In this document: piece by piece, positions 1 to 64,000 of the stretch | How positions within the stretch are numbered: position 1 is the first letter of the stretch | How the letters are laid out: the number at the start of each line of letters is the position of its first letter | Assembly (NCBI GenBank): GCA_902774175.1 | Contig: CACYHG010000002.1 | Span: forward strand, 27,297 to 91,296 | DNA: 64,000 bases | From: an uncultured Bacteroidota bacterium | Lineage (GTDB): Bacteria > Bacteroidota > Bacteroidia > Bacteroidales > WCHB1-69 | Direction: 5' to 3' | Notes under the pieces: generated by a model | The model's database searches: none | What the model was told of the DNA's origin: nothing | The model's input: only the letters and a program-made list of their open reading frames with translations | Made by a program: the position numbers and the translations under genes

Positions 1-222
1 TCCGGAGAGAAGCAGCCACATCCATGTGGCACTGTCCGCAAAGCGCGGCACAGGAACACCCATGGTCAGCCAGAGCGTCAGTGCAAGGAAAACAAGCGAC
101 ATGCTCATGCGGACGGCGTTGAATGGCAACGATCCTATGCGTTTGGAGCCGACCTCTGCGTACAGCGCGGTCACCGTCCATGCAGCGGCCACAATGAGTG
201 AAAGTGTTTCCCCTACAAACAT
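1..222 (-). CDS. DMT/EamA-family transporter; only the N-terminal 74 aa are present because the gene runs off the window start
   Basis: My own minus-strand translation from the ATG at 220-222 gives MFVGETLSLIVAAAWTVTALYAEVGSKRIGSLPFNAVRMSMSLVFLALTLWLTMGVPVP.... The hydrophobic helices and the SKRIGS pattern are typical of EamA domains. The gene starts 4 nt after the flippase stop. Confidence 0.55.
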   Translation of the reverse strand, partial: MFVGETLSLIVAAAWTVTALYAEVGSKRIGSLPFNAVRMSMSLVFLALTLWLTMGVPVPRFADSATWMWLLLSG

Positions 223-226
223 GTGG

Positions 227-1729
227 TTACCGTTTTCTACCTACCAGACTGCGGAACAGTTCCCTTTCGTTCCAGACGACGGCGGCGAGGTAGACAATCA
301 TCAGCAATGTGTTGAAGGCGAACATCCAGCCTGCCTTTTCCGGGCGCAGCCAAAGGCTGCACGCGTAGAGTGCGAGCGCCAGCGCGAAATAGCCGAGCAG
401 GGCTTTCACAGGATAGTCGGCGATATATGGCTGGTATGTTGGATTCTTTTTGAGCCGCAGCGCGGTGAAGTAGGAGAGCAGCATGCAGATGCCGTATCCT
501 GCAAGGCCGCCCCAGGCGCAGGCCATATATCCGTACTTCGGGACAAAGATGAAGTTTATTGCCAGCAGTGCGGCGCATCCGATGCCGGAGAATATTGCGC
601 CCCACCAGGTCTTCTCCGCCTGCTTGTACCAGAATGAGAGGTTGAAGTAGATGCCCATGAAAATCTCCGCCATCATGACGATGGGGACGGTCCGCAGCCC
701 CTCCCAGTAGTCCCGTTTGATGATATATTTGAAGATGTCCATGTAAAGCACCACCACCAGAAAGGCGAAGAGGGTGAAAACCACAAAATACTTCATCACG
801 GCAGACTGGTCGGCCAGACTTTCCTTTCCCTTTTTGCCTCCGAAGACAAACGGCTCGTAGGCGTAGCGGAAGGCCTGGGTTATCATGGCCATGATCATTG
901 CGATTTTGACGCATGCGCCGTAGATGCCAAGCTGCACCTCACCCTCGCTGCCGGGCACGATGAAGCGGTAGCATATTTTGTCGGCCACCTGGTTCAGTAT
1001 GCCTATGACCCCCATAAGCAGCAGCGGCCATGTATATTTTAGCATCTGTTTCAGCAGTGTGAAGTCAATGCCTTGGCGAAGCCCCTTCAGCTCAGGAATG
1101 AAGCCGAATGTGACGGAAGCGGTGCATATCAGATTGACAATGAAAATATAGCCCACCTGGTAGTCCGGACGGTACCAGCCCATCAGGGCGGGATGGCTTT
1201 CCGCCAGGGCGGGGGCGAGCAGGAAAATGAAGAGGTTAAGCCCGATGTTGAAAATGATGAAGCCTAATTTGAGGATGGCGAACTTCCAGGCGCGGTGCTC
1301 GAAACGGAGCCGTGCGAAAAGTATGGCCTGGAATGCGTCCAGTCCGACCACGGCGGCCATGATGCGGATGAATTCGGGATGCGCCTCGTAGTGCAGCGCG
1401 GAGGCTATCGGGCCTGTGAAGATGAAGCAGGCGGCCACGAAAAGCAGCGCGACCGTACCGACTGCGCCTAAGGCGGTGGAGAAAATCTGTCCGGACTTGT
1501 CCTTCTCCCTGTTGGCAAAATAGAAAAAGGTGGTCTCCATTCCGAAGGTGAGCAGCACCAGCAGCAGCGCGGTGTATGCATAAAGGTTGGTGACAATGCC
1601 GTATCCGCCGGAGGCTGCGGCTATCTTGTAGGTGTACAGCGGCACCAGCAGGTAGTTCAGGAAACGCCCGATAATGCTGCTCAGTCCGTAAATGACCGAT
1701 TCTCCCAACAGTTTCTTCAAGTTGCCCAT
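227..1729 (-). CDS. Polysaccharide/oligosaccharide flippase (MOP/Wzx-type, multi-pass membrane protein)
   Basis: Start MGNLKKLLGESVIYGLSSIIGRFLNYLLVPLYT is a typical Wzx-like N-terminus, and the protein has about 12-14 hydrophobic helices. I chose the ATG at 1729 (aa 23 of the track ORF) because a TAnnTTTG box lies 27 nt upstream. Confidence 0.8.
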   Translation of the reverse strand: MGNLKKLLGESVIYGLSSIIGRFLNYLLVPLYTYKIAAASGGYGIVTNLYAYTALLLVLLTFGMETTFFYFANREKDKSGQIFSTALGAVGTVALLFVAACFIFTGPIASALHYEAHPEFIRIMAAVVGLDAFQAILFARLRFEHRAWKFAILKLGFIIFNIGLNLFIFLLAPALAESHPALMGWYRPDYQVGYIFIVNLICTASVTFGFIPELKGLRQGIDFTLLKQMLKYTWPLLLMGVIGILNQVADKICYRFIVPGSEGEVQLGIYGACVKIAMIMAMITQAFRYAYEPFVFGGKKGKESLADQSAVMKYFVVFTLFAFLVVVLYMDIFKYIIKRDYWEGLRTVPIVMMAEIFMGIYFNLSFWYKQAEKTWWGAIFSGIGCAALLAINFIFVPKYGYMACAWGGLAGYGICMLLSYFTALRLKKNPTYQPYIADYPVKALLGYFALALALYACSLWLRPEKAGWMFAFNTLLMIVYLAAVVWNERELFRSLVGRKR

Positions 1730-1755
1730 AAAAATCCCTATTATTGAAAACGGTG

Positions 1756-1763
1756 CAAAAGTA
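1756..1763 (-). promoter_or_regulatory. Bacteroidetes-type -7 box (TACTTTTG on the minus strand) for the flippase gene
   Basis: The plus strand reads caaaagta, matching the Bacteroides sigma-AB -7 consensus TAnnTTTG. It sits 27 nt upstream of the ATG. Confidence 0.5.
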
Positions 1764-1809
1764 ATGATTTTTTGCGTGCGAAACAGTGAAAGCATATGCG
1801 AAAAATGTT

Positions 1810-1817
1810 TATATTTG
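1810..1817 (+). promoter_or_regulatory. -7 box TATATTTG for the polyferredoxin/AKR operon
   Basis: tatatttg matches TAnnTTTG and lies 69 nt upstream of the ATG at 1886, in the divergent intergenic region. Confidence 0.45.
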
Positions 1818-1885
1818 CAAATTCAAAACAGAGGGTGGGGCGGAGAGCTTCCGGCTTGTTTTGAAAATAATTAATAGACAATAAG

Positions 1886-3352
1886 ATGTTACGGAAAATA
1901 AGGGTTATTATTGCGGTTCTCTTTTTCATAGGGATCACACTGCTTTTTTTGGATTTTACCGGCATGGTTCAACTCTGGCTGGGATGGATGGCGAAAATTC
2001 AGTTCCTGCCGGCATTGCTGGCGTGCAATTTTGTAATCGTGGCGGGACTGCTGATGCTGACCTTGCTTTTCGGGCGGGTGTATTGCTCCGTAATCTGTCC
2101 GTTGGGGGGGATGCAGGATGTCTTTTCCTGGTTGGGCGGCAAGGTGAAAAAAGGGCGGTTCCGTTACCGGAAACCGCATACGTGGCTGCGCTACGGCATT
2201 CTCTGCCTCTTTGTGCTGCTGATGCTGGCAGGAGTGCATTCCCTTGTGATGCTTATCGCCCCTTACAGCGCGTACGGGCGCATCGCCTCCCAGCTGTTCG
2301 CCCCGCTGTATGCCTGGGGTAACAACGGCCTGGCAGCTTTGGCGGAGCATTTCGGCAGCTATGCCTTTTATCCTGTTGAGGTAAGGACGGTCGGGGTTTC
2401 CGCCCTTGTGGTGGCGGCACTGACGTTCGTCGTGGTGGCGGCATGGTCGTTCAAGAGCGGCAGGATGTGGTGCAACACCATCTGCCCGGTTGGGACGGTG
2501 CTGGGCTTCGTCTCCCGGTTCTCCCTTTTCAAACCGATAATTGATAATACGAAATGCGTTCATTGCGGACGTTGCGAGAAAAACTGCAAGGCCTCCTGCG
2601 TGGACAGCGGAAACTGCCTTGTTGACTACAGCCGCTGCGTGGGCTGCATGGACTGTCTGGAGCAGTGCCATGCCGGAGCCATCCGCTACGGCTTGCGCAA
2701 AAAGGTGAAAAACCCGCAGTCTTCCGCCCCTGCGGACGGTTCGCGGCGCGATTTCCTGAAGGTCTCCGCACTGGTTGCCGGAGGCGCCCTCCTGGAGTCG
2801 GCCTCCCTTAAGGTGGACGGTGGGCTTGCGGTGATAGAGGAGAAGAAAAGGCCGGTGCGCTCCAATCCGGTTCGTCCGGCAGGTTCAATGGACTGCCGCC
2901 ATTTTGAGCGTCACTGCACCGCATGTATGCTCTGCGTGAGCAATTGTCCGCAAAAGGTGCTCACACCATCGTCAAAACTGGACACCATGCTGACCCCCGA
3001 ACTTGATTTCACAAAGGGGTTCTGCCGTCCGGAATGCACCCGTTGCTCGGAGTTGTGCCCAACCGGTGCCATACATCGTGTGACGGTGGAGGAGAAGTCC
3101 TCCATCCAGACGGGACATGCGGTCTGGGTGGCTGAAAACTGCATCGCCAACAGGGACGGGGTGCATTGCGAGGCCTGTTCCGGCCACTGCCCGTCCGGTG
3201 CCATACAGCTGGTCCGGCAGGAAAACGGACGTATGGTTCCGGCGGTGGACTCCGAACGCTGCATCGGCTGCGGTGCATGTGAGTATTATTGTCCGGCACG
3301 TCCTTTCGCGGCCATCTATGTGGAGGGGCATGTCGCACACCGTATCATTTAA
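1886..3352 (+). CDS. Membrane polyferredoxin: NapH/MauN-like N-terminal half fused to a NapG/MauM-like C-terminal ferredoxin half
   Basis: TM helices carry two RxxC-x3-CP motifs (GRVYCSVICPLG, GRMWCNTICPVG). There are six CxxCxxCxxxC(P) clusters: CVHCGRCEKNC, CVGCMDCLEQC, CTACMLCVSNCP, CTRCSELCP, CEACSGHCP and CIGCGACEYYCP. An internal SRRDFLKVSALVAGGALL motif sits at aa 286-303. Confidence 0.8.
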   Translation: MLRKIRVIIAVLFFIGITLLFLDFTGMVQLWLGWMAKIQFLPALLACNFVIVAGLLMLTLLFGRVYCSVICPLGGMQDVFSWLGGKVKKGRFRYRKPHTWLRYGILCLFVLLMLAGVHSLVMLIAPYSAYGRIASQLFAPLYAWGNNGLAALAEHFGSYAFYPVEVRTVGVSALVVAALTFVVVAAWSFKSGRMWCNTICPVGTVLGFVSRFSLFKPIIDNTKCVHCGRCEKNCKASCVDSGNCLVDYSRCVGCMDCLEQCHAGAIRYGLRKKVKNPQSSAPADGSRRDFLKVSALVAGGALLESASLKVDGGLAVIEEKKRPVRSNPVRPAGSMDCRHFERHCTACMLCVSNCPQKVLTPSSKLDTMLTPELDFTKGFCRPECTRCSELCPTGAIHRVTVEEKSSIQTGHAVWVAENCIANRDGVHCEACSGHCPSGAIQLVRQENGRMVPAVDSERCIGCGACEYYCPARPFAAIYVEGHVAHRII

Positions 3353-3362
3353 AATTGAAGTC

Positions 3363-4826
3363 ATGAGCAAGAACCGGCATACAATCATATCTGAAAAGGA
3401 GACCCCGGAGGGGAAAAACATCACGCGCAGGCAGTTCCTGAAAGTTGGAGTTGCGGCAGTGGCTGCCACGGCGCTTGCCACGGCCTGCGGACGCAAACAG
3501 CCCGAATCGTCGGAGGCGGCGGCTTTGGGCGAGGTGCCGGAGGGGAAGATGACCTACCGGACCAATGCAAAGGGCGACAAGGTCTCGCTGCTGGGCTACG
3601 GAAGCATGCGGCTGCCCATTGTCAATGGGGGCAGCGCACGCGAAACGGAGGGAGAGATCGATGTGGCGGCGGTGAAGGAGCAGATTGCCTATGCCTTTGC
3701 CCACGGCCTGAACATGATTGACACCGCTCCGCCCTATTGCAAGGGGCGTTCCGAAACGGTGATGGGGGAGGTGCTGGCCGATTATCCGCGCAGCAGCTAC
3801 TACCTCTCCACCAAACTCTCCAATTTCACACCTGACACGTGGGGGCTTGAGGCCTCAAAGGCCATCTATTACAATTCGCTGAAATCCCTGCGGACGGAAT
3901 ATCTCGATTTTCTGCTGCTGCACAGCTGCGGCATGCCAGGAAGGGATCTGGAGGGACATGAACTGAGCGGAATGCAGGTTTTTGAAAGGCGTTTTATCGA
4001 AAACGGCATGCTTGATTTCCTTATGGAGGAGCGTGCTGCGGGGCGGATACGCAACCTCGGATTCTCCCACCACGGCGATGTGGAGGTGTTCGACCGCCTG
4101 CTTTCCGAACATGACCGCTACCATTGGGATGTTGCCCTTATCCAGCACAACTATGTGGATTGGAAACATGCGCGTGAAATCAATCCGCGCAACACAAATT
4201 CCGAATACCTGTACGGAGAACTCTCCAAACGTGGCATCCCCGCCTTTGTGATGGAGCCGCTGCTTGGAGGCCGTCTGGCGCAGGTGAACGAATTCGCCAT
4301 GGGGCAGATGAAGGCAAGGGAGCCGCAGTCATCCCCAGCATCATGGGCGTTCCGTTTTGCGGGCAACCAGCCCGGCATACTTTCCGTCTTCAGCGGCATG
4401 ACCTACATGGAGCATCTGCAGGACAACCTGCGCACCTATTCCCCGCACAGGCCGCTGAGCGACGACGAGCTGGCAATGCTCTCCGACATCGCAACCGTTT
4501 TCGCCCGTTTTCCGGAGATACCATGCACACATTGCGAATACTGCATGCCATGCCCCTACGGCCTGGACATTCCGGAGATTTTCTCCCATTATAACAAGAG
4601 CCTGCGGGAGGGGAATGTAGTGGCTGACACCGGAAGCGCCTCTTACCGCAAGGCACGCAGGGCCTTCCTGGTCGGGTACGGACGCAAAGTGCCGGGTATG
4701 CGGCAGGCCGACCACTGCATCCGTTGCGGAGTCTGCCTATCACATTGCCCGCAGGGTATCGACATCCCTGCGGAGATGGGGCGCATCGGCGGGTTTACCG
4801 AAGAACTTAAAAAACAAATGATCTGA
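3363..4826 (+). CDS. Aldo/keto reductase with C-terminal 4Fe-4S domain; carries a Tat signal plus lipobox
   Basis: Start MSKNRH... followed by TRRQFLKVGVAAVAATALATAC (twin-arginine motif, then lipobox Cys). The AKR core shows GYGSMRLP and IDTAPPYCKGRSE. The C-terminus has CTHCEYCMPCP and CIRCGVCLSHCP. The upstream part of the track ORF overlaps the previous gene and was discarded. Confidence 0.8.
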   Translation: MSKNRHTIISEKETPEGKNITRRQFLKVGVAAVAATALATACGRKQPESSEAAALGEVPEGKMTYRTNAKGDKVSLLGYGSMRLPIVNGGSARETEGEIDVAAVKEQIAYAFAHGLNMIDTAPPYCKGRSETVMGEVLADYPRSSYYLSTKLSNFTPDTWGLEASKAIYYNSLKSLRTEYLDFLLLHSCGMPGRDLEGHELSGMQVFERRFIENGMLDFLMEERAAGRIRNLGFSHHGDVEVFDRLLSEHDRYHWDVALIQHNYVDWKHAREINPRNTNSEYLYGELSKRGIPAFVMEPLLGGRLAQVNEFAMGQMKAREPQSSPASWAFRFAGNQPGILSVFSGMTYMEHLQDNLRTYSPHRPLSDDELAMLSDIATVFARFPEIPCTHCEYCMPCPYGLDIPEIFSHYNKSLREGNVVADTGSASYRKARRAFLVGYGRKVPGMRQADHCIRCGVCLSHCPQGIDIPAEMGRIGGFTEELKKQMI

Positions 4827-4844
4827 CAATAAAAAAGAGATATT

Positions 4845-7061
4845 ATGGCATCAAAAAAAATCACCAAGGCTTTGAAGAAGGTGGCGGGCGGCAACGCCTA
4901 CGACTGGAAATTTGTTAATGTGGGCGGAACCACGCGCGTCAGCATCCAATCCGGTGCCGACATTGCCCATCTGGGGGAACTGGACCAGAAAATGTGGACC
5001 GTGCTGAGCTGTCCTGTCAAGGGGCTTGAAATTGACGAGCGCACCCTGCAGCTGATGGATTCGGACGCGGACGGGAAAATCCGCGCCAACGAGGTTGTGG
5101 AGACGGCGGAATGGCTCACCTCAGTGCTGAACAATCCGGACGACCTGCTCAAGCAGGAGGACTCTCTTCCCCTTTCCGCCATCAAACAGGAGAATGAGGA
5201 GGGTGCGAAGCTCTTCGATTCCGCAAAGCATATTCTGGCCAATCTTGGCAAGGAGGGTGATGCGATTTCGGTGGCCGACACCGCAGACAGGCTGGCCATC
5301 TTCGCCAAGACCCGCTTCAACGGGGACGGGGTCATAACGGAGCAGACCTGCGAGGAGGAGACTCTGAAGAACCTTGTGGCCGCCTGCATGAAGGCTGAAG
5401 GTTCCACGGAGGACCGCAGCGGTGAGCAGGGAGTGAACGCGGAGCAGCTGGAGAACTTCTTCACCCATTGCCGCGAATATGCCGACTGGAAGGCGCTTGC
5501 CGCTGATGGCAGCCCAATCCTTCCTTACGGCGACAGGACCGCTGAGGCTTTCGCCACATACGAATCGGTGCGGGACAAGATTGACGACTATTTCCTGCGC
5601 TGCCGTTTCACAGCATTCCATGAGGATGCGGCGGAGACGCTGGATGTCCCTGCGGCGCGGCTTGAAGGCATTGCGGAGAAAAACCTTACAGCCTGTCTGG
5701 ATGAAATATCCTCGTATCCATTGGCGCGTGTGCGCAAGGAGGCGGTGCTGCCTCTTGCCGAGGGGCTGAACCCCGCATGGGAGAAGGCTGTCTCAACCTT
5801 GAACGCTACTGTCTTCCAGACGGAATTTCCTGGAAAGGATGCACTTTCGGAGGCTGACTGGCAGGCTGTCAGATCCCGCTTCGCCCCGTATGCGGAGTGG
5901 CTCTCCAACAAGAAGGGGGCGGAGGTGGAGCCGCTTGAGCCTGAAATCATCCAGAGCGCATTGGAGCCTGCAAACCAAAAGGCTTTGCTTGACCTGATGG
6001 AGCAGGACAAGGCGCTGGAGGCTGAGGCTCTTGAGATACAGAATGTGGACAAACTGCTGCACTGCTACCGCGATTTCTACAAGCTGCTCAAAAACTACAT
6101 CACCTTCGTTGATTTCTACGACAGGACTGAAGACCTCAAGGCGGTGTTCCAGGCAGGCACCCTTTACATTGACCAGCGGAGCTGCGACCTCTGCCTGAAG
6201 GTCTCCGACATGCCAAAGCACATGCAGTCCGCCGGATTGAGCGGCATGTTCCTGATGTACTGCGAATGCCGCTCCAAGGTGAAGAACGAGACCATGACAA
6301 TTGTGGCCGCCATGACTGACGGCGACGTGAACGACCTGCGCGAAGGCAAGAACGCCGTCTTCTATGACCGCAACGGCCTCGATTGGGACGCCACCATAAT
6401 CAAGATAATGGACAACCCGATAAGTGTGCGGCAGGCCTTCTGGTCACCGTACCGCAAGTTCGGACGTTTTGTAAATGAGCAGATAAGCAAGTTCGCTTCG
6501 GACAAGGAGTCGAAGGTGACCTCCGACATGTCATCCGGCGTCTCCGATGCGGGTACCAAGCTTGCCGAGCAGTCTTCCAATGCCGATGCAGCGGCGGCGG
6601 CTCCGGAAAACAAGCCGAAATCCGCTTTTGACATGAGCAAGTTCCTTGGACTGTTCGCGGTGATCGGCATGGCCTTGGGCACCATCTGCGGATTTGTGTT
6701 GGATTTGTGTCAGAGTTTCTTCCATTTGTCATGGTTGAAAATGATCATTGTGATTGTGGCTATAATGCTAGTGATTTCCGGTCCCTCAATGCTGCTGGCG
6801 TGGCTCAAGCTGCGCAAGCGCGACTTGGCGCCGGTGCTGAATGCCAACGGTTGGGCGATCAATGCGCGGGTGCTGGTCAACATTGTGTTCGGCTCCACGC
6901 TTACCCATATCGCCTCCTTCCCGATGGTTGCGGACCCCATGGCCGGAAAGAAGATGCCATGGTGGAAAAAGCTTTTCTGGCTGCTGTTTGTTCTGGCCGT
7001 GGTTTTCTGCGTGCTCTATTTCACCAACTGCCTCGCCCGTTTCGGACTCAAATGCAGATAG
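4845..7061 (+). CDS. Hypothetical 738-aa protein: soluble N-terminal region with one canonical EF-hand loop and about 3 C-terminal TM helices
   Basis: No signal peptide. DSDADGKIRANE (aa 72-83, nt 5058-5093) fits D-x-D-x-D-G-x-I-x-x-x-E. C-terminal hydrophobic segments are FLGLFAVIGMALGTICGFVL, MIIVIVAIMLVISGPSMLLAWL and LFWLLFVLAVVFCVLYF. I recognise no family. Confidence 0.7.
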   Translation: MASKKITKALKKVAGGNAYDWKFVNVGGTTRVSIQSGADIAHLGELDQKMWTVLSCPVKGLEIDERTLQLMDSDADGKIRANEVVETAEWLTSVLNNPDDLLKQEDSLPLSAIKQENEEGAKLFDSAKHILANLGKEGDAISVADTADRLAIFAKTRFNGDGVITEQTCEEETLKNLVAACMKAEGSTEDRSGEQGVNAEQLENFFTHCREYADWKALAADGSPILPYGDRTAEAFATYESVRDKIDDYFLRCRFTAFHEDAAETLDVPAARLEGIAEKNLTACLDEISSYPLARVRKEAVLPLAEGLNPAWEKAVSTLNATVFQTEFPGKDALSEADWQAVRSRFAPYAEWLSNKKGAEVEPLEPEIIQSALEPANQKALLDLMEQDKALEAEALEIQNVDKLLHCYRDFYKLLKNYITFVDFYDRTEDLKAVFQAGTLYIDQRSCDLCLKVSDMPKHMQSAGLSGMFLMYCECRSKVKNETMTIVAAMTDGDVNDLREGKNAVFYDRNGLDWDATIIKIMDNPISVRQAFWSPYRKFGRFVNEQISKFASDKESKVTSDMSSGVSDAGTKLAEQSSNADAAAAAPENKPKSAFDMSKFLGLFAVIGMALGTICGFVLDLCQSFFHLSWLKMIIVIVAIMLVISGPSMLLAWLKLRKRDLAPVLNANGWAINARVLVNIVFGSTLTHIASFPMVADPMAGKKMPWWKKLFWLLFVLAVVFCVLYFTNCLARFGLKCR

Positions 7062-7063
7062 GT

Positions 7064-8761
7064 ATGCCGCGATTGCAATGGCTGCTTGCCGGCCTGTTTT
7101 CACTTCTGGTGTGGGGAGCGGGGTTTGCCCAGGCTCCCCATGCCTGTGTCGTGCTGCTTAAGGACAAGGCGGGCAACGGCTGCACAATTTCGGAGCCGGA
7201 GCGTTTCCTTTCAGATTATGCCGTTGAAAAGCGGCGGCGGTTCCACATTCCGGTGACGGAGACGGATTTGCCCATCTCCCCGGCATATCTGGACACGCTC
7301 TCCCGTCTGGACAGCGGCTGCTTTGTGCTGACAACCTCCAAATGGTTCAATTATGTTGTGATAGGCACTAATGACAGTGTCGGAGTCTCCGATTCGTTGA
7401 GGGAGCGCATCGCTCTCTTCCCATGGGTTACTGGTGTATATGATCTGCACCAGATTCCGGATTCCCTGCTGCAATGTTGGTTTGACACTCTTTCGGCTGT
7501 CCGGGCTGTCGGCGGTGTGCCCGCTTCGCCCGCCGCACCTGCTGCGGACACATCTGATGCCGATTCCATTTGGGGCGCCTCCGCGCCACAGATAGCCTGT
7601 TTGAACGGCCTTTCCCTGCACCGTATGGGCTATTCAGGGCAGGGGATGCGGATAGCGGTGATTGACGGCGGTTTCCTGAATGTCGATTCCTTGGCCATGT
7701 TCGGTTCATTACGCAGTTCGGGAAGGCTGAAGGGTTACAGGAATGTTACGGAAGACACCACCGCCTTTTTCAGGGTGCAGGAGTCGCACGGGCAGAAGGT
7801 GCTCTCCATCATGGGGGTGAACTGTCCGGGCGAATATGTCGGGAGCGCACCGGATGCGGACTATTGGCTTTTCCGTTCAGAACATACCGGATATGAGGAT
7901 ATTCTGGAGGAATATTATTTTGTCGCCGCCATTGAGCTGGCTGACAGCATTGGCGCGGATGCGGCCAATGTCTCCTTAGGATACACCACATTCAATGACA
8001 AAAAACAGAATCACACCTGGTATGACCTGGACGGACGGCACAGCGTCGCATCCATAGCCGCGGAGGCGGCGGTGCACCGCGGCTGCATTGTGAATGTGGC
8101 CGCCGGCAATGAGGGGGAGAAAACCTGGCTCCTGTTCGGCATCCCCTCCGATGCGCCCGCAGTGCTTTGCGTGGCGGCTGTCAACAGGGACAGTGCGGTG
8201 GCCTCTTTCAGCTCCAAAGGTGATTCCATCTGGATGAAGCCGGACATTGCCTCCGTCGGATGGGGGACGGCCTTCTGTGATGTCAGCGATACGGTTGCTT
8301 ACGGCAATGGGACCTCGTTTGCCACACCGCTCAATGCCGGGCTGACCGCCTGTTTGTGGCAGGCTTTCCCGCAAAAGACGGCAGAGGAGGTGATCGACGC
8401 GGTGCGCCGGAGTGCCAACCGCTACAATGACTGGAACCGGCTTACCGGATATGGCATTTCTGACTATGCAAAGGCGTACCACATCCTGAAGGGTGATTTG
8501 ACAGTTGATGAAGCGGCGGAGGCACGGCTGCGTTTCAATTGTTATCCCAATCCGGTGAAGGAGACGCTCTGGCTGTCGCTGCCGGAGGGTTCTCCGGCGC
8601 GGACGGTGCGGCTGTACGATGCCCAAGGCCGTATGCTGCTGCGCATGCCGGTCAGCGGCACGCTGATGGAGATTGGTTTTTCAAACCTTCCAGCAGGTTC
8701 ATATTTCCTGCTGCTAAGCGGAGGCGGGGAGGATGCTGTGCGTATGGTGGTGAAGGAATAA
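7064..8761 (+). CDS. S8 (subtilisin-family) serine peptidase with T9SS C-terminal sorting domain
   Basis: Signal peptide MPRLQWLLAGLFSLLVWGAGFAQA. Catalytic motifs are AVIDGG (Asp), HGQKVLS (His) and GTSFATP (Ser). The C-terminus NCYPNPVKETLWLSL...GSYFLLLSGGGEDAVRMVVKE is Por-secretion-tail-like. The ATG at 7064 lies 2 nt after the previous stop. Confidence 0.85.
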   Translation: MPRLQWLLAGLFSLLVWGAGFAQAPHACVVLLKDKAGNGCTISEPERFLSDYAVEKRRRFHIPVTETDLPISPAYLDTLSRLDSGCFVLTTSKWFNYVVIGTNDSVGVSDSLRERIALFPWVTGVYDLHQIPDSLLQCWFDTLSAVRAVGGVPASPAAPAADTSDADSIWGASAPQIACLNGLSLHRMGYSGQGMRIAVIDGGFLNVDSLAMFGSLRSSGRLKGYRNVTEDTTAFFRVQESHGQKVLSIMGVNCPGEYVGSAPDADYWLFRSEHTGYEDILEEYYFVAAIELADSIGADAANVSLGYTTFNDKKQNHTWYDLDGRHSVASIAAEAAVHRGCIVNVAAGNEGEKTWLLFGIPSDAPAVLCVAAVNRDSAVASFSSKGDSIWMKPDIASVGWGTAFCDVSDTVAYGNGTSFATPLNAGLTACLWQAFPQKTAEEVIDAVRRSANRYNDWNRLTGYGISDYAKAYHILKGDLTVDEAAEARLRFNCYPNPVKETLWLSLPEGSPARTVRLYDAQGRMLLRMPVSGTLMEIGFSNLPAGSYFLLLSGGGEDAVRMVVKE

Positions 8762-8764
8762 TTT

Positions 8765-10123
8765 CTATTTGCCGATGCAGAAGCGGGAGAAAATCTCTCC
8801 AAGAATATCATTGTTTGTGACCTCCCCTGTGATTTTGCCCAGGTGGCGGATGGCGTTGCGTGCATCTATGCTCAGCAGGTCAGGTGTGCGTCCGCATTCC
8901 AGTCCGCTTCGCATCTCCTCAAGTGCCGAGCGGACGTTCAGCAACGCTTCGTAGTGGCGGAGGTTCGTCAACATCACCTCTCCGCTTCTGCCTTCAAATC
9001 CTGCCATGCGGGCAAGCTGGCGTTTGAGTTCATCCAGCCCTTCCCCACGCAAGGCTGAAATCCGGTAAGTGACCGGATTGTCCGATACCTTTCCGTAGCG
9101 CGGTGTTTCCGCCAAATCCTCCTTGTTGTGCAGGACAATGCATTTTTTCCCTTTGCGTCCATATTCTCCGAGCGCCGTTCCGGTCTCCTCCGCAGTCTCA
9201 TTCATGTCGGTCAGATGCAGCACCATTTCGGCGTTGTCAATGGCCTTGCGGCTGCGTTCGATGCCCATAGCCTCCACAACGTCACCGCTTTCCCGAAGTC
9301 CGGCGGTGTCAATGAATCTGAATGTGACGCCTTCTATTGTCATGCACTCTTCAATGGTGTCGCGTGTGGTTCCCGCTATCGGGCTGACAATGGCGCGGTC
9401 ATCTGACAGAAGCGCGTTGAGCAGGGTCGATTTTCCGGTGTTTGGCCGTCCCACAATGGCTACGGGAATCCCTTTTTTCAGGGCGTTGCCCATGCGGAAG
9501 GAGCCGATGAGACGCTCCACCTTTCCGGAAAGGGTGGAGTTGAGCTCCTTCAATTGGTTCCGGTCGGCGAACTTGACATCCTCCTCGCTGAAATCCAGTT
9601 CCAGCTCCAGCAGTGAAACCATACGGATCAGTTCATCACGCATTGTCCGCAGCTCTTGGGCGTATCCGCCTCTCATCTGGCTGAATGCCAGCTGGTGCGA
9701 TGCCCTTGAGTCGGAGGCGATAAGGTCGGCCACCGCCTCGGCCTGTGACAAGTCCATTTTTCCGTTCAGGAATGCCCGGCGGGTGAATTCCCCAGGCTCC
9801 GCCATGCGGCAGCCGTTCCGTATAAGCAGTTCTAACATCCGCTGCATGATGTATGCGGAACCGTGGCAGGAGATTTCAGCCATCTCCTCGCCTGTGTAGG
9901 AGTGCGGTGCGGAAAAGGTCCAGAGCAGCACCTCGTCCAGACATTCCCCTCCATCTGTGATTTCACCGAAGCGTACCTGACGGTCGTGCATGGCGGAGGC
10001 GGCGTTTTTGGGGCTGAATATCCTGGAGACAATCCCTTTTGTGCCTTTGCCGGATATCCTTATCACGCCCAAAGCCCCGGAACCGGCAGGTGTGGCGGGG
10101 GCGCAGATGCAGTCCTGTTCCAT
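8765..10123 (-). CDS. mnmE: tRNA modification GTPase MnmE (TrmE)
   Basis: The N-terminus MEQDCICAPATPAGSGALGVIRISG, the G-domain GRPNTGKST / DTAG / NKED, and the hallmark C-terminal CIGK all match. The start at 10123 avoids overlap with the upstream gene. Confidence 0.9.
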   Translation of the reverse strand: MEQDCICAPATPAGSGALGVIRISGKGTKGIVSRIFSPKNAASAMHDRQVRFGEITDGGECLDEVLLWTFSAPHSYTGEEMAEISCHGSAYIMQRMLELLIRNGCRMAEPGEFTRRAFLNGKMDLSQAEAVADLIASDSRASHQLAFSQMRGGYAQELRTMRDELIRMVSLLELELDFSEEDVKFADRNQLKELNSTLSGKVERLIGSFRMGNALKKGIPVAIVGRPNTGKSTLLNALLSDDRAIVSPIAGTTRDTIEECMTIEGVTFRFIDTAGLRESGDVVEAMGIERSRKAIDNAEMVLHLTDMNETAEETGTALGEYGRKGKKCIVLHNKEDLAETPRYGKVSDNPVTYRISALRGEGLDELKRQLARMAGFEGRSGEVMLTNLRHYEALLNVRSALEEMRSGLECGRTPDLLSIDARNAIRHLGKITGEVTNNDILGEIFSRFCIGK

Positions 10124-10125
10124 CT

Positions 10126-11325
10126 TCAGAGAGTGTCGATAACTGCGCACAGCCGCCGGAATATCTCATCCATGCTGCCGACACCTTCAATGTGATTGTA
10201 TTTGTCCTGACTGCGGTAATAGTCAATCACCGGCATGGTCTTGCTTTCGTACTCCTTGAAGCGTTTCAGGATAACCTCTTCGGTGTCGTCCTTGCGGCCT
10301 TCAATCTGCGCACGTTTCAGCAGCCTCTGCAGCAGTTCGTCCTGCGGCACATCCAATGCCAGCATGGTGTGTACGGCTGTCTTACGTTTGGCAAGCAGCA
10401 GGTCAAGCGCTTCGGCCTGGGCGGTGGTTCGCGGAAAACCGTCGAACAGGAATCCCTTTGCATCAGGAGTCTCGTCCATTTTCGATTCCAGCAGCTTTAT
10501 CACAAGGTCGTCAGGGGCAAGGATGCCCTGTTCGGCCAGATTCTTCACCTGCAGTCCGAGCGGTGTGCCCTTGGCAATCTGCTCGCGGATAACATCGCCG
10601 GTGGAGATGTAGGCCAGCCCGTATTTTTCCAGCAGCCGTTTGGACTGTGTGCCCTTGCCGCTGCCCGGAGGGCCGAACAGCACGATGTTCAGCGTCTTGT
10701 TCCCCGAAGGTGTGCAAATCGGGTGCTGCCGGAGGTATTCCTCCATCAGGCGGGCGAAATATTTGCCGAGGATGTCGAATTCGATGTTGATGACGCTCCC
10801 TTCGCGGATGTTGTGGAAATTTGTCACCTGGTGGGTGTAGGGGATGATGGCCACCGAGAAGTATCCCTGTTCCGAATCCACCACCGTCAGGCTTACCCCG
10901 TTGACGCAGATGGAGCCTTTTGGGACAGTCATGAAACCCTCCTTAGGCTCATATTTGAAATAGTAGCGCCAGCTGCCGTTCTCGTCCGTAACCTTGGTGC
11001 AGACGGCGGTCTGGTCCACGTGGCCCTGCACGATGTGGCCGTCAAAGCGGCCGTCCAGCCGCATGCTCCGTTCCAGATTCACCTCGTAGCCGACAGTCCA
11101 GCTGCCGAGGTTGGTCTTCTGCAGCGTCTCGTCCATTGCGGTGACCACGTATTGTCTTTTTTCGCGGTCAATGCTGACGATGGTGAGGCAGCAACCGTCG
11201 TGGGCCATGCTCTGGTCTATCTTCAGCTCGCCGGTGAAATCCGCCTCAATGGTGAAATCCACATTGCTCTTGTCGCGGCGTATGCCGACGATCTTCCCCG
11301 TTTTCTCAACAATTCCTGTAAACAT
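10126..11325 (-). CDS. Single ORF fusing riboflavin synthase (aa 1 to about 200) to adenylate kinase (aa about 212-399)
   Basis: The RibE part reads MFTGIVEKTGKI...DQSMAHDGCCLTIV...GHIVQGHVD...VNGVSLTV...FDILGKYFARL. The Adk part reads LNIVLFGPPGSGKGTQSKRLLEKYGLAYISTGDVIR...FLFDGFPRT.... There is no stop between the two. The codon where the Adk ATG is expected is ACG (10693-10695). Confidence 0.85.
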   Translation of the reverse strand: MFTGIVEKTGKIVGIRRDKSNVDFTIEADFTGELKIDQSMAHDGCCLTIVSIDREKRQYVVTAMDETLQKTNLGSWTVGYEVNLERSMRLDGRFDGHIVQGHVDQTAVCTKVTDENGSWRYYFKYEPKEGFMTVPKGSICVNGVSLTVVDSEQGYFSVAIIPYTHQVTNFHNIREGSVINIEFDILGKYFARLMEEYLRQHPICTPSGNKTLNIVLFGPPGSGKGTQSKRLLEKYGLAYISTGDVIREQIAKGTPLGLQVKNLAEQGILAPDDLVIKLLESKMDETPDAKGFLFDGFPRTTAQAEALDLLLAKRKTAVHTMLALDVPQDELLQRLLKRAQIEGRKDDTEEVILKRFKEYESKTMPVIDYYRSQDKYNHIEGVGSMDEIFRRLCAVIDTL

Positions 11326-11403
11326 ATCATTATATTATTATATTTTTCTGTTTTTATTTACGGCTGACGTACACGTCAGCCCTACGACAAATTTGCGACG
11401 GCC

Positions 11404-12228
11404 CTACGACATCCCCCTCGCATTCTTGATGCGCTGGTACGCCTCGTTGATCTCCGCAAAACGCTTTTCGGCCTCCTTGCGGGCCGTCTCCCCCAGATGC
11501 GCCACCTTGTCCGGATGGTTGTCGATGGCCAGACGGCGGTACGCCTTCTTGATGGCTTCGTCCGAATCGCTGCTTCTCACACCCAACAATGCGTAGTCCG
11601 CATCCAAACGGCTGGTGCGGCTGTATCCGCCTGAATATCCGCTTGAATATCCGCCTGAATTTCCGCTGTACCGGCTTCCGCCATATCCGGATTGTCCGCT
11701 TTGCTGTTGTGTGTAGTAATATGCGTAGCTGTTCCGGATATATTCATAATCGGTGCTCCTTATCTGGAAATATTGTGATATGCGCTGCAGCTGCTCCAGC
11801 TCATCATTGTCTATGTCACTGTCCGAATAGGCGAGCTGGAAGAGGTATCGGAGTATCTCCAGCCGTTCGGTGTAGTTTAGTTTCAGGTTCAGCCTGCCGA
11901 CATGCTCCTGCACATCTATATTACGGTCCTTCAGCTCCACAAGATATTCGATGGCTTTGTTCGCTGCTTGTGCGCCAAACCGTTGCAGGAAAAAGTCGCG
12001 GTATGAATAGAGTTCGGACTGCATTATCCTCCGGTCGCTTTTCATCACGGCGGCGAACAGGGCGGAGATGTGGTATAGAACATCGTCGTTAATGTCTGTA
12101 GTGGTCTCGTTTTTAAGGCCGAATAATATCCCCATGAAATATCCTACGATGCCACCGACGGGACCGAGAATCATCATGCCGATCATCGCGCAGAGAAATG
12201 GGTAGCAGCCGTTTATGCGGGTCTTCAT
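11404..12228 (-). CDS. DjlA-like membrane co-chaperone: N-terminal TM helix, TerB-like domain, Gly/Ser/Tyr linker and C-terminal J domain
   Basis: The C-terminus DYALLGVRSSDSDEAIKKAYRRLAIDNHPDKV contains the HPD J-domain motif. The N-terminus has the TM segment CAMIGMMILGPVGGIVGYFMGILFG. The ATG at 12226-12228 overlaps the trkH stop by 1 nt. Confidence 0.75.
   Translation of the reverse strand: MKTRINGCYPFLCAMIGMMILGPVGGIVGYFMGILFGLKNETTTDINDDVLYHISALFAAVMKSDRRIMQSELYSYRDFFLQRFGAQAANKAIEYLVELKDRNIDVQEHVGRLNLKLNYTERLEILRYLFQLAYSDSDIDNDELEQLQRISQYFQIRSTDYEYIRNSYAYYYTQQQSGQSGYGGSRYSGNSGGYSSGYSGGYSRTSRLDADYALLGVRSSDSDEAIKKAYRRLAIDNHPDKVAHLGETARKEAEKRFAEINEAYQRIKNARGMS
11624..11671 (-). repeat. 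Imperfect 12-bp coding tandem repeat (4 units) inside the DjlA-like linker
   Basis: The units are tatccgcctgaa / tatccgcttgaa / tatccgcctgaa / tttccgctgtac. They encode the SGYSGGYSSGYSGG low-complexity linker. Confidence 0.7.
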
Positions 12229-14033
12229 TATGAGATGCTCAGGTTGGTTTTTACTAATGAGTAGTTCTGGCTCGCCTTCCGGGTGACGGAGATGGCCATG
12301 GTCAGGATGGTGATTCGTCCGATGAACATCAGCAAAATCAGGATGCATTTTCCGAAGTTGCTCAGTCCTGCGCAGATGTTCACCGACATGCCGACATTTC
12401 CTAACGCCGATGTGGTCTCAAACATGATCTGTTCCAGAGTGAACTGCGGGTCTGAAATTGAAAGCAGCAGGATGCTGCCGACCATAAGTCCGATTGCCAG
12501 CATGGCCACCGTGTATGATTTGTCAATCAGGTGGCCGGGTATGGCGCGGTTGGAGATTGTAACCTCCTTTCTTCCCTTGATTGTGGCGCCGATGGAGCGG
12601 ATAAGTATGTAGAATGTGGTCACCTTTATGCCGCCGCCGGTGGAGGTGGGTGAACTTCCGATGAACATCAGACAGATGAAAAGCAGCAGGGTGGGGAGTG
12701 AAAGCAGGTTTGTGTCCAGGGTGCTGAAACCGCATGAGCGGGAGGATGAGGCCATGAAGAGCGAACTCATCAGCCGTTGGCCGACACCTTGCCCTGCTGT
12801 GGAATAGTTCTTTTCAAAAAAGAAGAAGCAGAGGGTGCCCAGCAACACCAGCACGCCGGTCATGCCCAATGTGATGCGCGTGGTGACTTTGAGCTGCTTC
12901 CAGTAGCTTTTGCCCCGGTAGCGATGGAAATGGTTGCTGATAAGGTCGTGCAGGGTGACAAAGCCGAGGCTGCCCAAGGTGAAGAGCATCAGCGTCACAA
13001 TCTGAACGTAATAGTCGCTGCTGTAGATCGGATTCATCATGCCGCCATCTATGATGGAGATTCCGGAGTTGTTGAATGAGGCTATGGCATGGAAGGCCGA
13101 AAGGAAGATGTTCTGTGAAAGGGAGTGGCTGTAGTACTGGTTATGGTTCCAGTAGATGAAGAAGAGGAAAAAGCCGATAAGTTCAATAATAAATGTATAC
13201 CCCAATATTGTGCGGAGCATCGTTTTTGAACCGGAATAGCTGGTGTTCAGCAGCTCCTGCATTATGGACTGTGAACGCACCTTGGTCTCCTTATACGATG
13301 TGGAAAGGAATGTCGCGAAACAGATGATGTTGATTCCGCCCAACTGCATCAGCAGCAGAATCACCACCTGACCTTTGCGTGTGAATGCCGCGGCAGTGTC
13401 AACCACTGTCAGGCCGGTGATGGTGCTGGCGGAGGTGGCTGTGAAGAGCGCGTTGAAGAATCCAATGCCTCCGGTTGTCATTTCCGGCAGCATCAGCAGG
13501 ATGGCGCCGATAATGATCAGCAGCAGGAAGGAGCAGACCATCCATCCCCTGGGGCCGAAACGGAACCGGTTGAACAGCTGACCCATATTGGACAGTTCGA
13601 ACAGCATCATGAAGAAGAAGTAAATCTGGATCAGCAGCATCGTTATGTCGCTGATGTCGCTGATGTCGCTCAGGCTGAAGCCGTGTCCCGAATGGGCGGG
13701 GGAGAGGTATGTGAAGAAATACCAAAGTATGATGCAGAGTATTACAACCCCTTCAAAAATGTTCTTCCGGATGTATTCGGTGGCATGCACCGAAAAGAAG
13801 GCGCACAGCAGATATTTCAGTATGTAAAAAATCAGACTGCAATGTATTAATATTTTGCATGTCAATGCGCTGGCCGGGGTCTGTGGGAAACCGTAATAGT
13901 AGGCGATGACCGCCATGGTGAAGAAGGAGACAAAAATCCCAATCGTCTTCAAGATGTTGTGCACCTTGTCGATGTAGTCCCAAATGAAGAACTTGTAGTT
14001 CTCACGAAACGAATGGAAGAAAACCGGCTTCAC
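12228..14033 (-). CDS. trkH: TrkH/KtrB-family potassium uptake membrane subunit
   Basis: Multi-pass membrane protein with selectivity-filter-like motifs (TSTGGGIKVTTF, FNNSGIS, TITGLT, LGNVGMS). It lies directly downstream of trkA. Confidence 0.85.
   Translation of the reverse strand: MKPVFFHSFRENYKFFIWDYIDKVHNILKTIGIFVSFFTMAVIAYYYGFPQTPASALTCKILIHCSLIFYILKYLLCAFFSVHATEYIRKNIFEGVVILCIILWYFFTYLSPAHSGHGFSLSDISDISDITMLLIQIYFFFMMLFELSNMGQLFNRFRFGPRGWMVCSFLLLIIIGAILLMLPEMTTGGIGFFNALFTATSASTITGLTVVDTAAAFTRKGQVVILLLMQLGGINIICFATFLSTSYKETKVRSQSIMQELLNTSYSGSKTMLRTILGYTFIIELIGFFLFFIYWNHNQYYSHSLSQNIFLSAFHAIASFNNSGISIIDGGMMNPIYSSDYYVQIVTLMLFTLGSLGFVTLHDLISNHFHRYRGKSYWKQLKVTTRITLGMTGVLVLLGTLCFFFFEKNYSTAGQGVGQRLMSSLFMASSSRSCGFSTLDTNLLSLPTLLLFICLMFIGSSPTSTGGGIKVTTFYILIRSIGATIKGRKEVTISNRAIPGHLIDKSYTVAMLAIGLMVGSILLLSISDPQFTLEQIMFETTSALGNVGMSVNICAGLSNFGKCILILLMFIGRITILTMAISVTRKASQNYSLVKTNLSIS
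13645..13671 (-). repeat. 9-bp perfect coding tandem repeat x3 in trkH
   Basis: atgtcgctg atgtcgctg atgtcgctc encodes SDISDISDI in a loop of TrkH. Confidence 0.8.
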
Positions 14034-14048
14034 CTTCTGTACCTCGCG

Positions 14049-14735
14049 TTAGTTATTAATCTCCACAAACTTCTCTATATCCTTGTTCTTTCCGAACATC
14101 ACAAGGACATCCCCTTCAAGGATGACTGTCTTGGTGTCCGGCACCCCCAGGACATGCTGGTTGTTCTGTCCGTTCCATTCCTCCACGTTGCGACGGATGG
14201 TGATGAGGCTCAGCTTGTATTTGTCACGGAAATCGATTTGTCCGTATTCCATGTTCCGGGTGTGCTTTGGCGCGATGATCTCCACCACACTGTAGTCGTC
14301 AGGCAGGTCGAGATAGGAGACCAGACTCGGGTTCATCAGCCGTCTTGCGACCGAAAGGCCAATCTCCTGTTCCGGAGAGATGATTTCGGTGATTCCCATC
14401 TTGTTCAGAATAAAACGCTGGTTGCGTCCGACCGCACGGCAGATGATGCGCTTCACCCCGAAGTCAAGCAGTAGCGCCGCGCAGAGCAGCCTCTGTTCAA
14501 AGGGGTTGCCTATGGCCACAATGACCGCGTCGAAGCTTTTTATGTCTTGGGAAAGCAGGGCCCGCCTGTCCGTCGCGTTCAGTGTGACGGCATAGGCCAC
14601 ATCCTCGCTGATATCCTCCACCTTGTCATAGTTGTTGTCAATGGCCATAACCTCAGCACCCTTCTTTGCAAGGTTCAGGGCGATCGATTTTCCGAAATTT
14701 CCCAGGCCGATAACGGCAAATTTTCCTGTCCGCAT
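14049..14735 (-). CDS. trkA: TrkA/KtrA-type K+ uptake NAD-binding (RCK) subunit
   Basis: FAVIGLGNFGKSIALNLAKKGAEVMAIDNN is a Rossmann GxGxxG motif. The gene pairs with trkH 15 nt downstream. Confidence 0.85.
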   Translation of the reverse strand: MRTGKFAVIGLGNFGKSIALNLAKKGAEVMAIDNNYDKVEDISEDVAYAVTLNATDRRALLSQDIKSFDAVIVAIGNPFEQRLLCAALLLDFGVKRIICRAVGRNQRFILNKMGITEIISPEQEIGLSVARRLMNPSLVSYLDLPDDYSVVEIIAPKHTRNMEYGQIDFRDKYKLSLITIRRNVEEWNGQNNQHVLGVPDTKTVILEGDVLVMFGKNKDIEKFVEINN

Positions 14736-14757
14736 GTTATTTTACCTAATTAAATTG

Positions 14758-14765
14758 CAAAAGTA
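14758..14765 (-). promoter_or_regulatory. -7 box (TACTTTTG) for the trkA-trkH-djlA operon
   Basis: The plus strand reads caaaagta, 23 nt upstream of the trkA ATG. Confidence 0.5.
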
Positions 14766-14851
14766 CCTTAAAAAACAATATGCTTTCCCGTTTATGCGAA
14801 AAAAAAAATAAAAATGTATGGTAAAGCGTATTGTTGTATTTTTTTTCTTTG

Positions 14852-14859
14852 TACATTTG
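14852..14859 (+). promoter_or_regulatory. -7 box TACATTTG for the lipoprotein/beta-barrel operon
   Basis: tacatttg lies 26 nt upstream of the ATG at 14885, in an AT-rich divergent intergenic region. Confidence 0.5.
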
Positions 14860-14884
14860 CATTTTAATGTATAATCGTTTTAGT

Positions 14885-15460
14885 ATGAAAAGATTTTTTT
14901 GTATTTTATTGGTAGGCATGGCAGTTATGCTTTCATCCTGCGAGGACATGCTGAAATCGCTGAATGTGACTGAGGAGATTTCCATGCCGAACATGGATTT
15001 CCGTCTGAACAGGCAGCAGCAGAAGGACGGGCTTGGTGACATCCTTATGGATGAATCTTTCACCCTGAATCTTGACAGCATGCTGGTCGAGTTGGGCTAT
15101 TCCGCCGAGGATGTGGACAAATGTTTTAAAAGCATGGCTTTGAAAGTTGTGAATTTCAGTCTGAAAGACACTTCCTATGTGAAGAATTTCGACTTTCTGG
15201 ACAGCGCCCGCATGACCTTCTCCACCAAAAGTGTTTCCGAAGCGACTGTGGCGCTTCTTACTCCGAAGGAGGAGCGTAAGGCCACATCCCAGATGAATCT
15301 GCAGATTTCCCTTGAGGATGTTACAAAATTCATCCGTTCCAAGGAGCAGGTGCGCGTAAGGATATACGGAAAGGCCGATTTGTCATCGCTCCCCGAGGAG
15401 GTCTCCTATGTCGACATCCTTGTTGGCGGCATAATGCGGATGGAACTCAAACCGTTATAG
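14885..15460 (+). CDS. Hypothetical lipoprotein (191 aa)
   Basis: MKRFFCILLVGMAVMLSSCEDML is a signal peptide with a lipobox Cys. I recognise no family. Confidence 0.7.
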   Translation: MKRFFCILLVGMAVMLSSCEDMLKSLNVTEEISMPNMDFRLNRQQQKDGLGDILMDESFTLNLDSMLVELGYSAEDVDKCFKSMALKVVNFSLKDTSYVKNFDFLDSARMTFSTKSVSEATVALLTPKEERKATSQMNLQISLEDVTKFIRSKEQVRVRIYGKADLSSLPEEVSYVDILVGGIMRMELKPL

Positions 15461-15469
15461 TTTTTTGTT

Positions 15470-17074
15470 GTGAACAAGTCGCATGAATTTGCCGTGCCGG
15501 TCAGCAGCGTTGTCCTGCTGCTGGCGATGGTGCTGCTCAATTCCTGCAGCAAACTGGCGGATGATTTCGATTTCCGTCACATCGGTGTGCAGGACTACCG
15601 GACCTCGTGGGTGACAAACCTGGTTGATGCAGAGGCCTCAATCGGTGATTTTGTGCCTGATACTATTTCCGGCGAAGTCTCATTGATAACCAGTGGCGAC
15701 AACCGTTTTTTCATCGCGTATGAGCTGGACTACCATACCGACACGTTGGATGTGAGAAGGTGGATCAGCAGGGATTCGGTTGTCGGGGATGAGATCCGTT
15801 ACATTGATAACGTCGATTATCCGAAGGAGAGTTCCACAACCTTCGAGATGGAGCTTGATTTCCCGTTTGCCAAGATTGACACAATTTATCTCAAAAGCGG
15901 GGAGATCGAACTCAACGTCACCACTCCGACAGATACTGCAGGCATCGGTCTTGAAGTGCAAAGCAATCTCCTGCTGGAGGAGTCCGGCGGTACACTCAAG
16001 CCTTTCCGCTGTGTCGCCCATTGGGGGAGGAATGTCATTTCGTTGAAGGACAAGTATATCATTGTCAATGACAGCAATTACTGCATGGTGAAGCTGCAGT
16101 ATCACACGCGGCCCTTCACAGGGCTTTATGCCGACAGCTCCAAGGCTCCGCTGTATATCCATTATAATCTCTCCATCCCTGAGTTCCATTTCATCACCGG
16201 CACCATTTTCCGTGACACCAGCATCGAACTCTTTACCGGAAAGGTCGACTATTCGCTGCTGCCGGAGAATATGGGTTTCGGACTGCATCTGAACCATCTG
16301 TTCCTCAACACGGACATTGCCACCAATGTGGGTATTCCCATCTCTTGCGACATCGAATACCTGAAATATCACAATAATCTGACCAACAAGACTTATGACT
16401 TCTTGAGCGCTCCCTATTGCCTCCGAACGCTTATGCCGCGGTTCAGGGGTGACGTGACGCATACTCTGGATACCATCCGCATAAACCGCGATGCGGTTTT
16501 CAGCAACGACGGTTATATTGATTTCTCATCTTATGCCTCTTTGAAGAGGGGACGTTTTTTTATCGACGAGAATGCACGTTACGATGTGCACGCGCATCTG
16601 GAGTTTCCGCTGGATATGACCGTTGAGCAGTTCCGTTATGCCGACACTCTGGATTTCCCAAGCCTGGACGCCATTGACAGCACTATGGACAAGGCTGATT
16701 GGAACTGGGTGCAGTCGTTGTTGCTGCGTTGTGAATTTGTTAACGGGTTGCCGTTGGAACTTGGTGTGCAGCTTTATTTTATGGATTCCAATTATTGTGT
16801 GCGGGATTCCCTGTTCACAGACCGTTCGCTGCTGCAGGGGGCACTTGTGGATCCGCTTACGGGGCTTGTGAAGGAGCCTGTGCATGTGCCGGCGAAGTTC
16901 ATAACTTTTGACCGTGAACGTGTGAAGGTTCTAGCCGGTTGCCGTTACATGCTGTTGGATGCCAATGCTGTCAGTACAGGCAACCAGCGGGTCGTGCTGG
17001 CCGCCGACCAGAAACTGAGGGTCCGTATCGGGGCTCGGGTCAATGCCAAGTTCAATTACAGGAGCGGATCATGA
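15470..17074 (+). CDS. Hypothetical lipoprotein (534 aa), GTG start
   Basis: The codon at 15470 is GTG. The signal/lipobox reads VVLLLAMVLLNSCSKL. The gene starts 9 nt after the previous one and overlaps the next by ATGA. Confidence 0.7.
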   Translation: MNKSHEFAVPVSSVVLLLAMVLLNSCSKLADDFDFRHIGVQDYRTSWVTNLVDAEASIGDFVPDTISGEVSLITSGDNRFFIAYELDYHTDTLDVRRWISRDSVVGDEIRYIDNVDYPKESSTTFEMELDFPFAKIDTIYLKSGEIELNVTTPTDTAGIGLEVQSNLLLEESGGTLKPFRCVAHWGRNVISLKDKYIIVNDSNYCMVKLQYHTRPFTGLYADSSKAPLYIHYNLSIPEFHFITGTIFRDTSIELFTGKVDYSLLPENMGFGLHLNHLFLNTDIATNVGIPISCDIEYLKYHNNLTNKTYDFLSAPYCLRTLMPRFRGDVTHTLDTIRINRDAVFSNDGYIDFSSYASLKRGRFFIDENARYDVHAHLEFPLDMTVEQFRYADTLDFPSLDAIDSTMDKADWNWVQSLLLRCEFVNGLPLELGVQLYFMDSNYCVRDSLFTDRSLLQGALVDPLTGLVKEPVHVPAKFITFDRERVKVLAGCRYMLLDANAVSTGNQRVVLAADQKLRVRIGARVNAKFNYRSGS

Positions 17075-18519
17075 AATCAGGTCGTATTGCAATTGTCGGA
17101 CTCCTCTTCTGCGTGACCGCGCTTTCCGCCCAGGTTGAACCGCTATATTTTCTGCGTTCAAACAACGCACGGATGCAGTATAACCCCGGACTTCCTGCCC
17201 GTCAGAATTTTCACTTGGGCATCGGTGCGGGAAATTTCGGTTTTTCGCTGAATACCGGTCCTTTGACCTATAACAATCTGTTTGTCCAGGGTGAGGACGG
17301 ATACAAATACATCAATGTTGATCAGCTTTTATATGCCTTCAAGCAGCCTAAGGAGCAGACCGGAAGACTTGAATTCCGGACGGAGGTGCTTAATTTCGGG
17401 CTCGCAATAGGCAACACGAGCGCAGGTGTTTCGCTCCAGCTCCGTTCGGATGCGGCCGTCAGGATGCCGGGCGAGGCGTTTGCCTATCTGTTGGAGGGCA
17501 ATGCCGAATATGTCGGAATGCCGGTAACCTCCGAAATGTCCGCCAACGGTTGCGCCTTCATGGAGGCAGGCCTCACATTGCAGCACACCTTCAAGAAAAA
17601 GTTCACCATAGGTGTCAGGCCAAAATATCTGGTCGGGCTTGCTTGTGTGCAGACGAGGGAAGGGGAGTTGCGCCTTTTCACCGATAATGACTGGAATCTG
17701 CACGTCGGCGGTGTCGCCGACATTTCGCTGCTGTTTCCGGATGAGAACACCTACGTTACAGATAACGGCAGGTTCAGTTACCCTTCGGTGATGCATGCCG
17801 CCAGGCACGGACGGGGCTTCGGACTTGACGCGGGCGCGGATGTGAAGGTCACGAATCACATCGGGCTCTCATTTGCCATGCTTGACCTTGGCAATATCCG
17901 TTGGGACGGTGCGGACCGTTACCGCCGGCAGCGTCTGACAGTCGGAATCAACCCCGATTGCCCATATTATGAGGATGGTGACCTTGTCTTCAAGGGTATT
18001 GACTACGACCAACTGCGCCAGTTGGTGGAGGGAGACAAGCCTTTTGAGCATATTGCGGATTCCCTGAAAGAATGGCTGGTCTATACATGGAGCGAGGATT
18101 CCGCTTCGGCGTTCCGTTACAATCTCGTTCCTAAGGCGATGGCGGAGGTGCGCTATTCCTTCACAGACAACCACAGCCTCTCCGCGCTGCTCCGGACCGA
18201 TTTCCTCCCTGAAAAGGTGATGCCGAGCGTGACGTTGGGTTACAGCGGCCATTTCCCCTTTGTCGATCTTGGACTATCCTATACGTTGTGGGACAATTAC
18301 GGACGAAAGAACCTGCTGGGTGTCGGCGTTGACTTCAAATCCGGCCCTGTGCACTGGATGCTGGCCCTGCACCAGTTGGAGATGGATTGGAAGGAGGGAC
18401 GTTTCCAGTGGAAAAACATGCGGCAGGTCGCCTTGCAGGCAGGAGTCTATTTCGCGTTTGGCAAGCGCGATCCCTATAAGGAAAAAAAGAATAAAAAGGA
18501 CAAAAAAGACAAGAATTGA
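17071..18519 (+). CDS. Predicted outer-membrane beta-barrel protein (482 aa) with C-terminal poly-Lys tail
   Basis: Signal peptide MKSGRIAIVGLLFCVTALSAQ. The sequence shows an alternating hydrophobic/polar strand pattern throughout. The last strand LQAGVYFAF is followed by GKRDPYKEKKNKKDKKDKN. The ATG at 17071 overlaps the upstream stop (ATGA). Confidence 0.7.
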   Translation: MKSGRIAIVGLLFCVTALSAQVEPLYFLRSNNARMQYNPGLPARQNFHLGIGAGNFGFSLNTGPLTYNNLFVQGEDGYKYINVDQLLYAFKQPKEQTGRLEFRTEVLNFGLAIGNTSAGVSLQLRSDAAVRMPGEAFAYLLEGNAEYVGMPVTSEMSANGCAFMEAGLTLQHTFKKKFTIGVRPKYLVGLACVQTREGELRLFTDNDWNLHVGGVADISLLFPDENTYVTDNGRFSYPSVMHAARHGRGFGLDAGADVKVTNHIGLSFAMLDLGNIRWDGADRYRRQRLTVGINPDCPYYEDGDLVFKGIDYDQLRQLVEGDKPFEHIADSLKEWLVYTWSEDSASAFRYNLVPKAMAEVRYSFTDNHSLSALLRTDFLPEKVMPSVTLGYSGHFPFVDLGLSYTLWDNYGRKNLLGVGVDFKSGPVHWMLALHQLEMDWKEGRFQWKNMRQVALQAGVYFAFGKRDPYKEKKNKKDKKDKN

Positions 18520-18534
18520 TTTTCCCCTGGTGAA

Positions 18535-19791
18535 TCAGTAGCTTTCGCTGTCACATGTGGGGATAAGGCGGTATACCTTGTCGTTCCGCCGCACCTTCTC
18601 ATGCACGGGTATGGAGCATAGCGTCCCCTTTTCAGCCACCTCCACCGGTTGCAGCTCCACACGTATCTCCTCCAAACAGGCTTCGGACACTCCGGTGGTC
18701 GGGCCGATGACCATCAGCTCGTCACCCTTTTGCAGCCGGTCGTTCTCCACCCTGACCTCCGCCACGCCGATCCGGCTGAAATAGTTGGTGACGGTTCCGA
18801 TGTGGATTTTTGTCTTGCGTGCCTGCGAACCGTAGCGCTCCGTCCATTCGCCCATGCGGCGCCCCAGATAGTAACCGTCCCAGAATCCGCGGTTGTATAC
18901 ATTGCCCAGCCGTTCCGTCCAAGCCTTGACCTTGCTCTCCCCGTAGCTGCCGTCGCGGCAGGCCTGCACAGCCTCCTTGTAGCATTCGGTGACGGTCTTC
19001 ACATATTCGGGTGAGCGGCCGCGCCCCTCGATTTTCAGCACGCTGACCCCAGCATCCAGAATTTTGTCCAGAAAACCGATGGTGCAAAGGTCTTTCGGGG
19101 AAAGGATGTATTTTCCGCTGACCAGCAGGTCCAGTTCGTTGTCCGCATCCCGCACCTCATAGCGGCGGCGGCAGGGCTGGAGGCAGGCTCCGCGGTTGGC
19201 GGACGGTCCGAGATTGTCAAGGCTAAGATAGCATTTGCCGGAGACCGCCATGCAGAGTGCGCCGTGTGCAAAAACCTCCAGACGCACAAGCCTGCCGTCC
19301 GGACCGGTGATCTGTTCCCTGCGGATTCCTTCGGCGATTTCAGCCACCTGTTTAAGGTTGAGTTCTCGCGCTGTCACCATCACATCCGCATATTTCGCAT
19401 AGAAGCGGACCGCGTCCAGATTCGTTATGTTGCATTGGGTGGAAACATGTACGGGCAGTCCGATTGCCGCCGCCCGCGTTATGACCGCCCAGTCGGAGGC
19501 GATGACTGCCGTTATGCCGCATGCATTTGCGCATTGCAGCAGCAGTTCCACCTCATCCAGCTCTTCGGGATAGACAACCGTGTTGACAGTCAGGTAGCAT
19601 TTTGTGTTATGCCGTTTGCACCGTTCTATTATCTGCGCCATCTCCTTAAGTGAGAAGTTGACGGTGGAGCGGGAGCGCATGTTCAGGCTTCCCACACCGA
19701 AATAGATTGCGTCCGCTCCGGCCTGTAGTGCGGCCGACACCGCTTCGTGGGAGCCTGCCGGGGCCATGATTTCAATGTCATCCTGTATCAT
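18535..19791 (-). CDS. Peptidase U32 family protein
   Basis: IEIMAPAGSHEAVSAALQAGADAIYFG...NMRS...KCYLTVNT is a typical U32 N-terminal pattern, and the 418-aa length fits. Confidence 0.8.
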   Translation of the reverse strand: MIQDDIEIMAPAGSHEAVSAALQAGADAIYFGVGSLNMRSRSTVNFSLKEMAQIIERCKRHNTKCYLTVNTVVYPEELDEVELLLQCANACGITAVIASDWAVITRAAAIGLPVHVSTQCNITNLDAVRFYAKYADVMVTARELNLKQVAEIAEGIRREQITGPDGRLVRLEVFAHGALCMAVSGKCYLSLDNLGPSANRGACLQPCRRRYEVRDADNELDLLVSGKYILSPKDLCTIGFLDKILDAGVSVLKIEGRGRSPEYVKTVTECYKEAVQACRDGSYGESKVKAWTERLGNVYNRGFWDGYYLGRRMGEWTERYGSQARKTKIHIGTVTNYFSRIGVAEVRVENDRLQKGDELMVIGPTTGVSEACLEEIRVELQPVEVAEKGTLCSIPVHEKVRRNDKVYRLIPTCDSESY

Positions 19792-19810
19792 TCCTGAATT
19801 GTTTTCCCTG

Positions 19811-19818
19811 CAAAAGTA
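19811..19818 (-). promoter_or_regulatory. -7 box (TACTTTTG) for the U32 gene
   Basis: The plus strand reads caaaagta, 20 nt upstream of the ATG at 19791. Confidence 0.5.
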
Positions 19819-19922
19819 GCTTTTTTTCCGGTGCGGGCCGGAACTTTTTCAGGGAAATTACGTACAATTGCATGTTGATAAAATATTTTGTGAGAAAGTT
19901 CATTTGGTGTTGAAAAATAATA

Positions 19923-19930
19923 TACCTTTG
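19923..19930 (+). promoter_or_regulatory. -7 box TACCTTTG for porP/sprF-gldJ
   Basis: tacctttg lies 20 nt upstream of the ATG at 19950. A TTTG at 19903-19906 is a candidate -33 element. Confidence 0.5.
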
Positions 19931-19949
19931 CAGATTAAATATCGCACAG

Positions 19950-20969
19950 ATGGCAAATAGGTTAAAGTTATTGTTAATCATCGGAGTCACAGTGTGCTGT
20001 GGCATTCAGGGAGCGTATTCGCAGGACGTTCATTTCTCGCAATTCTATGCGAACCCGCTGTATCTGAATCCCGCTTTTGCCGGTTCCCGCATTTGTCCGC
20101 GCATCATAACCAACTTTCGGGAGCAGTGGCCGAGCGTTACCGGCGACTTCATGTCCTATTCCGCCTCCTACGACCAGCATTTCGATGCGATTTCCGGCGG
20201 AGTTGGAATCCTGTTCCTTGGCGACCAGGCTGCGGTGGGGACGGTAAGGACGAACGCCTTCAGCATGATATATTCTTATGCTCTGCCTCTGACCCAAAAA
20301 GTGGCGATGCGTATGGCTCTGCAGGCCACTTTCCAACAGAAGACACTTGACTGGACCAAACTGACCTTCGGTGATATGATTGACCCTAAGTTCGGTTTTG
20401 TCTATGAAACGAGGGAGGATGTGAAATATCTTAGCAAGGGTCTGTTAGACTTCTCTCTGGGTATGGTGATCTATTCGGACAAGTGCTACGGCGGTGTCGC
20501 TGTTAACCACTTCACCCAGCCAAAGGAGGGTTTCCTCATGGACGGTGACAACAGCATGTCCAACCTGCCCATGAAGATTACGGCCCATGGCGGTGCGGTC
20601 TTCAACCTAAAGCAGACCTCCAAGTCGCACACCTCTTTCGGCGACATGTCAATATCACCAAACCTGATTTTCCAGTATCAGGCCAAGATGTCTAATGGTG
20701 CCGCCTATACCACGCTGAATGTGGGCACATATTATAATGTATACCCGCTGACGGTCGGATTGTGGTACCGGATGGGCTTTGAGAATCCGGATGCTGTCAT
20801 CGCCCTGTTCGGATTCGAGTACGACAGGGTCAAGCTGGGCTATTCCTATGACATCACCATCAGCAAGTTTACGGAGACGGGCGGTGCACATGAGGTTTCG
20901 CTGCAGGTGCAGCTGCCGTGTCCGGAAAAGGCTCCTCGCATTCATCCGATTAAATGTCCGAAATTTTAG
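19950..20969 (+). CDS. Type IX secretion system membrane protein, PorP/SprF family
   Basis: The signature N-terminus after the signal peptide is SQDVHFSQFYANPLYLNPAFAGS. The 339-aa length and beta-rich sequence fit. Confidence 0.85.
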   Translation: MANRLKLLLIIGVTVCCGIQGAYSQDVHFSQFYANPLYLNPAFAGSRICPRIITNFREQWPSVTGDFMSYSASYDQHFDAISGGVGILFLGDQAAVGTVRTNAFSMIYSYALPLTQKVAMRMALQATFQQKTLDWTKLTFGDMIDPKFGFVYETREDVKYLSKGLLDFSLGMVIYSDKCYGGVAVNHFTQPKEGFLMDGDNSMSNLPMKITAHGGAVFNLKQTSKSHTSFGDMSISPNLIFQYQAKMSNGAAYTTLNVGTYYNVYPLTVGLWYRMGFENPDAVIALFGFEYDRVKLGYSYDITISKFTETGGAHEVSLQVQLPCPEKAPRIHPIKCPKF

Positions 20970-21009
20970 TTGAACAAAAAATTGAAGCAATAATTTAAAA
21001 TATAGTATT

Positions 21010-22497
21010 ATGAAAACGCAGAAATCATTGATCGTATTGGGCGCCATCCTGTGTGCGCTTGTGTTCAGCGGCTGCAAGAAGGAGTATTCCAAGACAACCG
21101 GCTGGGCCTACAATTATGCGAAAAACGGCGGTTTTGAGGTGCGTCCCTATCAGGAGCAGGTTACCGGACCGGGCCTTGTCTTCATTGAGGGCGGACGTTT
21201 CGACATGGGCCGCGTGGAGGAGGATGTGATGCGCGATTGGGACAATATTCCCCGTACCGTGACCATCTCCTCATTCTACATGGATGAGACCGAAGTGCGC
21301 AATATCGATTATCTGGAATACCTGTTCTGGCTGAACCGCGTGTTTGTGCCGGCGGATTTCGTTTCTGTCTATAACAATGCCCTGCCTGACACCACTGTGT
21401 GGAGGGAGCGGCTCTCCTACAACGAGCCGTATGTTGAGGGCTACCTGCGCTATCCGGATTTCCGCGACTTCCCGGTGGTGGGTGTCTCCTGGACTCAGGC
21501 CATGAACTACTGCACCTGGCGTACCGACCGTGTGAACGAGCAGATACTGATTGATGCCGGCCTGATCAACATGACCAACGAGCCGACTGCCGAGGGTTAT
21601 TTCAGCACGGAAGCCTACCTCTCGTATGCAGACTATGAGCAGAACAGTGACAAGCGGTTGCAGTACATTGCAACAGGCGAGGAGCGCAATGCCCGCATGG
21701 AGGATGGAATCCTGCTGCCTAAGTACAGGCTCCCGACCGAGGCCGAGTGGGAGTATGCCGCTCTGGCCGAAATCGGCAACACCCTTGACGAGCGTGTGCT
21801 TGACAGAAGGAATTATCCTTGGAACGGTAAGGTGACCCGTACCGATGACAAGAAATACTACGGTGATTTTGTTGCCAACACCCGTCGTGGCCGTGGCGAC
21901 TACATGGGTGTGGCCGGACATCTGAACGATGCTGCGGAATACACCAACAATGTCTATTCCTATTGGCCCAATGACTATGGTTTGTACAACATGGGCGGCA
22001 ATGTCGCCGAATGGGTGTTGGATGTCTACCGTCAGATGTCAAGCGAGGATGTCTCCGAACTTAACCCGTTCCGTGGTAACGTCTATATGACCAAGAAGGT
22101 GGATGACGAGGGCGCGATTGAAGAGCGTGACTCTGTTGGCAACGTGCCGATGGTTCCGGTCTCCGACTTCAAGAATGACCGCCGCCGCAACTACCGTTCC
22201 GCCGATAACCGCAACTATCTGGACGGTGACTGGGCCTCCAGCCTTGATCCCGAGCAGTGGAAGAACAAGGCCAGCGAAGAGTCCACCAACACCATGTATG
22301 ACAAGTCCGCCTATCCTTCCGGCACCTATTCTCTGGTCAGTGATAATGCCAGGGTGTTCAAGGGTGGAGACTGGCAGCACATCCAGTATTACGCCAGCCC
22401 GCGCACACGCCGCTTCCTTGACCAGGACGAAAGCACAGCTTATATCGGCTTCCGTTGTGCCATGTCGCGGATGGGAACATCAACCAAGAAAAAGTAA
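21010..22497 (+). CDS. gldJ: GldJ-like T9SS/gliding lipoprotein (SUMF1/FGE-fold domain)
   Basis: Lipobox LVFSGC. TGWAYNYAKNGGFEVRPYQEQVTGPGLVFIEGGRFDMG and the later GGNVAEW / GFRCA motifs are typical of the FGE fold. The gene lies between porP/sprF and murF, and there are no porL/M/N genes downstream, as PorK would predict. Confidence 0.7.
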   Translation: MKTQKSLIVLGAILCALVFSGCKKEYSKTTGWAYNYAKNGGFEVRPYQEQVTGPGLVFIEGGRFDMGRVEEDVMRDWDNIPRTVTISSFYMDETEVRNIDYLEYLFWLNRVFVPADFVSVYNNALPDTTVWRERLSYNEPYVEGYLRYPDFRDFPVVGVSWTQAMNYCTWRTDRVNEQILIDAGLINMTNEPTAEGYFSTEAYLSYADYEQNSDKRLQYIATGEERNARMEDGILLPKYRLPTEAEWEYAALAEIGNTLDERVLDRRNYPWNGKVTRTDDKKYYGDFVANTRRGRGDYMGVAGHLNDAAEYTNNVYSYWPNDYGLYNMGGNVAEWVLDVYRQMSSEDVSELNPFRGNVYMTKKVDDEGAIEERDSVGNVPMVPVSDFKNDRRRNYRSADNRNYLDGDWASSLDPEQWKNKASEESTNTMYDKSAYPSGTYSLVSDNARVFKGGDWQHIQYYASPRTRRFLDQDESTAYIGFRCAMSRMGTSTKKK

Positions 22498-22513
22498 ACA
22501 TTTGTTTTAATAC

Positions 22514-22540
22514 GGGCCCCTTCCAAGGGGCCTTTTTTTT
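22514..22540 (+). terminator. Rho-independent terminator after the gldJ-like gene
   Basis: gggcccc-ttccaa-ggggcc hairpin followed by a run of 8 T. Confidence 0.7.
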
Positions 22541-22559
22541 ACACTTTTAAATTATTGTA

Positions 22560-23939
22560 ATGAAAACGGAGGATTTATATTCCATATACCTGAAGCATCC
22601 GCAGGTGAGTACGGACACCCGGAACATTCCGGACCAGTCTATTTTTTTCTGCCTGAAGGGCGAACGTTTTGACGGCAACACCTTTGCTAAAGAGGCATTG
22701 GATAAGGGTGCTGCCTATGTTGTGACCGACAGCCGGCAGCCTTTTGACGACAGCCGTCTGATACAGGTGGAGGATGTCCTGCAGACGCTCCAGCAGCTGG
22801 CGGCATATCACCGCAGCCAGCTCCAGATTCCTGTAATAGGCATCACCGGCACAAACGGAAAGACCACCACCAAGGAGTTGGTGACGGCTGTGCTTTCCCG
22901 CAAATACAGGGTCGCCGCCACGAAGGGCAACCTTAACAACCATATCGGTGTGCCGCTCACTCTGCTTTCGATCAGGCCGGAGCATGAGATTGCCGTGGTG
23001 GAGATGGGGGCGAACCATCCGGGCGAGATTGCCGAACTGTGTGAAATGAGCGCTCCAGATTTCGGCCTTATAACCAATATTGGGAAGGCGCATCTGGAGG
23101 GTTTCGGCAGCATGGACGAGATTTTCCGCACCAAAACGGCACTCTATCGGAGCGTGCTTTCCCGCAACGGCACTCTCTTCGTATGTGCTGACGATGAGCT
23201 GCTTTTCCGCCATGCGGCGGAATTGGCGACCATACCGGAGGTGCCTTCGATGATTCCCTGGTATCTGGATCACGGTTTCGGACCCGACTGGAAGGCCTCT
23301 GCGGAACGGCTGACGCTTTTTACCTACGGTTCCGGTCAGAATGCGCAGTGTCGTGCGCAGCTGTGCGGGGAGAGTCTTCACCTCAGGTTTGAATGGGATT
23401 GCGACGGTACCGTTTATCCGGTGCGGACGCAACTGGTCGGCAGATATAATTTTCCCAATGCGATGGCCGCATGTGCGGTGGGAACCTTTTTTGCCGTTCC
23501 GCCCGATGAGTGCGTTGCGGCGTTGGAGTCATACTCTCCCGGTAACAGCCGGTCGCAGGTGATTGAAAAGGGGGCGGTGCGTGTCATTATGGATGCCTAT
23601 AACGCCAATCCGACCAGCATGGAGGCGGCGTTGCGCAATGTTGCCGCCATTCCGGCTGAACGCACCTTTCTGGCCTTGGGCGACATGTGCGAGCTGGGGA
23701 CGGAGAGTCACAAGGAGCACCAGAGGATGGTGCGTTTGATCCAATCCCTTTCCTTTACAGATGTTTTTCTGTTCGGTCCGGAGTTTGCCGAGACCGATGC
23801 ACCGCAGGAATGGAAGTTCACGGACATGGAGGTGCTGAAAAAGGCTTTGGCGGAGAGGTTGGGAAACCGTCCGGCCCAGCTGCTGATAAAAGGCTCCCGC
23901 GCCATGCGGATGGAGCAGGTGATGGAAATTTTTTCCTGA
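22560..23939 (+). CDS. murF: UDP-N-acetylmuramoyl-tripeptide--D-alanyl-D-alanine ligase
   Basis: STDTRNI, GITGTNGKTTTKE, NLNNHIGVPLTLL and DAYNANPTSM are Mur ligase/MurF motifs. Confidence 0.9.
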   Translation: MKTEDLYSIYLKHPQVSTDTRNIPDQSIFFCLKGERFDGNTFAKEALDKGAAYVVTDSRQPFDDSRLIQVEDVLQTLQQLAAYHRSQLQIPVIGITGTNGKTTTKELVTAVLSRKYRVAATKGNLNNHIGVPLTLLSIRPEHEIAVVEMGANHPGEIAELCEMSAPDFGLITNIGKAHLEGFGSMDEIFRTKTALYRSVLSRNGTLFVCADDELLFRHAAELATIPEVPSMIPWYLDHGFGPDWKASAERLTLFTYGSGQNAQCRAQLCGESLHLRFEWDCDGTVYPVRTQLVGRYNFPNAMAACAVGTFFAVPPDECVAALESYSPGNSRSQVIEKGAVRVIMDAYNANPTSMEAALRNVAAIPAERTFLALGDMCELGTESHKEHQRMVRLIQSLSFTDVFLFGPEFAETDAPQEWKFTDMEVLKKALAERLGNRPAQLLIKGSRAMRMEQVMEIFS

Positions 23940-23940
23940 A

Positions 23941-25014
23941 ATGGATTCCACCATATATAAATATGATGTAATAGGGCTGATGTCCGGCACCTCACTGGAC
24001 GGGCTTGACATGGTCTGCGTCCGCTTTTCCCTTGTAGGGGAGCGTTGGAGTTTCCGGATACTTGCATCGGAGACAGTCGGCTATACGGAGGAATGGAGGA
24101 ACCGCCTTTCGCGGCTTTTCGGCGCGGATGGGGCGGAACTGGCCGCCGCACATGCCGCCTTCGGACGCTTTTCGGGGGAGTGTGTGGCAGGGTTTGTGCG
24201 TCGTAATGCCTTGGAACCTCTGCTGGTGGCCTCGCACGGGCATACTGTTTTCCACCAGCCGGAGAGGGGCTTCACTCTGCAGATAGGTGACGGTGGAGCT
24301 TTGGCGGAGGCCTGCGGACTGCCGGTGGTCAGCGACTTTCGGGTGCAGGATGTGGCGTTGGGCGGCCAAGGCGCACCGTTAGTTCCGGTGGGTGACGCGC
24401 TGCTCTTTCCGGAATATGATGCCTGCCTGAACATCGGCGGCATAAGCAACATCTCCTTTCAGGAGGGTGAACGGCGGATAGCCTTCGACATTTCACCTGC
24501 CAACCAACTTTTCAATTTTCTGGCGGGCAAAAGGGGACTGGCATACGACGAGGAGGGTGCGCTGGCTGCCTGCGGAAAGGTTGATGAACGGCTGCTTGCG
24601 CGGATGAATGCACTGGGATACTATTCCGCGCCCTATCCGAAGTCGCTGGGGCGGGAGTGGGTGGAGGCGGAGCTGCTTCCTTTGCTTGACGCTTCGGAGC
24701 TTCCTCTGGAGGACTTGATGGCCACGGCGGTGGAACATGCCGCCATCCAGATTTCATCTGTTATAAGGGAGCGGCATTTGCGGCGAGTGCTGCTGACCGG
24801 AGGCGGGGCGAAAAACACCTTCCTGCGCCAGCGTTTGGCCGCTTTGGCTCTGGATGCCGCTTTCGTCCTCCCGGACGATGAGCTGGTGGATTACAAGGAG
24901 GCGCTGGTTTTCGCCTTTCTGGGACTGCTGCGCTGGCTTGAACGTCCGAACTGCCTGCGGAGTGTCACAGGAGCATCACGCGACCATTGCGCCGGTGCCG
25001 TCTGGATGCCTTGA
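23941..25014 (+). CDS. anmK: Anhydro-N-acetylmuramic acid kinase
   Basis: VIGLMSGTSLDGLDMV N-terminal motif, 357 aa, starts 2 nt after the murF stop. Confidence 0.85.
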   Translation: MDSTIYKYDVIGLMSGTSLDGLDMVCVRFSLVGERWSFRILASETVGYTEEWRNRLSRLFGADGAELAAAHAAFGRFSGECVAGFVRRNALEPLLVASHGHTVFHQPERGFTLQIGDGGALAEACGLPVVSDFRVQDVALGGQGAPLVPVGDALLFPEYDACLNIGGISNISFQEGERRIAFDISPANQLFNFLAGKRGLAYDEEGALAACGKVDERLLARMNALGYYSAPYPKSLGREWVEAELLPLLDASELPLEDLMATAVEHAAIQISSVIRERHLRRVLLTGGGAKNTFLRQRLAALALDAAFVLPDDELVDYKEALVFAFLGLLRWLERPNCLRSVTGASRDHCAGAVWMP

Positions 25015-25039
25015 TTTTTTTCCGCAACCTGTTTCTTAC

Positions 25040-27280
25040 TTATCTTCCAGTCACCTTAACCGTGTTTGACGGTGTGGAGCGGCGGCCTTTGCCAAGGACA
25101 AGCTGCACGTAGTATTCGGCCTTGTCGCCGGGCTGCAGGCTGCTGTCGGTGAAGTCGGTCTCGCCGCGCTGAAAACTGCCAACCGCCTCGAAACCACCGT
25201 TGTTCAAGTTGCGGTAGATTACTCCGTAGTGGTCGTATTCGGAGCGGTAGTCGTAGCTCCATTTAAGGTTCACGCCTCCCTTCTTAACTTCACTTGTCAG
25301 CGAGATGTCCACCTTGACGGTTGGGCTGCCGTAAACATGCACGGTCACCTCGCCAGTCTTGCCGGAGGTGAGCCTGCTCTGGTCGAACACCTCAATGCAG
25401 TACTGGTATGCGGTGCGCGAAGGGACAGGGCTGTCGGTGAAGGTGATGGTGTCGCCCTTGAGCGAATCGGGGTAAAGCACCCGGATGCGCCGCCACTGCT
25501 GCTGGTTCTTCATCTTGCGGTAGATGTGATAGGAGGCCACATCGCTCGATGTGCTTTTCAGCCAGTGGATGGTTACGGATTCGTTATCCTCCGTGTGGTC
25601 AATCAGCAGCGCGACCCCGGGCGGCACAATGTCCGGCATGGGTATGGCGACGGTGTCGGAGGGCTCGGAGAGGTTGTGGCTGTTGTCCTCTGCTACCACA
25701 TAATAGTAACGGAAGGGGGAGAGGGTGTGCAGGTCGAGGGTGTCGAAGCAGTTGAGGCTGTCCTCAAGGATGCCGCCGGTAAGCTCCACAAAGTCGTGGT
25801 CCTCCTGGTTCGCGAAATAGACGCGGTAGCCGAGAACATCCTTTTCGGGATTCCGTTCCCACTGCAGGAAGACGATGCCGTTGCTGTCGGCCATGCCGTC
25901 AAGTCCCGTCGGTGGCGTGGGAGGCACCACATCCTCAATGTTGTTTATTAGGGCGAGGGAGTAGGAGATGTTGCCCGCCTCGTCAATGGCGAAGACGCGG
26001 TAGTAGCCGCGGCCCCGCTCCCCGGCCTGTTCGTCCACCCACTGCGTGGTTTTTGGCGGCAGGATGTCGGTGATGCGGCTCCATACGCCGTCCGGTTCGT
26101 CACAGAAGGTGACCACATATCCCTTAAAGTCGGGTTCAAGTGTGTCCTTGCCCCACTGCAGGGTGCAGATTTTGTTGTCGGTGGGCAGCGCGTAAATCAG
26201 CACCGGCGTGCCGGGCGGAATCAGGTCCACCATCTCGAAGGGTTCGGATTCCTTGGCGGGAGCGTAGTCGCCGAAAGCGTCAAAGCCGCTCACGCGGTAA
26301 CGGTAGCTTTTTTTCAGCTGCAGGGAGTCGCGGTAGACCACGTTGCCCGCCATAAGTTCGGCCAGCTCCCTGCCGAAAACCTCCTCGGTCTCGCGGTCGG
26401 GATCCTGTGCGAAGATTGGTATGTCGTTGATTTTTTTCCAGTTTTTGCCGCCGTCCTCGGAGCGTTCTATGAAGTAGCCGGAGAGCTTGTTGCGCGGCCA
26501 GTAGACCACGGCGGTGTAGCCGTCCGCCTGTTTCACGCCCACCTCAATCACCTTGAACTCGTCCGTGCGGACAAATGGCTCTGCTGGAACCATCACCATC
26601 ACGTCCGGCACCTCAAGCTCCTTTGTCGGTATAAGCGAGGATAGTGTGTAGACGTAGGTTGTGTTCTTTTGGATGTTGCGGTCCACGAAGCGCAGGCCGA
26701 GCGCGTCAGCCACTTCGGGATGTCCCTCCGCCGCAATGTAGGCGAGGAACTGCCGCTGGGTCTGCTCCTGGTTTTTCCGGAAGAGGTAGTTTGTCAGCTC
26801 CGAGTTCTGCTCAGTCACCTCCATGGCTGCCGGGCCGTAGAGTGCCTGCGCCGCCACACCCACATAGAGGTTGGTGCTGTCGTAGCGTTTCTGCATCTCC
26901 TCCAGCGTGAGCGGCACAATCGGTTTTGCGTTGAGCCGCTGCGACAATTCGGTTCCTCTCCCGCCATTTTCGGTCTGCTGCGCCGAATCGGATTGCAGGA
27001 TGGTTTCGTCAGGGCGGTCCCCATATTTCCCCTCATATTCCTTGGAGGTGAGTTCGCGGGAGACGTCCCATCCGAAGATGTTACCCATTATCCATACGGC
27101 GGCGTTGGTTGGAGCCCAGCGCAGCACGATGCTGTCGCCGTAGTTGCGGGCGATGACCTTCACCTCATAAAGCGGAGCTTTTTCCGCAGTGTCCGTGGCG
27201 GAAAGCGGTTCCTGCGCGGAGGCGTTCCCTCCCCACAGCAGCAGGACTCCCAAGCAAATGTGTTTCAATATGTTTTTCAT
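25040..27280 (-). CDS. Secreted 746-aa protein with several fibronectin-III-like repeats, function unknown
   Basis: Signal peptide MKNILKHICLGVLLLWGGNASAQ. About 90-aa modules recur, separated by PPG/PPT linkers (DLIPPGTPV, DVVPPTPPTG, DIVPPGVAL). Each module has W...Y.V/Y...D..GN.S patterns. There is no T9SS C-terminal domain. Confidence 0.7.
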   Translation of the reverse strand: MKNILKHICLGVLLLWGGNASAQEPLSATDTAEKAPLYEVKVIARNYGDSIVLRWAPTNAAVWIMGNIFGWDVSRELTSKEYEGKYGDRPDETILQSDSAQQTENGGRGTELSQRLNAKPIVPLTLEEMQKRYDSTNLYVGVAAQALYGPAAMEVTEQNSELTNYLFRKNQEQTQRQFLAYIAAEGHPEVADALGLRFVDRNIQKNTTYVYTLSSLIPTKELEVPDVMVMVPAEPFVRTDEFKVIEVGVKQADGYTAVVYWPRNKLSGYFIERSEDGGKNWKKINDIPIFAQDPDRETEEVFGRELAELMAGNVVYRDSLQLKKSYRYRVSGFDAFGDYAPAKESEPFEMVDLIPPGTPVLIYALPTDNKICTLQWGKDTLEPDFKGYVVTFCDEPDGVWSRITDILPPKTTQWVDEQAGERGRGYYRVFAIDEAGNISYSLALINNIEDVVPPTPPTGLDGMADSNGIVFLQWERNPEKDVLGYRVYFANQEDHDFVELTGGILEDSLNCFDTLDLHTLSPFRYYYVVAEDNSHNLSEPSDTVAIPMPDIVPPGVALLIDHTEDNESVTIHWLKSTSSDVASYHIYRKMKNQQQWRRIRVLYPDSLKGDTITFTDSPVPSRTAYQYCIEVFDQSRLTSGKTGEVTVHVYGSPTVKVDISLTSEVKKGGVNLKWSYDYRSEYDHYGVIYRNLNNGGFEAVGSFQRGETDFTDSSLQPGDKAEYYVQLVLGKGRRSTPSNTVKVTGR

Positions 27281-27461
27281 AATTTATTCTTGTGTAGGTT
27301 AATATGTTCAGTTTGAGTTGCGGTCCAATGTTCCTTTTACGCCATCTTTTATCATTGAGCGAAACACCATACATTTTTTTTGTCCATAAATAAGAAACGT
27401 GGATTGCCATGAAATATTTTGTAATTATACTCGTTTTTATCTGGAGCCAACATGATTTTCA

Positions 27462-28004
27462 TCATTTTATAACCGGAATCCAAGGCAATGAATTAGCTTC
27501 TTTACGAAACATCTCATAATAGGTATCTGGAGAAATCATTTTATCAACTGTTCCTTGCCCGACTTTTTGTAAAAAGGATTCCTTTTCTGAAAAACTGATT
27601 AATTTTTTTTCATGAATTTGCAGTAAAAACCATTTCTCAGACTGATAAAAACTGTAATTATTGACAGTATAGTGCAGTTCTCCCGCATGAAGATAAATAT
27701 TCAGACTGTCTCCATACATCAGGTCAATTTGAGGACAATCCCCACAGACAGTAGTATCCACATTCAATCCCAAAGTCCGTATAGTCCATCCCAGTTCTTC
27801 ATCTTTAAACATTTCTACGGGATTAATTATAGGAATCCGCGGATTTCTGTCAGATAAAGGACAGGTATAAAAAGTTGTTCGAGGTTCTCCATACATGTGT
27901 CCTGTTTCTTCGGTGTTAAAAAAAACATCCACAAAGTCACTCCATGTTTTTTTGCACCCACAAAAAGAAAGCATTATAATAATATATATAATTTTCTTTT
28001 TCAT
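27462..28004 (-). CDS. Small lipoprotein (180 aa) in a low-GC insert
   Basis: MKKKIIYIIIMLSFCGCKK has a lipobox. The gene and both flanking spacers are visibly AT-rich compared with neighbours. I recognise no family. Confidence 0.65.
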   Translation of the reverse strand: MKKKIIYIIIMLSFCGCKKTWSDFVDVFFNTEETGHMYGEPRTTFYTCPLSDRNPRIPIINPVEMFKDEELGWTIRTLGLNVDTTVCGDCPQIDLMYGDSLNIYLHAGELHYTVNNYSFYQSEKWFLLQIHEKKLISFSEKESFLQKVGQGTVDKMISPDTYYEMFRKEANSLPWIPVIK

Positions 28005-28052
28005 GATGGTATATATTTTTTGTTTAATTCAGATTCCCATTTGCCTCCTCCA

Positions 28053-31000
28053 TTAGAAACTGTAGTCGCTGCTTCTGTCGTAGAGCCGGAGCATTTCGCT
28101 TATCAGTATGGTCTGGAAGTATTTCTGTGAAATCTTGTAATACCACAGGTAGTTTGCATCATACATGTGGGTGAAGCGGAAGTTCAGCGCGTCCGCCTCC
28201 TTGCGGCTGACCATCTTTGCGATGCTCCCCAGATGATCCTCGGGCATGAAGATGTAGTATCTGTCCGGGTAGGCTTTCTCGTCGAAGGAGGTGTACAGTA
28301 TGTCCAGATAGACATATCGCAGGAAGCCGGGCGAGTAGGTGTAGTCGAACACATAGCTCTTTGGATGCAGCGTTCCGTTCATATCATACCAGTCTGAACG
28401 GTAGCTCTTGGAGGACTTGTCATCGTAAATTGCGGTGGCGATGCCGTCGTTGGTGCTGTACTTGAAGTTGTTGAAATGCCACCAGTAGCGGCCCCATGCA
28501 TAGTCTTTTATGTAGTATCCGTACTGGCTGACTTCACTCGGGAAGGAATAGCTCTTGCCCAATTTGTAGCTGCTGACATAGTAGCAGTACACCATTTTGT
28601 TGCTCATCTGGAAGAAGTGCGTAGGGATGTAGAGGAACGGCACCTTGTAGGGGAATCCGTCCACGGTGAAGCACTTGTCGTAGTTGCCGTTCTTCTGGTA
28701 GTAGCGGAGGTAGTCCCATTTGTGGCTGTAGCCGCGTCCGGTGAACCAGCGGGCATACCTGTTGCACTCCTGGAAGAAGTTGAACAGCTTGTCCACATCG
28801 TCGCAGATGGCCGGAATGGCGTGGTCCTCCCAGTAGAACGTCGAAGCCCAATTGCGGTTGTCGTAGGTGGAGGAGGAGAATCGCACCTCGTCCACTCTCG
28901 GGATGGTGCCGTTGGTGTACAGGGTGATGATGGAGGGTGCGCTCCAATCCTTCACGTTTCCATAACTGTCGAAGGAGCACTCCGGGAAATAGCTGGCGGG
29001 CTGGTAGGAGTAGGCTCCGGAGGAGACCGGGCGGCGATAGTCGATGGCCTTGAACTTGTCGGAGCTCTTCTTGAAGCCGGCGCTCAGCACATTCTGTGCA
29101 GCTGTGGCGTTGACCCCGCTGTTGTCCTTCCAGGTGCGCAGGCTGTTGGACGGGCTCTTTTCCCCATAGAAGGAGCATTCGCGTCTGGTGTTCTTGAAGG
29201 CGTTGCTCATTTTTACGAAATCGCCGGTCAGTACCTTGTGCCGGTAGAGCATCAGGTCGGTGGTGGCGCTCTTCTGCCGGTCGATGCAGAAATAGGCGAT
29301 GGGCGGCAGGACAATGCCGTTGGCATACATCTCAGGGTCGTCAGTTTCGTAAGGCACAAACAGGGTCATGAACTTGTTCATGCTGATCGGACAGCTCTGG
29401 CTCACATCGGTCCTGGTCGTGATGACCTCCGTGCTGACAACGGCGGACGATGGGTAGGCGGTGAGCCATGAATTCAGTTTGGAGGCGTTTTGCGAAATCA
29501 TGTCGCGGTAATTGCCGCTGACGGTGTGGAAATAGAGTGTGTAGATGGCGGTGCCGGACTGGTTGCAGAGCTTGAACTCGTTGAGCTGCGCCCGTTTGTA
29601 AAGCATGGCCGTGTCCTTGCTGCCATACGTGTTCTTGTAGTCGGTCATGGCCTGGAACTGCTTCTTCTCCACGTCGCTAAGCTGATAAGTCTTCTTCTCT
29701 GTGTACCATTTGCCGTCCTTTTTCTTTTTTACGGTGGTGGAGCGGTCGTCGATGTACTTCTGCTTCTCCTGGTCAAGGTTCCGTTTCTTAAGCTCGTTCT
29801 TGTATTTGACGGAGGCCTGCTGGTTGGACATGCTGTTTTCGGCCAGCGCGGCCTGCTTGTTCTTCTTGTATTCCTCGCTGTTGACCATGATCATCTTGAT
29901 CTTATAGTCGTAGCCGCTCTTTATGCTGCTCGGGAGGAACACCCGGATGCGCGGCAGTGAGCCGCTCTCAACATAGTCGAAATTGCATTCTGTGCCGGTC
30001 TGGCTGATTTCGCCGCCCTGCTTCACAAGGAACACGCGCAGCTCCTTGCCCTGCTTTTTCAGTTCGTTCTGGTTCAGCAGGTCCGGCCGCTTGTTGTTGA
30101 GGTAGATGTAGGCGGTGGGATGGCTCTTGCCGTCCTTTGAGCAATGGGCTGTCGGGAATTCATTGAGCGGGAAAATGCAGTCCCCGTTGTATGGCCATGT
30201 GTAGACAACCTGCCCCTTCAGCGTGGAGGGTTTGGCCTCGGTCACAAAATAGAAGGTGGTGTCCGCGCTGTATGCCTTCGAGTAGCGTTTGGCGTTCTTG
30301 CTGGTCTGGCCGTCGTTGAATTCGGGGTCGTACCAGTCGCAATTGTACTGGCTGTGGGTGGTCTTCTTCTTGAATGTTGTAAGGTTATATGGGAAGTCCG
30401 TCTTCGCGTTGGTCAGCTTGCTGTTGTAGGTGCGCCATTCGAACGCGCGTGCCTTAAGCCTGACCTTGTTCCATCTCGAGGCAGGGAATCCGCCGTCCTC
30501 ATGCTCGAAGTAATAGACATTCTCGTCCCGCGTACTGCGTTCAAATTCCATTTTCTGGTTTTTCCATGCACTGCCTTCGTATATCTGGTAGCTGATGTCG
30601 GGAGTCCACAGCACAAAGCGGAACCGGCGTGCCTTGGCGTCCTTCTCCTGTCCCTCCACAAGCACAACATCCTCGTCCCACGGCATGTTGGAGACAATGG
30701 CGCCGCGTGCGAATGGTGAGACGATGTTCGCCTCCTTGTTGGCATCCGCATAGGTGAAGGCGGGGGAGACGTTCTGGAACAGCTTCACGTTGGCCAACGG
30801 GTCGTCAGCTCCGGGGATGCAGACATCGCCCGCCTTGAAGTCCACGCTGGTGCTGATCTTGCAGAGCCCGTTGAGCAGGCTCACTTTCAGTTTCAACAGG
30901 CCGTATGCCCATGTGGGGTTGGGGGCGCCGCCCTCCAGCAGGGCGCCGATTCCGGCCTTCAGCAGCTCGATGTCGCCTTTCCAGAAACCGAGGTTCAGCC

Positions 31001-34000
31001 GCAGTCCGACCGATCCGGCCAGCATGGCATACACTCGCCCCATGGCGTAGAAGTTGTTCTTGCCGATCTGGGAGTAGCCCGCGCAACCGCTGTTGCCCAC
31101 ATCCAGCAGGGCCACGTCGAAACCGAGCGAGGCCATGATTTTCACATAGAGCAGGAAGGAGTACTCCATCTTGGCCTTGAAGGTGGCTCCCATGACAAAG
31201 CCGCCGCCATCCTTGATGGAAATCATGTTGGCGTTGCTCACCTTGCGGGCGTTGGACACCTTGTTCTCGTTCATGCCCTGGACATCCTTCCCCTTGTCCT
31301 TCTTTCCGAAAAAGAACTCCTGAACCTCGTCGTCCAATGGCGGCAGGGAGTAGGCGAAGGAGTTGCCGGTCATCAGGTACATGGTGAAGGTGGCCTTGCT
31401 GGTGAGTATGTCCAGAAGGTTGCTGCTCATTTCAAAGCGCACACATTCGTCCGCATTGGGCTTGCCGATGCTGAAATACCAGTCGGTGGTGTTCTTTTTC
31501 TTCCTGGTGCCGTTCTTGACCGTGTCCTTCTTGTAGTTCATCACCTCCAGGTCGATGGGCACATAAAGCGACATCTTCACGTCGAAGAAGTTGTTGTTCT
31601 TGCTGTCGGCGCCCTGTTTGGCGGAACCCTTGTAGTCCTTGTCGGTCGGCAGGCTGATGCCGGTGGCGTTGGTGATGGCCGCCCCGCCGTAGGAGACCGA
31701 TTTGGTCACCTTGTCCACAAAGTTGGGGACGGCGCTGCCGCCGGTGATGATGTTGGCAAGGGAGATGTCGGAGCTCACGCCCAATGAGAGGCGGAAGTAG
31801 TTGTAGGTTGCGGTCCGTTCGTAGCCGATGATGCCCTGTGCCTTCAGCAGGGCGTTGCTGTTGTTATTGCCGTCGCCGGCCGGAACATCCTTCTTGAATT
31901 TGGTCATGGCGTAGGCTGACACGTTCAGGAAGATGCCGGAGAAGTGTCCCTTGCTGATGCGCAGTGTGAGGTATCCGTCGGCATTGAGCAGGTTCTCGTT
32001 GGCCATCGCAAGGCTTACGCCCGCCTTTGCCACCCAGCTGCCCTTGCTGGGCTTGAAGGCCATGCCGGTCGACTGTATCATGTTGCCGCCAACCGATTTC
32101 TGTGTGGTGCTGTTGAGCAGCTTCTTTGCGTCGAAACTGGTGAGCGAGCTCTTGCTGTCCATGTTGTAGGCAAAACCGCCGCCCAGTCCGGTCAGGTTGA
32201 TGGGACCCAGCGGTATGCCGGTGCCGCTGAATTTGGCAGCGCCCTGGAAATACCACCAGTTGTATTTGGAGCCGTTGCTGGTTGAGGAGCCGAATCCGCC
32301 CTCCATATCCACGGTCACCTTGTCCATCATGGTGACGGCGAGCTTGCCGCTGAAGCCGTTGCCGTAGGTGGCGTCATTGCGGAAGAGGTAGAGCTTGCCC
32401 TTGAGGTGGAAGACGGTGAGGTCGGTGTTCAGCCCGATGGAATCGACTTCTCCGCCCACATTCGAGACCTCGAAGTCCTTTTTCAGGTTCACAACGCCCC
32501 ATATCTTGAACCCAGCCTCCGCACCGATGGCGAAGGTCTCCTTCTCCTCGCCGCCAAGTCCGCCGAAGCCGATTTTTCCGGCGATGGCGATGCCGATCTT
32601 CATCTTTTTGGTGTCCACCATCTCCGTGTATGGTTCCATGGTCTTCAGGCTGAAACTGAAGCCGCCGAAGCTGCCGGTGGCCACCTCGCCGTTGCCGTCG
32701 GAGGCTGCGCCGCCCATGGTCTTCTGCGGCGATGCCCATGACCATTCACCGAAGTCCCATTCAAAGCCGGAGGTCTTCACCCCCTTGTTCTCCGCCTTCT
32801 GGTAGTTATAATTGCGCATCCCCATGTGCTCGAACTTGACCAATGTGAAATTGACCGGCAGGTCGAGCTTGTTGAAGTCGATGTTGATCTTGCCGTTCAT
32901 GGTCAGGTCGAACTTGGTCTGCTTCTCCTTGAATGTCTTATGTATGAGGAAGTGGGAGGATTTGCTGTCGAAGATGACGTTGGCCGCCCACAAATCCAGT
33001 TTCAGGATGGAGTCGTCCACGAAGATGGTGAAGTCGAGGCTGTCGTGGGCAACGGCGCAGTCGTAGTTGAAGTCCCCCTTGAACAGAGGCACCCCGAAGC
33101 GTCCCCGTACATGCCCCATCTTGTATTTGTTTTTCTCGAAGTCCAGCTGGACGGTGTCAAGGGAGAACTTCCATCCGCCGCCCTTGTCGGTCTCCGCCCG
33201 AAGTATGTCGCGGGCGAAGATTTCGGCGCTGAAGCCGTTCTTGTCGATGATAAGCCCGTTGGTGCCGAAATGGATGCGGGTGCCGGGGTAGTAGTAGTGC
33301 GAGGAGTCGGTCAGCGTGCCGTTGATCCCGTACTTGTAAACCACCATCGAGTCTTTGGTGGCCTTGTCGTGGCCGGAGGTGTCCACAAAGGTGTTGCTTA
33401 TGTCGTCGGAGAGGAACACCTCGCAAAGGTCCCAGTAGAATCCGGTCCATTCCTTTTTGCTGCCCTGGAGTTTTTCATTCTCCTCCTTTTTCTTTTTGTT
33501 GTAAGCCTCTTTTTCAGATGCAGACATCTTCTTTACCTTCTCCTCCTCGGCCTTTTTCTCTTCGGCGGTCATCACCTTCTCGCCGAAATAGCCGGCGGGG
33601 AACTTCACGTCGGCAGGGGTCCGCTTTTGGGAATGGTCGTAGTAGATGCCCTTGCCGGCGGGGTAGAAGCTGAAGGTCTCGCAGCCGTCAATGGCGAAGG
33701 GATCCATGTTCACCTTGCCGTACCAGTCGCCCCATGAGGCGAAGTTGGCGGTGATGCTGGCATATACCGGCTTCTTCTCCGGTGTGCCGCTGGCCGGGTT
33801 GATGGCCATCAGCTCGCTGCCCATCTCGAACTCCAGCTGCACGTTCATCTCCTTGAATCCGCCGGTGTCGACCAGCAGGAATGTGCCGTCCTTGGGCACG
33901 CCCAGTGTGGTGGCGCGGCGGAAGCGGGTCTTGTAGCCGTCGGTCAGGTCGATGTCGTAGTTCTGGGCAAGGAACATGTAGATGCCTTTGCCGCACTCCT

Positions 34001-36758
34001 TAAGGAATCCCTCGGGGTGCATGCAGACGTTGGTGGCGACCAATGGCACGTATATCTTCTCCTCATCGCTGTGGAATATGCCGAGCAGGTTCATGATGGA
34101 GGTGGTGGGGGAGAAATACATATTATTTATTGCCAGCATGAAGTAGTGGCTCTCGTTCATCATGTCGTCGCTGACGCGCAGTGGGAAGGAGAGCACGCCC
34201 GTGGAGACGCTCTCGCCGCGTGCGGGGCCGGCCAGCCCGTTGATCTGGTTGGAATACTTCCCGTATTTTTCCAGCAGCTTCTTTATCTCCTGCTCATCCT
34301 TAAGTTGGGAGGTGAGGCGGTTCTGCTCGTTGCTGCTCAAATTGTTGATGTCGATGCCCAAGTCCAATGAGGAGAGGTAGTCTATGGTGTCGGCTGTGCT
34401 GCTGACGGCAAATCCCTTTATCACCTCGTTGTTCTTGTTTATCCTTATGGAGTCCACGCGCACTTTCAGCCAGCATTCCCCTTTGTGGAACGGCTTCCAT
34501 ACAATGTAGCCCTCGCCGGTGTAGGTGGAGTCCTTCTCGCAGAAGGTGGCGTTCTGCAGCACCAATGGGAACTGCCCGATTTTGAGCCGTGTCTTGTTTT
34601 TTATCAAATCCTTCACGTCGGGGGCGGCGGCTTTGCGCTCCTTGCCCTTCAGCGCATCGGGATGGCACTGGTAGAGGGAGTCCAGCTTGGCGGCATAATG
34701 CTTCTCGTCCACCAGTTTGAAGGTGGCGTACTGGGAACGCCCCTTGTTCACCATCAGGTATTTTTCCGGACTGGTCACGCTTATGTCGATGTAGGCCACA
34801 TACTGCTCCCCGATTTTGAGCGAATCCTTGAACAGGCTGTCCTTGCATTCGGTCTTGAGCAGGTTGGGGTAGAAGAGCAGGGTGTCCTTTATGGCCTTTT
34901 CGCGGGTCTTCCCCTTGGGCAGCTTTGCAATCAGCAGGTGGTACCTGACGGTGTCCAATGCCGATACGTTCTTGGCTCCCTTCCATGAGAATTTGAAGTC
35001 CTTGTATTTTATCACCTCCTCGATTTTGTTCCATGTTGTGTCCTCCGGATCCTTGTCTGTAAGGTCGACAGGGAAGAGGAACTGCGGCGGCAGCAGCTTG
35101 GTGAGCGCACCGCTGTCAATGCCCCACTGGAAAATGATGTGGGATGAGAAGGTGGTGTTGCCGACCATACCGACAATGCTGTCCCTGCTGCCGGAGCTGC
35201 TGCCGAGAGTGTCGGAGAGGTTGGGCACTGTGATGGTTTTGGCGTAGTTGTAGTCGACGGTGGTCAGCAGCCGGACAACATACTGGCTGCCGCTTTTCAG
35301 GCTCTTCTTCCAGCTTTCCGCATCGGTTTCAATCAGTGTGGTGTAGGAGGCGGGGTAGTTCGGGCGCGTGCGGTTGAAGCTCTTTTTCATCAGTGGCTTG
35401 CCGGCGTAGGAGAGGCTCACATCGCCGCCTGCGTATTCGTAAAGCTCCAGCACATATTTGACATGCTCCACGGAGTCTCCGCGCAACGGCATCCAGCCGA
35501 AGCGGAGCGTGGCGGTGTCTGGCAGCTTGTAGAAGGTGTTTTCAATGAAGGGATACTCCTTTTTGCTGCTTGGCTCGTAGCTGGCCTCGTCGCTGAACTG
35601 CTGCCTCACCTTTTCGATTGTCTTCTTGTCCTTGCCCGGGTTCACCATGTAGGGCTGCCGCAGCTGTGCCAGCACCTCGCTCCGGTTGTCCTTCGACTCG
35701 CTCTTGAATTTGCTTCTCCCAGGCTGCGACCTGTTGGCGCGTGTCTTGCTCTCGCCCCAGGTGAAGGCTATGATCTGGCTCACGCCGTTGTTGCCCAGTT
35801 GGGCGGTGATGTTGCTGTTCCTCGGCACCGCCTCGACCACGGCGGCGTAGGAGTGGCCAATCTGAAGCCGGAAGTGTCGGTTGGCAATCGTGTCATGGGT
35901 GTAGTACAGCTTGGTGCCTGTGCGTACTGCGGCCATCACCTGGTTGTTCTTTATGGCGGTCTGCACATTCTGGCTTTCGCCGATCTCGACTATTTTGAGT
36001 ATATATGTGAAGTCGTTCGGGGAAAGGCAGTTGGAAATCACGCCGGTCCAGCGGAAGTTCAGGTTGCGGGTGGGTGTCAGCACGGTATACTGGCTGCTGT
36101 TACGTATGTTGGAGGTGTAGTTTCCTGTTGTGACGGTCCGTTCCAGGAAGCCTTTGGTGTAGTTGTTCTGCAACGGGTTGCTGTTGCTCAGGTTGCCGGG
36201 ACCCTGCCCGATGAGGGGTGAGGTGAACTCCGGCGCGGAGCCGCTGTAGCAGATGGTGAAGCGGCAGCACTGGACCTCTCCGGCACGTATAGGGTTCGTC
36301 ACCTGCTGCTGCCACCGGTATGGGGTCACGCAGATTTCATAGTTGCCTTCGGGAAGCAGCAGCGCCTCCTTCCATGAAATGCCCGACAGCTTCAGCTCAC
36401 TGCCGTTGATGTGTCCGAAGAGCCTGTCTGCGTCCGCACGTGTGATCTGCTTTGTCTCGCCCGGTGAAAGGGTGAGTGGCTGCATTGGCGGACGGTCGGT
36501 AGGTGTGGCCAGGTTGAACTGCTTGCCCGACGCGCTGTAGTCGCAGTGGATGGTGAAGCCGAAATAGACATCCTGTTGCTGGCTGGAGGTGTTTGTCACC
36601 AGAATGTTGAAATATTTCAGAGGATTTTCCGTATATGCCACTCCTGAGGAGGGGAAGTTCCTCACCTTGGGTGTGACGGTCACATTAACCTGCGCCTGTG
36701 CGCCGTAATGCAGGCAGGCAAGAGTTATACATACACAAATGGTGAATATTCTTTTCAT
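28053..36758 (-). CDS. Giant (2901 aa) signal-peptide-bearing protein of unknown function
   Basis: An uninterrupted 8.7-kb ORF with signal peptide MKRIFTICVCITLACLHYGAQAQ. The N-terminal region has repeated F-x-W...Y-x-L-x-I...G-x-x-Y-x-x-x-V modules. Two Lys/Glu-rich stretches are present. A central Gly-rich amphipathic-strand region includes GFGGLGGEEKETFAIGAEAGF and LTGLGGGFAYNM. The C-terminus is Tyr/Trp-rich and ends ...SSDYSF. There is no T9SS tail. Confidence 0.85.
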   Translation of the reverse strand: MKRIFTICVCITLACLHYGAQAQVNVTVTPKVRNFPSSGVAYTENPLKYFNILVTNTSSQQQDVYFGFTIHCDYSASGKQFNLATPTDRPPMQPLTLSPGETKQITRADADRLFGHINGSELKLSGISWKEALLLPEGNYEICVTPYRWQQQVTNPIRAGEVQCCRFTICYSGSAPEFTSPLIGQGPGNLSNSNPLQNNYTKGFLERTVTTGNYTSNIRNSSQYTVLTPTRNLNFRWTGVISNCLSPNDFTYILKIVEIGESQNVQTAIKNNQVMAAVRTGTKLYYTHDTIANRHFRLQIGHSYAAVVEAVPRNSNITAQLGNNGVSQIIAFTWGESKTRANRSQPGRSKFKSESKDNRSEVLAQLRQPYMVNPGKDKKTIEKVRQQFSDEASYEPSSKKEYPFIENTFYKLPDTATLRFGWMPLRGDSVEHVKYVLELYEYAGGDVSLSYAGKPLMKKSFNRTRPNYPASYTTLIETDAESWKKSLKSGSQYVVRLLTTVDYNYAKTITVPNLSDTLGSSSGSRDSIVGMVGNTTFSSHIIFQWGIDSGALTKLLPPQFLFPVDLTDKDPEDTTWNKIEEVIKYKDFKFSWKGAKNVSALDTVRYHLLIAKLPKGKTREKAIKDTLLFYPNLLKTECKDSLFKDSLKIGEQYVAYIDISVTSPEKYLMVNKGRSQYATFKLVDEKHYAAKLDSLYQCHPDALKGKERKAAAPDVKDLIKNKTRLKIGQFPLVLQNATFCEKDSTYTGEGYIVWKPFHKGECWLKVRVDSIRINKNNEVIKGFAVSSTADTIDYLSSLDLGIDINNLSSNEQNRLTSQLKDEQEIKKLLEKYGKYSNQINGLAGPARGESVSTGVLSFPLRVSDDMMNESHYFMLAINNMYFSPTTSIMNLLGIFHSDEEKIYVPLVATNVCMHPEGFLKECGKGIYMFLAQNYDIDLTDGYKTRFRRATTLGVPKDGTFLLVDTGGFKEMNVQLEFEMGSELMAINPASGTPEKKPVYASITANFASWGDWYGKVNMDPFAIDGCETFSFYPAGKGIYYDHSQKRTPADVKFPAGYFGEKVMTAEEKKAEEEKVKKMSASEKEAYNKKKKEENEKLQGSKKEWTGFYWDLCEVFLSDDISNTFVDTSGHDKATKDSMVVYKYGINGTLTDSSHYYYPGTRIHFGTNGLIIDKNGFSAEIFARDILRAETDKGGGWKFSLDTVQLDFEKNKYKMGHVRGRFGVPLFKGDFNYDCAVAHDSLDFTIFVDDSILKLDLWAANVIFDSKSSHFLIHKTFKEKQTKFDLTMNGKINIDFNKLDLPVNFTLVKFEHMGMRNYNYQKAENKGVKTSGFEWDFGEWSWASPQKTMGGAASDGNGEVATGSFGGFSFSLKTMEPYTEMVDTKKMKIGIAIAGKIGFGGLGGEEKETFAIGAEAGFKIWGVVNLKKDFEVSNVGGEVDSIGLNTDLTVFHLKGKLYLFRNDATYGNGFSGKLAVTMMDKVTVDMEGGFGSSTSNGSKYNWWYFQGAAKFSGTGIPLGPINLTGLGGGFAYNMDSKSSLTSFDAKKLLNSTTQKSVGGNMIQSTGMAFKPSKGSWVAKAGVSLAMANENLLNADGYLTLRISKGHFSGIFLNVSAYAMTKFKKDVPAGDGNNNSNALLKAQGIIGYERTATYNYFRLSLGVSSDISLANIITGGSAVPNFVDKVTKSVSYGGAAITNATGISLPTDKDYKGSAKQGADSKNNNFFDVKMSLYVPIDLEVMNYKKDTVKNGTRKKKNTTDWYFSIGKPNADECVRFEMSSNLLDILTSKATFTMYLMTGNSFAYSLPPLDDEVQEFFFGKKDKGKDVQGMNENKVSNARKVSNANMISIKDGGGFVMGATFKAKMEYSFLLYVKIMASLGFDVALLDVGNSGCAGYSQIGKNNFYAMGRVYAMLAGSVGLRLNLGFWKGDIELLKAGIGALLEGGAPNPTWAYGLLKLKVSLLNGLCKISTSVDFKAGDVCIPGADDPLANVKLFQNVSPAFTYADANKEANIVSPFARGAIVSNMPWDEDVVLVEGQEKDAKARRFRFVLWTPDISYQIYEGSAWKNQKMEFERSTRDENVYYFEHEDGGFPASRWNKVRLKARAFEWRTYNSKLTNAKTDFPYNLTTFKKKTTHSQYNCDWYDPEFNDGQTSKNAKRYSKAYSADTTFYFVTEAKPSTLKGQVVYTWPYNGDCIFPLNEFPTAHCSKDGKSHPTAYIYLNNKRPDLLNQNELKKQGKELRVFLVKQGGEISQTGTECNFDYVESGSLPRIRVFLPSSIKSGYDYKIKMIMVNSEEYKKNKQAALAENSMSNQQASVKYKNELKKRNLDQEKQKYIDDRSTTVKKKKDGKWYTEKKTYQLSDVEKKQFQAMTDYKNTYGSKDTAMLYKRAQLNEFKLCNQSGTAIYTLYFHTVSGNYRDMISQNASKLNSWLTAYPSSAVVSTEVITTRTDVSQSCPISMNKFMTLFVPYETDDPEMYANGIVLPPIAYFCIDRQKSATTDLMLYRHKVLTGDFVKMSNAFKNTRRECSFYGEKSPSNSLRTWKDNSGVNATAAQNVLSAGFKKSSDKFKAIDYRRPVSSGAYSYQPASYFPECSFDSYGNVKDWSAPSIITLYTNGTIPRVDEVRFSSSTYDNRNWASTFYWEDHAIPAICDDVDKLFNFFQECNRYARWFTGRGYSHKWDYLRYYQKNGNYDKCFTVDGFPYKVPFLYIPTHFFQMSNKMVYCYYVSSYKLGKSYSFPSEVSQYGYYIKDYAWGRYWWHFNNFKYSTNDGIATAIYDDKSSKSYRSDWYDMNGTLHPKSYVFDYTYSPGFLRYVYLDILYTSFDEKAYPDRYYIFMPEDHLGSIAKMVSRKEADALNFRFTHMYDANYLWYYKISQKYFQTILISEMLRLYDRSSDYSF

Positions 36759-36778
36759 ATATCTGTAGCTTTTTGGTT

Positions 36779-38650
36779 CTATCTGTTATTTTTCTTTTCC
36801 AGTTTGGAGGCCCTTTTTGCCAGTTTCTGCTCCTTGCTCTTCTTTTTTATCAGCTCCTTCCCGAAGGAATAGGAGTAGGAGAAGGTGAGGCGGAGGTCAA
36901 GGTCGGTGGCGATGCGCTGCCCGATGATGACATTGTCGCTGTAGTTGCTCAGTGATAGATATAGCGAGGCGTTGTGCTTCCGGTTAAGGCTGAAGCTGCC
37001 GCCCAGACTGTTGCTGATAGAGAAGTTGTTGTTCACACCCTCGTCTAACTGGATGTTGTAGCCGACCGAGCCGTTGTAGTTGACCGACAAGTCCTTTTTC
37101 TCGTCAGAGAGAATGGAGTAGTTGCAGCCGTAGCCGATTGAGTGGGTGTTGCAGTTGCCAATCTCCGCCGCCCTGGATTGGGAGTAATCGTAGCTGGCAT
37201 TCAGCCCCAGTTTGATGGCTTCAATGGTTATGTCATAGCCGAGCCCGAAGGTGGTGGTCTTGATATCTAAAGGAATATAGTATGCCATGTTCAGGTTTGC
37301 ATTCTGGACATAATTGAAGTTCAGGGAGATGTCGTGCGTGTTCCTGCCTGAAATGGTGAAGACGGGCGAGATTGACAGCGTGTGCGCTATCTGGTCGATG
37401 CGGATGCTGTCGGGGGCGATGCAGGTGCCATTGAGCATATCCTGCTTTATGCCGTTGTAGTTGGCGTTGAATGAAAACCAGTCGCATGGGTTGTCGGTCC
37501 AGTTGACGGTGTAGGTGAGCACGCGGTTGGTGTACATCTGCCGTTGGTTCAGGTTGTCCTGCTGTCCGTAGGCGATAAGCGACAGGTTGGAGCGGCCTTT
37601 GAAAAGCCGGAAGTTGGTCGTCGCGCCCACGCTCTGGCTGTTCTGGCTGAAATAGCCTGCGCCGAGCGAGACGTAGTCAGGCTGGATAAAACGGTAGCTC
37701 AGGCTTCCGCCGAAGGTCTTTGTGTTGAAATTGACGGCGGCGTCACCGGCGAAGCGCAGTATGGAGCTGGTGCGCACCCCATAGAGCGGCTCCAGTTTGG
37801 TAAGGATGTTCGTGTTCTCTCCAAGGTCGAGCAGCTTGTCCTGCTTGTTGTCCGTGTAGAGGCTTGCCCCGATGTTGGCGGTGAAGGCCACCCATTTGCC
37901 GATTGAAATGCGTCCTGAAAGGCCGAGTGCAAGGTTCTCCTTCTGACGGATGGAATCCCTCCATTCCTCAGGAAGTGTCTTTTCTGCATCCTCCGCCTTC
38001 AACAGGCTGAAATCAATGAAGTTGCGTTCGCTTCCGAGACCCAATTTGACTCCGTAGGCGTTTCGCCGGTATTGCGGCAGGTTGCCCTCCGGCACGTTCA
38101 GGCCGAGCAGCGAGTCGCGCAGCCGCTGGAAGGCTGTGCGGTCGTCGTAACCCCTGATTTTTGTCGCCTGGTTCAGCAGTCCGCCGAAGGCCGCCGCCCT
38201 CAGCACCTTGCCCTGGTATTCCGCACCGAGCCCCAGAAACTGCAGCCCGGAATAGGTGTAGTTTGAAAAGTGCATGCTGCTGCTTCCCACATGCAGCCGG
38301 AAGCGGTTCCAGGTCGGCGTGAAGCCGAGCGAAAGGGTGGGCATCTGCGGATAGTCAAAGGAGGTGGTGTTGTTTGTCAGGTAGAAGGAGAAGGGCAGCT
38401 CAAAACTGTAGAATGAGAGGTTGAGGTTTGCGTACAGTGTGGATGAGAATGGGGTGGAGTTCGGCTGGAGCGAGTTGTATGATAACCCCAGATGCGTCCC
38501 TACCTTTCCCGACACCACGACAGGGTCGGCCTCTTTGACCGATTCTACGCGGTCGCGTATTTGGGCATCGGCTTCAGGACAAAGAAAAATGAGCGCCCCG
38601 ACGGCCAATGTACCTCCGATTAAGTTTCTGATTGTATATAAAAACCTCAT
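36779..38650 (-). CDS. Predicted outer-membrane beta-barrel protein (623 aa) with C-terminal poly-Lys tail, encoded 20 nt upstream of the giant gene
   Basis: Signal peptide MRFLYTIRNLIGGTLAVGALIFLCPEADAQ (ATG at 38650). Amphipathic strands run throughout. The last strand LRLTFSYSYSF is followed by GKELIKKKSKEQKLAKRASKLEKKNNR. Confidence 0.7.
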   Translation of the reverse strand: MRFLYTIRNLIGGTLAVGALIFLCPEADAQIRDRVESVKEADPVVVSGKVGTHLGLSYNSLQPNSTPFSSTLYANLNLSFYSFELPFSFYLTNNTTSFDYPQMPTLSLGFTPTWNRFRLHVGSSSMHFSNYTYSGLQFLGLGAEYQGKVLRAAAFGGLLNQATKIRGYDDRTAFQRLRDSLLGLNVPEGNLPQYRRNAYGVKLGLGSERNFIDFSLLKAEDAEKTLPEEWRDSIRQKENLALGLSGRISIGKWVAFTANIGASLYTDNKQDKLLDLGENTNILTKLEPLYGVRTSSILRFAGDAAVNFNTKTFGGSLSYRFIQPDYVSLGAGYFSQNSQSVGATTNFRLFKGRSNLSLIAYGQQDNLNQRQMYTNRVLTYTVNWTDNPCDWFSFNANYNGIKQDMLNGTCIAPDSIRIDQIAHTLSISPVFTISGRNTHDISLNFNYVQNANLNMAYYIPLDIKTTTFGLGYDITIEAIKLGLNASYDYSQSRAAEIGNCNTHSIGYGCNYSILSDEKKDLSVNYNGSVGYNIQLDEGVNNNFSISNSLGGSFSLNRKHNASLYLSLSNYSDNVIIGQRIATDLDLRLTFSYSYSFGKELIKKKSKEQKLAKRASKLEKKNNR

Positions 38651-38695
38651 TATTAAAGCAAATATTGATACGGGTGCCGAAAATAATCCAAAGTG

Positions 38696-38703
38696 CAAAG
38701 ATA
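38696..38703 (-). promoter_or_regulatory. -7 box (TATCTTTG) for the beta-barrel/giant-protein operon
   Basis: The plus strand reads caaagata, 46 nt upstream of the ATG at 38650. Confidence 0.45.
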
Positions 38704-38775
38704 ATAAAAAAACTTTTTGAATAGTCGTGAAAAATGAAAAATGTGCTGAAATAGTTATCGTATTGAAAAAAGTCG

Positions 38776-38783
38776 TATATTTG
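38776..38783 (+). promoter_or_regulatory. -7 box TATATTTG for the 38851 gene
   Basis: tatatttg lies 68 nt upstream of the ATG at 38851. Confidence 0.4.
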
Positions 38784-38850
38784 CTTTTTCATTCTTGGAA
38801 TGGTAAAATATTTATTTGTAGCTATTTGTAATTATAAAAAACAGACAATC

Positions 38851-39987
38851 ATGTGGAAAAACACCCTTATGCTCCTGTTGCTCTCCTGCTTCATGCCGCT
38901 ATTGCAGGCCCAATACCGTGTGATTCCCGTGCATCGTGGGGATACGCTGACAGCCCGTCTGTCCGAGGGTTTTTTCTATTCGCTTCCGCGTAACTACTTT
39001 GAGGTGAGTGTCACGCTTTGCAAGACCAACCGCTATCCCGGCCCGTTCGCCGAATATGCCGAGCGGATGCTTGGACTTTCCGGAGCCATCATGGAGCCTT
39101 CGGTCGAATATGCCGTCAAGAGTGTCCATGTAAGGCTGATGGCCGAAAGCGACACGGCGCAGCAGTATTTTGTGGAATATCCTAAGAAGGGTGAGGCCCT
39201 GCCTGTAATCTGGAGCCAGCCTGCCGTGGTTACTGAGGGCGGCATCGGTTTTCCGAGCCCCAACGCGCAGGCGCGTGCGCAGTTCGAGATGTATGACAAC
39301 TACACACTGGTCGAGAAAGTCGACACTGTATACGAGCAGCGGATGGTCGATTCCGTGCCGGTGATGGTGCCGAAAATCCGGAAAAAGCTGGTTGAGAAAA
39401 CTACCGCGCAACGTGCCGAGGAGGCTCTTGCGAAAATCAAGTCCATCCGCGAGGCGCAGTGGCTCCTGCTGACCGGCGACCATGAGGTTGATTTCTCCCA
39501 TCTTGAGCAGATGCTCTCCGAGCTGAAGAAGGAGGAGGAGACCTACCTGTCGCTCTATTCAGGCTTCTCCGTCACGGAGGAGGAAGAGGTGGTCTTTGCG
39601 GTGCGGCTTCCCGCCGACAAGCGTGACGGCTACCTGATTCCGCTCTTCACCTTCACGCCGGATGAGGGGATTGTGCGCGGCATCGCCGCAAAAAAGGAGG
39701 GTGAGATATACCAGCTCGCACTGGACAACTGCCACTACACCGACGCACCGGCAAACATGTCGGAGCAGCGGCTGCAGCAGCGGAAGAGCCGCAACAGTAA
39801 CCTCTACTGCCGTGTGCCGGAGTACTATTCTGTCATGCTGATGCGTTCGTCCCGCGTGATACGCGAGCTTGGTGTGATGCCGATAAGCCAGTTCGGCTTC
39901 GTATGTCCGCTCCCCGCACGCACACGCTCGGTGGAGCTTGACCCTCTGACCGGCGCGCAGTGTGACATAATTTTTTCAGAAAAATAA
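38851..39987 (+). CDS. Hypothetical secreted protein (378 aa)
   Basis: Signal peptide MWKNTLMLLLLSCFMPLLQAQ. I recognise no motif with confidence. Confidence 0.65.
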   Translation: MWKNTLMLLLLSCFMPLLQAQYRVIPVHRGDTLTARLSEGFFYSLPRNYFEVSVTLCKTNRYPGPFAEYAERMLGLSGAIMEPSVEYAVKSVHVRLMAESDTAQQYFVEYPKKGEALPVIWSQPAVVTEGGIGFPSPNAQARAQFEMYDNYTLVEKVDTVYEQRMVDSVPVMVPKIRKKLVEKTTAQRAEEALAKIKSIREAQWLLLTGDHEVDFSHLEQMLSELKKEEETYLSLYSGFSVTEEEEVVFAVRLPADKRDGYLIPLFTFTPDEGIVRGIAAKKEGEIYQLALDNCHYTDAPANMSEQRLQQRKSRNSNLYCRVPEYYSVMLMRSSRVIRELGVMPISQFGFVCPLPARTRSVELDPLTGAQCDIIFSEK

Positions 39988-40008
39988 TAACACATTAATA
40001 TTAATATC

Positions 40009-40980
40009 ATGGTATCGTACAAAGAATTGGGTTTAGTTAATTCCCGCGAGATGTTTCAGAAGGCGATGGCCGGAAAATATGCCATTCCCGCCTTTAATTT
40101 CAACAACATGGAGCAGCTTCAGGCCATCATCATGGCGTGTGTTGAGACCAAGTCGCCTGTGATCCTGCAGGTTTCCAGCGGAGCACGCAAGTATGCCAAC
40201 CAGAATCTGCTGAAAAACATGGCCAAGGGCGCCACGGAGTATGCCCATGAACTGGGTTGCGACATTCCCATCGTGCTGCATCTGGACCACGGCGATTCCT
40301 TTGAACTTTGCAAGTCCTGCATCGAGACCGGTTTCTCCTCAGTCATGATTGACGGTTCGCACCTGCCTTATGAGGAGAACATCGCCCTGACCCGCAAGGT
40401 TGTGGAATATGCCCATCCGTTCGATGTGACGGTGGAGGGCGAACTGGGTGTGCTTGCCGGCATCGAGGACGAGGTCAGCGCCGAGCACCATACCTACACA
40501 CGTCCTGAGGAGGTCGAGGATTTTGTAAAACGCACCAACGTGGATTCGCTGGCAATCTCCATCGGGACCTCACACGGGGCCTTCAAGTTCAAGGTGAAAC
40601 CGGGCGAATCGATCCCGCCGTTGCGTTTCGACATCCTTGAGGAGGTTGAGAAGCGGATTCCGGGCTTCCCGATCGTGCTGCACGGAGCCTCTTCCGTACC
40701 GCAGGACATTGTTGCAGAAATCAACAAGTATGGCGGTGACATCCAGAATTCCGCCGGTGTGCCTGAGGAGCAGCTGCGCCGTGCCGCCTCTTCCGCCGTC
40801 TGCAAAATCAACATCGATTCGGACGGAAGGCTTGCAATGACCGCTGCAATCCGCAAGGTTCTGACGGAAAAGCCGGGAGAATTCGATCCGAGAAAATATC
40901 TCGGCCCTGCCCGCGAGAAACTGAAAGAGCTCTATATCCATAAAATCAATAATGTGCTGGGCAGCGCCAACCGCGTCTGA
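40009..40980 (+). CDS. fba: Class II fructose-1,6-bisphosphate aldolase
   Basis: YAIPAFNFNNMEQLQAIIMACVETKSPVILQVS, LHLDHG, GELG and TSHGAFKF motifs. Confidence 0.9.
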   Translation: MVSYKELGLVNSREMFQKAMAGKYAIPAFNFNNMEQLQAIIMACVETKSPVILQVSSGARKYANQNLLKNMAKGATEYAHELGCDIPIVLHLDHGDSFELCKSCIETGFSSVMIDGSHLPYEENIALTRKVVEYAHPFDVTVEGELGVLAGIEDEVSAEHHTYTRPEEVEDFVKRTNVDSLAISIGTSHGAFKFKVKPGESIPPLRFDILEEVEKRIPGFPIVLHGASSVPQDIVAEINKYGGDIQNSAGVPEEQLRRAASSAVCKINIDSDGRLAMTAAIRKVLTEKPGEFDPRKYLGPAREKLKELYIHKINNVLGSANRV

Positions 40981-41003
40981 CCTGTCGCAAAGTCAATTTG
41001 CCG

Positions 41004-41525
41004 ATGAATCCGTTCCAAAGGCGATATTTCTCAAAGATGCTGCGGCAGCAGCCGGCACCGCGTCCGAGCGAGGCGGTGCCGAGGCTGTCGGAGTGCGGCT
41101 GCATCTGCCTGCTCAGCCGTTACACCTCCGAACCTGAAATGCTTCGGGACTGGGAGGTGATAAAGGCCTTCCATCAGGATTTCCAGATGGTGCTCTTCTA
41201 TGAGGGTAAGCCGTATCAGGGTTTGATATTCAATAAATTGAATGTAATTCCCTTTGCCGCCTCCAATTTCAACTTTTTCGGAAGGGTGCCGGCCGATGCG
41301 CTGGACAAGGTGCTGTCGAGGCATTACAGGCTGATGGTTAATACGGTTACCGGTATGGATGACCGTCTGGCAATGCTTCACCGCTGGATTCCCGCCGATT
41401 TCAAGGTGGGTCGTGGCGCCGCATACGGCAGTCTCAATGACTTGAGCCTGATACTTGATGATGAGGCGGATCTGCGCGCCTACCTTGACAATGTCAAGGC
41501 CTATCTGGAACGTTTGAACGGGTAA
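41004..41525 (+). CDS. Hypothetical protein (173 aa)
   Basis: An ORF with genome-typical composition. The first ATG is at 41004; the track start at 40998 is TTG. I recognise no family. Confidence 0.55.
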   Translation: MNPFQRRYFSKMLRQQPAPRPSEAVPRLSECGCICLLSRYTSEPEMLRDWEVIKAFHQDFQMVLFYEGKPYQGLIFNKLNVIPFAASNFNFFGRVPADALDKVLSRHYRLMVNTVTGMDDRLAMLHRWIPADFKVGRGAAYGSLNDLSLILDDEADLRAYLDNVKAYLERLNG

Positions 41526-41585
41526 GCGGAGGCGGCCGGATGGCAGGTTCGCCGTCCGTCTCCGGAATTTGTTTTCCGAATCTGC

Positions 41586-42473
41586 ATGAAAGGAGAAACC
41601 ATGTTGAAAAATTGTTTTTTAGGTAGTTGTCTGTTACTGGCGGTCATCTCTGTTTCCGCCCAGCCGAAGTTTTTCCCGCACAACAGCCAGCTGGAACGCT
41701 GGTATATTGAGCGTCCGCAGGCGGATTTGCGCGGTGCTGCCCTCAGTGTGATGTCCACGCCCACCATGGGTAAGCTGATGGCCGACAACGGCGTGAAGCC
41801 GGACGAGCTGGTCGGGAACTTCCATTGGATTGATTTTGACCGCAACGGCTGTCCGGACCTGATTTTTCAGGGAAAGATCGGGGAGAAGCAGCGCACCTTC
41901 ATTTTCCGTAATTTGGACGACAGCGCATTTGTCCCGGCAATGGAGGCTGACGGTGAAATTATCCTGGCCAACCGGCCGGAGGATATGAGCACCTTGGCAA
42001 TATCCGTATGGAACAACAGCTGCTGCGGCGACCGTGTTAGCAGCCATTCCCGCTGGGCCTGTGTGCAGGCCAACGGCACCGCCTTCATGCAGCGTCTGGA
42101 CATGGGGCTTGTCTACGACCACACGATGTTGCCGGATGCCGGCAGCCAGTGCATGCCCAAGGCGCGTTTCGTGACCGTAAACTACGGCTCCCTGCTCCGC
42201 ATGACCCCGTTCATCGATGATGAGACCACGTATGACGGCCTGCACGGCTGGAAGGGGAACTTTATTGTGAAGTATATGGAGGGTTCAACCGGCACCATTT
42301 TCCACCAGATAAAGGACAAGTCCGGAACTGTCTGGTACTTTGTGCGTATGGATAATTCGGTCCACCGGATGCTGCACAGCGACCGCTTCAAAAACAGCGA
42401 GGAGGTGGAGCAGCCGAACCAGTATTACTATTACGGCTGGATCCACTCAGGCAACGTGAAGCTGCTGGAATAA
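41586..42473 (+). CDS. Hypothetical secreted protein (295 aa)
   Basis: Signal peptide ...MLKNCFLGSCLLLAVISVSAQ, with an alternative ATG at 41601. DFDRNGCPDLIFQGK resembles an FG-GAP/VCBS-like loop. Confidence 0.6.
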   Translation: MKGETMLKNCFLGSCLLLAVISVSAQPKFFPHNSQLERWYIERPQADLRGAALSVMSTPTMGKLMADNGVKPDELVGNFHWIDFDRNGCPDLIFQGKIGEKQRTFIFRNLDDSAFVPAMEADGEIILANRPEDMSTLAISVWNNSCCGDRVSSHSRWACVQANGTAFMQRLDMGLVYDHTMLPDAGSQCMPKARFVTVNYGSLLRMTPFIDDETTYDGLHGWKGNFIVKYMEGSTGTIFHQIKDKSGTVWYFVRMDNSVHRMLHSDRFKNSEEVEQPNQYYYYGWIHSGNVKLLE

Positions 42474-42514
42474 TTTTTTTCAGCACAAACGTCGTTCCAT
42501 ATCCAAAAATTGAT

Positions 42515-42522
42515 TACTTTTG
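42515..42522 (+). promoter_or_regulatory. -7 box TACTTTTG for the tRNA gene
   Basis: tacttttg lies 30 nt upstream of the mature tRNA 5' end. Confidence 0.5.
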
Positions 42523-42551
42523 CATTTCCTTTCCCGGAGGGGTCAGGAAGC

Positions 42552-42625
42552 GGTCCCTTAGCTCAGTTGGTTAGAGCAGCTGACTCATAATCAGCGGGTC
42601 CTTGGTTCGAGCCCAAGAGGGACCA
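42552..42625 (+). tRNA. tRNA with CAU anticodon, most like tRNA-Ile2 (lysidine-modified); elongator tRNA-Met not excluded
   Basis: The cloverleaf reads GGTCCCT-TA-GCTC-AGTTGGTTA-GAGC-A-GCTGA-CTCATAA-TCAGC-GGGTC-CTTGG-TTCGAGC-CCAAG-AGGGACC-A. The D-arm and anticodon-loop sequence closely resemble E. coli ileX as I remember it. No CCA is encoded. Confidence 0.85.
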
Positions 42626-42651
42626 CTTTTTATTTTTAAAAGAAAAAATCC

Positions 42652-43179
42652 ATGTTACAGCGTATCCAATCCCTTTTTTTGCTGCTGGCCGCCGCCTGCT
42701 ACATTTGGGCCGCCTTCCTGCCGATTGCAACAATCCAGCCCAAGGATGATTCCGGGCGCATCGAATGGAGCCGTGTGGAGGATGATGCTGTAGAGGAGGC
42801 TGTGCCGACGCTTTACACGTATGATGCATGGTCTGTCAGCAGCATGGATGGGAATAAGGTCTGCAATAACGGTTACGTGGCTGTTATGCAACTGATTCTG
42901 GGTGTCTTCTCATTTGTCATCATCTTTTTGTTCAGAAACCGCAAGTTACAGGCCAAACTCTGTGTGACCGCTCTCTTTATTGGGATGCTGCTGCTGGTGC
43001 TGATGCTTTTTGTCTGCCCCGACATGATTTTCCCGAAGACTGCTGCCCTGCGTGGGGCGGAGACGGTCTACTCGCTTTGGACCGTTGTTTCAATGGTCCC
43101 CGTCCTGCTTGTGTATCTGGCACAGAAGTTTATCTTGAAGGATGAGCAGCTGGTCCGTTCCGCTGACCGGCTCCGTTAG
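42652..43179 (+). CDS. Small integral membrane protein (175 aa), function unknown
   Basis: Four hydrophobic helices ([71 protein letters not shown]). Confidence 0.65.
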
Positions 43180-43181
43180 CG

Positions 43182-45218
43182 ATGGAATTCCGTCTGAAAG
43201 CTCCGTTTGCACCTTCCGGCGACCAGCCGGAGGCAATCCGCCAGTTGGTTGCTGGGCTCCGTGCGGGTTTGCACGACCAGACGCTGCTGGGCGTGACCGG
43301 TTCCGGCAAGACCTTCACCATAGCCAATGTGCTGCAGGAGGTTCAGCGCCCAACGCTGGTGCTCAGCCACAACAAGACTTTGGCGGCGCAATTGTACAGC
43401 GAGTTTCTGGAATTTTTCCCTGAAAACAAGGTGGAGTATTTCGTCTCCTATTACGACTATTACCAGCCGGAGGCATACATCCCCACCACCAACACCTATA
43501 TTGAAAAGGATCTCTCCATCAACGATGAGATTGAGAAGTTGAGGCTGAGCGCAACCACCGCATTGCTTTCCGGACGGCGCGATGTGGTTGTGGTCTCATC
43601 TGTTTCCTGCATTTACGGCATTGGCAATCCGGAGGAGTTCGCCAAAAACACGCAGCATCTGCGTGTCGGGCAGAAGATAGTGCGTAACAAGCTGCTGCGC
43701 GATCTGGTCAACGCACTGTATGCCCGTACGGAGACGGTGCTGGAGCGTGGCCGTTTCCGCGTCAAGGGAGACCAGGTGGACATTTTTCCGGCCTATGCGG
43801 ACGAGGCCTACCGGCTCACCTTCTGGGGCGACGAGATTGAATCCATTTCGGCCATCGATCCGGTGGAGGGCCATTTTCTGGAGAAGATGGAGCGGCTTAC
43901 AGTCTATCCGGCCAATATTTTTGTCACCTCTCCCGACATCATCAACCAGGCGGTTACTGAAATCCAGTCCGATCTTGTAAAACAGGCCGAATACTTCCGG
44001 AGTGTTGACAAACATCTGGAGGCCAAACGGCTGGAGGAGCGTGTCACCTACGATGTGGAGATGATAAAGGAGTTGGGATACTGCTCCGGTGTGGAGAACT
44101 ATTCGCGCTATTTCGACCGCCGTAGGGAGGGGGAGCGTCCCTTCTGCCTGCTGGACTATTTCCCTGATGATTTCCTGCTGGTTATAGACGAGAGCCATGT
44201 GACTGTGCCGCAAATCCGTGGCATGTACGAAGGGGACCGTTCACGCAAGCGCAATCTGGTGGAATACGGGTTCCGGCTGCCGGCCGCCCTTGACAACCGC
44301 CCGCTGAAGTTTGACGAGTTCGAGTCGCTGGTGGGGCAGACCATCTACATTTCGGCCACGCCTGCGGAATTTGAGCTGCAGGCCTCCGAAGGGGCGGTGG
44401 TGGAGCAGGTTGTGCGTCCCACGGGGCTGCTTGATCCGGTGATTGAGGTGCGTCCCTGCACCCGTCAGGTGGATGACCTGCTGGATGAGATTGAACAGGT
44501 GGTCGGAAAAGGGGAGCGGGTGCTTGTAACCACGCTGACCAAACGTATGGCGGAGGATCTCACAGCCTACCTGCAGCGGATTGATGTCCGCGTGCAGTAC
44601 ATCCATTCGGATGTGGAGACTCTGGAGCGTGTGGAGATTCTGGACAACCTGCGGGCCGGCGCAATCGATGTGCTGGTGGGGGTGAACCTGCTGCGTGAAG
44701 GGTTGGATTTGCCGGAGGTCTCCCTTGTGGCGATCCTGGATGCGGACAAGGAGGGTTTCCTGCGTTCCGCCCGTGCGCTCACGCAGACTGCAGGACGTGC
44801 CGCCCGCAACGTGAACGGGCGGGTGATTTTCTACGGCGACCACATCACGCCTTCCATGCAGCAGACCATCGATGAGACCAACCGCCGGCGTGAGAAACAG
44901 ATGCGCTACAACCGCGAGCATAACATTGTGCCTCAGACAGTGCGGCGCACCCGCAAGTCGCTCAAGCAGGAACAGGAGCCGTCAGCGTACGAAATGCCGG
45001 ATGCCGGCACTTCCGCATCGGCGCAAACGCAGATGGTGCGGGAGGAGGCCGCCGTCTACTTTTCGGAAAAGGAGCTAAAACAGCTGCTCAAATCCAAGTC
45101 CAAGGCGCTGGAGGCCGCTGTCAAGGAGCTGGATTTTGTTGAAGCCGCGCGTCTCCGTGATGAGATCAAGGCACTGAAGGAGCGGGTCTCATCCGCAGCT
45201 GCTCAAGGGCATCGTTGA
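43182..45218 (+). CDS. uvrB: Excinuclease ABC subunit B
   Basis: [19 protein letters not shown], the [10 protein letters not shown] beta-hairpin and the C-terminal UVR domain [14 protein letters not shown]. The last 8 codons plus the stop lie inside repeat copy A. Confidence 0.95.
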
Positions 45219-45324
45219 GCACCTCAATCTGCAGCGCGATTTCGGTGTTGGTCTCCTCCTGCTGCCGGTTGATGTCGTTCTGGTCGTGTAGAATCTCTTT
45301 AAGGTGCCAAAATGGCACCTTAAA
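45193..45324. repeat. 132-bp direct repeat, copy A (overlaps the uvrB 3' end and ends in a hairpin)
   Basis: 130/132 identical to 46498-46629. The mismatches are at 45221 (A vs G) and 45228 (T vs A). Confidence 0.9.
45298..45324. other. Perfect 12-bp-stem hairpin at the right edge of repeat copy A
   Basis: tttaaggtgcca-aaa-tggcaccttaaa. No T-run follows on either strand. Confidence 0.8.
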
Positions 45325-45462
45325 CATGAAAGATTGTCTTCGTTCAGTCTGATGAGGTTTGGGTCGTCAGATCAGTGTAAAAAAACGGTTTTTAAATCAA
45401 TTGTGTTAAATCGTAGTACATCGGTACTGTGTCGCCATTGTTTTTACTTTTCCTTCTTTCAG

Positions 45463-45621
45463 TTAGAATGTAAAAGTAAGCATCGATTGGATGAAAGAAG
45501 CACCTTGGGCCACACGTGCCTTCTCCTCGTCTGAAGCCTTTTCATGTTTTTCCATTTCAGCAACAAACTCGTAAGCGTCGTCTCCCTTCAAAACAGGTGT
45601 CGGTTCAATGGGTTTTGCCAT
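45463..45621 (-). CDS. Small hypothetical protein (52 aa), below the track ORF cutoff
   Basis: My own translation gives MAKPIEPTPVLKGDDAYEFVAEMEKHEKASDEEKARVAQGASFIQSMLTFTF. A TACTTTTG box lies 22 nt upstream (45643-45650). Confidence 0.45.
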   Translation of the reverse strand: MAKPIEPTPVLKGDDAYEFVAEMEKHEKASDEEKARVAQGASFIQSMLTFTF

Positions 45622-45642
45622 AAATTATTATTTTTCAAAGTG

Positions 45643-45650
45643 CAAAAGTA
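45643..45650 (-). promoter_or_regulatory. -7 box (TACTTTTG) for the 52-aa ORF
   Basis: The plus strand reads caaaagta, within the 10-mer tgcaaaagta shared by 8 promoters in this window. Confidence 0.45.
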
Positions 45651-45781
45651 CAACTTTTATCTCAAATGTTGGAGTTTTATTGACTTTTTTTTTATATTGT
45701 AAAAAAAACAATCGTAACTCTCTGATAAATATATGATTTTTTTGAGATATGGAAGGTTGAATTCGGGAATGAGTAATTCAG

Positions 45782-46351
45782 TTATAACAGACCTAATTCG
45801 TTTTCGCATTCATAACAGACAAATATGATTTTACAAATAGCATCTTTTTTCAAATAGATAATTACCTCCGTGAATTCTGATTCATCAATGAAACGAATTT
45901 TGTCACATTTGATTTTACGATGGTAATATGCTTCCAATTTTTTTCTTTCATCCCCCACTTTAATGTGATTGGACAAAGATATTAAAGTGTCTGAAATGAC
46001 AGCACTCAATAGAGATTTGCCATATTCGTCACTTTCAGCAAACAGCATGTACGAATCATGATAGCACATTTTTTTCAGATTGTATGTTCTTTCGCCTGCC
46101 TGAATTTTATGATTGTTAATGCTGTCTGCATTATTTTCAAGCCATTCAATGGTGGAATTTGTAAATGGTGATGTTTGTAATTGTGAGTCATAAATGGTGG
46201 AATCATTTTCCATGAACGTTGAATCCCAATTTAATGTAGGTTCATGGATTATGGCATTTTCCTCCTGTCGGGAATTTGTCTGCTGTGTGTTTTGGGAACT
46301 GCAGCCAAATGCCAATGCGATTAAAAGGCAAATAAATGATGCTGTCTTCAT
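45782..46351 (-). CDS. Hypothetical lipoprotein (189 aa) in the low-GC islet
   Basis: MKTASFICLLIALAFGCSSQ has a lipobox. I prefer the start at 46351 because the -7 box at 46376-46383 lies only 10 nt from the alternative ATG at 46366. The gene is AT-rich. Confidence 0.65.
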   Translation of the reverse strand: MKTASFICLLIALAFGCSSQNTQQTNSRQEENAIIHEPTLNWDSTFMENDSTIYDSQLQTSPFTNSTIEWLENNADSINNHKIQAGERTYNLKKMCYHDSYMLFAESDEYGKSLLSAVISDTLISLSNHIKVGDERKKLEAYYHRKIKCDKIRFIDESEFTEVIIYLKKDAICKIIFVCYECENELGLL

Positions 46352-46375
46352 GATATTAATGTTCAATCAATTTGC

Positions 46376-46383
46376 AAAAGTAC
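46376..46383 (-). promoter_or_regulatory. -7 box (TACTTTTG) for the islet lipoprotein
   Basis: The plus strand reads caaaagta, 25 nt upstream of the ATG at 46351. Confidence 0.45.
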
Positions 46384-46431
46384 TCAAATTCTGCACACAA
46401 AGTGCCTTTGCCGGAAAAAAATATCAAAAAT

Positions 46432-46623
46432 TTATTCCCCTGTATCCGTGTCCTCCTGCCGGAACCCAATCTGTTTCCGAGGTGACTCCGGTTTCGCCCG
46501 CAGCTGCTCAAGGGCATCGTTGAGCGCCTCAAACTGCAGCGCGATTTCGGTGTTGGTCTCCTCCTGCTGCCGGTTGATGTCGTTCTGGTCGTGTAGAATC
46601 TCTTTAAGGTGCCAAAATGGCAC
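46432..46623 (-). CDS. Possible small ORF (63 aa, GTG start) whose first 44 codons are the repeat sequence
   Basis: [63 protein letters not shown]. It starts inside the hairpin, uses a non-ATG start, and matches no family I recognise. It may not be expressed. Confidence 0.25.
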   Translation of the reverse strand: MPFWHLKEILHDQNDINRQQEETNTEIALQFEALNDALEQLRAKPESPRKQIGFRQEDTDTGE

Positions 46624-46629
46624 CTTAAA
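46498..46629. repeat. 132-bp direct repeat, copy B (ends in a hairpin 8 nt from the rhuM stop)
   Basis: 130/132 identical to 45193-45324. Confidence 0.9.
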
Positions 46630-46630
46630 G
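46602..46630. other. Perfect 13-bp-stem hairpin at the right edge of repeat copy B
   Basis: ctttaaggtgcca-aaa-tggcaccttaaag. Confidence 0.8.
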
Positions 46631-46637
46631 AGTCAAA

Positions 46638-47546
46638 TTAAATGTTTTTAAGAATCATTTCTGCAGATACCTCCATCTTTGAGAATGCGAACAGCCGTTT
46701 GCCTAGGTCTTTAAAGGAGGCGCCAATGTGGTAGACAGTATTGTCAGTAATAAGAAATCGGTCGTGGAAGTTATTCGATTCCATGATGTTTATGGGTGTA
46801 TATTGTCGGCTGTGTCTTTCGATGTCAAGAGCCAATGCCTCGCTGATATTCCTTGTGATAATGGTTGCTTGGACGGATGTTTCCCGTTTGGAAAGCATCA
46901 GCAGCACAGATTCGTCAATATAATTGTCAATTAGAGTGATGTTTTCCTTGGCCGACTTTATCAGATCAGTTGCAAAGACGTAGGCGTCGAATATTTGTCC
47001 GTTGTAGAACACCCCTTCTTTCTGTGGTAGGGAAGTGCGTACAAAAAAATCCACTTTTTCCTGTAGCTCATGTATCTGTTCCGTATGTTCCTGTAGCTGA
47101 TGATCGATCCTTTGTTCCATGAACATCATATGTCTGTTAATACTGTATCCATGCAGTAGATATTCTTTGAGAATCCTGCTTGCCCACTGTCGGAACCGTA
47201 CGCCACAAATGGAGTTGACCCTGTAGCCTACACTGATTATCAAGTCCAGATTGTAAAATGTTACTTCATGCGTTTGTGTTTTACCATGAATGGCTCCGTG
47301 TTGGGTGGTTGTTGCATTTTTTGCAACAACCATATCCTGTTTCAGCTCACCACAGTCAAAGATATTTTTGATATGGCGGGATATGGTTGATTTGTTGCGC
47401 TGGAACAGTAATGCCATCTGGTCTAAAGTCAGCCAGACAGTTTCATTTGCCAGCTGTACCTCCAATTGCACTATGCCATCATCGCTTTTGTATACAACGA
47501 TGGATTCATCAGATGGTTGGAATATCGTCAGATTAGTGTTATCCAT
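46638..47546 (-). CDS. rhuM: RhuM-family (virulence-associated/DNA-binding) protein
   Basis: IVVYKSDDGIVQLEVQLANETVWLTLDQMALLFQRNKSTISRHIKNIF...FYNLDLIISVGYRVNSICGVRFRQWASRILKEYL matches the conserved RhuM N-terminal region. GC is lower than the flanking genes. Confidence 0.8.
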   Translation of the reverse strand: MDNTNLTIFQPSDESIVVYKSDDGIVQLEVQLANETVWLTLDQMALLFQRNKSTISRHIKNIFDCGELKQDMVVAKNATTTQHGAIHGKTQTHEVTFYNLDLIISVGYRVNSICGVRFRQWASRILKEYLLHGYSINRHMMFMEQRIDHQLQEHTEQIHELQEKVDFFVRTSLPQKEGVFYNGQIFDAYVFATDLIKSAKENITLIDNYIDESVLLMLSKRETSVQATIITRNISEALALDIERHSRQYTPINIMESNNFHDRFLITDNTVYHIGASFKDLGKRLFAFSKMEVSAEMILKNI

Positions 47547-47587
47547 TTTTTTACTTTGTTAGTGGTTGTAATGTTAGTGAACTTTTG

Positions 47588-47595
47588 CAAAAGTA
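47588..47595 (-). promoter_or_regulatory. -7 box (TACTTTTG) for rhuM, inside the 14-bp palindrome acttttgcaaaagt
   Basis: The plus strand reads caaaagta, 42 nt upstream of the ATG at 47546. Confidence 0.45.
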
Positions 47596-47707
47596 GTCAT
47601 TTTTCCGACAGCTTTTCTCGAAACAGTTTAATTTATTATAACTCGTTGATATGAATATATATAACGATTAATGTAAAAAAAGCTGTAATCCGTATTCAGA
47701 TTTCGTG

Positions 47708-47715
47708 TATCTTTG
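47708..47715 (+). promoter_or_regulatory. -7 box TATCTTTG for pepP
   Basis: tatctttg lies 25 nt upstream of the ATG at 47740. Confidence 0.5.
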
Positions 47716-47739
47716 CACTCTCATTAAAAAAACAGAACC

Positions 47740-49128
47740 ATGTTTAGCAAAGAAACCTACCTGCAACGCAGGAACCAACTGAAAAACAGTGTTAAAAACG
47801 GAGTGTTGCTTTTCCTTGGCAACAACGAGGCTCCGATGAACTATCCCTCTAACACCTACCGTTTCCGGCAGGACAGCCATTTCCTCTATTTCTTCGGCCT
47901 GCAGCTGGACCATCTGGCCGCCGTCATCGACGCGGATGAGGACCGTGAAATCCTTTTCGGCGACGACTACACCATCGACGACATCATCTGGATGGGGGAC
48001 CAGCCGAGCATCCAATCCCTTGCGGAACGCTGCGGCGTTGCCGAAAGCCGTCCCTTCGCAGCCCTGGCCGAATATCTGAAAAAGGCGCAGGAGGCCGGAC
48101 GCACAATCCATTTTCTGCCGCCGTACCGTCATGACAACAGAATCCTGCTGCACCAGCTGCTGGGGATTCCGTTCGAAAAGCTGAAGGAGTCCGCTTCCGT
48201 CCCGATGATCAAAGGGGTGGTGGCGTTGCGGGAGCGTAAGAGTGCCGAAGAGATTGCAGAAATGGAGAAAATCTGTGACCTCGGTGTCGACATGCACCTC
48301 TCCGCAATGCGTGGTGCCAAGGCAGGCCGTCTTGAACGCGAGCTGGCCGGTACCGCTGAGGGAATATCCATGAGCGGCGGCGCGGGTGTCTCATTCCCGG
48401 TCATCCTGTCCCAAAACGGTGAGACACTGCACAACCACAACCATGAACAGCTGCTCGAAAACGGACGTATGCTGCTTTGCGATGCCGGTGCTGAGGCCAT
48501 GTCCGGCTATTCTTCCGACTACACGCGCACCTTCCCTGTGAGCGGCAAGTTCACCCAGAAGCAGCGTGAAATCTATGAGATTGTTTTGCGTGCCAACATG
48601 GAGACCTTCCAGCTGGCGCGTCCGGGCATCCGCTATTTCGAGGTGCATCTGAACGCATACCGCGTAATTGCCGAAGGGCTGACAGCATTGGGGCTTATGA
48701 AGGGCAATCCGGCGGACGCGGCGTTGGCCGGCGCACCCGCGCTCTTCATGCCGCACGGCCTCGGCCACATGCTCGGCCTTGATGTGCACGACATGGAGGA
48801 TCTTGGCGAAAACTATGTGGGCTATGACGAAACATTCCAGCGCAGCACCATCTTCGGGCACGGCAGCCTTCGTTGCGGCAAGACATTGCAGCCCGGCTTC
48901 ATCGTGACGGACGAGCCCGGCATCTACTTCATCCCGAAACTTATCGCCATCTGGGAGAAGGAGGGGCGTTTCGCCGAATACATTAATTATAATAAGGTGA
49001 GGGAATACATCGGCTTCGGAGGCATCCGCATCGAGGACGATGTGCTCATTACCGATACCGGCTGCCGTTTGCTGGGCAAACCGCTGCCCAAGCAGCCCGA
49101 CGAACTCGAAGCCATTATCGGCAAATAA
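47740..49128 (+). CDS. pepP: Xaa-Pro aminopeptidase (M24B, aminopeptidase P family)
   Basis: YRFRQDSHFLYFFG, the DAGAE...YSSDYTRTFP and HGLGHMLGLDVHD metal ligands, and GIRIEDDVLIT. Confidence 0.85.
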   Translation: MFSKETYLQRRNQLKNSVKNGVLLFLGNNEAPMNYPSNTYRFRQDSHFLYFFGLQLDHLAAVIDADEDREILFGDDYTIDDIIWMGDQPSIQSLAERCGVAESRPFAALAEYLKKAQEAGRTIHFLPPYRHDNRILLHQLLGIPFEKLKESASVPMIKGVVALRERKSAEEIAEMEKICDLGVDMHLSAMRGAKAGRLERELAGTAEGISMSGGAGVSFPVILSQNGETLHNHNHEQLLENGRMLLCDAGAEAMSGYSSDYTRTFPVSGKFTQKQREIYEIVLRANMETFQLARPGIRYFEVHLNAYRVIAEGLTALGLMKGNPADAALAGAPALFMPHGLGHMLGLDVHDMEDLGENYVGYDETFQRSTIFGHGSLRCGKTLQPGFIVTDEPGIYFIPKLIAIWEKEGRFAEYINYNKVREYIGFGGIRIEDDVLITDTGCRLLGKPLPKQPDELEAIIGK

Positions 49129-49160
49129 AAAAGAGAGGGTCAACCGACCCTCTCTTTTTA
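49127..49160. terminator. Bidirectional rho-independent terminator between convergent pepP and the OMP gene
   Basis: A perfect 11-bp stem aagagagggtc-aacc-gaccctctctt, flanked by an A-run on the left and a T-run on the right. Confidence 0.75.
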
Positions 49161-49871
49161 GTATATCGCTATGGTTAGTCCCACGCTGAAGGGATGCACT
49201 TGCGGGTTGCCCTCCTCGAACATCTTTGTCAGCATGTAGGAGGCATTTAGGTCAAAATATTTCCAGCCGGTGTGGAAGGTCAGCTCCACAGGCACTTTTG
49301 TCCTGTTGGGGATTTTGTTGTTTTTGATATGCACGTCCCTGTTGCTGTTGCCGTCGTATTGCAGAACTTCGCAGTTCGCGCCCACATATTTGCTGTGGAT
49401 GTCCGCCATAAGGCCCACACGCACGCCGCAGGTTATCTTCCATTCGGCGGTCGGGTGAAAATAGCGGAATTCCAATGGAATATGCAGATATGTGAAGGAT
49501 AGTTTGTTTACGCTGTATTTTGTCGTTTCCGGCAGCGGGACCATCACCACGTCATAGTTGTCGTTGATTATGCTGTAGGCGTTGGAATAGAGGTTGTGGC
49601 TGCATACGCCTACGCCCAATCCGAAGCTGAACGGGCTCTCCTTCCGGAGCGGCAGGTCGAACAGGAAACTGGCGTTGAAGCCGCGGTTGAACCCCTGCTG
49701 TTTCACACCCTCAGGCAGTCCCAGCCAGTAGGAGTAGAAAAAGTCTGTAAACAGGCGGTTCTTGATAATCAGTTTTTTGCTTGTCTTTTCAGTTTGGATG
49801 GTGTCTTGGGCCAATAGTGTGTTGCCTCCGGTCAGGAGGATTGCGAAAGCCAAAATTGCAATTTGTTTCAT
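49158..49871 (-). CDS. Small outer-membrane beta-barrel protein (237 aa)
   Basis: Signal peptide MKQIAILAFAILLTGGNTLLAQ, alternating strands, and a canonical aromatic C-terminus ...VGLTIAIY. Confidence 0.7.
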   Translation of the reverse strand: MKQIAILAFAILLTGGNTLLAQDTIQTEKTSKKLIIKNRLFTDFFYSYWLGLPEGVKQQGFNRGFNASFLFDLPLRKESPFSFGLGVGVCSHNLYSNAYSIINDNYDVVMVPLPETTKYSVNKLSFTYLHIPLEFRYFHPTAEWKITCGVRVGLMADIHSKYVGANCEVLQYDGNSNRDVHIKNNKIPNRTKVPVELTFHTGWKYFDLNASYMLTKMFEEGNPQVHPFSVGLTIAIY

Positions 49872-49916
49872 GTGTCAGATTTTATTTCAAAACCATTTAA
49901 CGTATGATGCGGCGGA

Positions 49917-50408
49917 TTATTGTGCCTGTTTGCTGACTGCATTCAGGTTTTCTTTGGAAAAAGAGAAGGGAAGCAGTTCTGCGGCCTTCTGCAGCACTAT
50001 GACGCTGCCGTTTGCGGCGCCCATCAGCAGCCGTATGGGGCTGTTCTGCCTCTGTTCATATTCAAGCAGCACCTGACGGCATCCGCCGCATGGCGAAAGC
50101 GGCATTTCCGAACTTTCGGCCACCAATGCCAGAGCGATGATGCGCTTTTCAGGAAATTGTGCCGACGCGGAAAAGAGGGCGACCCTTTCAGCACACAACC
50201 CCTGCGGGTAGGAGGCGTTCTCCTGGTTGTTACCGCACACGATGCTCCCGTCCTCCATACGGAGGGCGGCACCTACCCGGAAACGGGAGTAGGGTGCGTA
50301 GGCTTTGGCGGCGCTTTCCAGTGCGGCTTGCAGCAGTTGGGTGTCCGCGGCGGCCAGCTCCTTCCAGGAGCCGTAGCTTTCAAAGTTCAAATGAATTTCC
50401 TGTTTCAT
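49917..50408 (-). CDS. cdd: Cytidine deaminase
   Basis: APYSRFRVGAAL, the CAERVALF (H/C-A-E) motif and the PCGGCRQ zinc motif. Confidence 0.85.
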   Translation of the reverse strand: MKQEIHLNFESYGSWKELAAADTQLLQAALESAAKAYAPYSRFRVGAALRMEDGSIVCGNNQENASYPQGLCAERVALFSASAQFPEKRIIALALVAESSEMPLSPCGGCRQVLLEYEQRQNSPIRLLMGAANGSVIVLQKAAELLPFSFSKENLNAVSKQAQ

Positions 50409-50418
50409 GGCTGTCAGG

Positions 50419-50452
50419 TAAAAAAAAAGGCTTCCGTTGGGAAGCCTTTTTT
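50419..50452 (-). terminator. Rho-independent terminator after the T9SS-cargo gene
   Basis: A 9-bp stem aaggcttcc-gttg-ggaagcctt. The A-run on the plus strand is the U-run for the minus-strand transcript. Confidence 0.7.
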
Positions 50453-50467
50453 AGTATGGTAAAATCA

Positions 50468-51193
50468 TTAGCGGACCACCTGGATTTTCTCCACGCGGGT
50501 GGCTTTTTCGCTCTGCATCTTCACAATGTAGAGGCCGGCACTGAGGTCGTTGACGGAGATGGTGGTGTTGCCGTTGGCGGTAACATTCTTCACCAGCTGG
50601 CCGTTGGCGGCATAGATGTTCACCAGCAGATTGTTGGCGTTCTCAATGTTCAGGCTGTTGCGGACAGGGTTCGGATAGAGGCGGACATTCTCAAGATAGG
50701 CCTCTTCTATGCCAACATTTGGGACGAATTCAACCGTGAAGTGACCGTTGAAAGGATAGGCGTCCTCAATGTCGGTCTTGGTGCCGTTGGTGTATTTTCC
50801 GGTGATTTTGCTGGAAAGCACATTGGCATACGGTCCTTCAACAAACATGTTGGCAGGAACGTTGACGGAGATGGCGAGCATGGAGACGGAGTCCAGTTTC
50901 AGACCGTTGGTCAGGCAGACAGCGCCTTTAATCATGTCGGTTCCGTTCAGGCCCATGGTGAGGTAGAGGCTGTCTCCAGCGGCCAGGTCGGCGGCACCGT
51001 TCATGGAGTTCTTGATAACCAGAATCCAGTTGAACTTGTAGGTTTTGGTGCGGTCGATGTTAGGAATGCTGAGGGAGTCCCACATCCTGATGGAGGTTTC
51101 CGAAGCCTGGTAGCCAATCAGAGTGAATTGTGCATTGGCCTTGGTGCAGCAGAACATTGCTGCGACTGCGAAAAGGAAGAAAAGTTTTTTCAT
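50468..51193 (-). CDS. Secreted protein (241 aa) with T9SS C-terminal sorting domain
   Basis: Signal peptide MKKLFFLFAVAAMFCCTKANAQ. The C-terminus VRLYPNPVRNSLNIE...LSAGLYIVKMQSEKATRVEKIQVVR has the Por-secretion-tail pattern. Confidence 0.8.
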   Translation of the reverse strand: MKKLFFLFAVAAMFCCTKANAQFTLIGYQASETSIRMWDSLSIPNIDRTKTYKFNWILVIKNSMNGAADLAAGDSLYLTMGLNGTDMIKGAVCLTNGLKLDSVSMLAISVNVPANMFVEGPYANVLSSKITGKYTNGTKTDIEDAYPFNGHFTVEFVPNVGIEEAYLENVRLYPNPVRNSLNIENANNLLVNIYAANGQLVKNVTANGNTTISVNDLSAGLYIVKMQSEKATRVEKIQVVR

Positions 51194-51250
51194 GTGTTGT
51201 GTTTTTTAATAGTTAAAAAATTTAATTTTGTAATTTCTAATTTCAGATTG

Positions 51251-51258
51251 CAAAAGTA
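51251..51258 (-). promoter_or_regulatory. -7 box (TACTTTTG) for the T9SS-cargo gene
   Basis: The plus strand reads caaaagta, 58 nt upstream of the ATG at 51193. Confidence 0.45.
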
Positions 51259-51260
51259 GT

Positions 51261-51268
51261 TATTTTTG
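51261..51268 (+). promoter_or_regulatory. -7 box TATTTTTG for tadA (back-to-back with the previous box)
   Basis: tatttttg lies 48 nt upstream of the ATG at 51316. Confidence 0.45.
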
Positions 51269-51315
51269 CAATTCAAAAAAGAGATTGTCCAAAAAAAAAG
51301 TAATTTTTTTTAACG

Positions 51316-51771
51316 ATGGCGGAAAAAGAGGATGAATTTTGGATGCAAGAGGCGGTAAAAGAGGCATATAAGGCTTTGGATGCCGATGAGGTCCCGATAG
51401 GTGCCGTGGTGGTTTGCGGAGGGAAAATCATTGCCCGCGCCTTCAACATGACCGAAACTTTGCAGGATGTCACCGCACATGCCGAGATGCAGGCATTCAC
51501 TGCCGCGGCGGCGGATTCTGGTGGGAAATATTTGAAGGATTGCACTTTATATGTCACATTGCAACCCTGTCCCATGTGTGCCGGTGCCGCTTACTGGACA
51601 CAGATAGGCCGTGTTGTCTATGGCGCCACAGACCAGAAACACAGTAATATAGACAGAAAACCGCTCTTTCATCCAAGAACGGAGGTCACGGGAGGTGTGC
51701 TTGAACAGGAATGCATGGCGCCCTTGAAGCTCTTTTTCGCACGTAAAAGGAGACAGCAGGTTGGAAAATAA
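51316..51771 (+). CDS. tadA: tRNA adenosine(34) deaminase
   Basis: EVPIGAVVV, HAEMQA and the PCPMCAGA CDA-fold zinc motifs; 151 aa. Confidence 0.85.
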   Translation: MAEKEDEFWMQEAVKEAYKALDADEVPIGAVVVCGGKIIARAFNMTETLQDVTAHAEMQAFTAAAADSGGKYLKDCTLYVTLQPCPMCAGAAYWTQIGRVVYGATDQKHSNIDRKPLFHPRTEVTGGVLEQECMAPLKLFFARKRRQQVGK

Positions 51772-51789
51772 TCAAAACATTGTTCATAT

Positions 51790-53109
51790 ATGATAACATT
51801 ACATTGGAATACGGGATACCGAAACGGGATTCCCGAAACGGAGGTGGAGGAGAGGTTCCGCACCCTGTTGCGTCGCGACGGGGCCGGCAACGATTTTTTG
51901 GGCTGGATGGATCCGGAAAGCATCGCTCCGGAGGACTTGATTTCTGAAATCGTTGCGGAGGCGGAGCGTCTCCGCAGGCTGGCAAAGGTTGTCGTGGTGG
52001 CCGGCATCGGCGGCTCCTACTTGGGTGCGCGCGCGGTGATTGAGGCGCTTTCCCCGGCCTATCCGGCGGAGGATCAGGTGCGCATAGCCTATGCGGGCAA
52101 CAGCCTTTCGGAAGACGACATGCATGATTTGCTGGAACTGCTTGACCGGACCGATTATGCTGTGATTGTGATTTCAAAGTCGGGTACCACGACGGAGACG
52201 GCGGTCAGCTTCCGGCTGCTGCAGGCGCATTGTGAGCGCAAATACGGCGCACAGGCGGTGGAACGCATTGTATGCATCACCGACAAGGAGAAGGGCGCCC
52301 TTAAAAAACTTGCGGTGCGGAAAGGCTATCCCTGCTACATCCTTCCTGACGATGTCGGCGGGCGCTATTCGGTGCTTACACCGGTCGGGCTGCTCCCGAT
52401 AGCGGTGGCCGGTTTCGACATCCGTGCATTGGTGCACGAGGCTGCCGCCATGAAAGGCGAAATCTTGAAGCAGGGTGTCGCGCATGACGCGGTCAGGTAC
52501 GCATGTCACCGCAACACGCTTTACCGTCAGGGCACTGCCATTGAGGTGTTGGCTTCATTCGAGCCGAGGCTGCATTATATTATTGAATGGTGGAAACAGC
52601 TCTACGGCGAAAGCGAGGGCAAAGAGCAAAAGGGCCTGTTCCCGGCCGGTGTGGTCTACACCACCGACCTGCACTCCATGGGTCAGTTCATGCAGGAGGG
52701 AAGCCGTCTGATGATGGAGAGCTTCCTGACCGTGGCCTCCCCGCAAAACAGCTGCGCTGTGCCGATGCTTCCGGAAGAGGAGAATCTTGACCAGCTGAAC
52801 TATCTTGCAGGCAGAAGGCTGCATGAAATCAACAGGCAGGCCTACCTGGGCACTGCGCTTGCGCATGAGGACGGAGGCGTGCCCTCCCTGACGATTGAAC
52901 TGGAGAGGCTGGATGCCGAAAATCTCGGACGGCTTCTCTATTTCTTTGAATTCGCCTGCGCGATAAGCGGGTACCTTCTGGGCGTCAATCCGTTTGACCA
53001 ACCGGGTGTGGAAGCCTACAAGCGCAACATGTTCGCCCTGTTGGGCAAAAAAGGCTATGAGCAGGAGGGTGTCGCCCTTAGGGAGCGTCTCGAACAGAAA
53101 AATGCCTGA
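51790..53109 (+). CDS. pgi: Glucose-6-phosphate isomerase (short ~440-aa type)
   Basis: VVVAGIGGSYLGARA, ISKSGTTTET, GGRYSVLTPVGLLP and NPFDQPGVEAYK. Confidence 0.9.
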   Translation: MITLHWNTGYRNGIPETEVEERFRTLLRRDGAGNDFLGWMDPESIAPEDLISEIVAEAERLRRLAKVVVVAGIGGSYLGARAVIEALSPAYPAEDQVRIAYAGNSLSEDDMHDLLELLDRTDYAVIVISKSGTTTETAVSFRLLQAHCERKYGAQAVERIVCITDKEKGALKKLAVRKGYPCYILPDDVGGRYSVLTPVGLLPIAVAGFDIRALVHEAAAMKGEILKQGVAHDAVRYACHRNTLYRQGTAIEVLASFEPRLHYIIEWWKQLYGESEGKEQKGLFPAGVVYTTDLHSMGQFMQEGSRLMMESFLTVASPQNSCAVPMLPEEENLDQLNYLAGRRLHEINRQAYLGTALAHEDGGVPSLTIELERLDAENLGRLLYFFEFACAISGYLLGVNPFDQPGVEAYKRNMFALLGKKGYEQEGVALRERLEQKNA

Positions 53110-53111
53110 CC

Positions 53112-53975
53112 GTGGAGTACTATCTGGATATGGATCCGGCCTATGCCGGATATGAAAAGGCGGCGTATGTGCTGCTTCCCGTCCCGTATGACGGCACCAG
53201 CACCTATGTGAAGGGGGCTGACAAGGGGCCGCAGGCCCTGATTGACGCCTCGGACAGCATCGAGCTGTATGACGTTGAGGAGGACTATGAACCATACCTT
53301 GACGGAATCCACACCTCGTCACCTGTCGTCACCGGTTCGGAAACACCGGAGGAGATGGTGGCGGCGGTCCGTGCCCGTACGGCGGAGGTGCTGCGTGACG
53401 GCAAGATGGCTGTGGTTCTTGGCGGGGAGCATTCCGTCAGTGCGGGAAGCATCGCGGCCTATGCCGAAAAATATCCGGACCTTTCCGTCCTGCAGCTTGA
53501 CGCACATGCCGACATGCGTGACTCCTATCTGGGGTCGCCATATAACCATGCCTGCGTCATGCGGCGGGTCAAGGAGATATGTCCGGTGGTGCAGGTGGGC
53601 ATCCGCAGTGTCTGCATCGAGGAGAAGGATGAGCTTGATCCGCGCACGACCGTATATGCGCACCAGTTGGAAAAAGAGTCCGGCTGGATGGAACGCGCAA
53701 TTTCCGGACTGACGGAGAATGTCTATCTCACAATTGATTTAGATGCGTTCGACCCGTCGCTGCTGCCCTCTACGGGAACACCGTTCCCGGGCGGGATGCG
53801 ATGGCGGCAGGTGCTGGATATGGTTGACGCGGTGAATGCAAGCCGGAACATTGTCGGCTTCGACATCGTGGAGCTATGCCCGAACCCGCATGACAAATCC
53901 TCCGATGTGCTGGCGGCGGTGCTGCTGTACAAGATTCTGGCAAAAATCGGGAAAAAGGTCGGGAGATGCGGATAA
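53112..53975 (+). CDS. speB: Agmatinase (arginase/ureohydrolase family)
   Basis: The motifs GGEHSVS, QLDAHADMRD and LTIDLDAFDPS are Mn ligands. The track start at 53112 is GTG; the first ATG is at 53130 (MDPAYAG...). Confidence 0.8.
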   Translation: MEYYLDMDPAYAGYEKAAYVLLPVPYDGTSTYVKGADKGPQALIDASDSIELYDVEEDYEPYLDGIHTSSPVVTGSETPEEMVAAVRARTAEVLRDGKMAVVLGGEHSVSAGSIAAYAEKYPDLSVLQLDAHADMRDSYLGSPYNHACVMRRVKEICPVVQVGIRSVCIEEKDELDPRTTVYAHQLEKESGWMERAISGLTENVYLTIDLDAFDPSLLPSTGTPFPGGMRWRQVLDMVDAVNASRNIVGFDIVELCPNPHDKSSDVLAAVLLYKILAKIGKKVGRCG

Positions 53976-54814
53976 GGGCCTTGGAAAAGGAGCTGCTTTC
54001 CCGTCTGCAGCCGCTCGGGCTGGAGGCTCAGCCGGTCACCAGACTTATCATGGAGCATTTTACGGGTCGGAATGCGATTTATGTCTCGCTTCATCCCGAA
54101 GATGAGGCGGATCCGGAGGCAGAGGCGGCGGCGCTTGAGGCAGCTGCCGTTGTGGGTCAGGGTGTTCCGGTGCAGTATGTGCTGCGCGAGGCCTGGTTCT
54201 ACGGCAGGAGGTTCAAGGTCGATGAAAGGGTCCTGATACCTCGTCCTGAAACGGAGGAGCTGGTGCATTGGCTGTTGGGGGAGCATCCCGATGCGGAACG
54301 GTGCCGTATGGCGGACTGGTGTACTGGCAGCGGCTGCATTGCAGTGACGGTGGCTGTGGAGCGTCCCTCATGGCAGTGTGTCGCGATGGATGCCTTTGGG
54401 CCTGTGCTTGAACTGGCACGGGAAAACGGTGAGGCCTTGGGTGCCGCCGTGCGATGGCAGCGGCGTGACCTGCTGGTTGATACGTCCCTGCCGCACGAGA
54501 GGGCCTTCTACGACCTGATAACATGCAACCCGCCTTACGTCAGGGAGGGGGAGCGGCTTCAGGTGCCGGACAGGGTCAAGTTGCATGAACCTGCCGCTGC
54601 GCTGTTTGTGCCGGATGACGATCCGCTCGTGTTCTACAGGGCGTTGGCCGGATGGGGGCGCGTCGCGCTGCGGGAGAAGGGTGCGATTTATCTTGAAATA
54701 AATGAATCTCTTGGCATGGAGACTTCGGAACTCCTGCAATCGCAGGGGTATGATGTGGAGCTCCGGAGGGACATGCAGGGGAAGGAGAGGATGATAAAAG
54801 CAATAATAATGTGA
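53966..54814 (+). CDS. prmC: Release-factor glutamine N5-methyltransferase
   Basis: VLIPRPETEELV, the SAM motif DWCTGSGCIA and the catalytic NPPY (TCNPPYV). Confidence 0.85.
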   Translation: MRIRALEKELLSRLQPLGLEAQPVTRLIMEHFTGRNAIYVSLHPEDEADPEAEAAALEAAAVVGQGVPVQYVLREAWFYGRRFKVDERVLIPRPETEELVHWLLGEHPDAERCRMADWCTGSGCIAVTVAVERPSWQCVAMDAFGPVLELARENGEALGAAVRWQRRDLLVDTSLPHERAFYDLITCNPPYVREGERLQVPDRVKLHEPAAALFVPDDDPLVFYRALAGWGRVALREKGAIYLEINESLGMETSELLQSQGYDVELRRDMQGKERMIKAIIM

Positions 54815-55851
54815 TGGAAAACATATACGAACTTACTTTAGAGGATTGGAAACAATGGATGCGTGACCATGAGCAGCCCGCCTATCGGGCCACACAGCTG
54901 TACGAATGGCTGTGGAAACGGGACGCGAAGGAAATCAGTGGTATGCAGAACCTTCCGCTTCCACTTCGGGAGATGCTGGAACGGGAGTTCCGGATGCCGC
55001 AGATAAAGGTTGTCGAGCGGCAGGAGAGCGCGGACGGCAGTGTGAAGTATGCCTTGCGGCTGGAGGATGGGCAGCAGGTGGAGTCGGTGCTGATCCCGTC
55101 GCGGGAACGCAGCACGGTATGTATATCATCCCAGGCAGGCTGCCCGTTGGGATGCCGCTTTTGCGCCACCGCACACTTGGGCTTCAAACGGCATCTGACC
55201 GCATACGAAATGTATGCGCAGGTGGCCTTGGCCCGTTCCGAGTCCATGCAGCTGTACGGCCATGCGCTGAGCAACATCGTGTGGATGGGCATGGGCGAGC
55301 CTCTGCTCAATTTCGATGCGGTGAAGTCTGCTGTGGGGCGGGTTACGGCTGCGGACGGGATGGCAATGTCCCCCTCGCGCATAACCGTTTCCACCTCAGG
55401 TATCTGCCCCGGCATACGACGGATGGCCAAGGAGATGCCTTCGGTGAACCTTGCGGTTTCGCTGCATTCCGCCGACGACCTCCAGAGGCGTGAACTTATG
55501 CCTGTCGGGAAAAAATACCTGCTGACGGATCTCTCCGACGCCCTTTCCGCCTACCACGAAAGTACGGGTAACCGCATCACGATAGAATATATGCTGATGG
55601 ACAAGGTGAACGACACGATGCGCCATGCGGAGCTGCTGCTGAAATTCTGCCGCCGTTTTCCTGTAAAGGTCAACATTATCGAATACAATCCGCATCCGTA
55701 TGCCCCTTATAGGCCATCCGCTGCAGGGCGGGAAGCCGCGTTTGTCCGGATGCTTGAAGATAAAAACCTGATTGTGAACATACGGCGAAGCAAAGGCCGA
55801 GATATTGCAGCGGCTTGCGGACAGCTGGTGAACCTTCGCCGCCCCCAGTAG
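54814..55851 (+). CDS. rlmN: 23S rRNA/tRNA adenine-C2 methyltransferase (radical SAM)
   Basis: YRATQLYEWLW, the CPLGCRFCAT radical-SAM motif and GMGEPLLN. The ATG at 54814 overlaps the prmC stop (TGATG). Confidence 0.9.
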   Translation: MENIYELTLEDWKQWMRDHEQPAYRATQLYEWLWKRDAKEISGMQNLPLPLREMLEREFRMPQIKVVERQESADGSVKYALRLEDGQQVESVLIPSRERSTVCISSQAGCPLGCRFCATAHLGFKRHLTAYEMYAQVALARSESMQLYGHALSNIVWMGMGEPLLNFDAVKSAVGRVTAADGMAMSPSRITVSTSGICPGIRRMAKEMPSVNLAVSLHSADDLQRRELMPVGKKYLLTDLSDALSAYHESTGNRITIEYMLMDKVNDTMRHAELLLKFCRRFPVKVNIIEYNPHPYAPYRPSAAGREAAFVRMLEDKNLIVNIRRSKGRDIAAACGQLVNLRRPQ

Positions 55852-55904
55852 TCCGGATGCGGAAAAAAAATGGCATTTGTGCCGTTTTGTTTTGAAAAAA
55901 AGTG

Positions 55905-55912
55905 TACCTTTG
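55905..55912 (+). promoter_or_regulatory. -7 box TACCTTTG for the Fic-like gene
   Basis: tacctttg lies 16 nt upstream of the ATG at 55928. Confidence 0.45.
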
Positions 55913-55927
55913 CAAAAAATTATTCTC

Positions 55928-56689
55928 ATGAAGTTTGACAAAGTTGAAAAACTGGTAAAAACCTACAAGGAGCTGGTGGCTGAAACCGGATACAGCAAGG
56001 AGTATACCTATTATGAGCTTGTTTACAATGTAACTGCGTTTGAGGGTTCGCTGCTTACGGAATCGGAGGTGGTCGATCTGCTGAAATACGGTGAGGCGCC
56101 GAAAAAGAAGCCTGAAAAGCACATCGCTTTGGTTAAGGACTGCTACACGGCATTGCAGTATGTGCTGCAGATGACCAAAAAAAAGAAGCCGCTGACGGTC
56201 GAGGTGCTGCATGAGATTTCCGCACGGATCATGGCGCATACCGGCGGCGTCTGCAAGGGCGACCTGGAGAATTATGACTCATCCAAGGGGGAATTCCGGA
56301 AAGGGGTGGTGAAGAACGCCTCGCGCCTTTTCCCCGACTACAAGCGGCTCCCGTCACTGATGGGGCAGTTCTGTGACAATATCTCCAAGAACATCCGTCT
56401 GGCTGACAATGTGGAGGAGCGTTCCCTGCTGTCGTATAACGCCCTGTACGAATTGCTGAACGTGTTTCCGTTCGGGGAGGGTAATATGTGTGCCGCTTTC
56501 CTGATATACAATTACATACAGGCACTTTGCGATTTGCCGGTCTCATTCCTGTATAAGGTGGACGGAGTCCGTTTCCTGGCCATCTTCGACCAGGCGCGCA
56601 CCATGGGCAACCCGCATTCCTACCATGTTTTCTGCTTCAAGCAGTACATAAAGTTCCTGGAGGAGGAAATCGCTGAAATGAACAAATAG
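55928..56689 (+). CDS. Fic/DOC-fold protein with a degenerate active-site motif
   Basis: The alpha-helical protein reads VFPFGEGNMCAAF where the Fic motif H-P-F-x-[DE]-G-N-G-R-x-x-R is expected (His to Phe, Gly-Arg to Met-Cys). The start at 55928 (MKFDKVEKL) follows a -7 box. Confidence 0.55.
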   Translation: MKFDKVEKLVKTYKELVAETGYSKEYTYYELVYNVTAFEGSLLTESEVVDLLKYGEAPKKKPEKHIALVKDCYTALQYVLQMTKKKKPLTVEVLHEISARIMAHTGGVCKGDLENYDSSKGEFRKGVVKNASRLFPDYKRLPSLMGQFCDNISKNIRLADNVEERSLLSYNALYELLNVFPFGEGNMCAAFLIYNYIQALCDLPVSFLYKVDGVRFLAIFDQARTMGNPHSYHVFCFKQYIKFLEEEIAEMNK

Positions 56690-57739
56690 ATGAAAAGGTT
56701 ATTTCTTAAATTTTTCGCCGTCTGTACTCCTCTTCTGGTGACACTTGTCTCCTGTAAGGGAACGGGCGGACAGGGGGACGGGCTAATATCATCCTCCGGA
56801 CGTTCCAGCGAGGTGCTGGTGGTTTGTACTGAAGCCGAATGGCAGGGCGTGCTGGGCGATTCCCTTCGCGCCGTGCTGGAGGAGCCTGTGGTGGGACTGC
56901 CGCAGACCGAACCTATGTTCCGGGTGTCAAGGATTACTCCTGACCGTTTCGGCCCGATTTACCAGAAACAACGTAATATTTTGCAGTTCAAGGTTATGGA
57001 GGGCGAAACCAACTCCCGTCTTCTGGTGGAGAAGAACAAGTGGGCACGCCCCCAGATGTGCATAACCCTGTCGGCGGTGAGCGCCGATTCGATGGCCGCC
57101 GCCTTTTCGGCGGCAAAGGAACGGATTGTCGGATACCTGATGCAGGGGGAGATGGCGCGTTTCCAGCGTGCGCAGCATGCGCAGCAGGATGCCCATCTCA
57201 ACACATTGCTGCAGAAGAACTGCGCACTTTCCATGGTCTTTCCGGAAGGTTTCATCTATGCCGTGCACCGTCCTGATTTCTGCTGGCTGCGCAAGGAGAC
57301 CAAATACTGGGGGCAGCATGTCATGGTTTATACCGAGCCATACGTTTCTGAAAACCAGTTTTCACCTGAGTATATCGCCGCGCTGCGGAACCGCCATACA
57401 AAACAGTATGTCCAGGGCAGTGCGGACAGTTCCCGCGCACAGATTGACGACCGCTACTATCCGGTGACATACAATCCATGCACCTTCCCGAATTCGCCAT
57501 ACGCCATGGAGGCGCGTGGCCTGTGGGGGCTTTTCGGCCATCCCGGAGACATGATGGGAGGCCCATTTGTCTCATACACCCTGTTGGATACGCATTACAA
57601 CCGCGTTGTAACTGTGGACGGCTTCCTGTATGCCCCGTCGGATCCGAAACGGGACCTTCTCCGGCAGGTGGAGGCCATACTGAAGTCATTGAAGGTGACA
57701 GATTCGGTGGAGGTTCTTGGGGCGAAAAAGGGGCGTTGA
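56690..57739 (+). CDS. Hypothetical lipoprotein (349 aa)
   Basis: MKRLFLKFFAVCTPLLVTLVSCKG has a lipobox. The gene starts immediately after the Fic-like stop. Confidence 0.65.
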   Translation: MKRLFLKFFAVCTPLLVTLVSCKGTGGQGDGLISSSGRSSEVLVVCTEAEWQGVLGDSLRAVLEEPVVGLPQTEPMFRVSRITPDRFGPIYQKQRNILQFKVMEGETNSRLLVEKNKWARPQMCITLSAVSADSMAAAFSAAKERIVGYLMQGEMARFQRAQHAQQDAHLNTLLQKNCALSMVFPEGFIYAVHRPDFCWLRKETKYWGQHVMVYTEPYVSENQFSPEYIAALRNRHTKQYVQGSADSSRAQIDDRYYPVTYNPCTFPNSPYAMEARGLWGLFGHPGDMMGGPFVSYTLLDTHYNRVVTVDGFLYAPSDPKRDLLRQVEAILKSLKVTDSVEVLGAKKGR

Positions 57740-57794
57740 GGCCGCAGGTGAAAAAAATATGCGTCTCCGCTGTTAATGGCAACCTTTTTTTTTA

Positions 57795-57802
57795 TATATT
57801 TG
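57795..57802 (+). promoter_or_regulatory. -7 box TATATTTG for the YebC-family gene
   Basis: tatatttg lies 53 nt upstream of the ATG at 57855. Confidence 0.45.
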
Positions 57803-57854
57803 CATTTTTTAAAAACAAACTTAATTAATTGTTAACAAATTAAATATCAATAAA

Positions 57855-58580
57855 ATGGGACGAGCATTCGAGTATAGGAAAGCACGTAAGTTCAAAAGAT
57901 GGGGAAATATGGCGCGTGTCTTCACGCGATTGGGAAAGGAAATCACTATGGCCGCCAAGACCGGCGGTGCCGATCCGGACAATAACCCACGGTTGCGGCT
58001 GCTGATTCAGAACGCCCGTTCCGAAAACATGCCGAAGGACAATGTGGACCGTGCCATCAAGCGTGCCTTTGAGAAGGACACTTCCGACTATAAGGAGATA
58101 GTGTACGAGGGCTATGCTCCGCACGGCATCGCCCTGCTGATAGAGACGGCCACCGACAACAACCAGCGTACGGTTGCAAATATCCGCTCCTATTTCAACA
58201 AGTACGGCGGTTCGCTCGGCACACAGGGCATGCTTGACTTCATGTTCACCCGTAAAAGTGTCTTCACGGTGAAAGTGACACCGGAGATGGATTTGGAGAT
58301 GCTGGAGCTGGAGCTGATTGACTACGGTGTGGAGGAGCTTCTCGCCGAGGATGAGGAAACCATCGTCATCTATGCTAATTTCCAGTCTTTCGGTCCTGTG
58401 CAGAAATATTTGGAGGACAACGGTTTTGAGATTAAAAGCTTCCGCTTTGAGCGCGTGCCGTCCGAGCTGAAGGAGCTCACGCCGGAGGAGCGTGCCGATG
58501 TGGACAAGCTTATTGAAAAGATTGAGGAGGACGACGATGTGACCAACGTCTTCCACAATATGAAGGATGCGGACGAGTAG
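57855..58580 (+). CDS. YebC/PmpR-family DNA-binding/translation-associated protein
   Basis: MGRAFEYRKARKFKRWGNMARVFTRLGKEI...NPRLRLLIQNARSENMPKDNVDRAIKRA is highly characteristic of the family. Confidence 0.9.
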   Translation: MGRAFEYRKARKFKRWGNMARVFTRLGKEITMAAKTGGADPDNNPRLRLLIQNARSENMPKDNVDRAIKRAFEKDTSDYKEIVYEGYAPHGIALLIETATDNNQRTVANIRSYFNKYGGSLGTQGMLDFMFTRKSVFTVKVTPEMDLEMLELELIDYGVEELLAEDEETIVIYANFQSFGPVQKYLEDNGFEIKSFRFERVPSELKELTPEERADVDKLIEKIEEDDDVTNVFHNMKDADE

Positions 58581-58586
58581 CCGGAA

Positions 58587-59435
58587 ATGAAAAAGTTGCT
58601 GACAAGGAGCATTACTGGCGCGCTGTTTGTGGCGGTGATGGTGTTTTCCATCTTATGGAGCAATGTCCTGTTGTTCAACGTGCTGCTGGTGTTCACATGT
58701 ATTGCGCTCTATGAATACCGTGACATCCTGTGGCAGAACGACATCCATCTCCCTATGGCACTTTTCTACACCATCAGCCTGTTGGTCTATTTCCTGCTTT
58801 CGGCTGTCAGCCTGTATCTCCCGTTCCGGTTCATCATGCTGGTTGCAGTCTGCCTTATGCTGCTGTTTCCGGTCGCAGCGCTGTTCCGCAGGAAGGATGG
58901 GGAGGAGGCTTTCCGAGATTTGGGGTATCTCTATACCGCCGTGGTGTGGATTGTGCTCCCTTTCTCCCTGTTGAATTTCTTCCCGATAGCGGGTTTGAAT
59001 GGCTCAGGTGCCGGATTGCAGTCCGGACGGTGGCTTCTGCTGGCCTTCTTCCTGACCATCTGGGCTAACGACACTTTCGCCTATTGTGTCGGGAGCATGG
59101 TGGGGCGGCATCCGTTTTTTGAGCGCATCTCCCCAAAGAAAACTTGGGAGGGCACGATTGGCGGAGGATTGCTCACTCTGGTGCTCAGCGGATTCTATAT
59201 GCTTTTCTTTCCGCAGATTCCGTTCCGGCTGCCGCAATGGTTGGGCTTTGCCCTGATTGTTGTGGTTTTTGGCACGCTCGGCGATCTGGTGGAATCGCTT
59301 TTCAAGCGCCGTATGGGCGTGAAGGATTCGGGCAGCCTGCTTCCAGGGCACGGTGGTGTGCTTGACCGCTTTGACTCTTCGCTGCTTGCCGCTCCGTTCG
59401 CGCTATTGTATGTGATAACCATTAATATGTTATAA
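58587..59435 (+). CDS. cdsA: Phosphatidate cytidylyltransferase
   Basis: Multi-pass membrane protein with the signature SLFKRRMGVKDSGSLLPGHGGVLDRFDS. Confidence 0.85.
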   Translation: MKKLLTRSITGALFVAVMVFSILWSNVLLFNVLLVFTCIALYEYRDILWQNDIHLPMALFYTISLLVYFLLSAVSLYLPFRFIMLVAVCLMLLFPVAALFRRKDGEEAFRDLGYLYTAVVWIVLPFSLLNFFPIAGLNGSGAGLQSGRWLLLAFFLTIWANDTFAYCVGSMVGRHPFFERISPKKTWEGTIGGGLLTLVLSGFYMLFFPQIPFRLPQWLGFALIVVVFGTLGDLVESLFKRRMGVKDSGSLLPGHGGVLDRFDSSLLAAPFALLYVITINML

Positions 59436-60103
59436 TGAAGAGAATTGTAAAGATACACAAGGAGGGGCTCCGCTTCATCATCGTGATATTTGCGCTGCTG
59501 GCGGTTGTTGTGGCGCTTATCTCAATTCATGTAGAGCAGGTGTGGATACATTATATATTATATGCCATCGCCATTGCCTTCTTCTATTTCGTGGTGCGTT
59601 TCTTCCGTGTGCCCAACCGTGAGATTATCAAGAATGACAAGGCTATCTACGCTCCCGCAGACGGCAAGATTGTGGTGATTGAGGAAATTGATGAGGATTG
59701 CTATTTCCACGACAGGCGGCTGCAGATCTCCATTTTCATGTCACCGCTGAACGTGCATGTCAACTCCTATCCGATATCGGGCAGGGTGGTGAAGTCGGAC
59801 TATTATCCCGGCAAGCATCTTGTGGCCTGGTATCCAAAGTCGTCCGAACTGAACGAACATACCAACGTTGTGCTTGAGAATGAGCGTGGCAAGCAGATTC
59901 TTGTCCGTCAGGTGGCAGGCAAGGTGGCGCGACGCATCGTCTGTTATTCCAAGGAGGGCGAGCAGGTGGAGCAGGGGAGCGAAATCGGCATCATCAAACT
60001 GGGTTCGCGGGTGGATGTGCTGCTGCCTTTGGATGTCAGCATAAATGTCGAGCTGGGAGAATCGGTCCGCTCCAAAAAGACCATTCTGGCATATTTTGAT
60101 TAG
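59435..60103 (+). CDS. psd: Phosphatidylserine decarboxylase (short Bacteroidetes type)
   Basis: N-terminal TM segments, then SPLNVHVN and a KLGSRVDVLLP self-cleavage-site-like motif. It overlaps the cdsA stop (TAATG). Confidence 0.8.
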   Translation: MKRIVKIHKEGLRFIIVIFALLAVVVALISIHVEQVWIHYILYAIAIAFFYFVVRFFRVPNREIIKNDKAIYAPADGKIVVIEEIDEDCYFHDRRLQISIFMSPLNVHVNSYPISGRVVKSDYYPGKHLVAWYPKSSELNEHTNVVLENERGKQILVRQVAGKVARRIVCYSKEGEQVEQGSEIGIIKLGSRVDVLLPLDVSINVELGESVRSKKTILAYFD

Positions 60104-60221
60104 TTTTGGTGCGATTTTTTTGCCCGATTCGGCGCACTGCTCCGATAGTTTTTATGTAAATTATTGAAATACAAAAATAAATATTATTTTGCCCATCAGG
60201 GTTTTCAATGGGGAAAAGTAG

Positions 60222-60229
60222 TAATTTTG
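60222..60229 (+). promoter_or_regulatory. -7 box TAATTTTG for the TPR gene
   Basis: taattttg lies 27 nt upstream of the ATG at 60256. Confidence 0.45.
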
Positions 60230-60255
60230 CACGCTTAAAATAAAGGATTGTAAAC

Positions 60256-60954
60256 ATGAGTATCGAAAACAAGGACAAGAAGGAAAAAAAGGATAATCTC
60301 GTTCAGGTGACCTCTTTCTTCACGAAAGTGGAAAACTGGTATGAGGCGAACAGAAAAAAGGTCAATGTCATTTCCACCGCAGTGCTGGTGGCTGTGCTGT
60401 TGTGCATCTATATCATTGTGTTCTGGATGCCGAAACGCCAGCAGAAGGCTGAACTCGCCATCTTCAAGGCGGAGCAGTATTTTGCGCAGGACTCCCTGCG
60501 TCAGGCGTTGGACGGTGACGGTGTGTACGACGGGCTTCTTTCGGTCGCCTCACGTTACCGCTGCACCAAAACTGCCAACCGCGCCCGTTATGAAATCGGT
60601 ATCTGTTATCTTCAGATGGGTGATTTCGAGCAGGCCATCAAATATCTGAAAAAATTCAAGGGCAAGGACAAGCTGGTCTCCGTGCAGGCTCTCGGTTCCA
60701 TCGGGGATGCCTATGTGGAGCTGAACAACCTCGACAAGGCCCTTACCTACTATAAGAAGGCTTCAAAAAAGAATCCCAACGACCTGCTCACACCGCGCTA
60801 TCTCTATCGTGCCGGACTGGTCTGCGAGAAAAAGGGTGACTGGAAGTCCGCCGCCAAGTTCTATGAGGATATGCGTCATGCCTATCCGAATGCAATGGAG
60901 ACGATGGACATCGAGAAGCGCATCGCCTTTGTGAACGCCAAGGCCGGAAAATAA
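60256..60954 (+). CDS. Membrane-anchored tetratricopeptide-repeat protein
   Basis: One TM segment (VISTAVLVAVLLCIYIIVFW) followed by TPR-like helices (ARYEIGICYLQMGDFEQAIKYLKK, ALTYYKKASKKNP). Confidence 0.7.
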   Translation: MSIENKDKKEKKDNLVQVTSFFTKVENWYEANRKKVNVISTAVLVAVLLCIYIIVFWMPKRQQKAELAIFKAEQYFAQDSLRQALDGDGVYDGLLSVASRYRCTKTANRARYEIGICYLQMGDFEQAIKYLKKFKGKDKLVSVQALGSIGDAYVELNNLDKALTYYKKASKKNPNDLLTPRYLYRAGLVCEKKGDWKSAAKFYEDMRHAYPNAMETMDIEKRIAFVNAKAGK

Positions 60955-60968
60955 GATAACATACAACC

Positions 60969-61448
60969 TTGCTTGCCGTGCATAAGGAGACCAATCTGTC
61001 AGCGGTGCATGCGAACGGTACGCTTACTGTCGCCCCCGACAAGCGGGTCGGGGTGGTCTGGTCCGAATGGAATCCTGAAATCACGGAGGCTTTGCGGGAC
61101 GGCTGTCTCGAAACATTGGAGGCACATGGCATCAAATCCATCCATTGCCTTTCTGTCCCCGGCAGTTTTGAATTGCCCTACGCTGCACAGCAGCTTATCC
61201 TGAAGGAGGGTATGGATGCTGTCGTTTGTCTCGGCTGCATCATCCAGGGGGAGACACGCCACTTTGATTTTATCGCCCAGGCCTGCGCTGACGGTATCAT
61301 GCGGGTGGGACTTGACAACAACACACCGGTCATTTTCGGTGTGCTTACCACCCAGAATATGGCACAGGCGCGTGACCGTGCCGGCGGCGCCCACGGAAAC
61401 AAAGGGGTTGAGGCCGCCTACACATGCATCAAGATGCTCGCTTTGTAG
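60969..61448 (+). CDS. ribH: 6,7-dimethyl-8-ribityllumazine synthase
   Basis: VPGSFELPYAAQ, LGCIIQGETRHFDF, PVIFGVLT and DRAGGAHGNKGVEAA. There is no in-frame ATG near the 5' end. The track start is TTG (60969), and GTG at 60978 or 61005 are alternatives. Confidence 0.85.
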   Translation: MLAVHKETNLSAVHANGTLTVAPDKRVGVVWSEWNPEITEALRDGCLETLEAHGIKSIHCLSVPGSFELPYAAQQLILKEGMDAVVCLGCIIQGETRHFDFIAQACADGIMRVGLDNNTPVIFGVLTTQNMAQARDRAGGAHGNKGVEAAYTCIKMLAL

Positions 61449-61492
61449 CATCTTTTTTTTTATCATGCTGTAACGTTTAAAAACAGGGAGAG

Positions 61493-62458
61493 ATGAAAAT
61501 AGTGTTTATGGGTACGCCGGAGTTCGCCTCCGTACTTTTGGAGAAGCTCGCCGCCTCCGGCGAACATGAGATTGCCGCTGTTGTGACTGTGCCTGACAAG
61601 GCTGTGGGGCGTGGTCTGAAACTTACCCCTTCAGCCGTAAAGCAGGTTGCAATGGCGCATGGGCTGCCTTTGCTGCAGCCGGAAAAATTGCGTGCCCCCG
61701 CCTTTTTGGAATCCCTTGCCGCATTCAACGCCGACCTGTTTCTGGTGGTGGCCTTCCGTATGCTGCCCGAGGTGGTTTGGCGTATGCCCTCAAAGGGCAC
61801 GGTCAACCTTCACGCCTCCCTGCTGCCCAAATACCGTGGTGCGGCGCCTATCCAGCGGGCTATCATGAACGGCGAGCGTGAGACGGGTGTGACCGCCTTC
61901 CTTATTGATGAGAAACTGGATGAGGGACGGATGCTCTGCTCCGTAACCGTGCCGGTTGCGCCGGATGAGACGGGCGGCGAGCTGCACGACGCGCTGTTAG
62001 ATGCCGCGTCCCCGCTGATGTTCGACACTCTGCGGAAAATTGAGGAGGGCAGCTTTGTCCCGGTGCCGCAGCCGGTGAACGACGGTACACTGCCGACCGC
62101 ACCGAAAATATTCAGGGAGGATTGCAGAATTGGGTGGAATCGTCCTGTTGAACAGATATACAATCAGATACGGGCATTATCGCCTTATCCGGGCGCTTTT
62201 ACGACGGTCCGGAAACAGGGGGGCGGGGAGGCCGTTCTGGTTAAAATTTTCAAGGCGGTGATGTCTCATGACAGTTGCGGGCTGCCTGCCGGCACTGTTA
62301 CGACGGACAACAGGCATACGCTGTCGGTGGCCGCTCCGGACGGCTGCCTGCGCGTGGAGGAGCTGCAGCTCTTCGGCAAGCGCCGCATGTCTGTCAGTGA
62401 TTTTTTGGCCGGTAACAAGGGCTTTGACGGTGCCGTCTGTCTGGAGGAGGAGGCATGA
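61493..62458 (+). CDS. fmt: Methionyl-tRNA formyltransferase
   Basis: MKIVFMGTPEFA, HASLLPKYRGAAPIQ, and a C-terminal domain of typical length. Confidence 0.9.
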   Translation: MKIVFMGTPEFASVLLEKLAASGEHEIAAVVTVPDKAVGRGLKLTPSAVKQVAMAHGLPLLQPEKLRAPAFLESLAAFNADLFLVVAFRMLPEVVWRMPSKGTVNLHASLLPKYRGAAPIQRAIMNGERETGVTAFLIDEKLDEGRMLCSVTVPVAPDETGGELHDALLDAASPLMFDTLRKIEEGSFVPVPQPVNDGTLPTAPKIFREDCRIGWNRPVEQIYNQIRALSPYPGAFTTVRKQGGGEAVLVKIFKAVMSHDSCGLPAGTVTTDNRHTLSVAAPDGCLRVEELQLFGKRRMSVSDFLAGNKGFDGAVCLEEEA

Positions 62459-64000
62459 AAACAGCCGCTTTTCTCCGGAAACATTCCGACGCCATCCTGC
62501 TCCTTCTGATGATGGCTGTAGCAGCGTGCCTCCGCTGGCCGCTGTTAGGCGTCTCCCTCACACATGATGAGGCCTCCGCCGCCACGCGGCTCGGCTTTTC
62601 ACATTTTTCCGACCTGATCAGGGAGGGTGTGGTTCCCGACGGACACCCGGCGGGACTGCAGCTCTTCTATTGGTTTTGGGTGCGGATTTTCGGATGTTCG
62701 GATTTTTCGTTGAGGCTGCCCGCCTTTCTGGTGGGGATTGCCTGCATTCCTGCCGCATACGCTGCGTGCAGGGTGTGGGTGAACCGCAGCTGCGGGCTTT
62801 TTGCCGCCGCCTATGTCGCCTTTTCACAATATGGTATGCTTTATGGCGTGCTGGCACGCCCGTACGGTTTCGGACTGTTGGCCGCGCTTTTGCTGACATA
62901 TTGCTGGGGAGGCTATGTCTGGCGGCAACGGAGCGGATGGAAAAACTCCATCTGTGTCGTGCTGCTGCTTGATGCCTGCGCCTACCTGCATTATTTCTCA
63001 TTCCTGTTCGCCTGCCTGATGGCGATAGCCGGTTTCCTGCTGCTGCCGAAGGAGCGTCTTAAAAGGTATCTCCTTGTCTGCATATCCGCCATTGTGCTCT
63101 ATCTGCCTCATCTGCCGGTCTTCTTGGCGCAGTTCAGCCGTAAGGGTGTGGGCGGGGAGGATGGATGGCTGTCGTCGCCGACGCCCTCCTTCTGGCTAGA
63201 TTATCCGCGCTATCTGCTGCATTTTTCCGTGGTGGTCGCCGTTGTGACAATCCTGACAGTTGTTCTTTATGGCTTCAGAAACAGACGTTCCCTGCCATGC
63301 CCGTGCAGACGGTGGCTTGTCGCACTCGCCCTGTTTCTCGCCCCAATGCTAATTGCCTATTTCTATTCAATGTATGTGAATCCGGTCCTGCAATACTCCG
63401 TGCTGCTCTTTTCCATGCCGATGGGGCTGATCGCACTCTTTGCAGTGCTGGATGAGCGTTTGGATGCGGGCAAGATTGTGCTGCTGATAGCCTTCTCGGC
63501 CACTTTGCTGGTGAGCCTTCACTGCCGGCGCGACCTCTTCCGCCTTATGCGGGATTCCTGGTATGACATTGCTGTTGAAAAGGTTAAGGAGCTTGAGAGG
63601 CAATATCCGGGAAAGACAGCCTGCGTGCTCAGGATGCCGCAACCTTTTGTCAGCTATTACCAGGAGAAGCACCACATGAAGCTGCCTGTGCTCTATTGTC
63701 CCTATGATTCTCCGGACGTCAGACGGATACGGACACTTTGTAGGAATTCCGACGCTTCGTATATTGTTGTCAGCGGCGGTGTGGAGAACGACCGTGCCGT
63801 CATTCGGGAGGTTTTCCCATATCTGGTGTCATACCAGCCGCTCCATCCTTTGGACCTTTATGTCTACAGCCGCGATTCTGTTGCCTGTTCTGCTGCGCAG
63901 AAGATGCTGGGCTGCCGTAACCGCCGGTTCGATGGGATGCGGGTGACAGATGCTGACGAGTATGTCGGCCTGTTCGAGTTTCCATACGACAGTTTGTGTG
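62455..64000 (+). CDS. ArnT/GT39-like (GT-C fold) membrane glycosyltransferase, 3'-truncated by the window end
   Basis: My own translation from the ATG at 62455 (ATGA overlap with the fmt stop) gives MKTAAFLRKHSDAILLLLMMAVAACLRWPLLGVSLTHDEAS...LRLPAFLVGIACIP.... About 9 or more TM helices are followed by a soluble tail, and the ORF is still open at 64000. The family call is tentative. Confidence 0.55.
   Translation, partial: MKTAAFLRKHSDAILLLLMMAVAACLRWPLLGVSLTHDEASAATRLGFSHFSDLIREGVVPDGHPAGLQLFYWFWVRIFGCSDFSLRLPAFLVGIACIPAAYAACRVWVNRSCGLFAAAYVAFSQYGMLYGVLARPYGFGLLAALLLTYCWGGYVWRQRSGWKNSICVVLLLDACAYLHYFSFLFACLMAIAGFLLLPKERLKRYLLVCISAIVLYLPHLPVFLAQFSRKGVGGEDGWLSSPTPSFWLDYPRYLLHFSVVVAVVTILTVVLYGFRNRRSLPCPCRRWLVALALFLAPMLIAYFYSMYVNPVLQYSVLLFSMPMGLIALFAVLDERLDAGKIVLLIAFSATLLVSLHCRRDLFRLMRDSWYDIAVEKVKELERQYPGKTACVLRMPQPFVSYYQEKHHMKLPVLYCPYDSPDVRRIRTLCRNSDASYIVVSGGVENDRAVIREVFPYLVSYQPLHPLDLYVYSRDSVACSAAQKMLGCRNRRFDGMRVTDADEYVGLFEFPYDSLC

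Follow-up and report, generated by a model that had tools for sequence, protein, structure and literature searches.

Bifunctional enzymes are well known in riboflavin biosynthesis. RibBA, RibD and RibF/RibCF are ancient and widespread, and each couples steps of flavin synthesis that are consecutive or otherwise related. Adenylate kinase (Adk) and related NMP kinases are likewise found in one polypeptide with the product of a neighbouring gene. Examples are tandem Adk–Adk proteins of Marinilabiliales (389 aa), an Hpt-like (Pribosyltran)–Adk, a MutY-like–Adk and the bifunctional cytidylate kinase/GTPase Der (NF007071). Neighbouring genes are well known to fuse by loss of a stop codon. The two enzymes considered here differ in their assembly: riboflavin synthase (RibE) uses its C-terminal helix as a trimer contact (1i8d, 1kzl), and Adk, an essential enzyme, is usually monomeric, and its lid makes large movements.

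The 64-kb stretch of DNA that was analysed (the window) encodes both in a single reading frame. Like RibBA, RibD and RibF/RibCF, the product combines a riboflavin-pathway enzyme with a second catalytic domain; unlike them, it carries an unrelated housekeeping kinase as partner and is confined to a narrow clade. Adk forms the C-terminal domain, as in the Hpt-like–Adk and MutY-like–Adk proteins, but the partner differs, and the examples of those two that were checked are singletons, whereas RibE–Adk occurs in dozens of assemblies. Comparison of related loci shows this to be a genuine, lineage-specific gene fusion, in which Adk is probably produced as the C-terminal part of a bifunctional RibE–Adk polypeptide. 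The domain architecture is new, built of ordinary parts and lineage-specific. A literature search for riboflavin synthase, adenylate kinase and fusion returned no paper describing one.

Organization of the fused gene

The ORF listing of the window gives a single ORF of 399 aa at 10126..11325 on the minus strand, from an ATG start to a TGA stop at 10126–10128, and both domains are detected in its translation. Three parts follow one another on this strand: (i) the RibE domain (about aa 1–200; 10726..11325), with two lumazine-binding repeats and a C-terminal helix; (ii) a linker, HPICTPSGNKT (aa 201–211; 10693..10725); and (iii) a short-type Adk domain (aa 212–399; 10129..10692). The presence of two complete enzymes in one frame rules out chance. 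Upstream of ribE lies an AT-rich leader (11326..11403, minus strand), the sole initiation-type region serving the fused gene. The tRNA modification GTPase gene mnmE (8765..10123, minus strand; NF003661, 403.8 bits against a cut-off of 380) has its ATG at 10121–10123, 2 nt past the stop of ribE-adk, so that the two are closely spaced members of one putative operon. A sigma-70 promoter and terminator scan of 10000–11500 found nothing on the minus strand, with a model that is not informative for Bacteroidales promoters. An Rfam scan of the window returned one tRNA only, and neither an FMN riboswitch nor another RNA element near ribE.

A first-pass annotation of this DNA had described one ORF of 399 aa for RibE and Adk, with ACG at 10693–10695 where the Adk start was expected and no Met codon between aa 194 and the P-loop. 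The ORF listing and domain matches bear out the first of these points. The second agrees with the alignment of related loci given below. As for the third, the codon table places the last in-frame ATG ahead of the P-loop at Met194 (10744..10746, minus strand), and codons 195–230 hold no ATG. The linker that it had proposed, nine residues reading ICTPSGNKT, is extended by comparison with an unfused relative (L001) to the 11 residues of aa 201–211. Its statement that stand-alone Adk proteins begin M-LNIV was roughly right: the nearest ones start MTNIV, MINIV, MMNIV or MKNIV.

The RibE half is a complete member of the riboflavin synthase family (EC 2.5.1.9) by profile and alignment, with catalysis predicted. 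Pfam PF00677 (Lum_binding) matches it in two stretches (E = 2.1e-44). The NCBIfam profile NF006767 for riboflavin synthase is covered from 1 to 192 of its 192 positions by aa 1–194 (215.5 bits, cut-off 155), and TIGR00187 scores 188.5 bits against a cut-off of 156.6. The half aligns end to end with the solved riboflavin synthases 7wuo, 9ryj, 4e0f, 1kzl and 1i8d. Its MFTG, GCCLT and GHxxxGHVD columns are kept relative to 7wuo and 9ryj, and are invariant or nearly so across 16 fused proteins. The region of the C-terminal helix aligns through chain residues 195–202 of the solved enzymes, and a low-confidence AlphaFold2 model places a helix at 186–200. The first 200 aa have the two lumazine-binding repeats, the three motifs and, by alignment, the C-terminal helix of stand-alone RibE/RibC proteins; unlike these, the fused protein has no stop after the helix and runs into a second enzyme.

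The Adk half is equally complete. The Pfam ADK domain is found on aa 216–374. Residues 212–397 cover positions 1–186 of the 188 of NF001381, the NCBIfam adenylate kinase profile (226.2 bits, cut-off 187), and NF011100 and NF011105 also score above their own cut-offs. The segments GPPGSGKGTQ, STGDVIR (STGDxxR), FDGFPRT and RLLKRAQIEGRKDD (GRxDD) align with 3cm0, and the P-loop, the NMP-site Arg, DGFPR and the LID arginines with GRxDD are invariant in 16 fused proteins. Against the 186-aa 3cm0 the alignment is contiguous and full length, without a long LID insertion, whereas for long-type Adks (217 aa) it is limited to residues 2–128, after which the insertion is skipped. This half has the P-loop, NMP-binding, DGFPR and GRxDD elements in common with short-type bacterial Adks (186-aa 3cm0; 181-aa 1p4s/2cdn). 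It differs from them in having no start codon of its own and an N-terminus tethered to a 200-aa partner. Because ACG stands at the start position, codons 195–230 lack ATG and the junction is GC-rich and structured, the half is best described from its sequence as an Adk domain, not a stand-alone adk gene, and its activity is predicted. Solved AK1 and AK2 structures carry extensions ahead of β-1 and, together with the other partners found upstream of Adk, indicate that natural Adk proteins can bear additions at the N-terminus.

Ancestry of the junction

The gene order TrkH, DjlA-like, ribE, adk, mnmE is common to the relatives, in which three states of the ribE–adk junction are seen. In state A (L001, L002, L003 and L087–L092) the genes are unfused: ribE ends in TAA and a 12-nt AT-rich in-frame spacer precedes the ATG of adk. 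In state B (L093 and L094; two MAGs, GCA_017961225.1 and GCA_017650125.1) they are fused, and an ATG-ATG pair is kept at the old adk start. In state C, that of the window lineage, they are fused and ATG-ATG reads ACG-CTG. Nucleotide identity of ribE and adk to the unfused pairs and to the ATG-keeping fused relatives is 76–89%. The unfused sister pairs have the same synteny and the same junction length, with stop and start in frame 12 nt apart; they keep TAA, an AT-rich unstructured spacer and ATG, whereas L093 and L094 lack the stop but have ATG-ATG, and the window lineage has lost both.

Junction alignment shows identical length in all three states. Linker and junction align without gaps and at equal length with L001 and L094. 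Relative to L001, aa 201–205 correspond to the old RibE tail, Pro206 to the old stop, Ser207–Lys210 to the old 12-nt spacer and Thr211 to the old start. The CCT codon of Pro206 (10708..10710, minus strand) aligns with the ancestral ribE stop; this codon is TAA in L001, CCG in L094, CCT in eight of nine state C alleles and CAT (His) in L084. The ACG codon of Thr211 (10693..10695, minus strand) aligns column for column with the adk ATG of L001 and with the first ATG of L094. The CTG codon of Leu212 (10690..10692, minus strand) aligns with the second ATG of the pair in L094 and L093. With separate adjacent orthologues in relatives and one reproducible frame, the gene is, on this comparison, a Rosetta-stone-type fusion of adjacent genes.

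The derived tail RQHP(L/I) and a Pro codon in place of the old stop are common to states B and C, which points to a single origin of the two. Independent origins were considered and rejected, as the two states agree in this tail, in the Pro and in the length of the linker. In addition, L096 (CAPAGNKT), a state C allele, is intermediate to state B (QAPAPKEMM). The order A to B to C is the most economical reading and not a proven phylogeny, since the locus is mosaic between lineages.

The course of events is proposed to be as follows. (i) In the ancestor, ribE and adk would have been neighbours in one frame, with a TAA stop and 12 nt of AT-rich spacer between them. (ii) The ribE stop would have changed to a sense codon, now Pro206, joining both reading frames. 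(iii) The adk starts, superfluous after joining, may then have mutated from ATG-ATG to ACG-CTG. (iv) The spacer, once an open and AT-rich initiation region, would have become ordinary coding sequence rich in GC. (v) Translation would now begin at the ribE ATG (11325) and continue across a flexible linker of 11 residues. (vi) The predicted product is a single chain of about 44 kDa, which has a complete riboflavin synthase at its N-terminal end and a complete short-type Adk at its C-terminal end. As riboflavin synthase trimerizes through its C-terminal helix, this product is expected to form a trimer with three tethered Adk domains, which, by comparison with known riboflavin synthase trimers, would hang from one end of the assembly. 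The fused polypeptide would be the main or only source of Adk activity. An AlphaFold2 model built on a 16-sequence alignment (A1) has a mean pLDDT of 42.3 and a pTM of 0.25, too poor to judge the steric fit of trimer and Adk. A mixed alignment (A2) of fused, RibE-only and Adk-only representatives has 510 columns, in which the RibE-only sequences are poorly aligned.

The first-pass annotation saw no obvious metabolic logic in the combination. This fits a fusion that arose from two genes in one frame which, specifically in this clade, are neighbours separated by 12 nt.

Selection on the two halves and the linker

Comparison of state C alleles shows strong purifying selection on both halves. For Adk, dS is 0.05–0.15 and dN 0–0.007, so that dN/dS is about 0–0.07. 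For RibE (aa 36–200), dS is 0.03–0.70 and dN 0.005–0.024; dN/dS is mostly 0.03–0.13 and reaches about 0.28 for the least diverged allele pair. Polymorphic sites at codon positions 1/2/3 number 5/7/60 for RibE, 3/1/6 for the linker and 5/1/27 for Adk. No part of the ORF is as conserved as the Adk half, in which four residues of 188 vary across nine alleles. The linker is polymorphic at four of its 11 residues among the DNA alleles, and at six with all protein variants included. Six of the 10 nucleotide sites that vary in it are third codon positions, and neither stops nor frameshifts occur; the third-position excess indicates that the linker is read in this frame.

Translation of the adenylate kinase half

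In Bacteroidetes, initiation relies on low mRNA structure at the start and on upstream adenines, not on Shine–Dalgarno pairing (PMC6847099). Unfused adk starts have 65–80% A+T upstream and a dG(-30..+30) of -3.0 to -6.7 kcal/mol. The ribE leader of the window is similar: the 20 nt upstream of its ATG are 95% A+T, and dG(-30..+30) is -2.8 kcal/mol. At fused junctions A+T is 30–55%, rising to 65% ahead of GTG215 in L082; with a dG of -14 to -21, these junctions are not more open than the in-ORF background (-14.5 +/- 3.8). Judged by composition and predicted folding, the initiation signature of unfused adk is gone from the fused junction.

The alternative that bears most directly on these data is that Adk is still a separate protein of about 21 kDa, made by internal initiation at ACG211, CTG212, ATC214 or GTG215, or at ATG194 to give 206 aa. 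The long ORF would then be partly an annotation illusion, or both forms would be made. This is unlikely. Weak in-frame candidates do remain (ATG194, CTG212, ATC214 and GTG215), but the junction is GC-rich and structured like ordinary coding sequence, unlike every unfused adk start of the relatives, and both ancestral ATGs are gone with no compensating canonical start in 10 alleles. ATG194, which lies inside the RibE C-terminal helix, matches the start of a 206-aa Adk annotated by NCBI in a related MAG (P0272; a 190-aa Adk is annotated in another, P0291), and its context is GC-rich and structured (dG -14.7), with no A at -3 or -6. The near-cognate GTG of Val215 (10681..10683, minus strand) and ACG211 do have A at -3 and -6, and the majority allele keeps the A-rich GGAAATAAAACG just upstream. 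A start at GTG215 would, however, delete three residues of the Adk β-1 strand, and every matching stand-alone homologue begins its match at query residue 212–213. Synonymous sites just upstream vary freely (GGG AAC AAG versus GGA AAT AAA), which argues against a conserved initiation signal. Non-AUG codons initiate in E. coli at low levels, ACG in the 0.01–1% class and CUG/AUC in the 0.02–3% class, which is little for an abundant essential enzyme. On the same evidence, ACG was rejected as a functional start.

The fused polypeptide and internal initiation predict different peptides. Read-through would be marked by TLNIVLFGPPGSGK from cleavage after Lys210, as the junction yields the tryptic peptides QHP(I/L)C(T/A)P(S/A)GNK and then TLNIVLFGPPGSGK. 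A Met-initiated peptide, M-NIVLFGPPGSGK or M-LFGPPGSGK, would be the mark of internal initiation.

The mosaic locus bears on a further reading. State C alleles are 92–99% identical between contigs whose flanking genes are only 55–84% identical. It is conceivable, though very doubtful, that the fusion is adaptive, with three Adk domains on a RibE trimer altering Adk dosage, stability or local nucleotide handling, and that the fused allele spread among related rumen Bacteroidales species by homologous recombination.

It is highly improbable that the Adk half is redundant and decaying while a second, stand-alone adk elsewhere supplies the activity. No second adk was found in the 64-kb window, which is the only DNA that this check covered, and unfused relatives have adk at exactly this position. 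The half is also the most conserved part of the ORF (dN 0–0.007 against dS 0.05–0.15), with all Adk catalytic motifs intact. Cleavage of the fusion protein within the linker, releasing separate RibE and Adk, is scarcely credible: the linker is variable, rich in Pro, Gly and Ser and probably exposed, but it has no recognizable protease or self-cleavage motif, and variation at four of 11 positions (six with all protein variants) is unexpected for a specific cleavage site.

Of the options raised by the first-pass annotation, a functional fusion protein is the best supported, by purifying selection, the in-frame linker and the lost initiation signature. Non-canonical initiation of Adk is disfavoured, although internal initiation may occur at a minor level. 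A recent private mutation or assembly error is refuted by the presence of ACG in 10 DNA alleles and in dozens of protein records drawn from independent assemblies. The same fusion, which it had proposed to look for in related genomes, is present there in 10 DNA alleles and in over 14 clusters of proteins.

Distribution

The 399-aa protein was recovered in at least 14 protein clusters of 94–99% identity from ENA, NCBI, Logan and JGI/GEM assemblies, with Thr211 invariant, and further 399-aa members lie on up to 19 contigs. All 10 state C DNA alleles, two JGI metagenome contigs included, have ACG and an uninterrupted junction, and the alleles differ from one another by 2–12% at the nucleotide level. 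The sources (SPAdes NODE contigs, k141 contigs, Logan, JGI and UBA) represent different assemblers and projects. Among the MAGs with the fusion are DBYD01/UBA1195, GCA_024696895.1 and the assemblies from which L082 and L086 come. An artefact of sequencing or assembly, or a mutation private to one genome, is effectively refuted by this identical junction across assemblers, projects and divergent alleles, even though all sources are metagenome assemblies, contigs look mosaic at the locus and a related contig (L081) shows a possibly erroneous 1-nt deletion within an A4 run of ribE.

A pattern scan of metagenomes returned two contigs with the relaxed pattern and none with the exact window variant AACAAG. 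Among the best 150 of 1.84 billion representatives, no other RibE–Adk protein was identifiable; the top matches were multi-Adk repeat proteins, and the query's own family was absent as a representative. A search of 5.8 billion clusters found RibE–Adk fusions only at 94% identity or more to the window protein. In these protein searches, none was found outside a clade of uncultured rumen Bacteroidales.

Implications

The locus presents a fusion in progress, all stages of which are seen in living relatives: separate in-frame genes, fused genes with inner starts, and fused genes in which both the starts and the initiation region have been erased. Joining an essential monomeric enzyme with large domain motions to an obligate trimer would provide a natural test of tolerance to tethering. 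The view of either enzyme family is unchanged by RibE–Adk. Annotation of the fused gene is mixed, with four pipeline labels in use: a 399-aa ‘adenylate kinase’, a 399-aa ‘riboflavin synthase’, a 206-aa Adk, and a 190-aa Adk with ribE uncalled. With such labels, ribE or adk can seem to be missing when the metabolism of these rumen MAGs is reconstructed.

The fused gene and its two enzyme domains

The ribE-adk gene of the window is a single open reading frame (ORF) of 399 amino acids with an ATG start (10126..11325, minus strand), as the first-pass annotation had read it. The ORF listing is matched by Pfam (two lumazine-binding repeats and an ADK domain) and by NCBIfam. The riboflavin synthase profile NF006767 is covered entirely (1–192 of 192) over residues 1–194, scoring 215.5 bits (cut-off 155), and the adenylate kinase profile NF001381 is covered from 1 to 186 of 188 over residues 212–397, scoring 226.2 bits (cut-off 187). 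Solved structures align full length to each half, so the description of a complete RibE followed by a complete short-type Adk holds. These alignments show that the motifs MFTG, GCCLT and GHxxxGHVD are kept in RibE, and GPPGSGKGTQ, STGDxxR, FDGFPRT and GRxDD in Adk. The long-LID insertion is missing from the fused Adk, as it is from the 186-residue Adk 3cm0. Structure prediction for the fused protein was of low confidence (pLDDT 42).

Codon-by-codon reading bears out two further points made at first pass. Codon 211 (Thr) is ACG at 10693–10695, and Met194 (10744–10746) is the final in-frame ATG ahead of the P-loop, none occurring among codons 195–230. The operon is still tightly packed, since mnmE begins 2 nt past the stop of the fused gene. 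Public annotation is inconsistent (P0014, P0272, P0274, P0285, P0291, P0292): the product is labelled a 399-residue 'adenylate kinase', a 399-residue 'riboflavin synthase' (JGI) or a 206-residue 'adenylate kinase' begun at Met194.

Origin of the fusion

Of the 80 GTDB species representatives whose RibE is closest, just four carry adk within about 6 kb of ribE. In all four it lies directly downstream, and in one, the unclassified Bacteroidales UBA1195 (L004), the genes are fused. The order TrkH, DjlA-like, ribE, adk, mnmE is common to three unfused relatives (L001–L003) and an unfused metagenomic lineage (L087–L092). In every case ribE ends in TAA, a 12-nt spacer follows, and the adk ATG lies in the same frame as the ribE stop.

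Three states of the junction can be aligned; they are colinear and of equal length. State A is unfused (L001: CAA AAT GAA ATA ACC AAA TAA TCA AAT AAA AAC ATG ACA AAC). State B is fused with ATG-ATG kept (L094: CAA CAC CCG CTG CAG GCA CCG GCT CCG AAG GAG ATG ATG AAC). State C is fused with ATG lost (window: CAG CAC CCG ATT TGC ACA CCT TCG GGG AAC AAG ACG CTG AAC), and is represented by ten DNA alleles: the window, L004, L081–L086 and the JGI metagenome contigs L095 and L096. State B is found on two MAG contigs, L093 (GCA_017650125.1) and L094 (GCA_017961225.1), whose open junction reads ...YLRQHPLQAPAPKE-MM-NLVLFGPPGSGKGT... with both adk ATGs retained. L094 carries the entire fused ORF of 400 residues, and L093 is a 1.8-kb contig that terminates inside adk. 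For this allele, NCBI called a 190-residue Adk only, and the ribE part has no gene call on record.

In the junction alignment the window ACG occupies the column of the ancestral adk ATG, CTG that of the second ATG of state B, and CCT (Pro206) that of the ancestral ribE TAA. A derived tail, RQHP(L/I), and the Pro codon at the old stop are common to states B and C, and the state C allele L096 (CAPAGNKT) forms an intermediate toward state B. The most economical reading of these sequences is one stop-loss fusion, followed by loss of both start codons in the window's lineage. The order A to B to C rests on shared derived characters rather than on a resolved tree, because the locus is mosaic between lineages.

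Selection on the fused frame

Among state C alleles, dN is 0–0.007 against a dS of 0.05–0.15 in Adk, and 0.005–0.024 against 0.03–0.70 in RibE (residues 36–200). Counted by codon position (1/2/3), polymorphic nucleotide sites are 5/7/60 for RibE, 3/1/6 for the linker of 11 codons and 5/1/27 for Adk. On this codon-position pattern the linker behaves like translated sequence under relaxed constraint; GGG AAC AAG against GGA AAT AAA, for example, comprises three synonymous changes. No stops or frameshifts occur in the linker of the state C alleles compared. Selection thus acts on the fused reading frame.

Translation and predicted product

Bacteroidetes do not use Shine-Dalgarno pairing; their initiation is tuned by two features, little mRNA structure between about -20 and +20 and adenines upstream of the start, A-3 for instance (PMC6847099). 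Unfused adk starts have an A+T content of 65–80% in the 20 nt upstream and a dG(-30..+30) of -3.0 to -6.7 kcal/mol; for the window ribE start these values are 95% and -2.8 kcal/mol. At state B and C junctions A+T is 30–55% (65% at GTG215 in L082, a state C allele) and dG is -14 to -21 kcal/mol, close to the in-ORF background of -14.5 +/- 3.8 kcal/mol. The adk initiation region is erased at the fused junction. Initiation in E. coli reaches 10–100% of the AUG level at AUG, GUG and UUG, about 0.02–3% at AUA, AUC, AUU and CUG, and about 0.01–1% at the remaining codons, ACG among them (bioRxiv 10.1101/063800). Separate initiation of an abundant, essential Adk is therefore unlikely at so structured and AT-poor a junction. 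Internal initiation at a low level might use GTG215, CTG212 or ATG194; GTG215 has A at -3 and -6, but the folding energies at the junction are those of coding sequence rather than of unfused adk starts.

Translation would instead begin at the ribE ATG and yield a single chain of about 44 kDa. Since riboflavin synthase assembles as a homotrimer through its C-terminal helix (1i8d, 1kzl), the fused product would be expected to form a trimer bearing three Adk domains on 11-residue tethers. Extensions N-terminal to Adk beta-1 occur in nature; the match to solved AK1 and AK2 structures, for instance, begins at chain residues 7–23. Marinilabiliales (Labilibaculum and relatives; P0016–P0120) commonly encode tandem Adk-Adk proteins of about 389 residues. 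Isolated fusions have another upstream partner, Pribosyltran(Hpt-like)-Adk or MutY-like(HhH-GPD+NUDIX_4)-Adk (P0224, P0258, P0250), and both records checked were singletons.

In the ribE-adk spacer of unfused L087–L092, a perfect AAGGAG precedes the adk ATG by 6 nt (L087:3989–4000). It resembles a Shine-Dalgarno sequence, a kind of motif that ribosomes of this group reportedly ignore. The same AAGGAG adjoins ATG-ATG in the fused L094 allele.

Distribution and novelty

Searching 5.8 billion protein clusters recovered 399-residue proteins of 94–99% identity in 14 of them, drawn from assemblies of ENA, NCBI, Logan and GEM; many further 399-residue records are members, one of them on 19 contigs. 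When 16 such proteins are aligned, Thr211 and nearly the entire Adk half prove invariant; the linker varies at I203L, T205A, P206H and G208E. All ten state C alleles carry ACG and an open junction. They differ pairwise by roughly 2–12% of nucleotides and are therefore not copies of a single assembly. The assembly error or recent mutation entertained at first pass is thus rejected, and the same fusion, which it had suggested seeking in related genomes, is present in UBA1195 and the other state C alleles.

Within those 5.8 billion clusters, the fusion was seen only at >=94% identity to the protein encoded here. The best 150 matches among 1.84 billion representatives included no identifiable RibE-Adk protein; those listed were multi-Adk repeats, Adk with other partners, and RibE-only or Adk-only proteins. 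A literature search found no published description. The fusion joins two ordinary enzymes in a new domain architecture, one restricted to a narrow clade from the rumen. The process, stop-loss between neighbouring in-frame genes, is already known and its mechanism unsurprising. The case is a neat one in that a series of intermediates is preserved and an essential enzyme has been stripped of its own start codon. No second adk occurs within the 64-kb window; a short stretch matching Adk residues 168–180 in tblastn, at 23091–23129 (plus strand; 11/13 identical, E = 0.003 within the window) is probably due to chance.

The surrounding locus

Lineage identities are sharply mosaic around the locus (window equivalent about 10126–11400; L081:2187–4678 vs L082, L081 vs L094, L094 vs L087). 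A block of about 2.5 kb, comprising a 390-residue ORF and ribE-adk, is 94–100% identical between contigs that share only 55–84% identity in the flanking genes TrkH, DjlA-like and mnmE. Between L081 and L094, TrkH and DjlA are 100% identical and mnmE 52–66%. Either frequent inter-species homologous recombination or chimeric contigs joined through the shared block would account for this.

In unfused L087–L092, and in those other fused relatives for which the upstream flank was inspected, the 390-residue ORF (L082:1792–2964) occupies the gap separating the DjlA-like gene from ribE. It is missing from the window, where the gap is only 78 nt (11326–11403), and apparently from L001 and L003. The ORF encodes a signal peptide and a lipobox-like motif (LLTAC); neither Pfam nor NCBIfam gave a match to it. 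An Rfam scan of the 64-kb window gave no FMN riboswitch upstream of ribE, the sole match being a tRNA (42552–42625, plus strand).

Codons 8–35 of ribE (window 11221–11304) are hypervariable among otherwise 95%-identical alleles (dS >1.6, dN 0.3–0.47), and an alternative version is identical across several species (L002, L003, L004 and others). The pattern resembles that of a recombination breakpoint within the 5' end of ribE. In the state C allele of L081 (3573–4771), one nucleotide is missing from an AAAA run near ribE codon 135; this splits the gene into calls of 143 and 256 residues (P0015). As it occurs on one contig only, either an assembly error or a real ribE frameshift that leaves Adk joined to half of RibE may explain it.

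Follow-up and report, generated by a model that had tools for sequence, protein, structure and literature searches.

Organization of the uvrB-pepP spacer

The window analysed here is a 64-kb stretch of DNA from an uncultured Bacteroidales bacterium in which two core genes, uvrB (43182..45218, plus strand) and pepP (47740..49128, plus strand), flank an island of small genes. The product of the former contains the Pfam UvrB_inter, UvrB and Helicase_C domains, with a UVR motif at residues 633-667 of 678; the latter specifies a Xaa-Pro aminopeptidase (AMP_N and Peptidase_M24) and bounds the island. Next to uvrB lies the first copy (A, 45193-45324) of a 132-bp direct repeat, the second copy (B) being located at 46498-46629. 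Between them are a 52-aa ORF (45463..45621) and a gene for a predicted lipoprotein of 189 aa (45782..46351), and copy B is followed by a rhuM-type gene (46638..47546), all three on the minus strand. As the first-pass annotation had it, the two genes between the copies are low in GC; each follows a TAnnTTTG box of its own on the minus strand, that of the lipoprotein gene lying at approximately 46375-46382. The lipoprotein shows a signal peptide and a Cys lipobox in translation, and an alternative start at 46366 gives a protein of 194 aa; neither it nor the 52-aa ORF had a family match in Pfam, PADLOC and PHROG searches. The 302-aa RhuM-type protein matches Pfam Virulence_RhuM [E = 1.4e-20] and PADLOC PDLC04879 [E = 3e-116; PDC-S05].

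The G+C content between the copies is 29-37%, compared with 55-62% in uvrB and pepP. As initially described, this DNA is foreign, and its presence varies among close relatives. A Pfam search of the local ORFs and of all called genes within approximately 8 kb on each side found no integrase, transposase or other recombinase gene, in agreement with what had been noted for the cassette and its neighbours.

The 132-bp direct repeat

Direct comparison of copies A and B confirmed that they are identical at 130 of 132 positions, with mismatches at 45221/46526 (A/G) and 45228/46533 (T/A). A repeat search of the window returned a single family (45185-45324 and 46490-46629), and both the 132-bp unit and its hairpin occur twice in the 64 kb against an expectation of zero by chance. 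The two-copy structure is real rather than an artefact of assembly, since independent assemblies from other samples (L001/L127 and L128-L132) contain both copies.

Each copy does close with a perfect palindrome, which on the plus strand reads TTTAAGGTGCCA-AAA-TGGCACCTTAAA. In copy A (45298-45324) the stem is 12 bp, and in copy B (46600..46632) it is 15 bp around the 3-nt loop because the CTC/GAG flanks pair as well. Folded as single-stranded DNA the hairpins have energies of -11.9 kcal/mol (copy A, z = -6.5) and -16.5 kcal/mol (copy B, z = -9.8), and none of 200 shuffles folded as well in either case. The palindrome of copy B and the stop codon of rhuM (46638-46640) are separated by 5 nt. The repeat ends exactly at the outer base of a perfect hairpin, an end that a structure-specific recombinase would also give. 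On the other side, uvrB stops 26 nt inside copy A, which corrects the earlier annotation, and the repeat consequently overlaps the uvrB stop codon. The sharp left boundary that had been described holds in the window genome but not in its relatives: in lineage G (see below) the identity between the copies extends some 10 nt beyond this limit towards uvrB.

Homology to ORF6N genes

Translated from the minus strand, both copies matched nothing but small ORFs and longer proteins of the form ...IMRAFVAIRHAV...EILHDQNDINR...PRKQIGF. A scan of metagenomes with a 20-nt pattern from the coil revealed 17 longer reading frames of the ORF6N type with this C-terminal region, most of them of approximately 230-290 codons. 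One of these, on metagenome contig L162, matches PF10543 [E = 2.7e-33] and represents an intact ORF6N gene. Since positions 45676-46604 of the window are 94.8% identical to L162, the intact gene lies directly upstream of the same lipoprotein gene. The first 107 nt of copy A (45193-45299) share 95.3% nucleotide identity with the L162 ORF6N gene, and between the 132-bp repeat and the 3' portion of intact ORF6N genes the identity is 93-95%.

Judged by these similarities, each copy is a remnant, on the minus strand, of a gene of the ORF6N family (PF10543), whose members are anti-repressor-like and candidates for phage defence. In each remnant an intragenic palindrome encoding LRCHFGTLK is fused through an internal deletion (junction TTAAAGAGATT) to a C-terminal coiled coil; L033, L040, L077 and L099 have ORF6N reading frames with this same peptide and DNA sequence. 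Copy A is cut off where it runs into uvrB, the last 26 nt of which (8 codons and the stop) are therefore the antisense of ORF6N sequence, and this junction is the same in L003, L004, L006 and L007. Copy B belongs to a longer remnant (46432..46629, minus strand) which continues through the coil into the native C-terminus, AKPESPRKQIGFRQEDTDTGE, and a stop codon; directly upstream of its palindrome on the minus strand are the family-conserved codons F-D-S. Just past the hairpin of copy A the sequence matches the 5' end of the ORF6N genes of L004 and L162. This segment (45325..45445, minus strand) is the 5' remnant of the uvrB-proximal gene: it comprises a promoter region, ...ACACTGATCTGACGACCCAAACCTCA (T-D-L-T-T-Q-T-S), corresponding to the MDNTDLTTQTS start in L004 and L162, and ...RLNEDNLSC leading into the palindrome. 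Its start codon is lost and its frame broken, and like copy A it is about 6% diverged from lineage G. With different continuations on either side, copies A and B derive from two different ORF6N gene copies.

Neither copy retains the N-terminal domain, the reading frame of the coil differs from that of the palindrome motif, and a Pfam search of the 53- and 63-aa ORFs in the remnants gave no match. Copies A and B are non-functional pseudogene fragments and not genes.

The intragenic palindrome

The hairpin had been taken as the structured boundary of a cassette. By its distribution it is instead an intragenic palindrome carried by ORF6N genes in many phyla. A genome scan with TTAAGGTGCCAnnnTGGCACCTTAA found at least 119 loci across many phyla in which the palindrome encodes LRC[QH]xGTL between ...RFPxDFMFxLT... 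and ...KYLPYAFTEQG...; the motif of the family takes the form L-[RK]-[CS]-[QH]-x-[GVA]-T-[LS], with the N-domain before it and ...YLPYAFTEQG after it. Among the matches listed, the palindrome lies within an ORF6N reading frame with both flanks recognizable in 83 of 118 loci, and outside any recognizable ORF6N frame in 28, often in clusters of three to five different palindromes. The genes can hold one to three units of about 25-31 bp.

The stem sequences vary widely between genes, and the pairing is preserved: 92.6% of cells are paired, 10 of the 12 pairs show compensatory change, and no shuffle out of 500 scored as high. The types of stem mismatch show no G-T bias. Between close relatives there are five unambiguous inversions of the loop, of the AAA/TTT, AAC/GTT and AAAAA/TTTTT types; at the locus itself the AAA/TTT loop is flipped in copy A of lineage G, in L142 and in L150, and lineage G (L128-L133) has 1-nt indels beside the stem. 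Homogenized arms and an inverted spacer in close relatives are the marks of template-switch (quasipalindrome) mutagenesis (PMC8794818, PMC8604942, PMC7202029). The rhuM gene has an analogous palindrome (47306-47332; TGGTTGTTGCA-TTTTT-TGCAACAACCA on the plus strand, AAAAA being the loop of the coding strand), which encodes VVAKNATT and, with its loop flipped in L150, VVAFFATT. No description of an intragenic palindrome in either family was found in the searchable literature.

One might speculate, though we think it rather doubtful, that in ORF6N and RhuM-type (PDC-S05) genes the palindrome is a functional DNA element, at once a loop-flip switch and a fragile site and point of homology. Template switching would then toggle one or two codons of the motif (QN to HF and back, KN to FF and back), giving a two-state variant of a candidate defence protein, and the palindrome would be where modules of defence islands break and rejoin. 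A single mechanism would in that case underlie the covariation across phyla, the varying number of units in a gene (one to three), the clusters of solo palindromes and the rearrangement junctions at this locus.

Alleles in related genomes

Five allele types of the uvrB-pepP spacer were found in relatives with about 96-97% core-gene identity, the series consisting of a handful of metagenome contigs of which several are shorter than 2.5 kb. The window and L001 (type W) have both copies. L128-L133 (type G) have both copies and in addition 453 bp at the point corresponding to 45444..45445; this extra DNA, also present in L142, carries a gene downstream of the 52-aa ORF for a 168-aa GNAT acetyltransferase (Pfam Acetyltransf_10/7; phrog_1758 acetyltransferase, E = 2e-35), so that in relatives this gene and the 52-aa ORF form a two-gene unit in which the 52-aa ORF comes first. 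In L142 copy A is found with the GNAT gene and the 52-aa ORF, other DNA replacing the lipoprotein and rhuM genes. L004, L006 and L007 (type L) have a longer ORF6N pseudogene. Finally, L003 (Bacteroidales UBA1195) and L150 (type S) have a single copy adjoining rhuM. The empty site between uvrB and rhuM for which the first-pass annotation advised a search therefore exists; these alleles are compatible with insertion and deletion alike. The same annotation held that diverged copies in all relatives would indicate an ancient duplication, and here the answer is divided: both copies are present with eight differences in lineage G, while single-copy relatives also occur.

The two copies evolve in concert, and do not constitute a fresh integration scar. 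Within a genome they differ at 2 (W) or 8 (G) positions, whereas the positional counterparts differ at 13 (copy A) or 9 (copy B) between the genomes. Over the 3' 100 nt of the unit there are 2 and 4 differences within genomes against 9 in every pair between them. Two coil haplotypes exist, and both copies of one genome always share the same one; copies A and B of lineage G have substitutions in common which both window copies lack. As copies within a genome are closer to each other than to their counterparts, we attribute the pattern to gene conversion.

Between lineages W and G, uvrB and pepP are 3.3-4.1% diverged, while rhuM is 99.8-99.9% identical and the segment with the lipoprotein gene and 52-aa ORF 99.6%. 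Within the island, divergence is confined to a single bin, that of copy B (13 mismatches in 200 nt). Nearly identical sequence extends about 500 bp into pepP at one end, and at the other it runs as far as ORF6N-derived sequence.

The varying gene content between the same core genes marks the spacer as a variable hotspot, and matches to the candidate PADLOC system PDC-S05 were given by rhuM of the window and by the intact ORF6N gene in L162; no defence match was obtained with PADLOC for the lipoprotein, the 52-aa ORF or the GNAT protein. At related ORF6N loci, some of which also match PDC-S01 and PDC-S22, the neighbours are RhuM, a TIR protein (SpbK-like), GmrSD, DUF4143 ATPases and KilA-N proteins, and RhuM-like genes have been described in restriction-modification and defence neighbourhoods (PMC3710099). 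On these family matches, the uvrB-pepP island is a candidate defence hotspot.

Origin and maintenance of the repeats

We consider it likely that the repeats are remnants of ORF6N genes, homogenized by gene conversion, which act as portable homology in a hotspot for foreign genes. The uvrB-pepP spacer would be a small site for the acquisition of foreign low-GC genes, the cargo (rhuM, the lipoprotein gene and the 52-aa ORF, together with the GNAT gene in relatives) being set apart by ORF6N remnants, all on the minus strand. In the order of events that we infer, copy A would have come from an ORF6N gene abutting uvrB, and copy B from one that natively preceded the lipoprotein gene, its 5' part having been replaced by rhuM. 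Conversion, in whichever direction it ran, would explain why the copies are nearly identical, and their ends would be sharp because homology stops there: on one side copy A meets uvrB where copy B runs on into its native C-terminus, and on the other the limit is the palindrome, past which the upstream sequences of the remnants differ. Since the deletion junction is common to both copies, one copy would have had to acquire the sequence across it from its partner, or from a donor shared by both, which is plausible.

Homologous recombination between the two repeats could then insert, delete or swap cargo; alternatively one repeat could pair with ORF6N sequence on incoming DNA, pepP serving as the second arm. 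In either case cargo would be exchanged without a dedicated recombinase. With only 132 bp of homology such recombination is inefficient, yet it suffices over evolutionary time. No more than 8 nt separate three rearrangement junctions from the palindrome, whose tendency to form a hairpin probably contributed to their clustering.

The near-identity of the copies could also mean that they are young, the product of a one-off tandem duplication or Campbell-type insertion in the window lineage. Copies A and B differ at just two positions, and each has a single private change relative to form IEA of L003 and L004. Against such youth, lineage G has the same two-copy architecture and flanks although its core genes are about 3.7% diverged, and the repeat differs 9-13 times between W and G where the adjacent cargo differs by about 0.4%. 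Copy B, moreover, has a native ORF6N C-terminus that is missing from A and is therefore not a simple copy of it. We regard a recent duplication as improbable.

Insertion guided by the hairpin, one of two mechanisms originally put forward, would require that the palindrome be recognized by an HUH enzyme (IS200/IS605-like or RAYT-like) or an integron-type enzyme inserting cassettes as single strands. The exact match of one repeat end to the hairpin, the three junctions beside it, the multiple units within ORF6N genes and the clustered palindromes outside their frames would suit this. Within approximately 8 kb of the locus, though, there is neither an HUH (Y1) transposase nor an IntI gene, nor are attI or Pc present; the two palindromes are the only copies in 64 kb, and they are perfect, with a 3-nt loop and without the extrahelical bases of attC. 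In the 83 of 118 listed loci mentioned above the palindrome sits in an apparently intact frame and encodes a conserved peptide, and since stems differ widely between genes no single recognition sequence is conserved. Such insertion is very unlikely, and the ORF6N reading accounts for the hairpin as part of a gene.

The other original proposal, that the repeats are attL and attR left by the integration of a 1.3-kb segment which carried its own copy of a 132-bp target and used an integrase encoded elsewhere, has fared no better, and we give it very little credence. Direct repeats do bracket low-GC DNA, they overlap the 3' end of a housekeeping gene, and single-copy alleles occur. A single-copy site is predicted equally well by homologous recombination. 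The nearest 8 kb or so on either side encode no recombinase, however, and the two repeats consist of coding sequence derived from separate ORF6N gene copies with different continuations. In place of fixed boundaries and a conserved core, the end of identity shifts between lineages, and the lineage G copies have acquired indels, a flipped loop and eight differences and nevertheless share derived substitutions. Cargo also changes without regard to the repeat, as in the loss of the GNAT gene at 45444/45445 and the other cargo of L142. Lastly, a collapsed or chimeric contig is scarcely credible as the source of the duplication: the window does come from a metagenome-type assembly, and the short contigs L002 and L134 break exactly at the repeat, but such breaks are expected at a true repeat, and several independent assemblies, made from different samples by different pipelines (ENA, NCBI MAG GCA_017525565.1 and Logan), span both copies with consistent flanks.

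Comparison with known systems

In integrase islands, as at this locus, the 3' end of a core gene is the site of foreign DNA enclosed by direct repeats, and relatives have a single-copy state. Here, however, no integrase is encoded within approximately 8 kb, the repeats are fragments of paralogous genes subject to gene conversion, the boundary varies, and cargo changes also at points that bear no relation to the repeats. As in integron cassettes, small promoter-proximal genes of foreign base composition are parted by a repeated hairpin element, but IntI, attI and Pc are absent, the cargo genes have promoters of their own, and the hairpin, unlike attC, pairs perfectly around a 3-nt loop and belongs to a protein-coding motif.

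With the ORF6N/RhuM genes of PDC-S05 the window shares a hairpin encoding the family motif LRC[QH]xGTL at the position usual in the family, as well as a RhuM-type PDC-S05 neighbour; both window copies have, however, lost the N-terminal domain, suffered an internal deletion and a broken frame. Quasipalindrome mutagenesis offers a parallel to the perfect stems kept through multi-base compensatory changes and to the loop inversions between close relatives. In the ORF6N genes, by contrast, the inverted repeat occupies one fixed coding position in a gene family spread over many phyla, and one or two codons in a conserved motif change when its loop is inverted. Palindromes inside reading frames, in variable copy number and also in intergenic clusters, are likewise known as Rickettsia palindromic elements (RPEs) and REP/BIME sequences. 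The ORF6N units are far shorter than RPEs and were not seen in association with a transposase, and what sets them apart from all of these is that they are confined to a single protein family and, within it, to a single position.

Organization of the uvrB-pepP island

Repeat-finding in the window returned a single family (45185-45324 and 46490-46629), within which copy A (45193-45324) and copy B (46498-46629) are, on inspection of the sequence, identical at 130 of 132 positions; the mismatches lie at 45221/46526 and 45228/46533. On the plus strand both copies end in the hairpin TTTAAGGTGCCA-AAA-TGGCACCTTAAA, the stem of which is 12 bp in copy A and 15 bp in copy B, because the flanks of the latter pair too. 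Folded as single-stranded DNA the two give -11.9 (A) and -16.5 (B) kcal/mol, with z-scores of -6.5 and -9.8, respectively. The DNA between the copies has a G+C content of 29-37% as compared with 55-62% in the flanking genes. The hairpin-terminated direct repeat and the low-GC segment reported in the first-pass annotation are therefore real, and since independent assemblies from other samples also carry both copies, an assembly artefact is ruled out. Neither the unit nor the hairpin recurs elsewhere in the 64-kb window.

The uvrB gene (43182-45218, plus strand) ends 26 nt inside copy A, and all reading between 45166 and 47546 is on the minus strand. In minus-strand order the first gene is rhuM (47546-46638), followed by a 5-nt spacer, palindrome B and the rest of copy B, which runs on into AKPESPRKQIGFRQEDTDTGE and then a stop. 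Next are a TAnnTTTG box and a 189-aa lipoprotein gene, a second TAnnTTTG box and a 52-aa ORF, and, after about 140 nt, palindrome A and the rest of copy A, which continues into sequence antisense to the 3' end of uvrB. The plus-strand gene pepP, beyond rhuM, forms the far edge of the island. Searches of Pfam, NCBIfam, PHROGs and PADLOC gave nothing usable for the lipoprotein and the 52-aa ORF. As had been noted earlier for integrases and transposases, no recombinase is found among the called genes within approximately 8 kb on either side of the locus. The idea that a tRNA or tmRNA had served as the target of integration was rejected: the sole tRNA (Met, 42552-42626) is 2.6 kb off, beyond uvrB.

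Elsewhere in the window, two perfect GC-rich hairpins with A-run/T-run flanks (49128-49159 and 50423-50452), situated between core genes that are convergent or adjacent to each other, have the appearance of ordinary bidirectional terminators, and a 2901-aa ORF occupies 28053-36758 on the minus strand.

Origin of the repeat

The repeat consists of the remnants of two ORF6N genes (Pfam PF10543) in a small variable island, which are alike through gene conversion. In a collection of 5.8 billion sequences the minus-strand ORFs of both copies matched seven proteins only, among them longer forms such as MRAFVAIRHAV...VEEILHDQNDINRMQEETNTEIALQIEAINDALDQLREKSLTPRKQIGFKTEKQ. Because the 63-aa ORF matches only these seven small proteins there is no independent small-protein family, and the notion of the repeat as a real micro-gene was rejected. 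A metagenome scan for related frames, in which 20 nt of the coil served as query, revealed 17 longer ORF6N-type reading frames, mostly of about 230-290 codons, sharing this C-terminal region.

The ORF of contig L162 is a Pfam ORF6N protein (PF10543, E = 2.7e-33), and at the DNA level this contig and window positions 45676-46604 are 94.8% identical. L162 therefore possesses an intact ORF6N gene directly upstream of the same lipoprotein gene, and copy B is consequently the 3' end of that gene. Beyond the hairpin of copy A, the sequence at 45325-45445 matches the ORF6N promoter and first codons (MDNTDLTTQTS), as in L004 and L162; copy A is thus the gutted remnant of a second ORF6N gene, adjoining uvrB. 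In both copies the palindrome is fused directly to ...EILHDQ, and some 70-80 codons which lie between these elements in L101 and L118, intact genes with the same palindrome, are missing. The junction, TTAAAGAGATT, falls within a short match of ...CTTAAAGAG(T/A)GG after the palindrome to ...GTGGAAGAGATTCT in the coil, which suggests an internal deletion by microhomology.

The last eight codons and stop of uvrB (45193-45218) are the antisense of ORF6N coil sequence, so that arrival of the island replaced the native 3' end of uvrB, just past the UVR motif (residues 633-667 of 678). The promoter region and first codons are common to rhuM and ORF6N genes (MDNTNLT and MDNTDLT, respectively). Window positions 47525-47716 align with 45364-45385 and with positions 67-264 of L156, the identity to the latter being about 83% over 199 nt, which suggests that 5' modules may be exchanged between the two gene types.

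Relatives of the locus and probable exchange of the island

Five versions of the uvrB-pepP spacer occur at approximately 96-97% core-gene identity. Version W (the window and L001) contains both copies, as does version G (L128-L133, including NCBI MAG GCA_017525565.1), which has in addition 453 bp with a GNAT gene after the 52-aa ORF. Version S (L003, from Bacteroidales UBA1195, and L150) consists of rhuM, one copy and uvrB, L150 having an additional ORF6N gene upstream of rhuM. In L142 copy A, the GNAT gene and the 52-aa ORF are followed by 1.3 kb of other DNA replacing the lipoprotein gene and rhuM, while version L (L004, L006 and L007) carries a longer ORF6N pseudogene with a different palindrome adjoining uvrB. 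The empty site between uvrB and rhuM, for which a search had been suggested, thus exists in L003 and L150. Since the five versions differ in content, the cassette is gained and lost among relatives; the cargo also changes at sites unrelated to the repeat.

The 453 bp shared by lineage G and L142 are missing from the window at 45444/45445; they specify a GNAT acetyltransferase of 168 aa, the gene for which lies immediately 3' of the 52-aa ORF (L129, 6908-7414). The pair resembles a small-protein/GNAT two-gene module, possibly a toxin-antitoxin system, of which the 52-aa ORF would be the orphaned part in the window.

In annotation, a direct repeat that is long, nearly identical and edged by a hairpin can mimic an att site, and the discriminating test is to compare paralogues within a genome with positional counterparts between genomes. 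Over the 132-bp unit copies A and B differ at 2 positions in W and at 8 in G, and the positional counterparts differ at 13 (copy A of W and G) and 9 (copy B). Restricting the comparison to the 3' 100 nt leaves 2 and 4 differences between the copies of one genome versus 9 in every between-genome pair. Coil haplotype type 1 is found in L004, both copies of W and L003; type 2 in L162, the upstream ORF6N gene of L150, L142 and both copies of G; and the two copies of one genome always have the same haplotype. The intact gene upstream of the lipoprotein gene (L162) has type 2 and the gene next to uvrB (L004) type 1, a distribution from which gene conversion appears to have proceeded from A to B in W and from B to A in G. 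The left boundary of the repeat had been described as sharp, and in the window it is; in lineage G, however, identity between the copies extends about 10 nt further toward uvrB, and what the window shows is therefore no fixed site but the place at which a conversion tract, or the homology, ends. The proposal that the copies are attL and attR left by site-specific integration is not supported, as the two ORF6N remnants are under gene conversion and their boundary shifts.

Among W, G and S the uvrB and pepP genes diverge by 3.3-4.1%, whereas between lineages rhuM is 99.8-99.9% identical and the segment with the lipoprotein gene and 52-aa ORF 99.6% identical. In 200-nt bins the island shows 0-4 mismatches, with the exception of the copy-B bin (13). 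The near-identical tract extends about 500 bp into pepP and terminates at the other end at ORF6N-derived sequence; the divergence of copy A and the 5' remnant, about 6%, resembles that of resident DNA. This is the pattern one would expect if diverged strains had recently acquired the island from one another through homologous recombination. In such an event pepP would provide one recombination arm and the ORF6N remnant the other, and single-copy and two-copy alleles would result from crossing over at different places, in copy B or in copy A/uvrB. For defence islands the locus is a concrete case in which the remnants of a multi-copy family serve, without a dedicated recombinase, as portable homology by which diverged strains gain, lose and exchange cargo.

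The palindrome of the ORF6N family

The hairpin is not a signal of the att or attC-like type but the intragenic palindrome of the ORF6N family. When one genome per species was scanned, TTAAGGTGCCAnnnTGGCACCTTAA was located at at least 119 loci, as compared with our own estimate of about 0.1 chance matches for 22 specified bases. Hosts among the matches listed include Elusimicrobia, Omnitrophota, Planctomycetota, Bacilli, Tenericutes, Proteobacteria, Bacteroidota, Saccharibacteria and an archaeon. Inside ORF6N genes the palindrome encodes LRC[QH]xGTL, between ...RFPxDFMFxLTxEE... and ...KYLPYAFTEQGVAMLS...; among the 118 matches listed both flanks are recognisable in 83, one in 7 and neither in 28. 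The window version, LRCHFGTLK, is also present in the ORF6N frames of L033, L040, L077 and L099. Hairpin-guided insertion, which would likewise place a structured boundary at the edge of each copy, is not supported, since the hairpin belongs to the coding sequence of the family; a trans-acting structure-specific enzyme is improbable. The exact window hairpin gave no matches in viral contigs, a collection in which ORF6N genes that carry other variants of the palindrome are common.

The coil-pattern ORF6N genes, which were retrieved via the C-terminal coil and not chosen for a palindrome, possess up to three perfect palindromes each, with stems mostly of 11-14 bp which vary in sequence (TTAAGGTCAC, TTGAAATCAC, TTGAGGTCAC) and 3-nt loops. 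In an independent sample of viral contigs, drawn by the downstream peptide motif [AV]F[TS]ExG[VI][ASL]M, a perfect stem of ≥9 bp is located 37-52 nt upstream of the motif in 23 of 61 distinct loci; control windows contained such a stem in 8 of 831 cases. Across 40 distinct units stem positions 5-10 are paired in 75-97%, most of these positions showing two to four different types of pair, and pairing decays past position 12. When 28 units were aligned, 92.6% of cells paired versus 68.6% after shuffling and 31-45% with a slid partner, compensatory change was evident in 10 of 12 pairs, and the covariation score (0.631 vs 0.177) was matched by none of 500 shuffles. The paired positions include synonymous third positions: by manual reading, for example, a Leu codon (TTA/TTG) covaries with Leu (TTA) or Ser (TCA) seven codons on. 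Because such positions covary, selection on the protein alone does not explain the pairing, and the palindrome is, as judged from these alignments, a family property maintained at the nucleic-acid level.

An RNA-level hairpin (terminator or mRNA structure) is the less favoured reading: there is no U-tract 3' of the stem, A-C mismatches are about as frequent as G-T mismatches (15 vs 17), and in-frame loops occur in both orientations (AAT 38, ATT 27; AAA 11, TTT 5). These observations tip the balance slightly toward a DNA palindrome over a sense-strand RNA hairpin. A permissive Rfam search of 44900-47800 produced chance-level matches only (E > 1).

In a set of loci (L135, L136, L140, L141, L143-L146, L149, L151, L154, L158, L160, L161) each intact ORF6N gene has two or three units that are encoded by palindromes (such as LRSQIVTS and LKSQIATS). 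The acidic spacers between them differ in length and sequence among close alleles, in what looks like unit-level duplication or deletion within the reading frame. Three to five different perfect palindromes, with stems of 10-17 bp and 3-nt loops, are clustered within a few hundred bases outside or between the ORF6N frames of L009, L046 and L126, and clusters also occur in L063, L071 and L082. Lastly, L057 and L088 have the GGTGCC palindrome just upstream of the ORF6N start, in an operator-like position.

Defence context

The phages and defence islands of many phyla are rich in ORF6N and RhuM-type genes. In this subfamily intact ORF6N genes lie among defence-type cargo: L149 has, on a single strand, genes for GDSL lipase, ORF6N, RhuM, TIR (SpbK-like), a 344-aa ORF, AAA_14/DUF4143 (PDC-S01), ORF6N and KilA-N (PDC-S22), and L161 has GDSL lipase, ORF6N and GmrSD. 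The PADLOC candidate PDC-S05 is matched by both the intact ORF6N gene of L162 and the rhuM of the window; one of its profiles, PDLC04869, unites the ORF6N N-part with the C-terminal domain of the window rhuM, and L059 and L120 encode this fusion architecture. In L022 this C-terminal domain comes after the stop of ORF6N, in a different frame. RhuM-like genes have been noted in R-M/defence neighbourhoods (PMC3710099).

Loop inversions and possible template switching

Between close relatives inversions of the palindrome loop are unambiguous. The loop is flipped (AAA/TTT) between lineage G's own two copies, between the window and both L142 and L150, and between the viral contigs L212 and L221; an AAC/GTT flip distinguishes L140 from L160. 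The rhuM gene has its own palindrome (47306-47332, minus strand), with a perfect 11-bp stem and a 5-nt loop, which encodes VVAKNATT; in the rhuM of L150, 93.4% identical to it in DNA sequence, the loop is inverted to give VVAFFATT. In more distant RhuM genes (L149, L151, L157, L059) this position is likewise occupied by a palindrome, though the stems differ.

While the locus itself is ordinary, the unexpected result is this family-wide feature of ORF6N and RhuM-type genes: a perfect palindrome of 10-14 bp at a fixed coding position, with compensatory changes and recurrent loop inversions. Literature searches on these families and on antirepressors revealed no earlier account of a palindrome of this kind in ORF6N, KilA-N or RhuM genes. 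The palindrome may outweigh the locus in importance and, if it is more than mutational housekeeping, would constitute a DNA-level feature, so far undescribed, of a gene family that is very common yet obscure in function. It may be functional, or may be purely mutational, the product of template switching on tolerated sequence. Template switching at inverted repeats has a known signature, homogenisation of the arms together with inversion of the spacer (PMC8794818, PMC8604942), and both of these are displayed by the ORF6N and RhuM palindromes.
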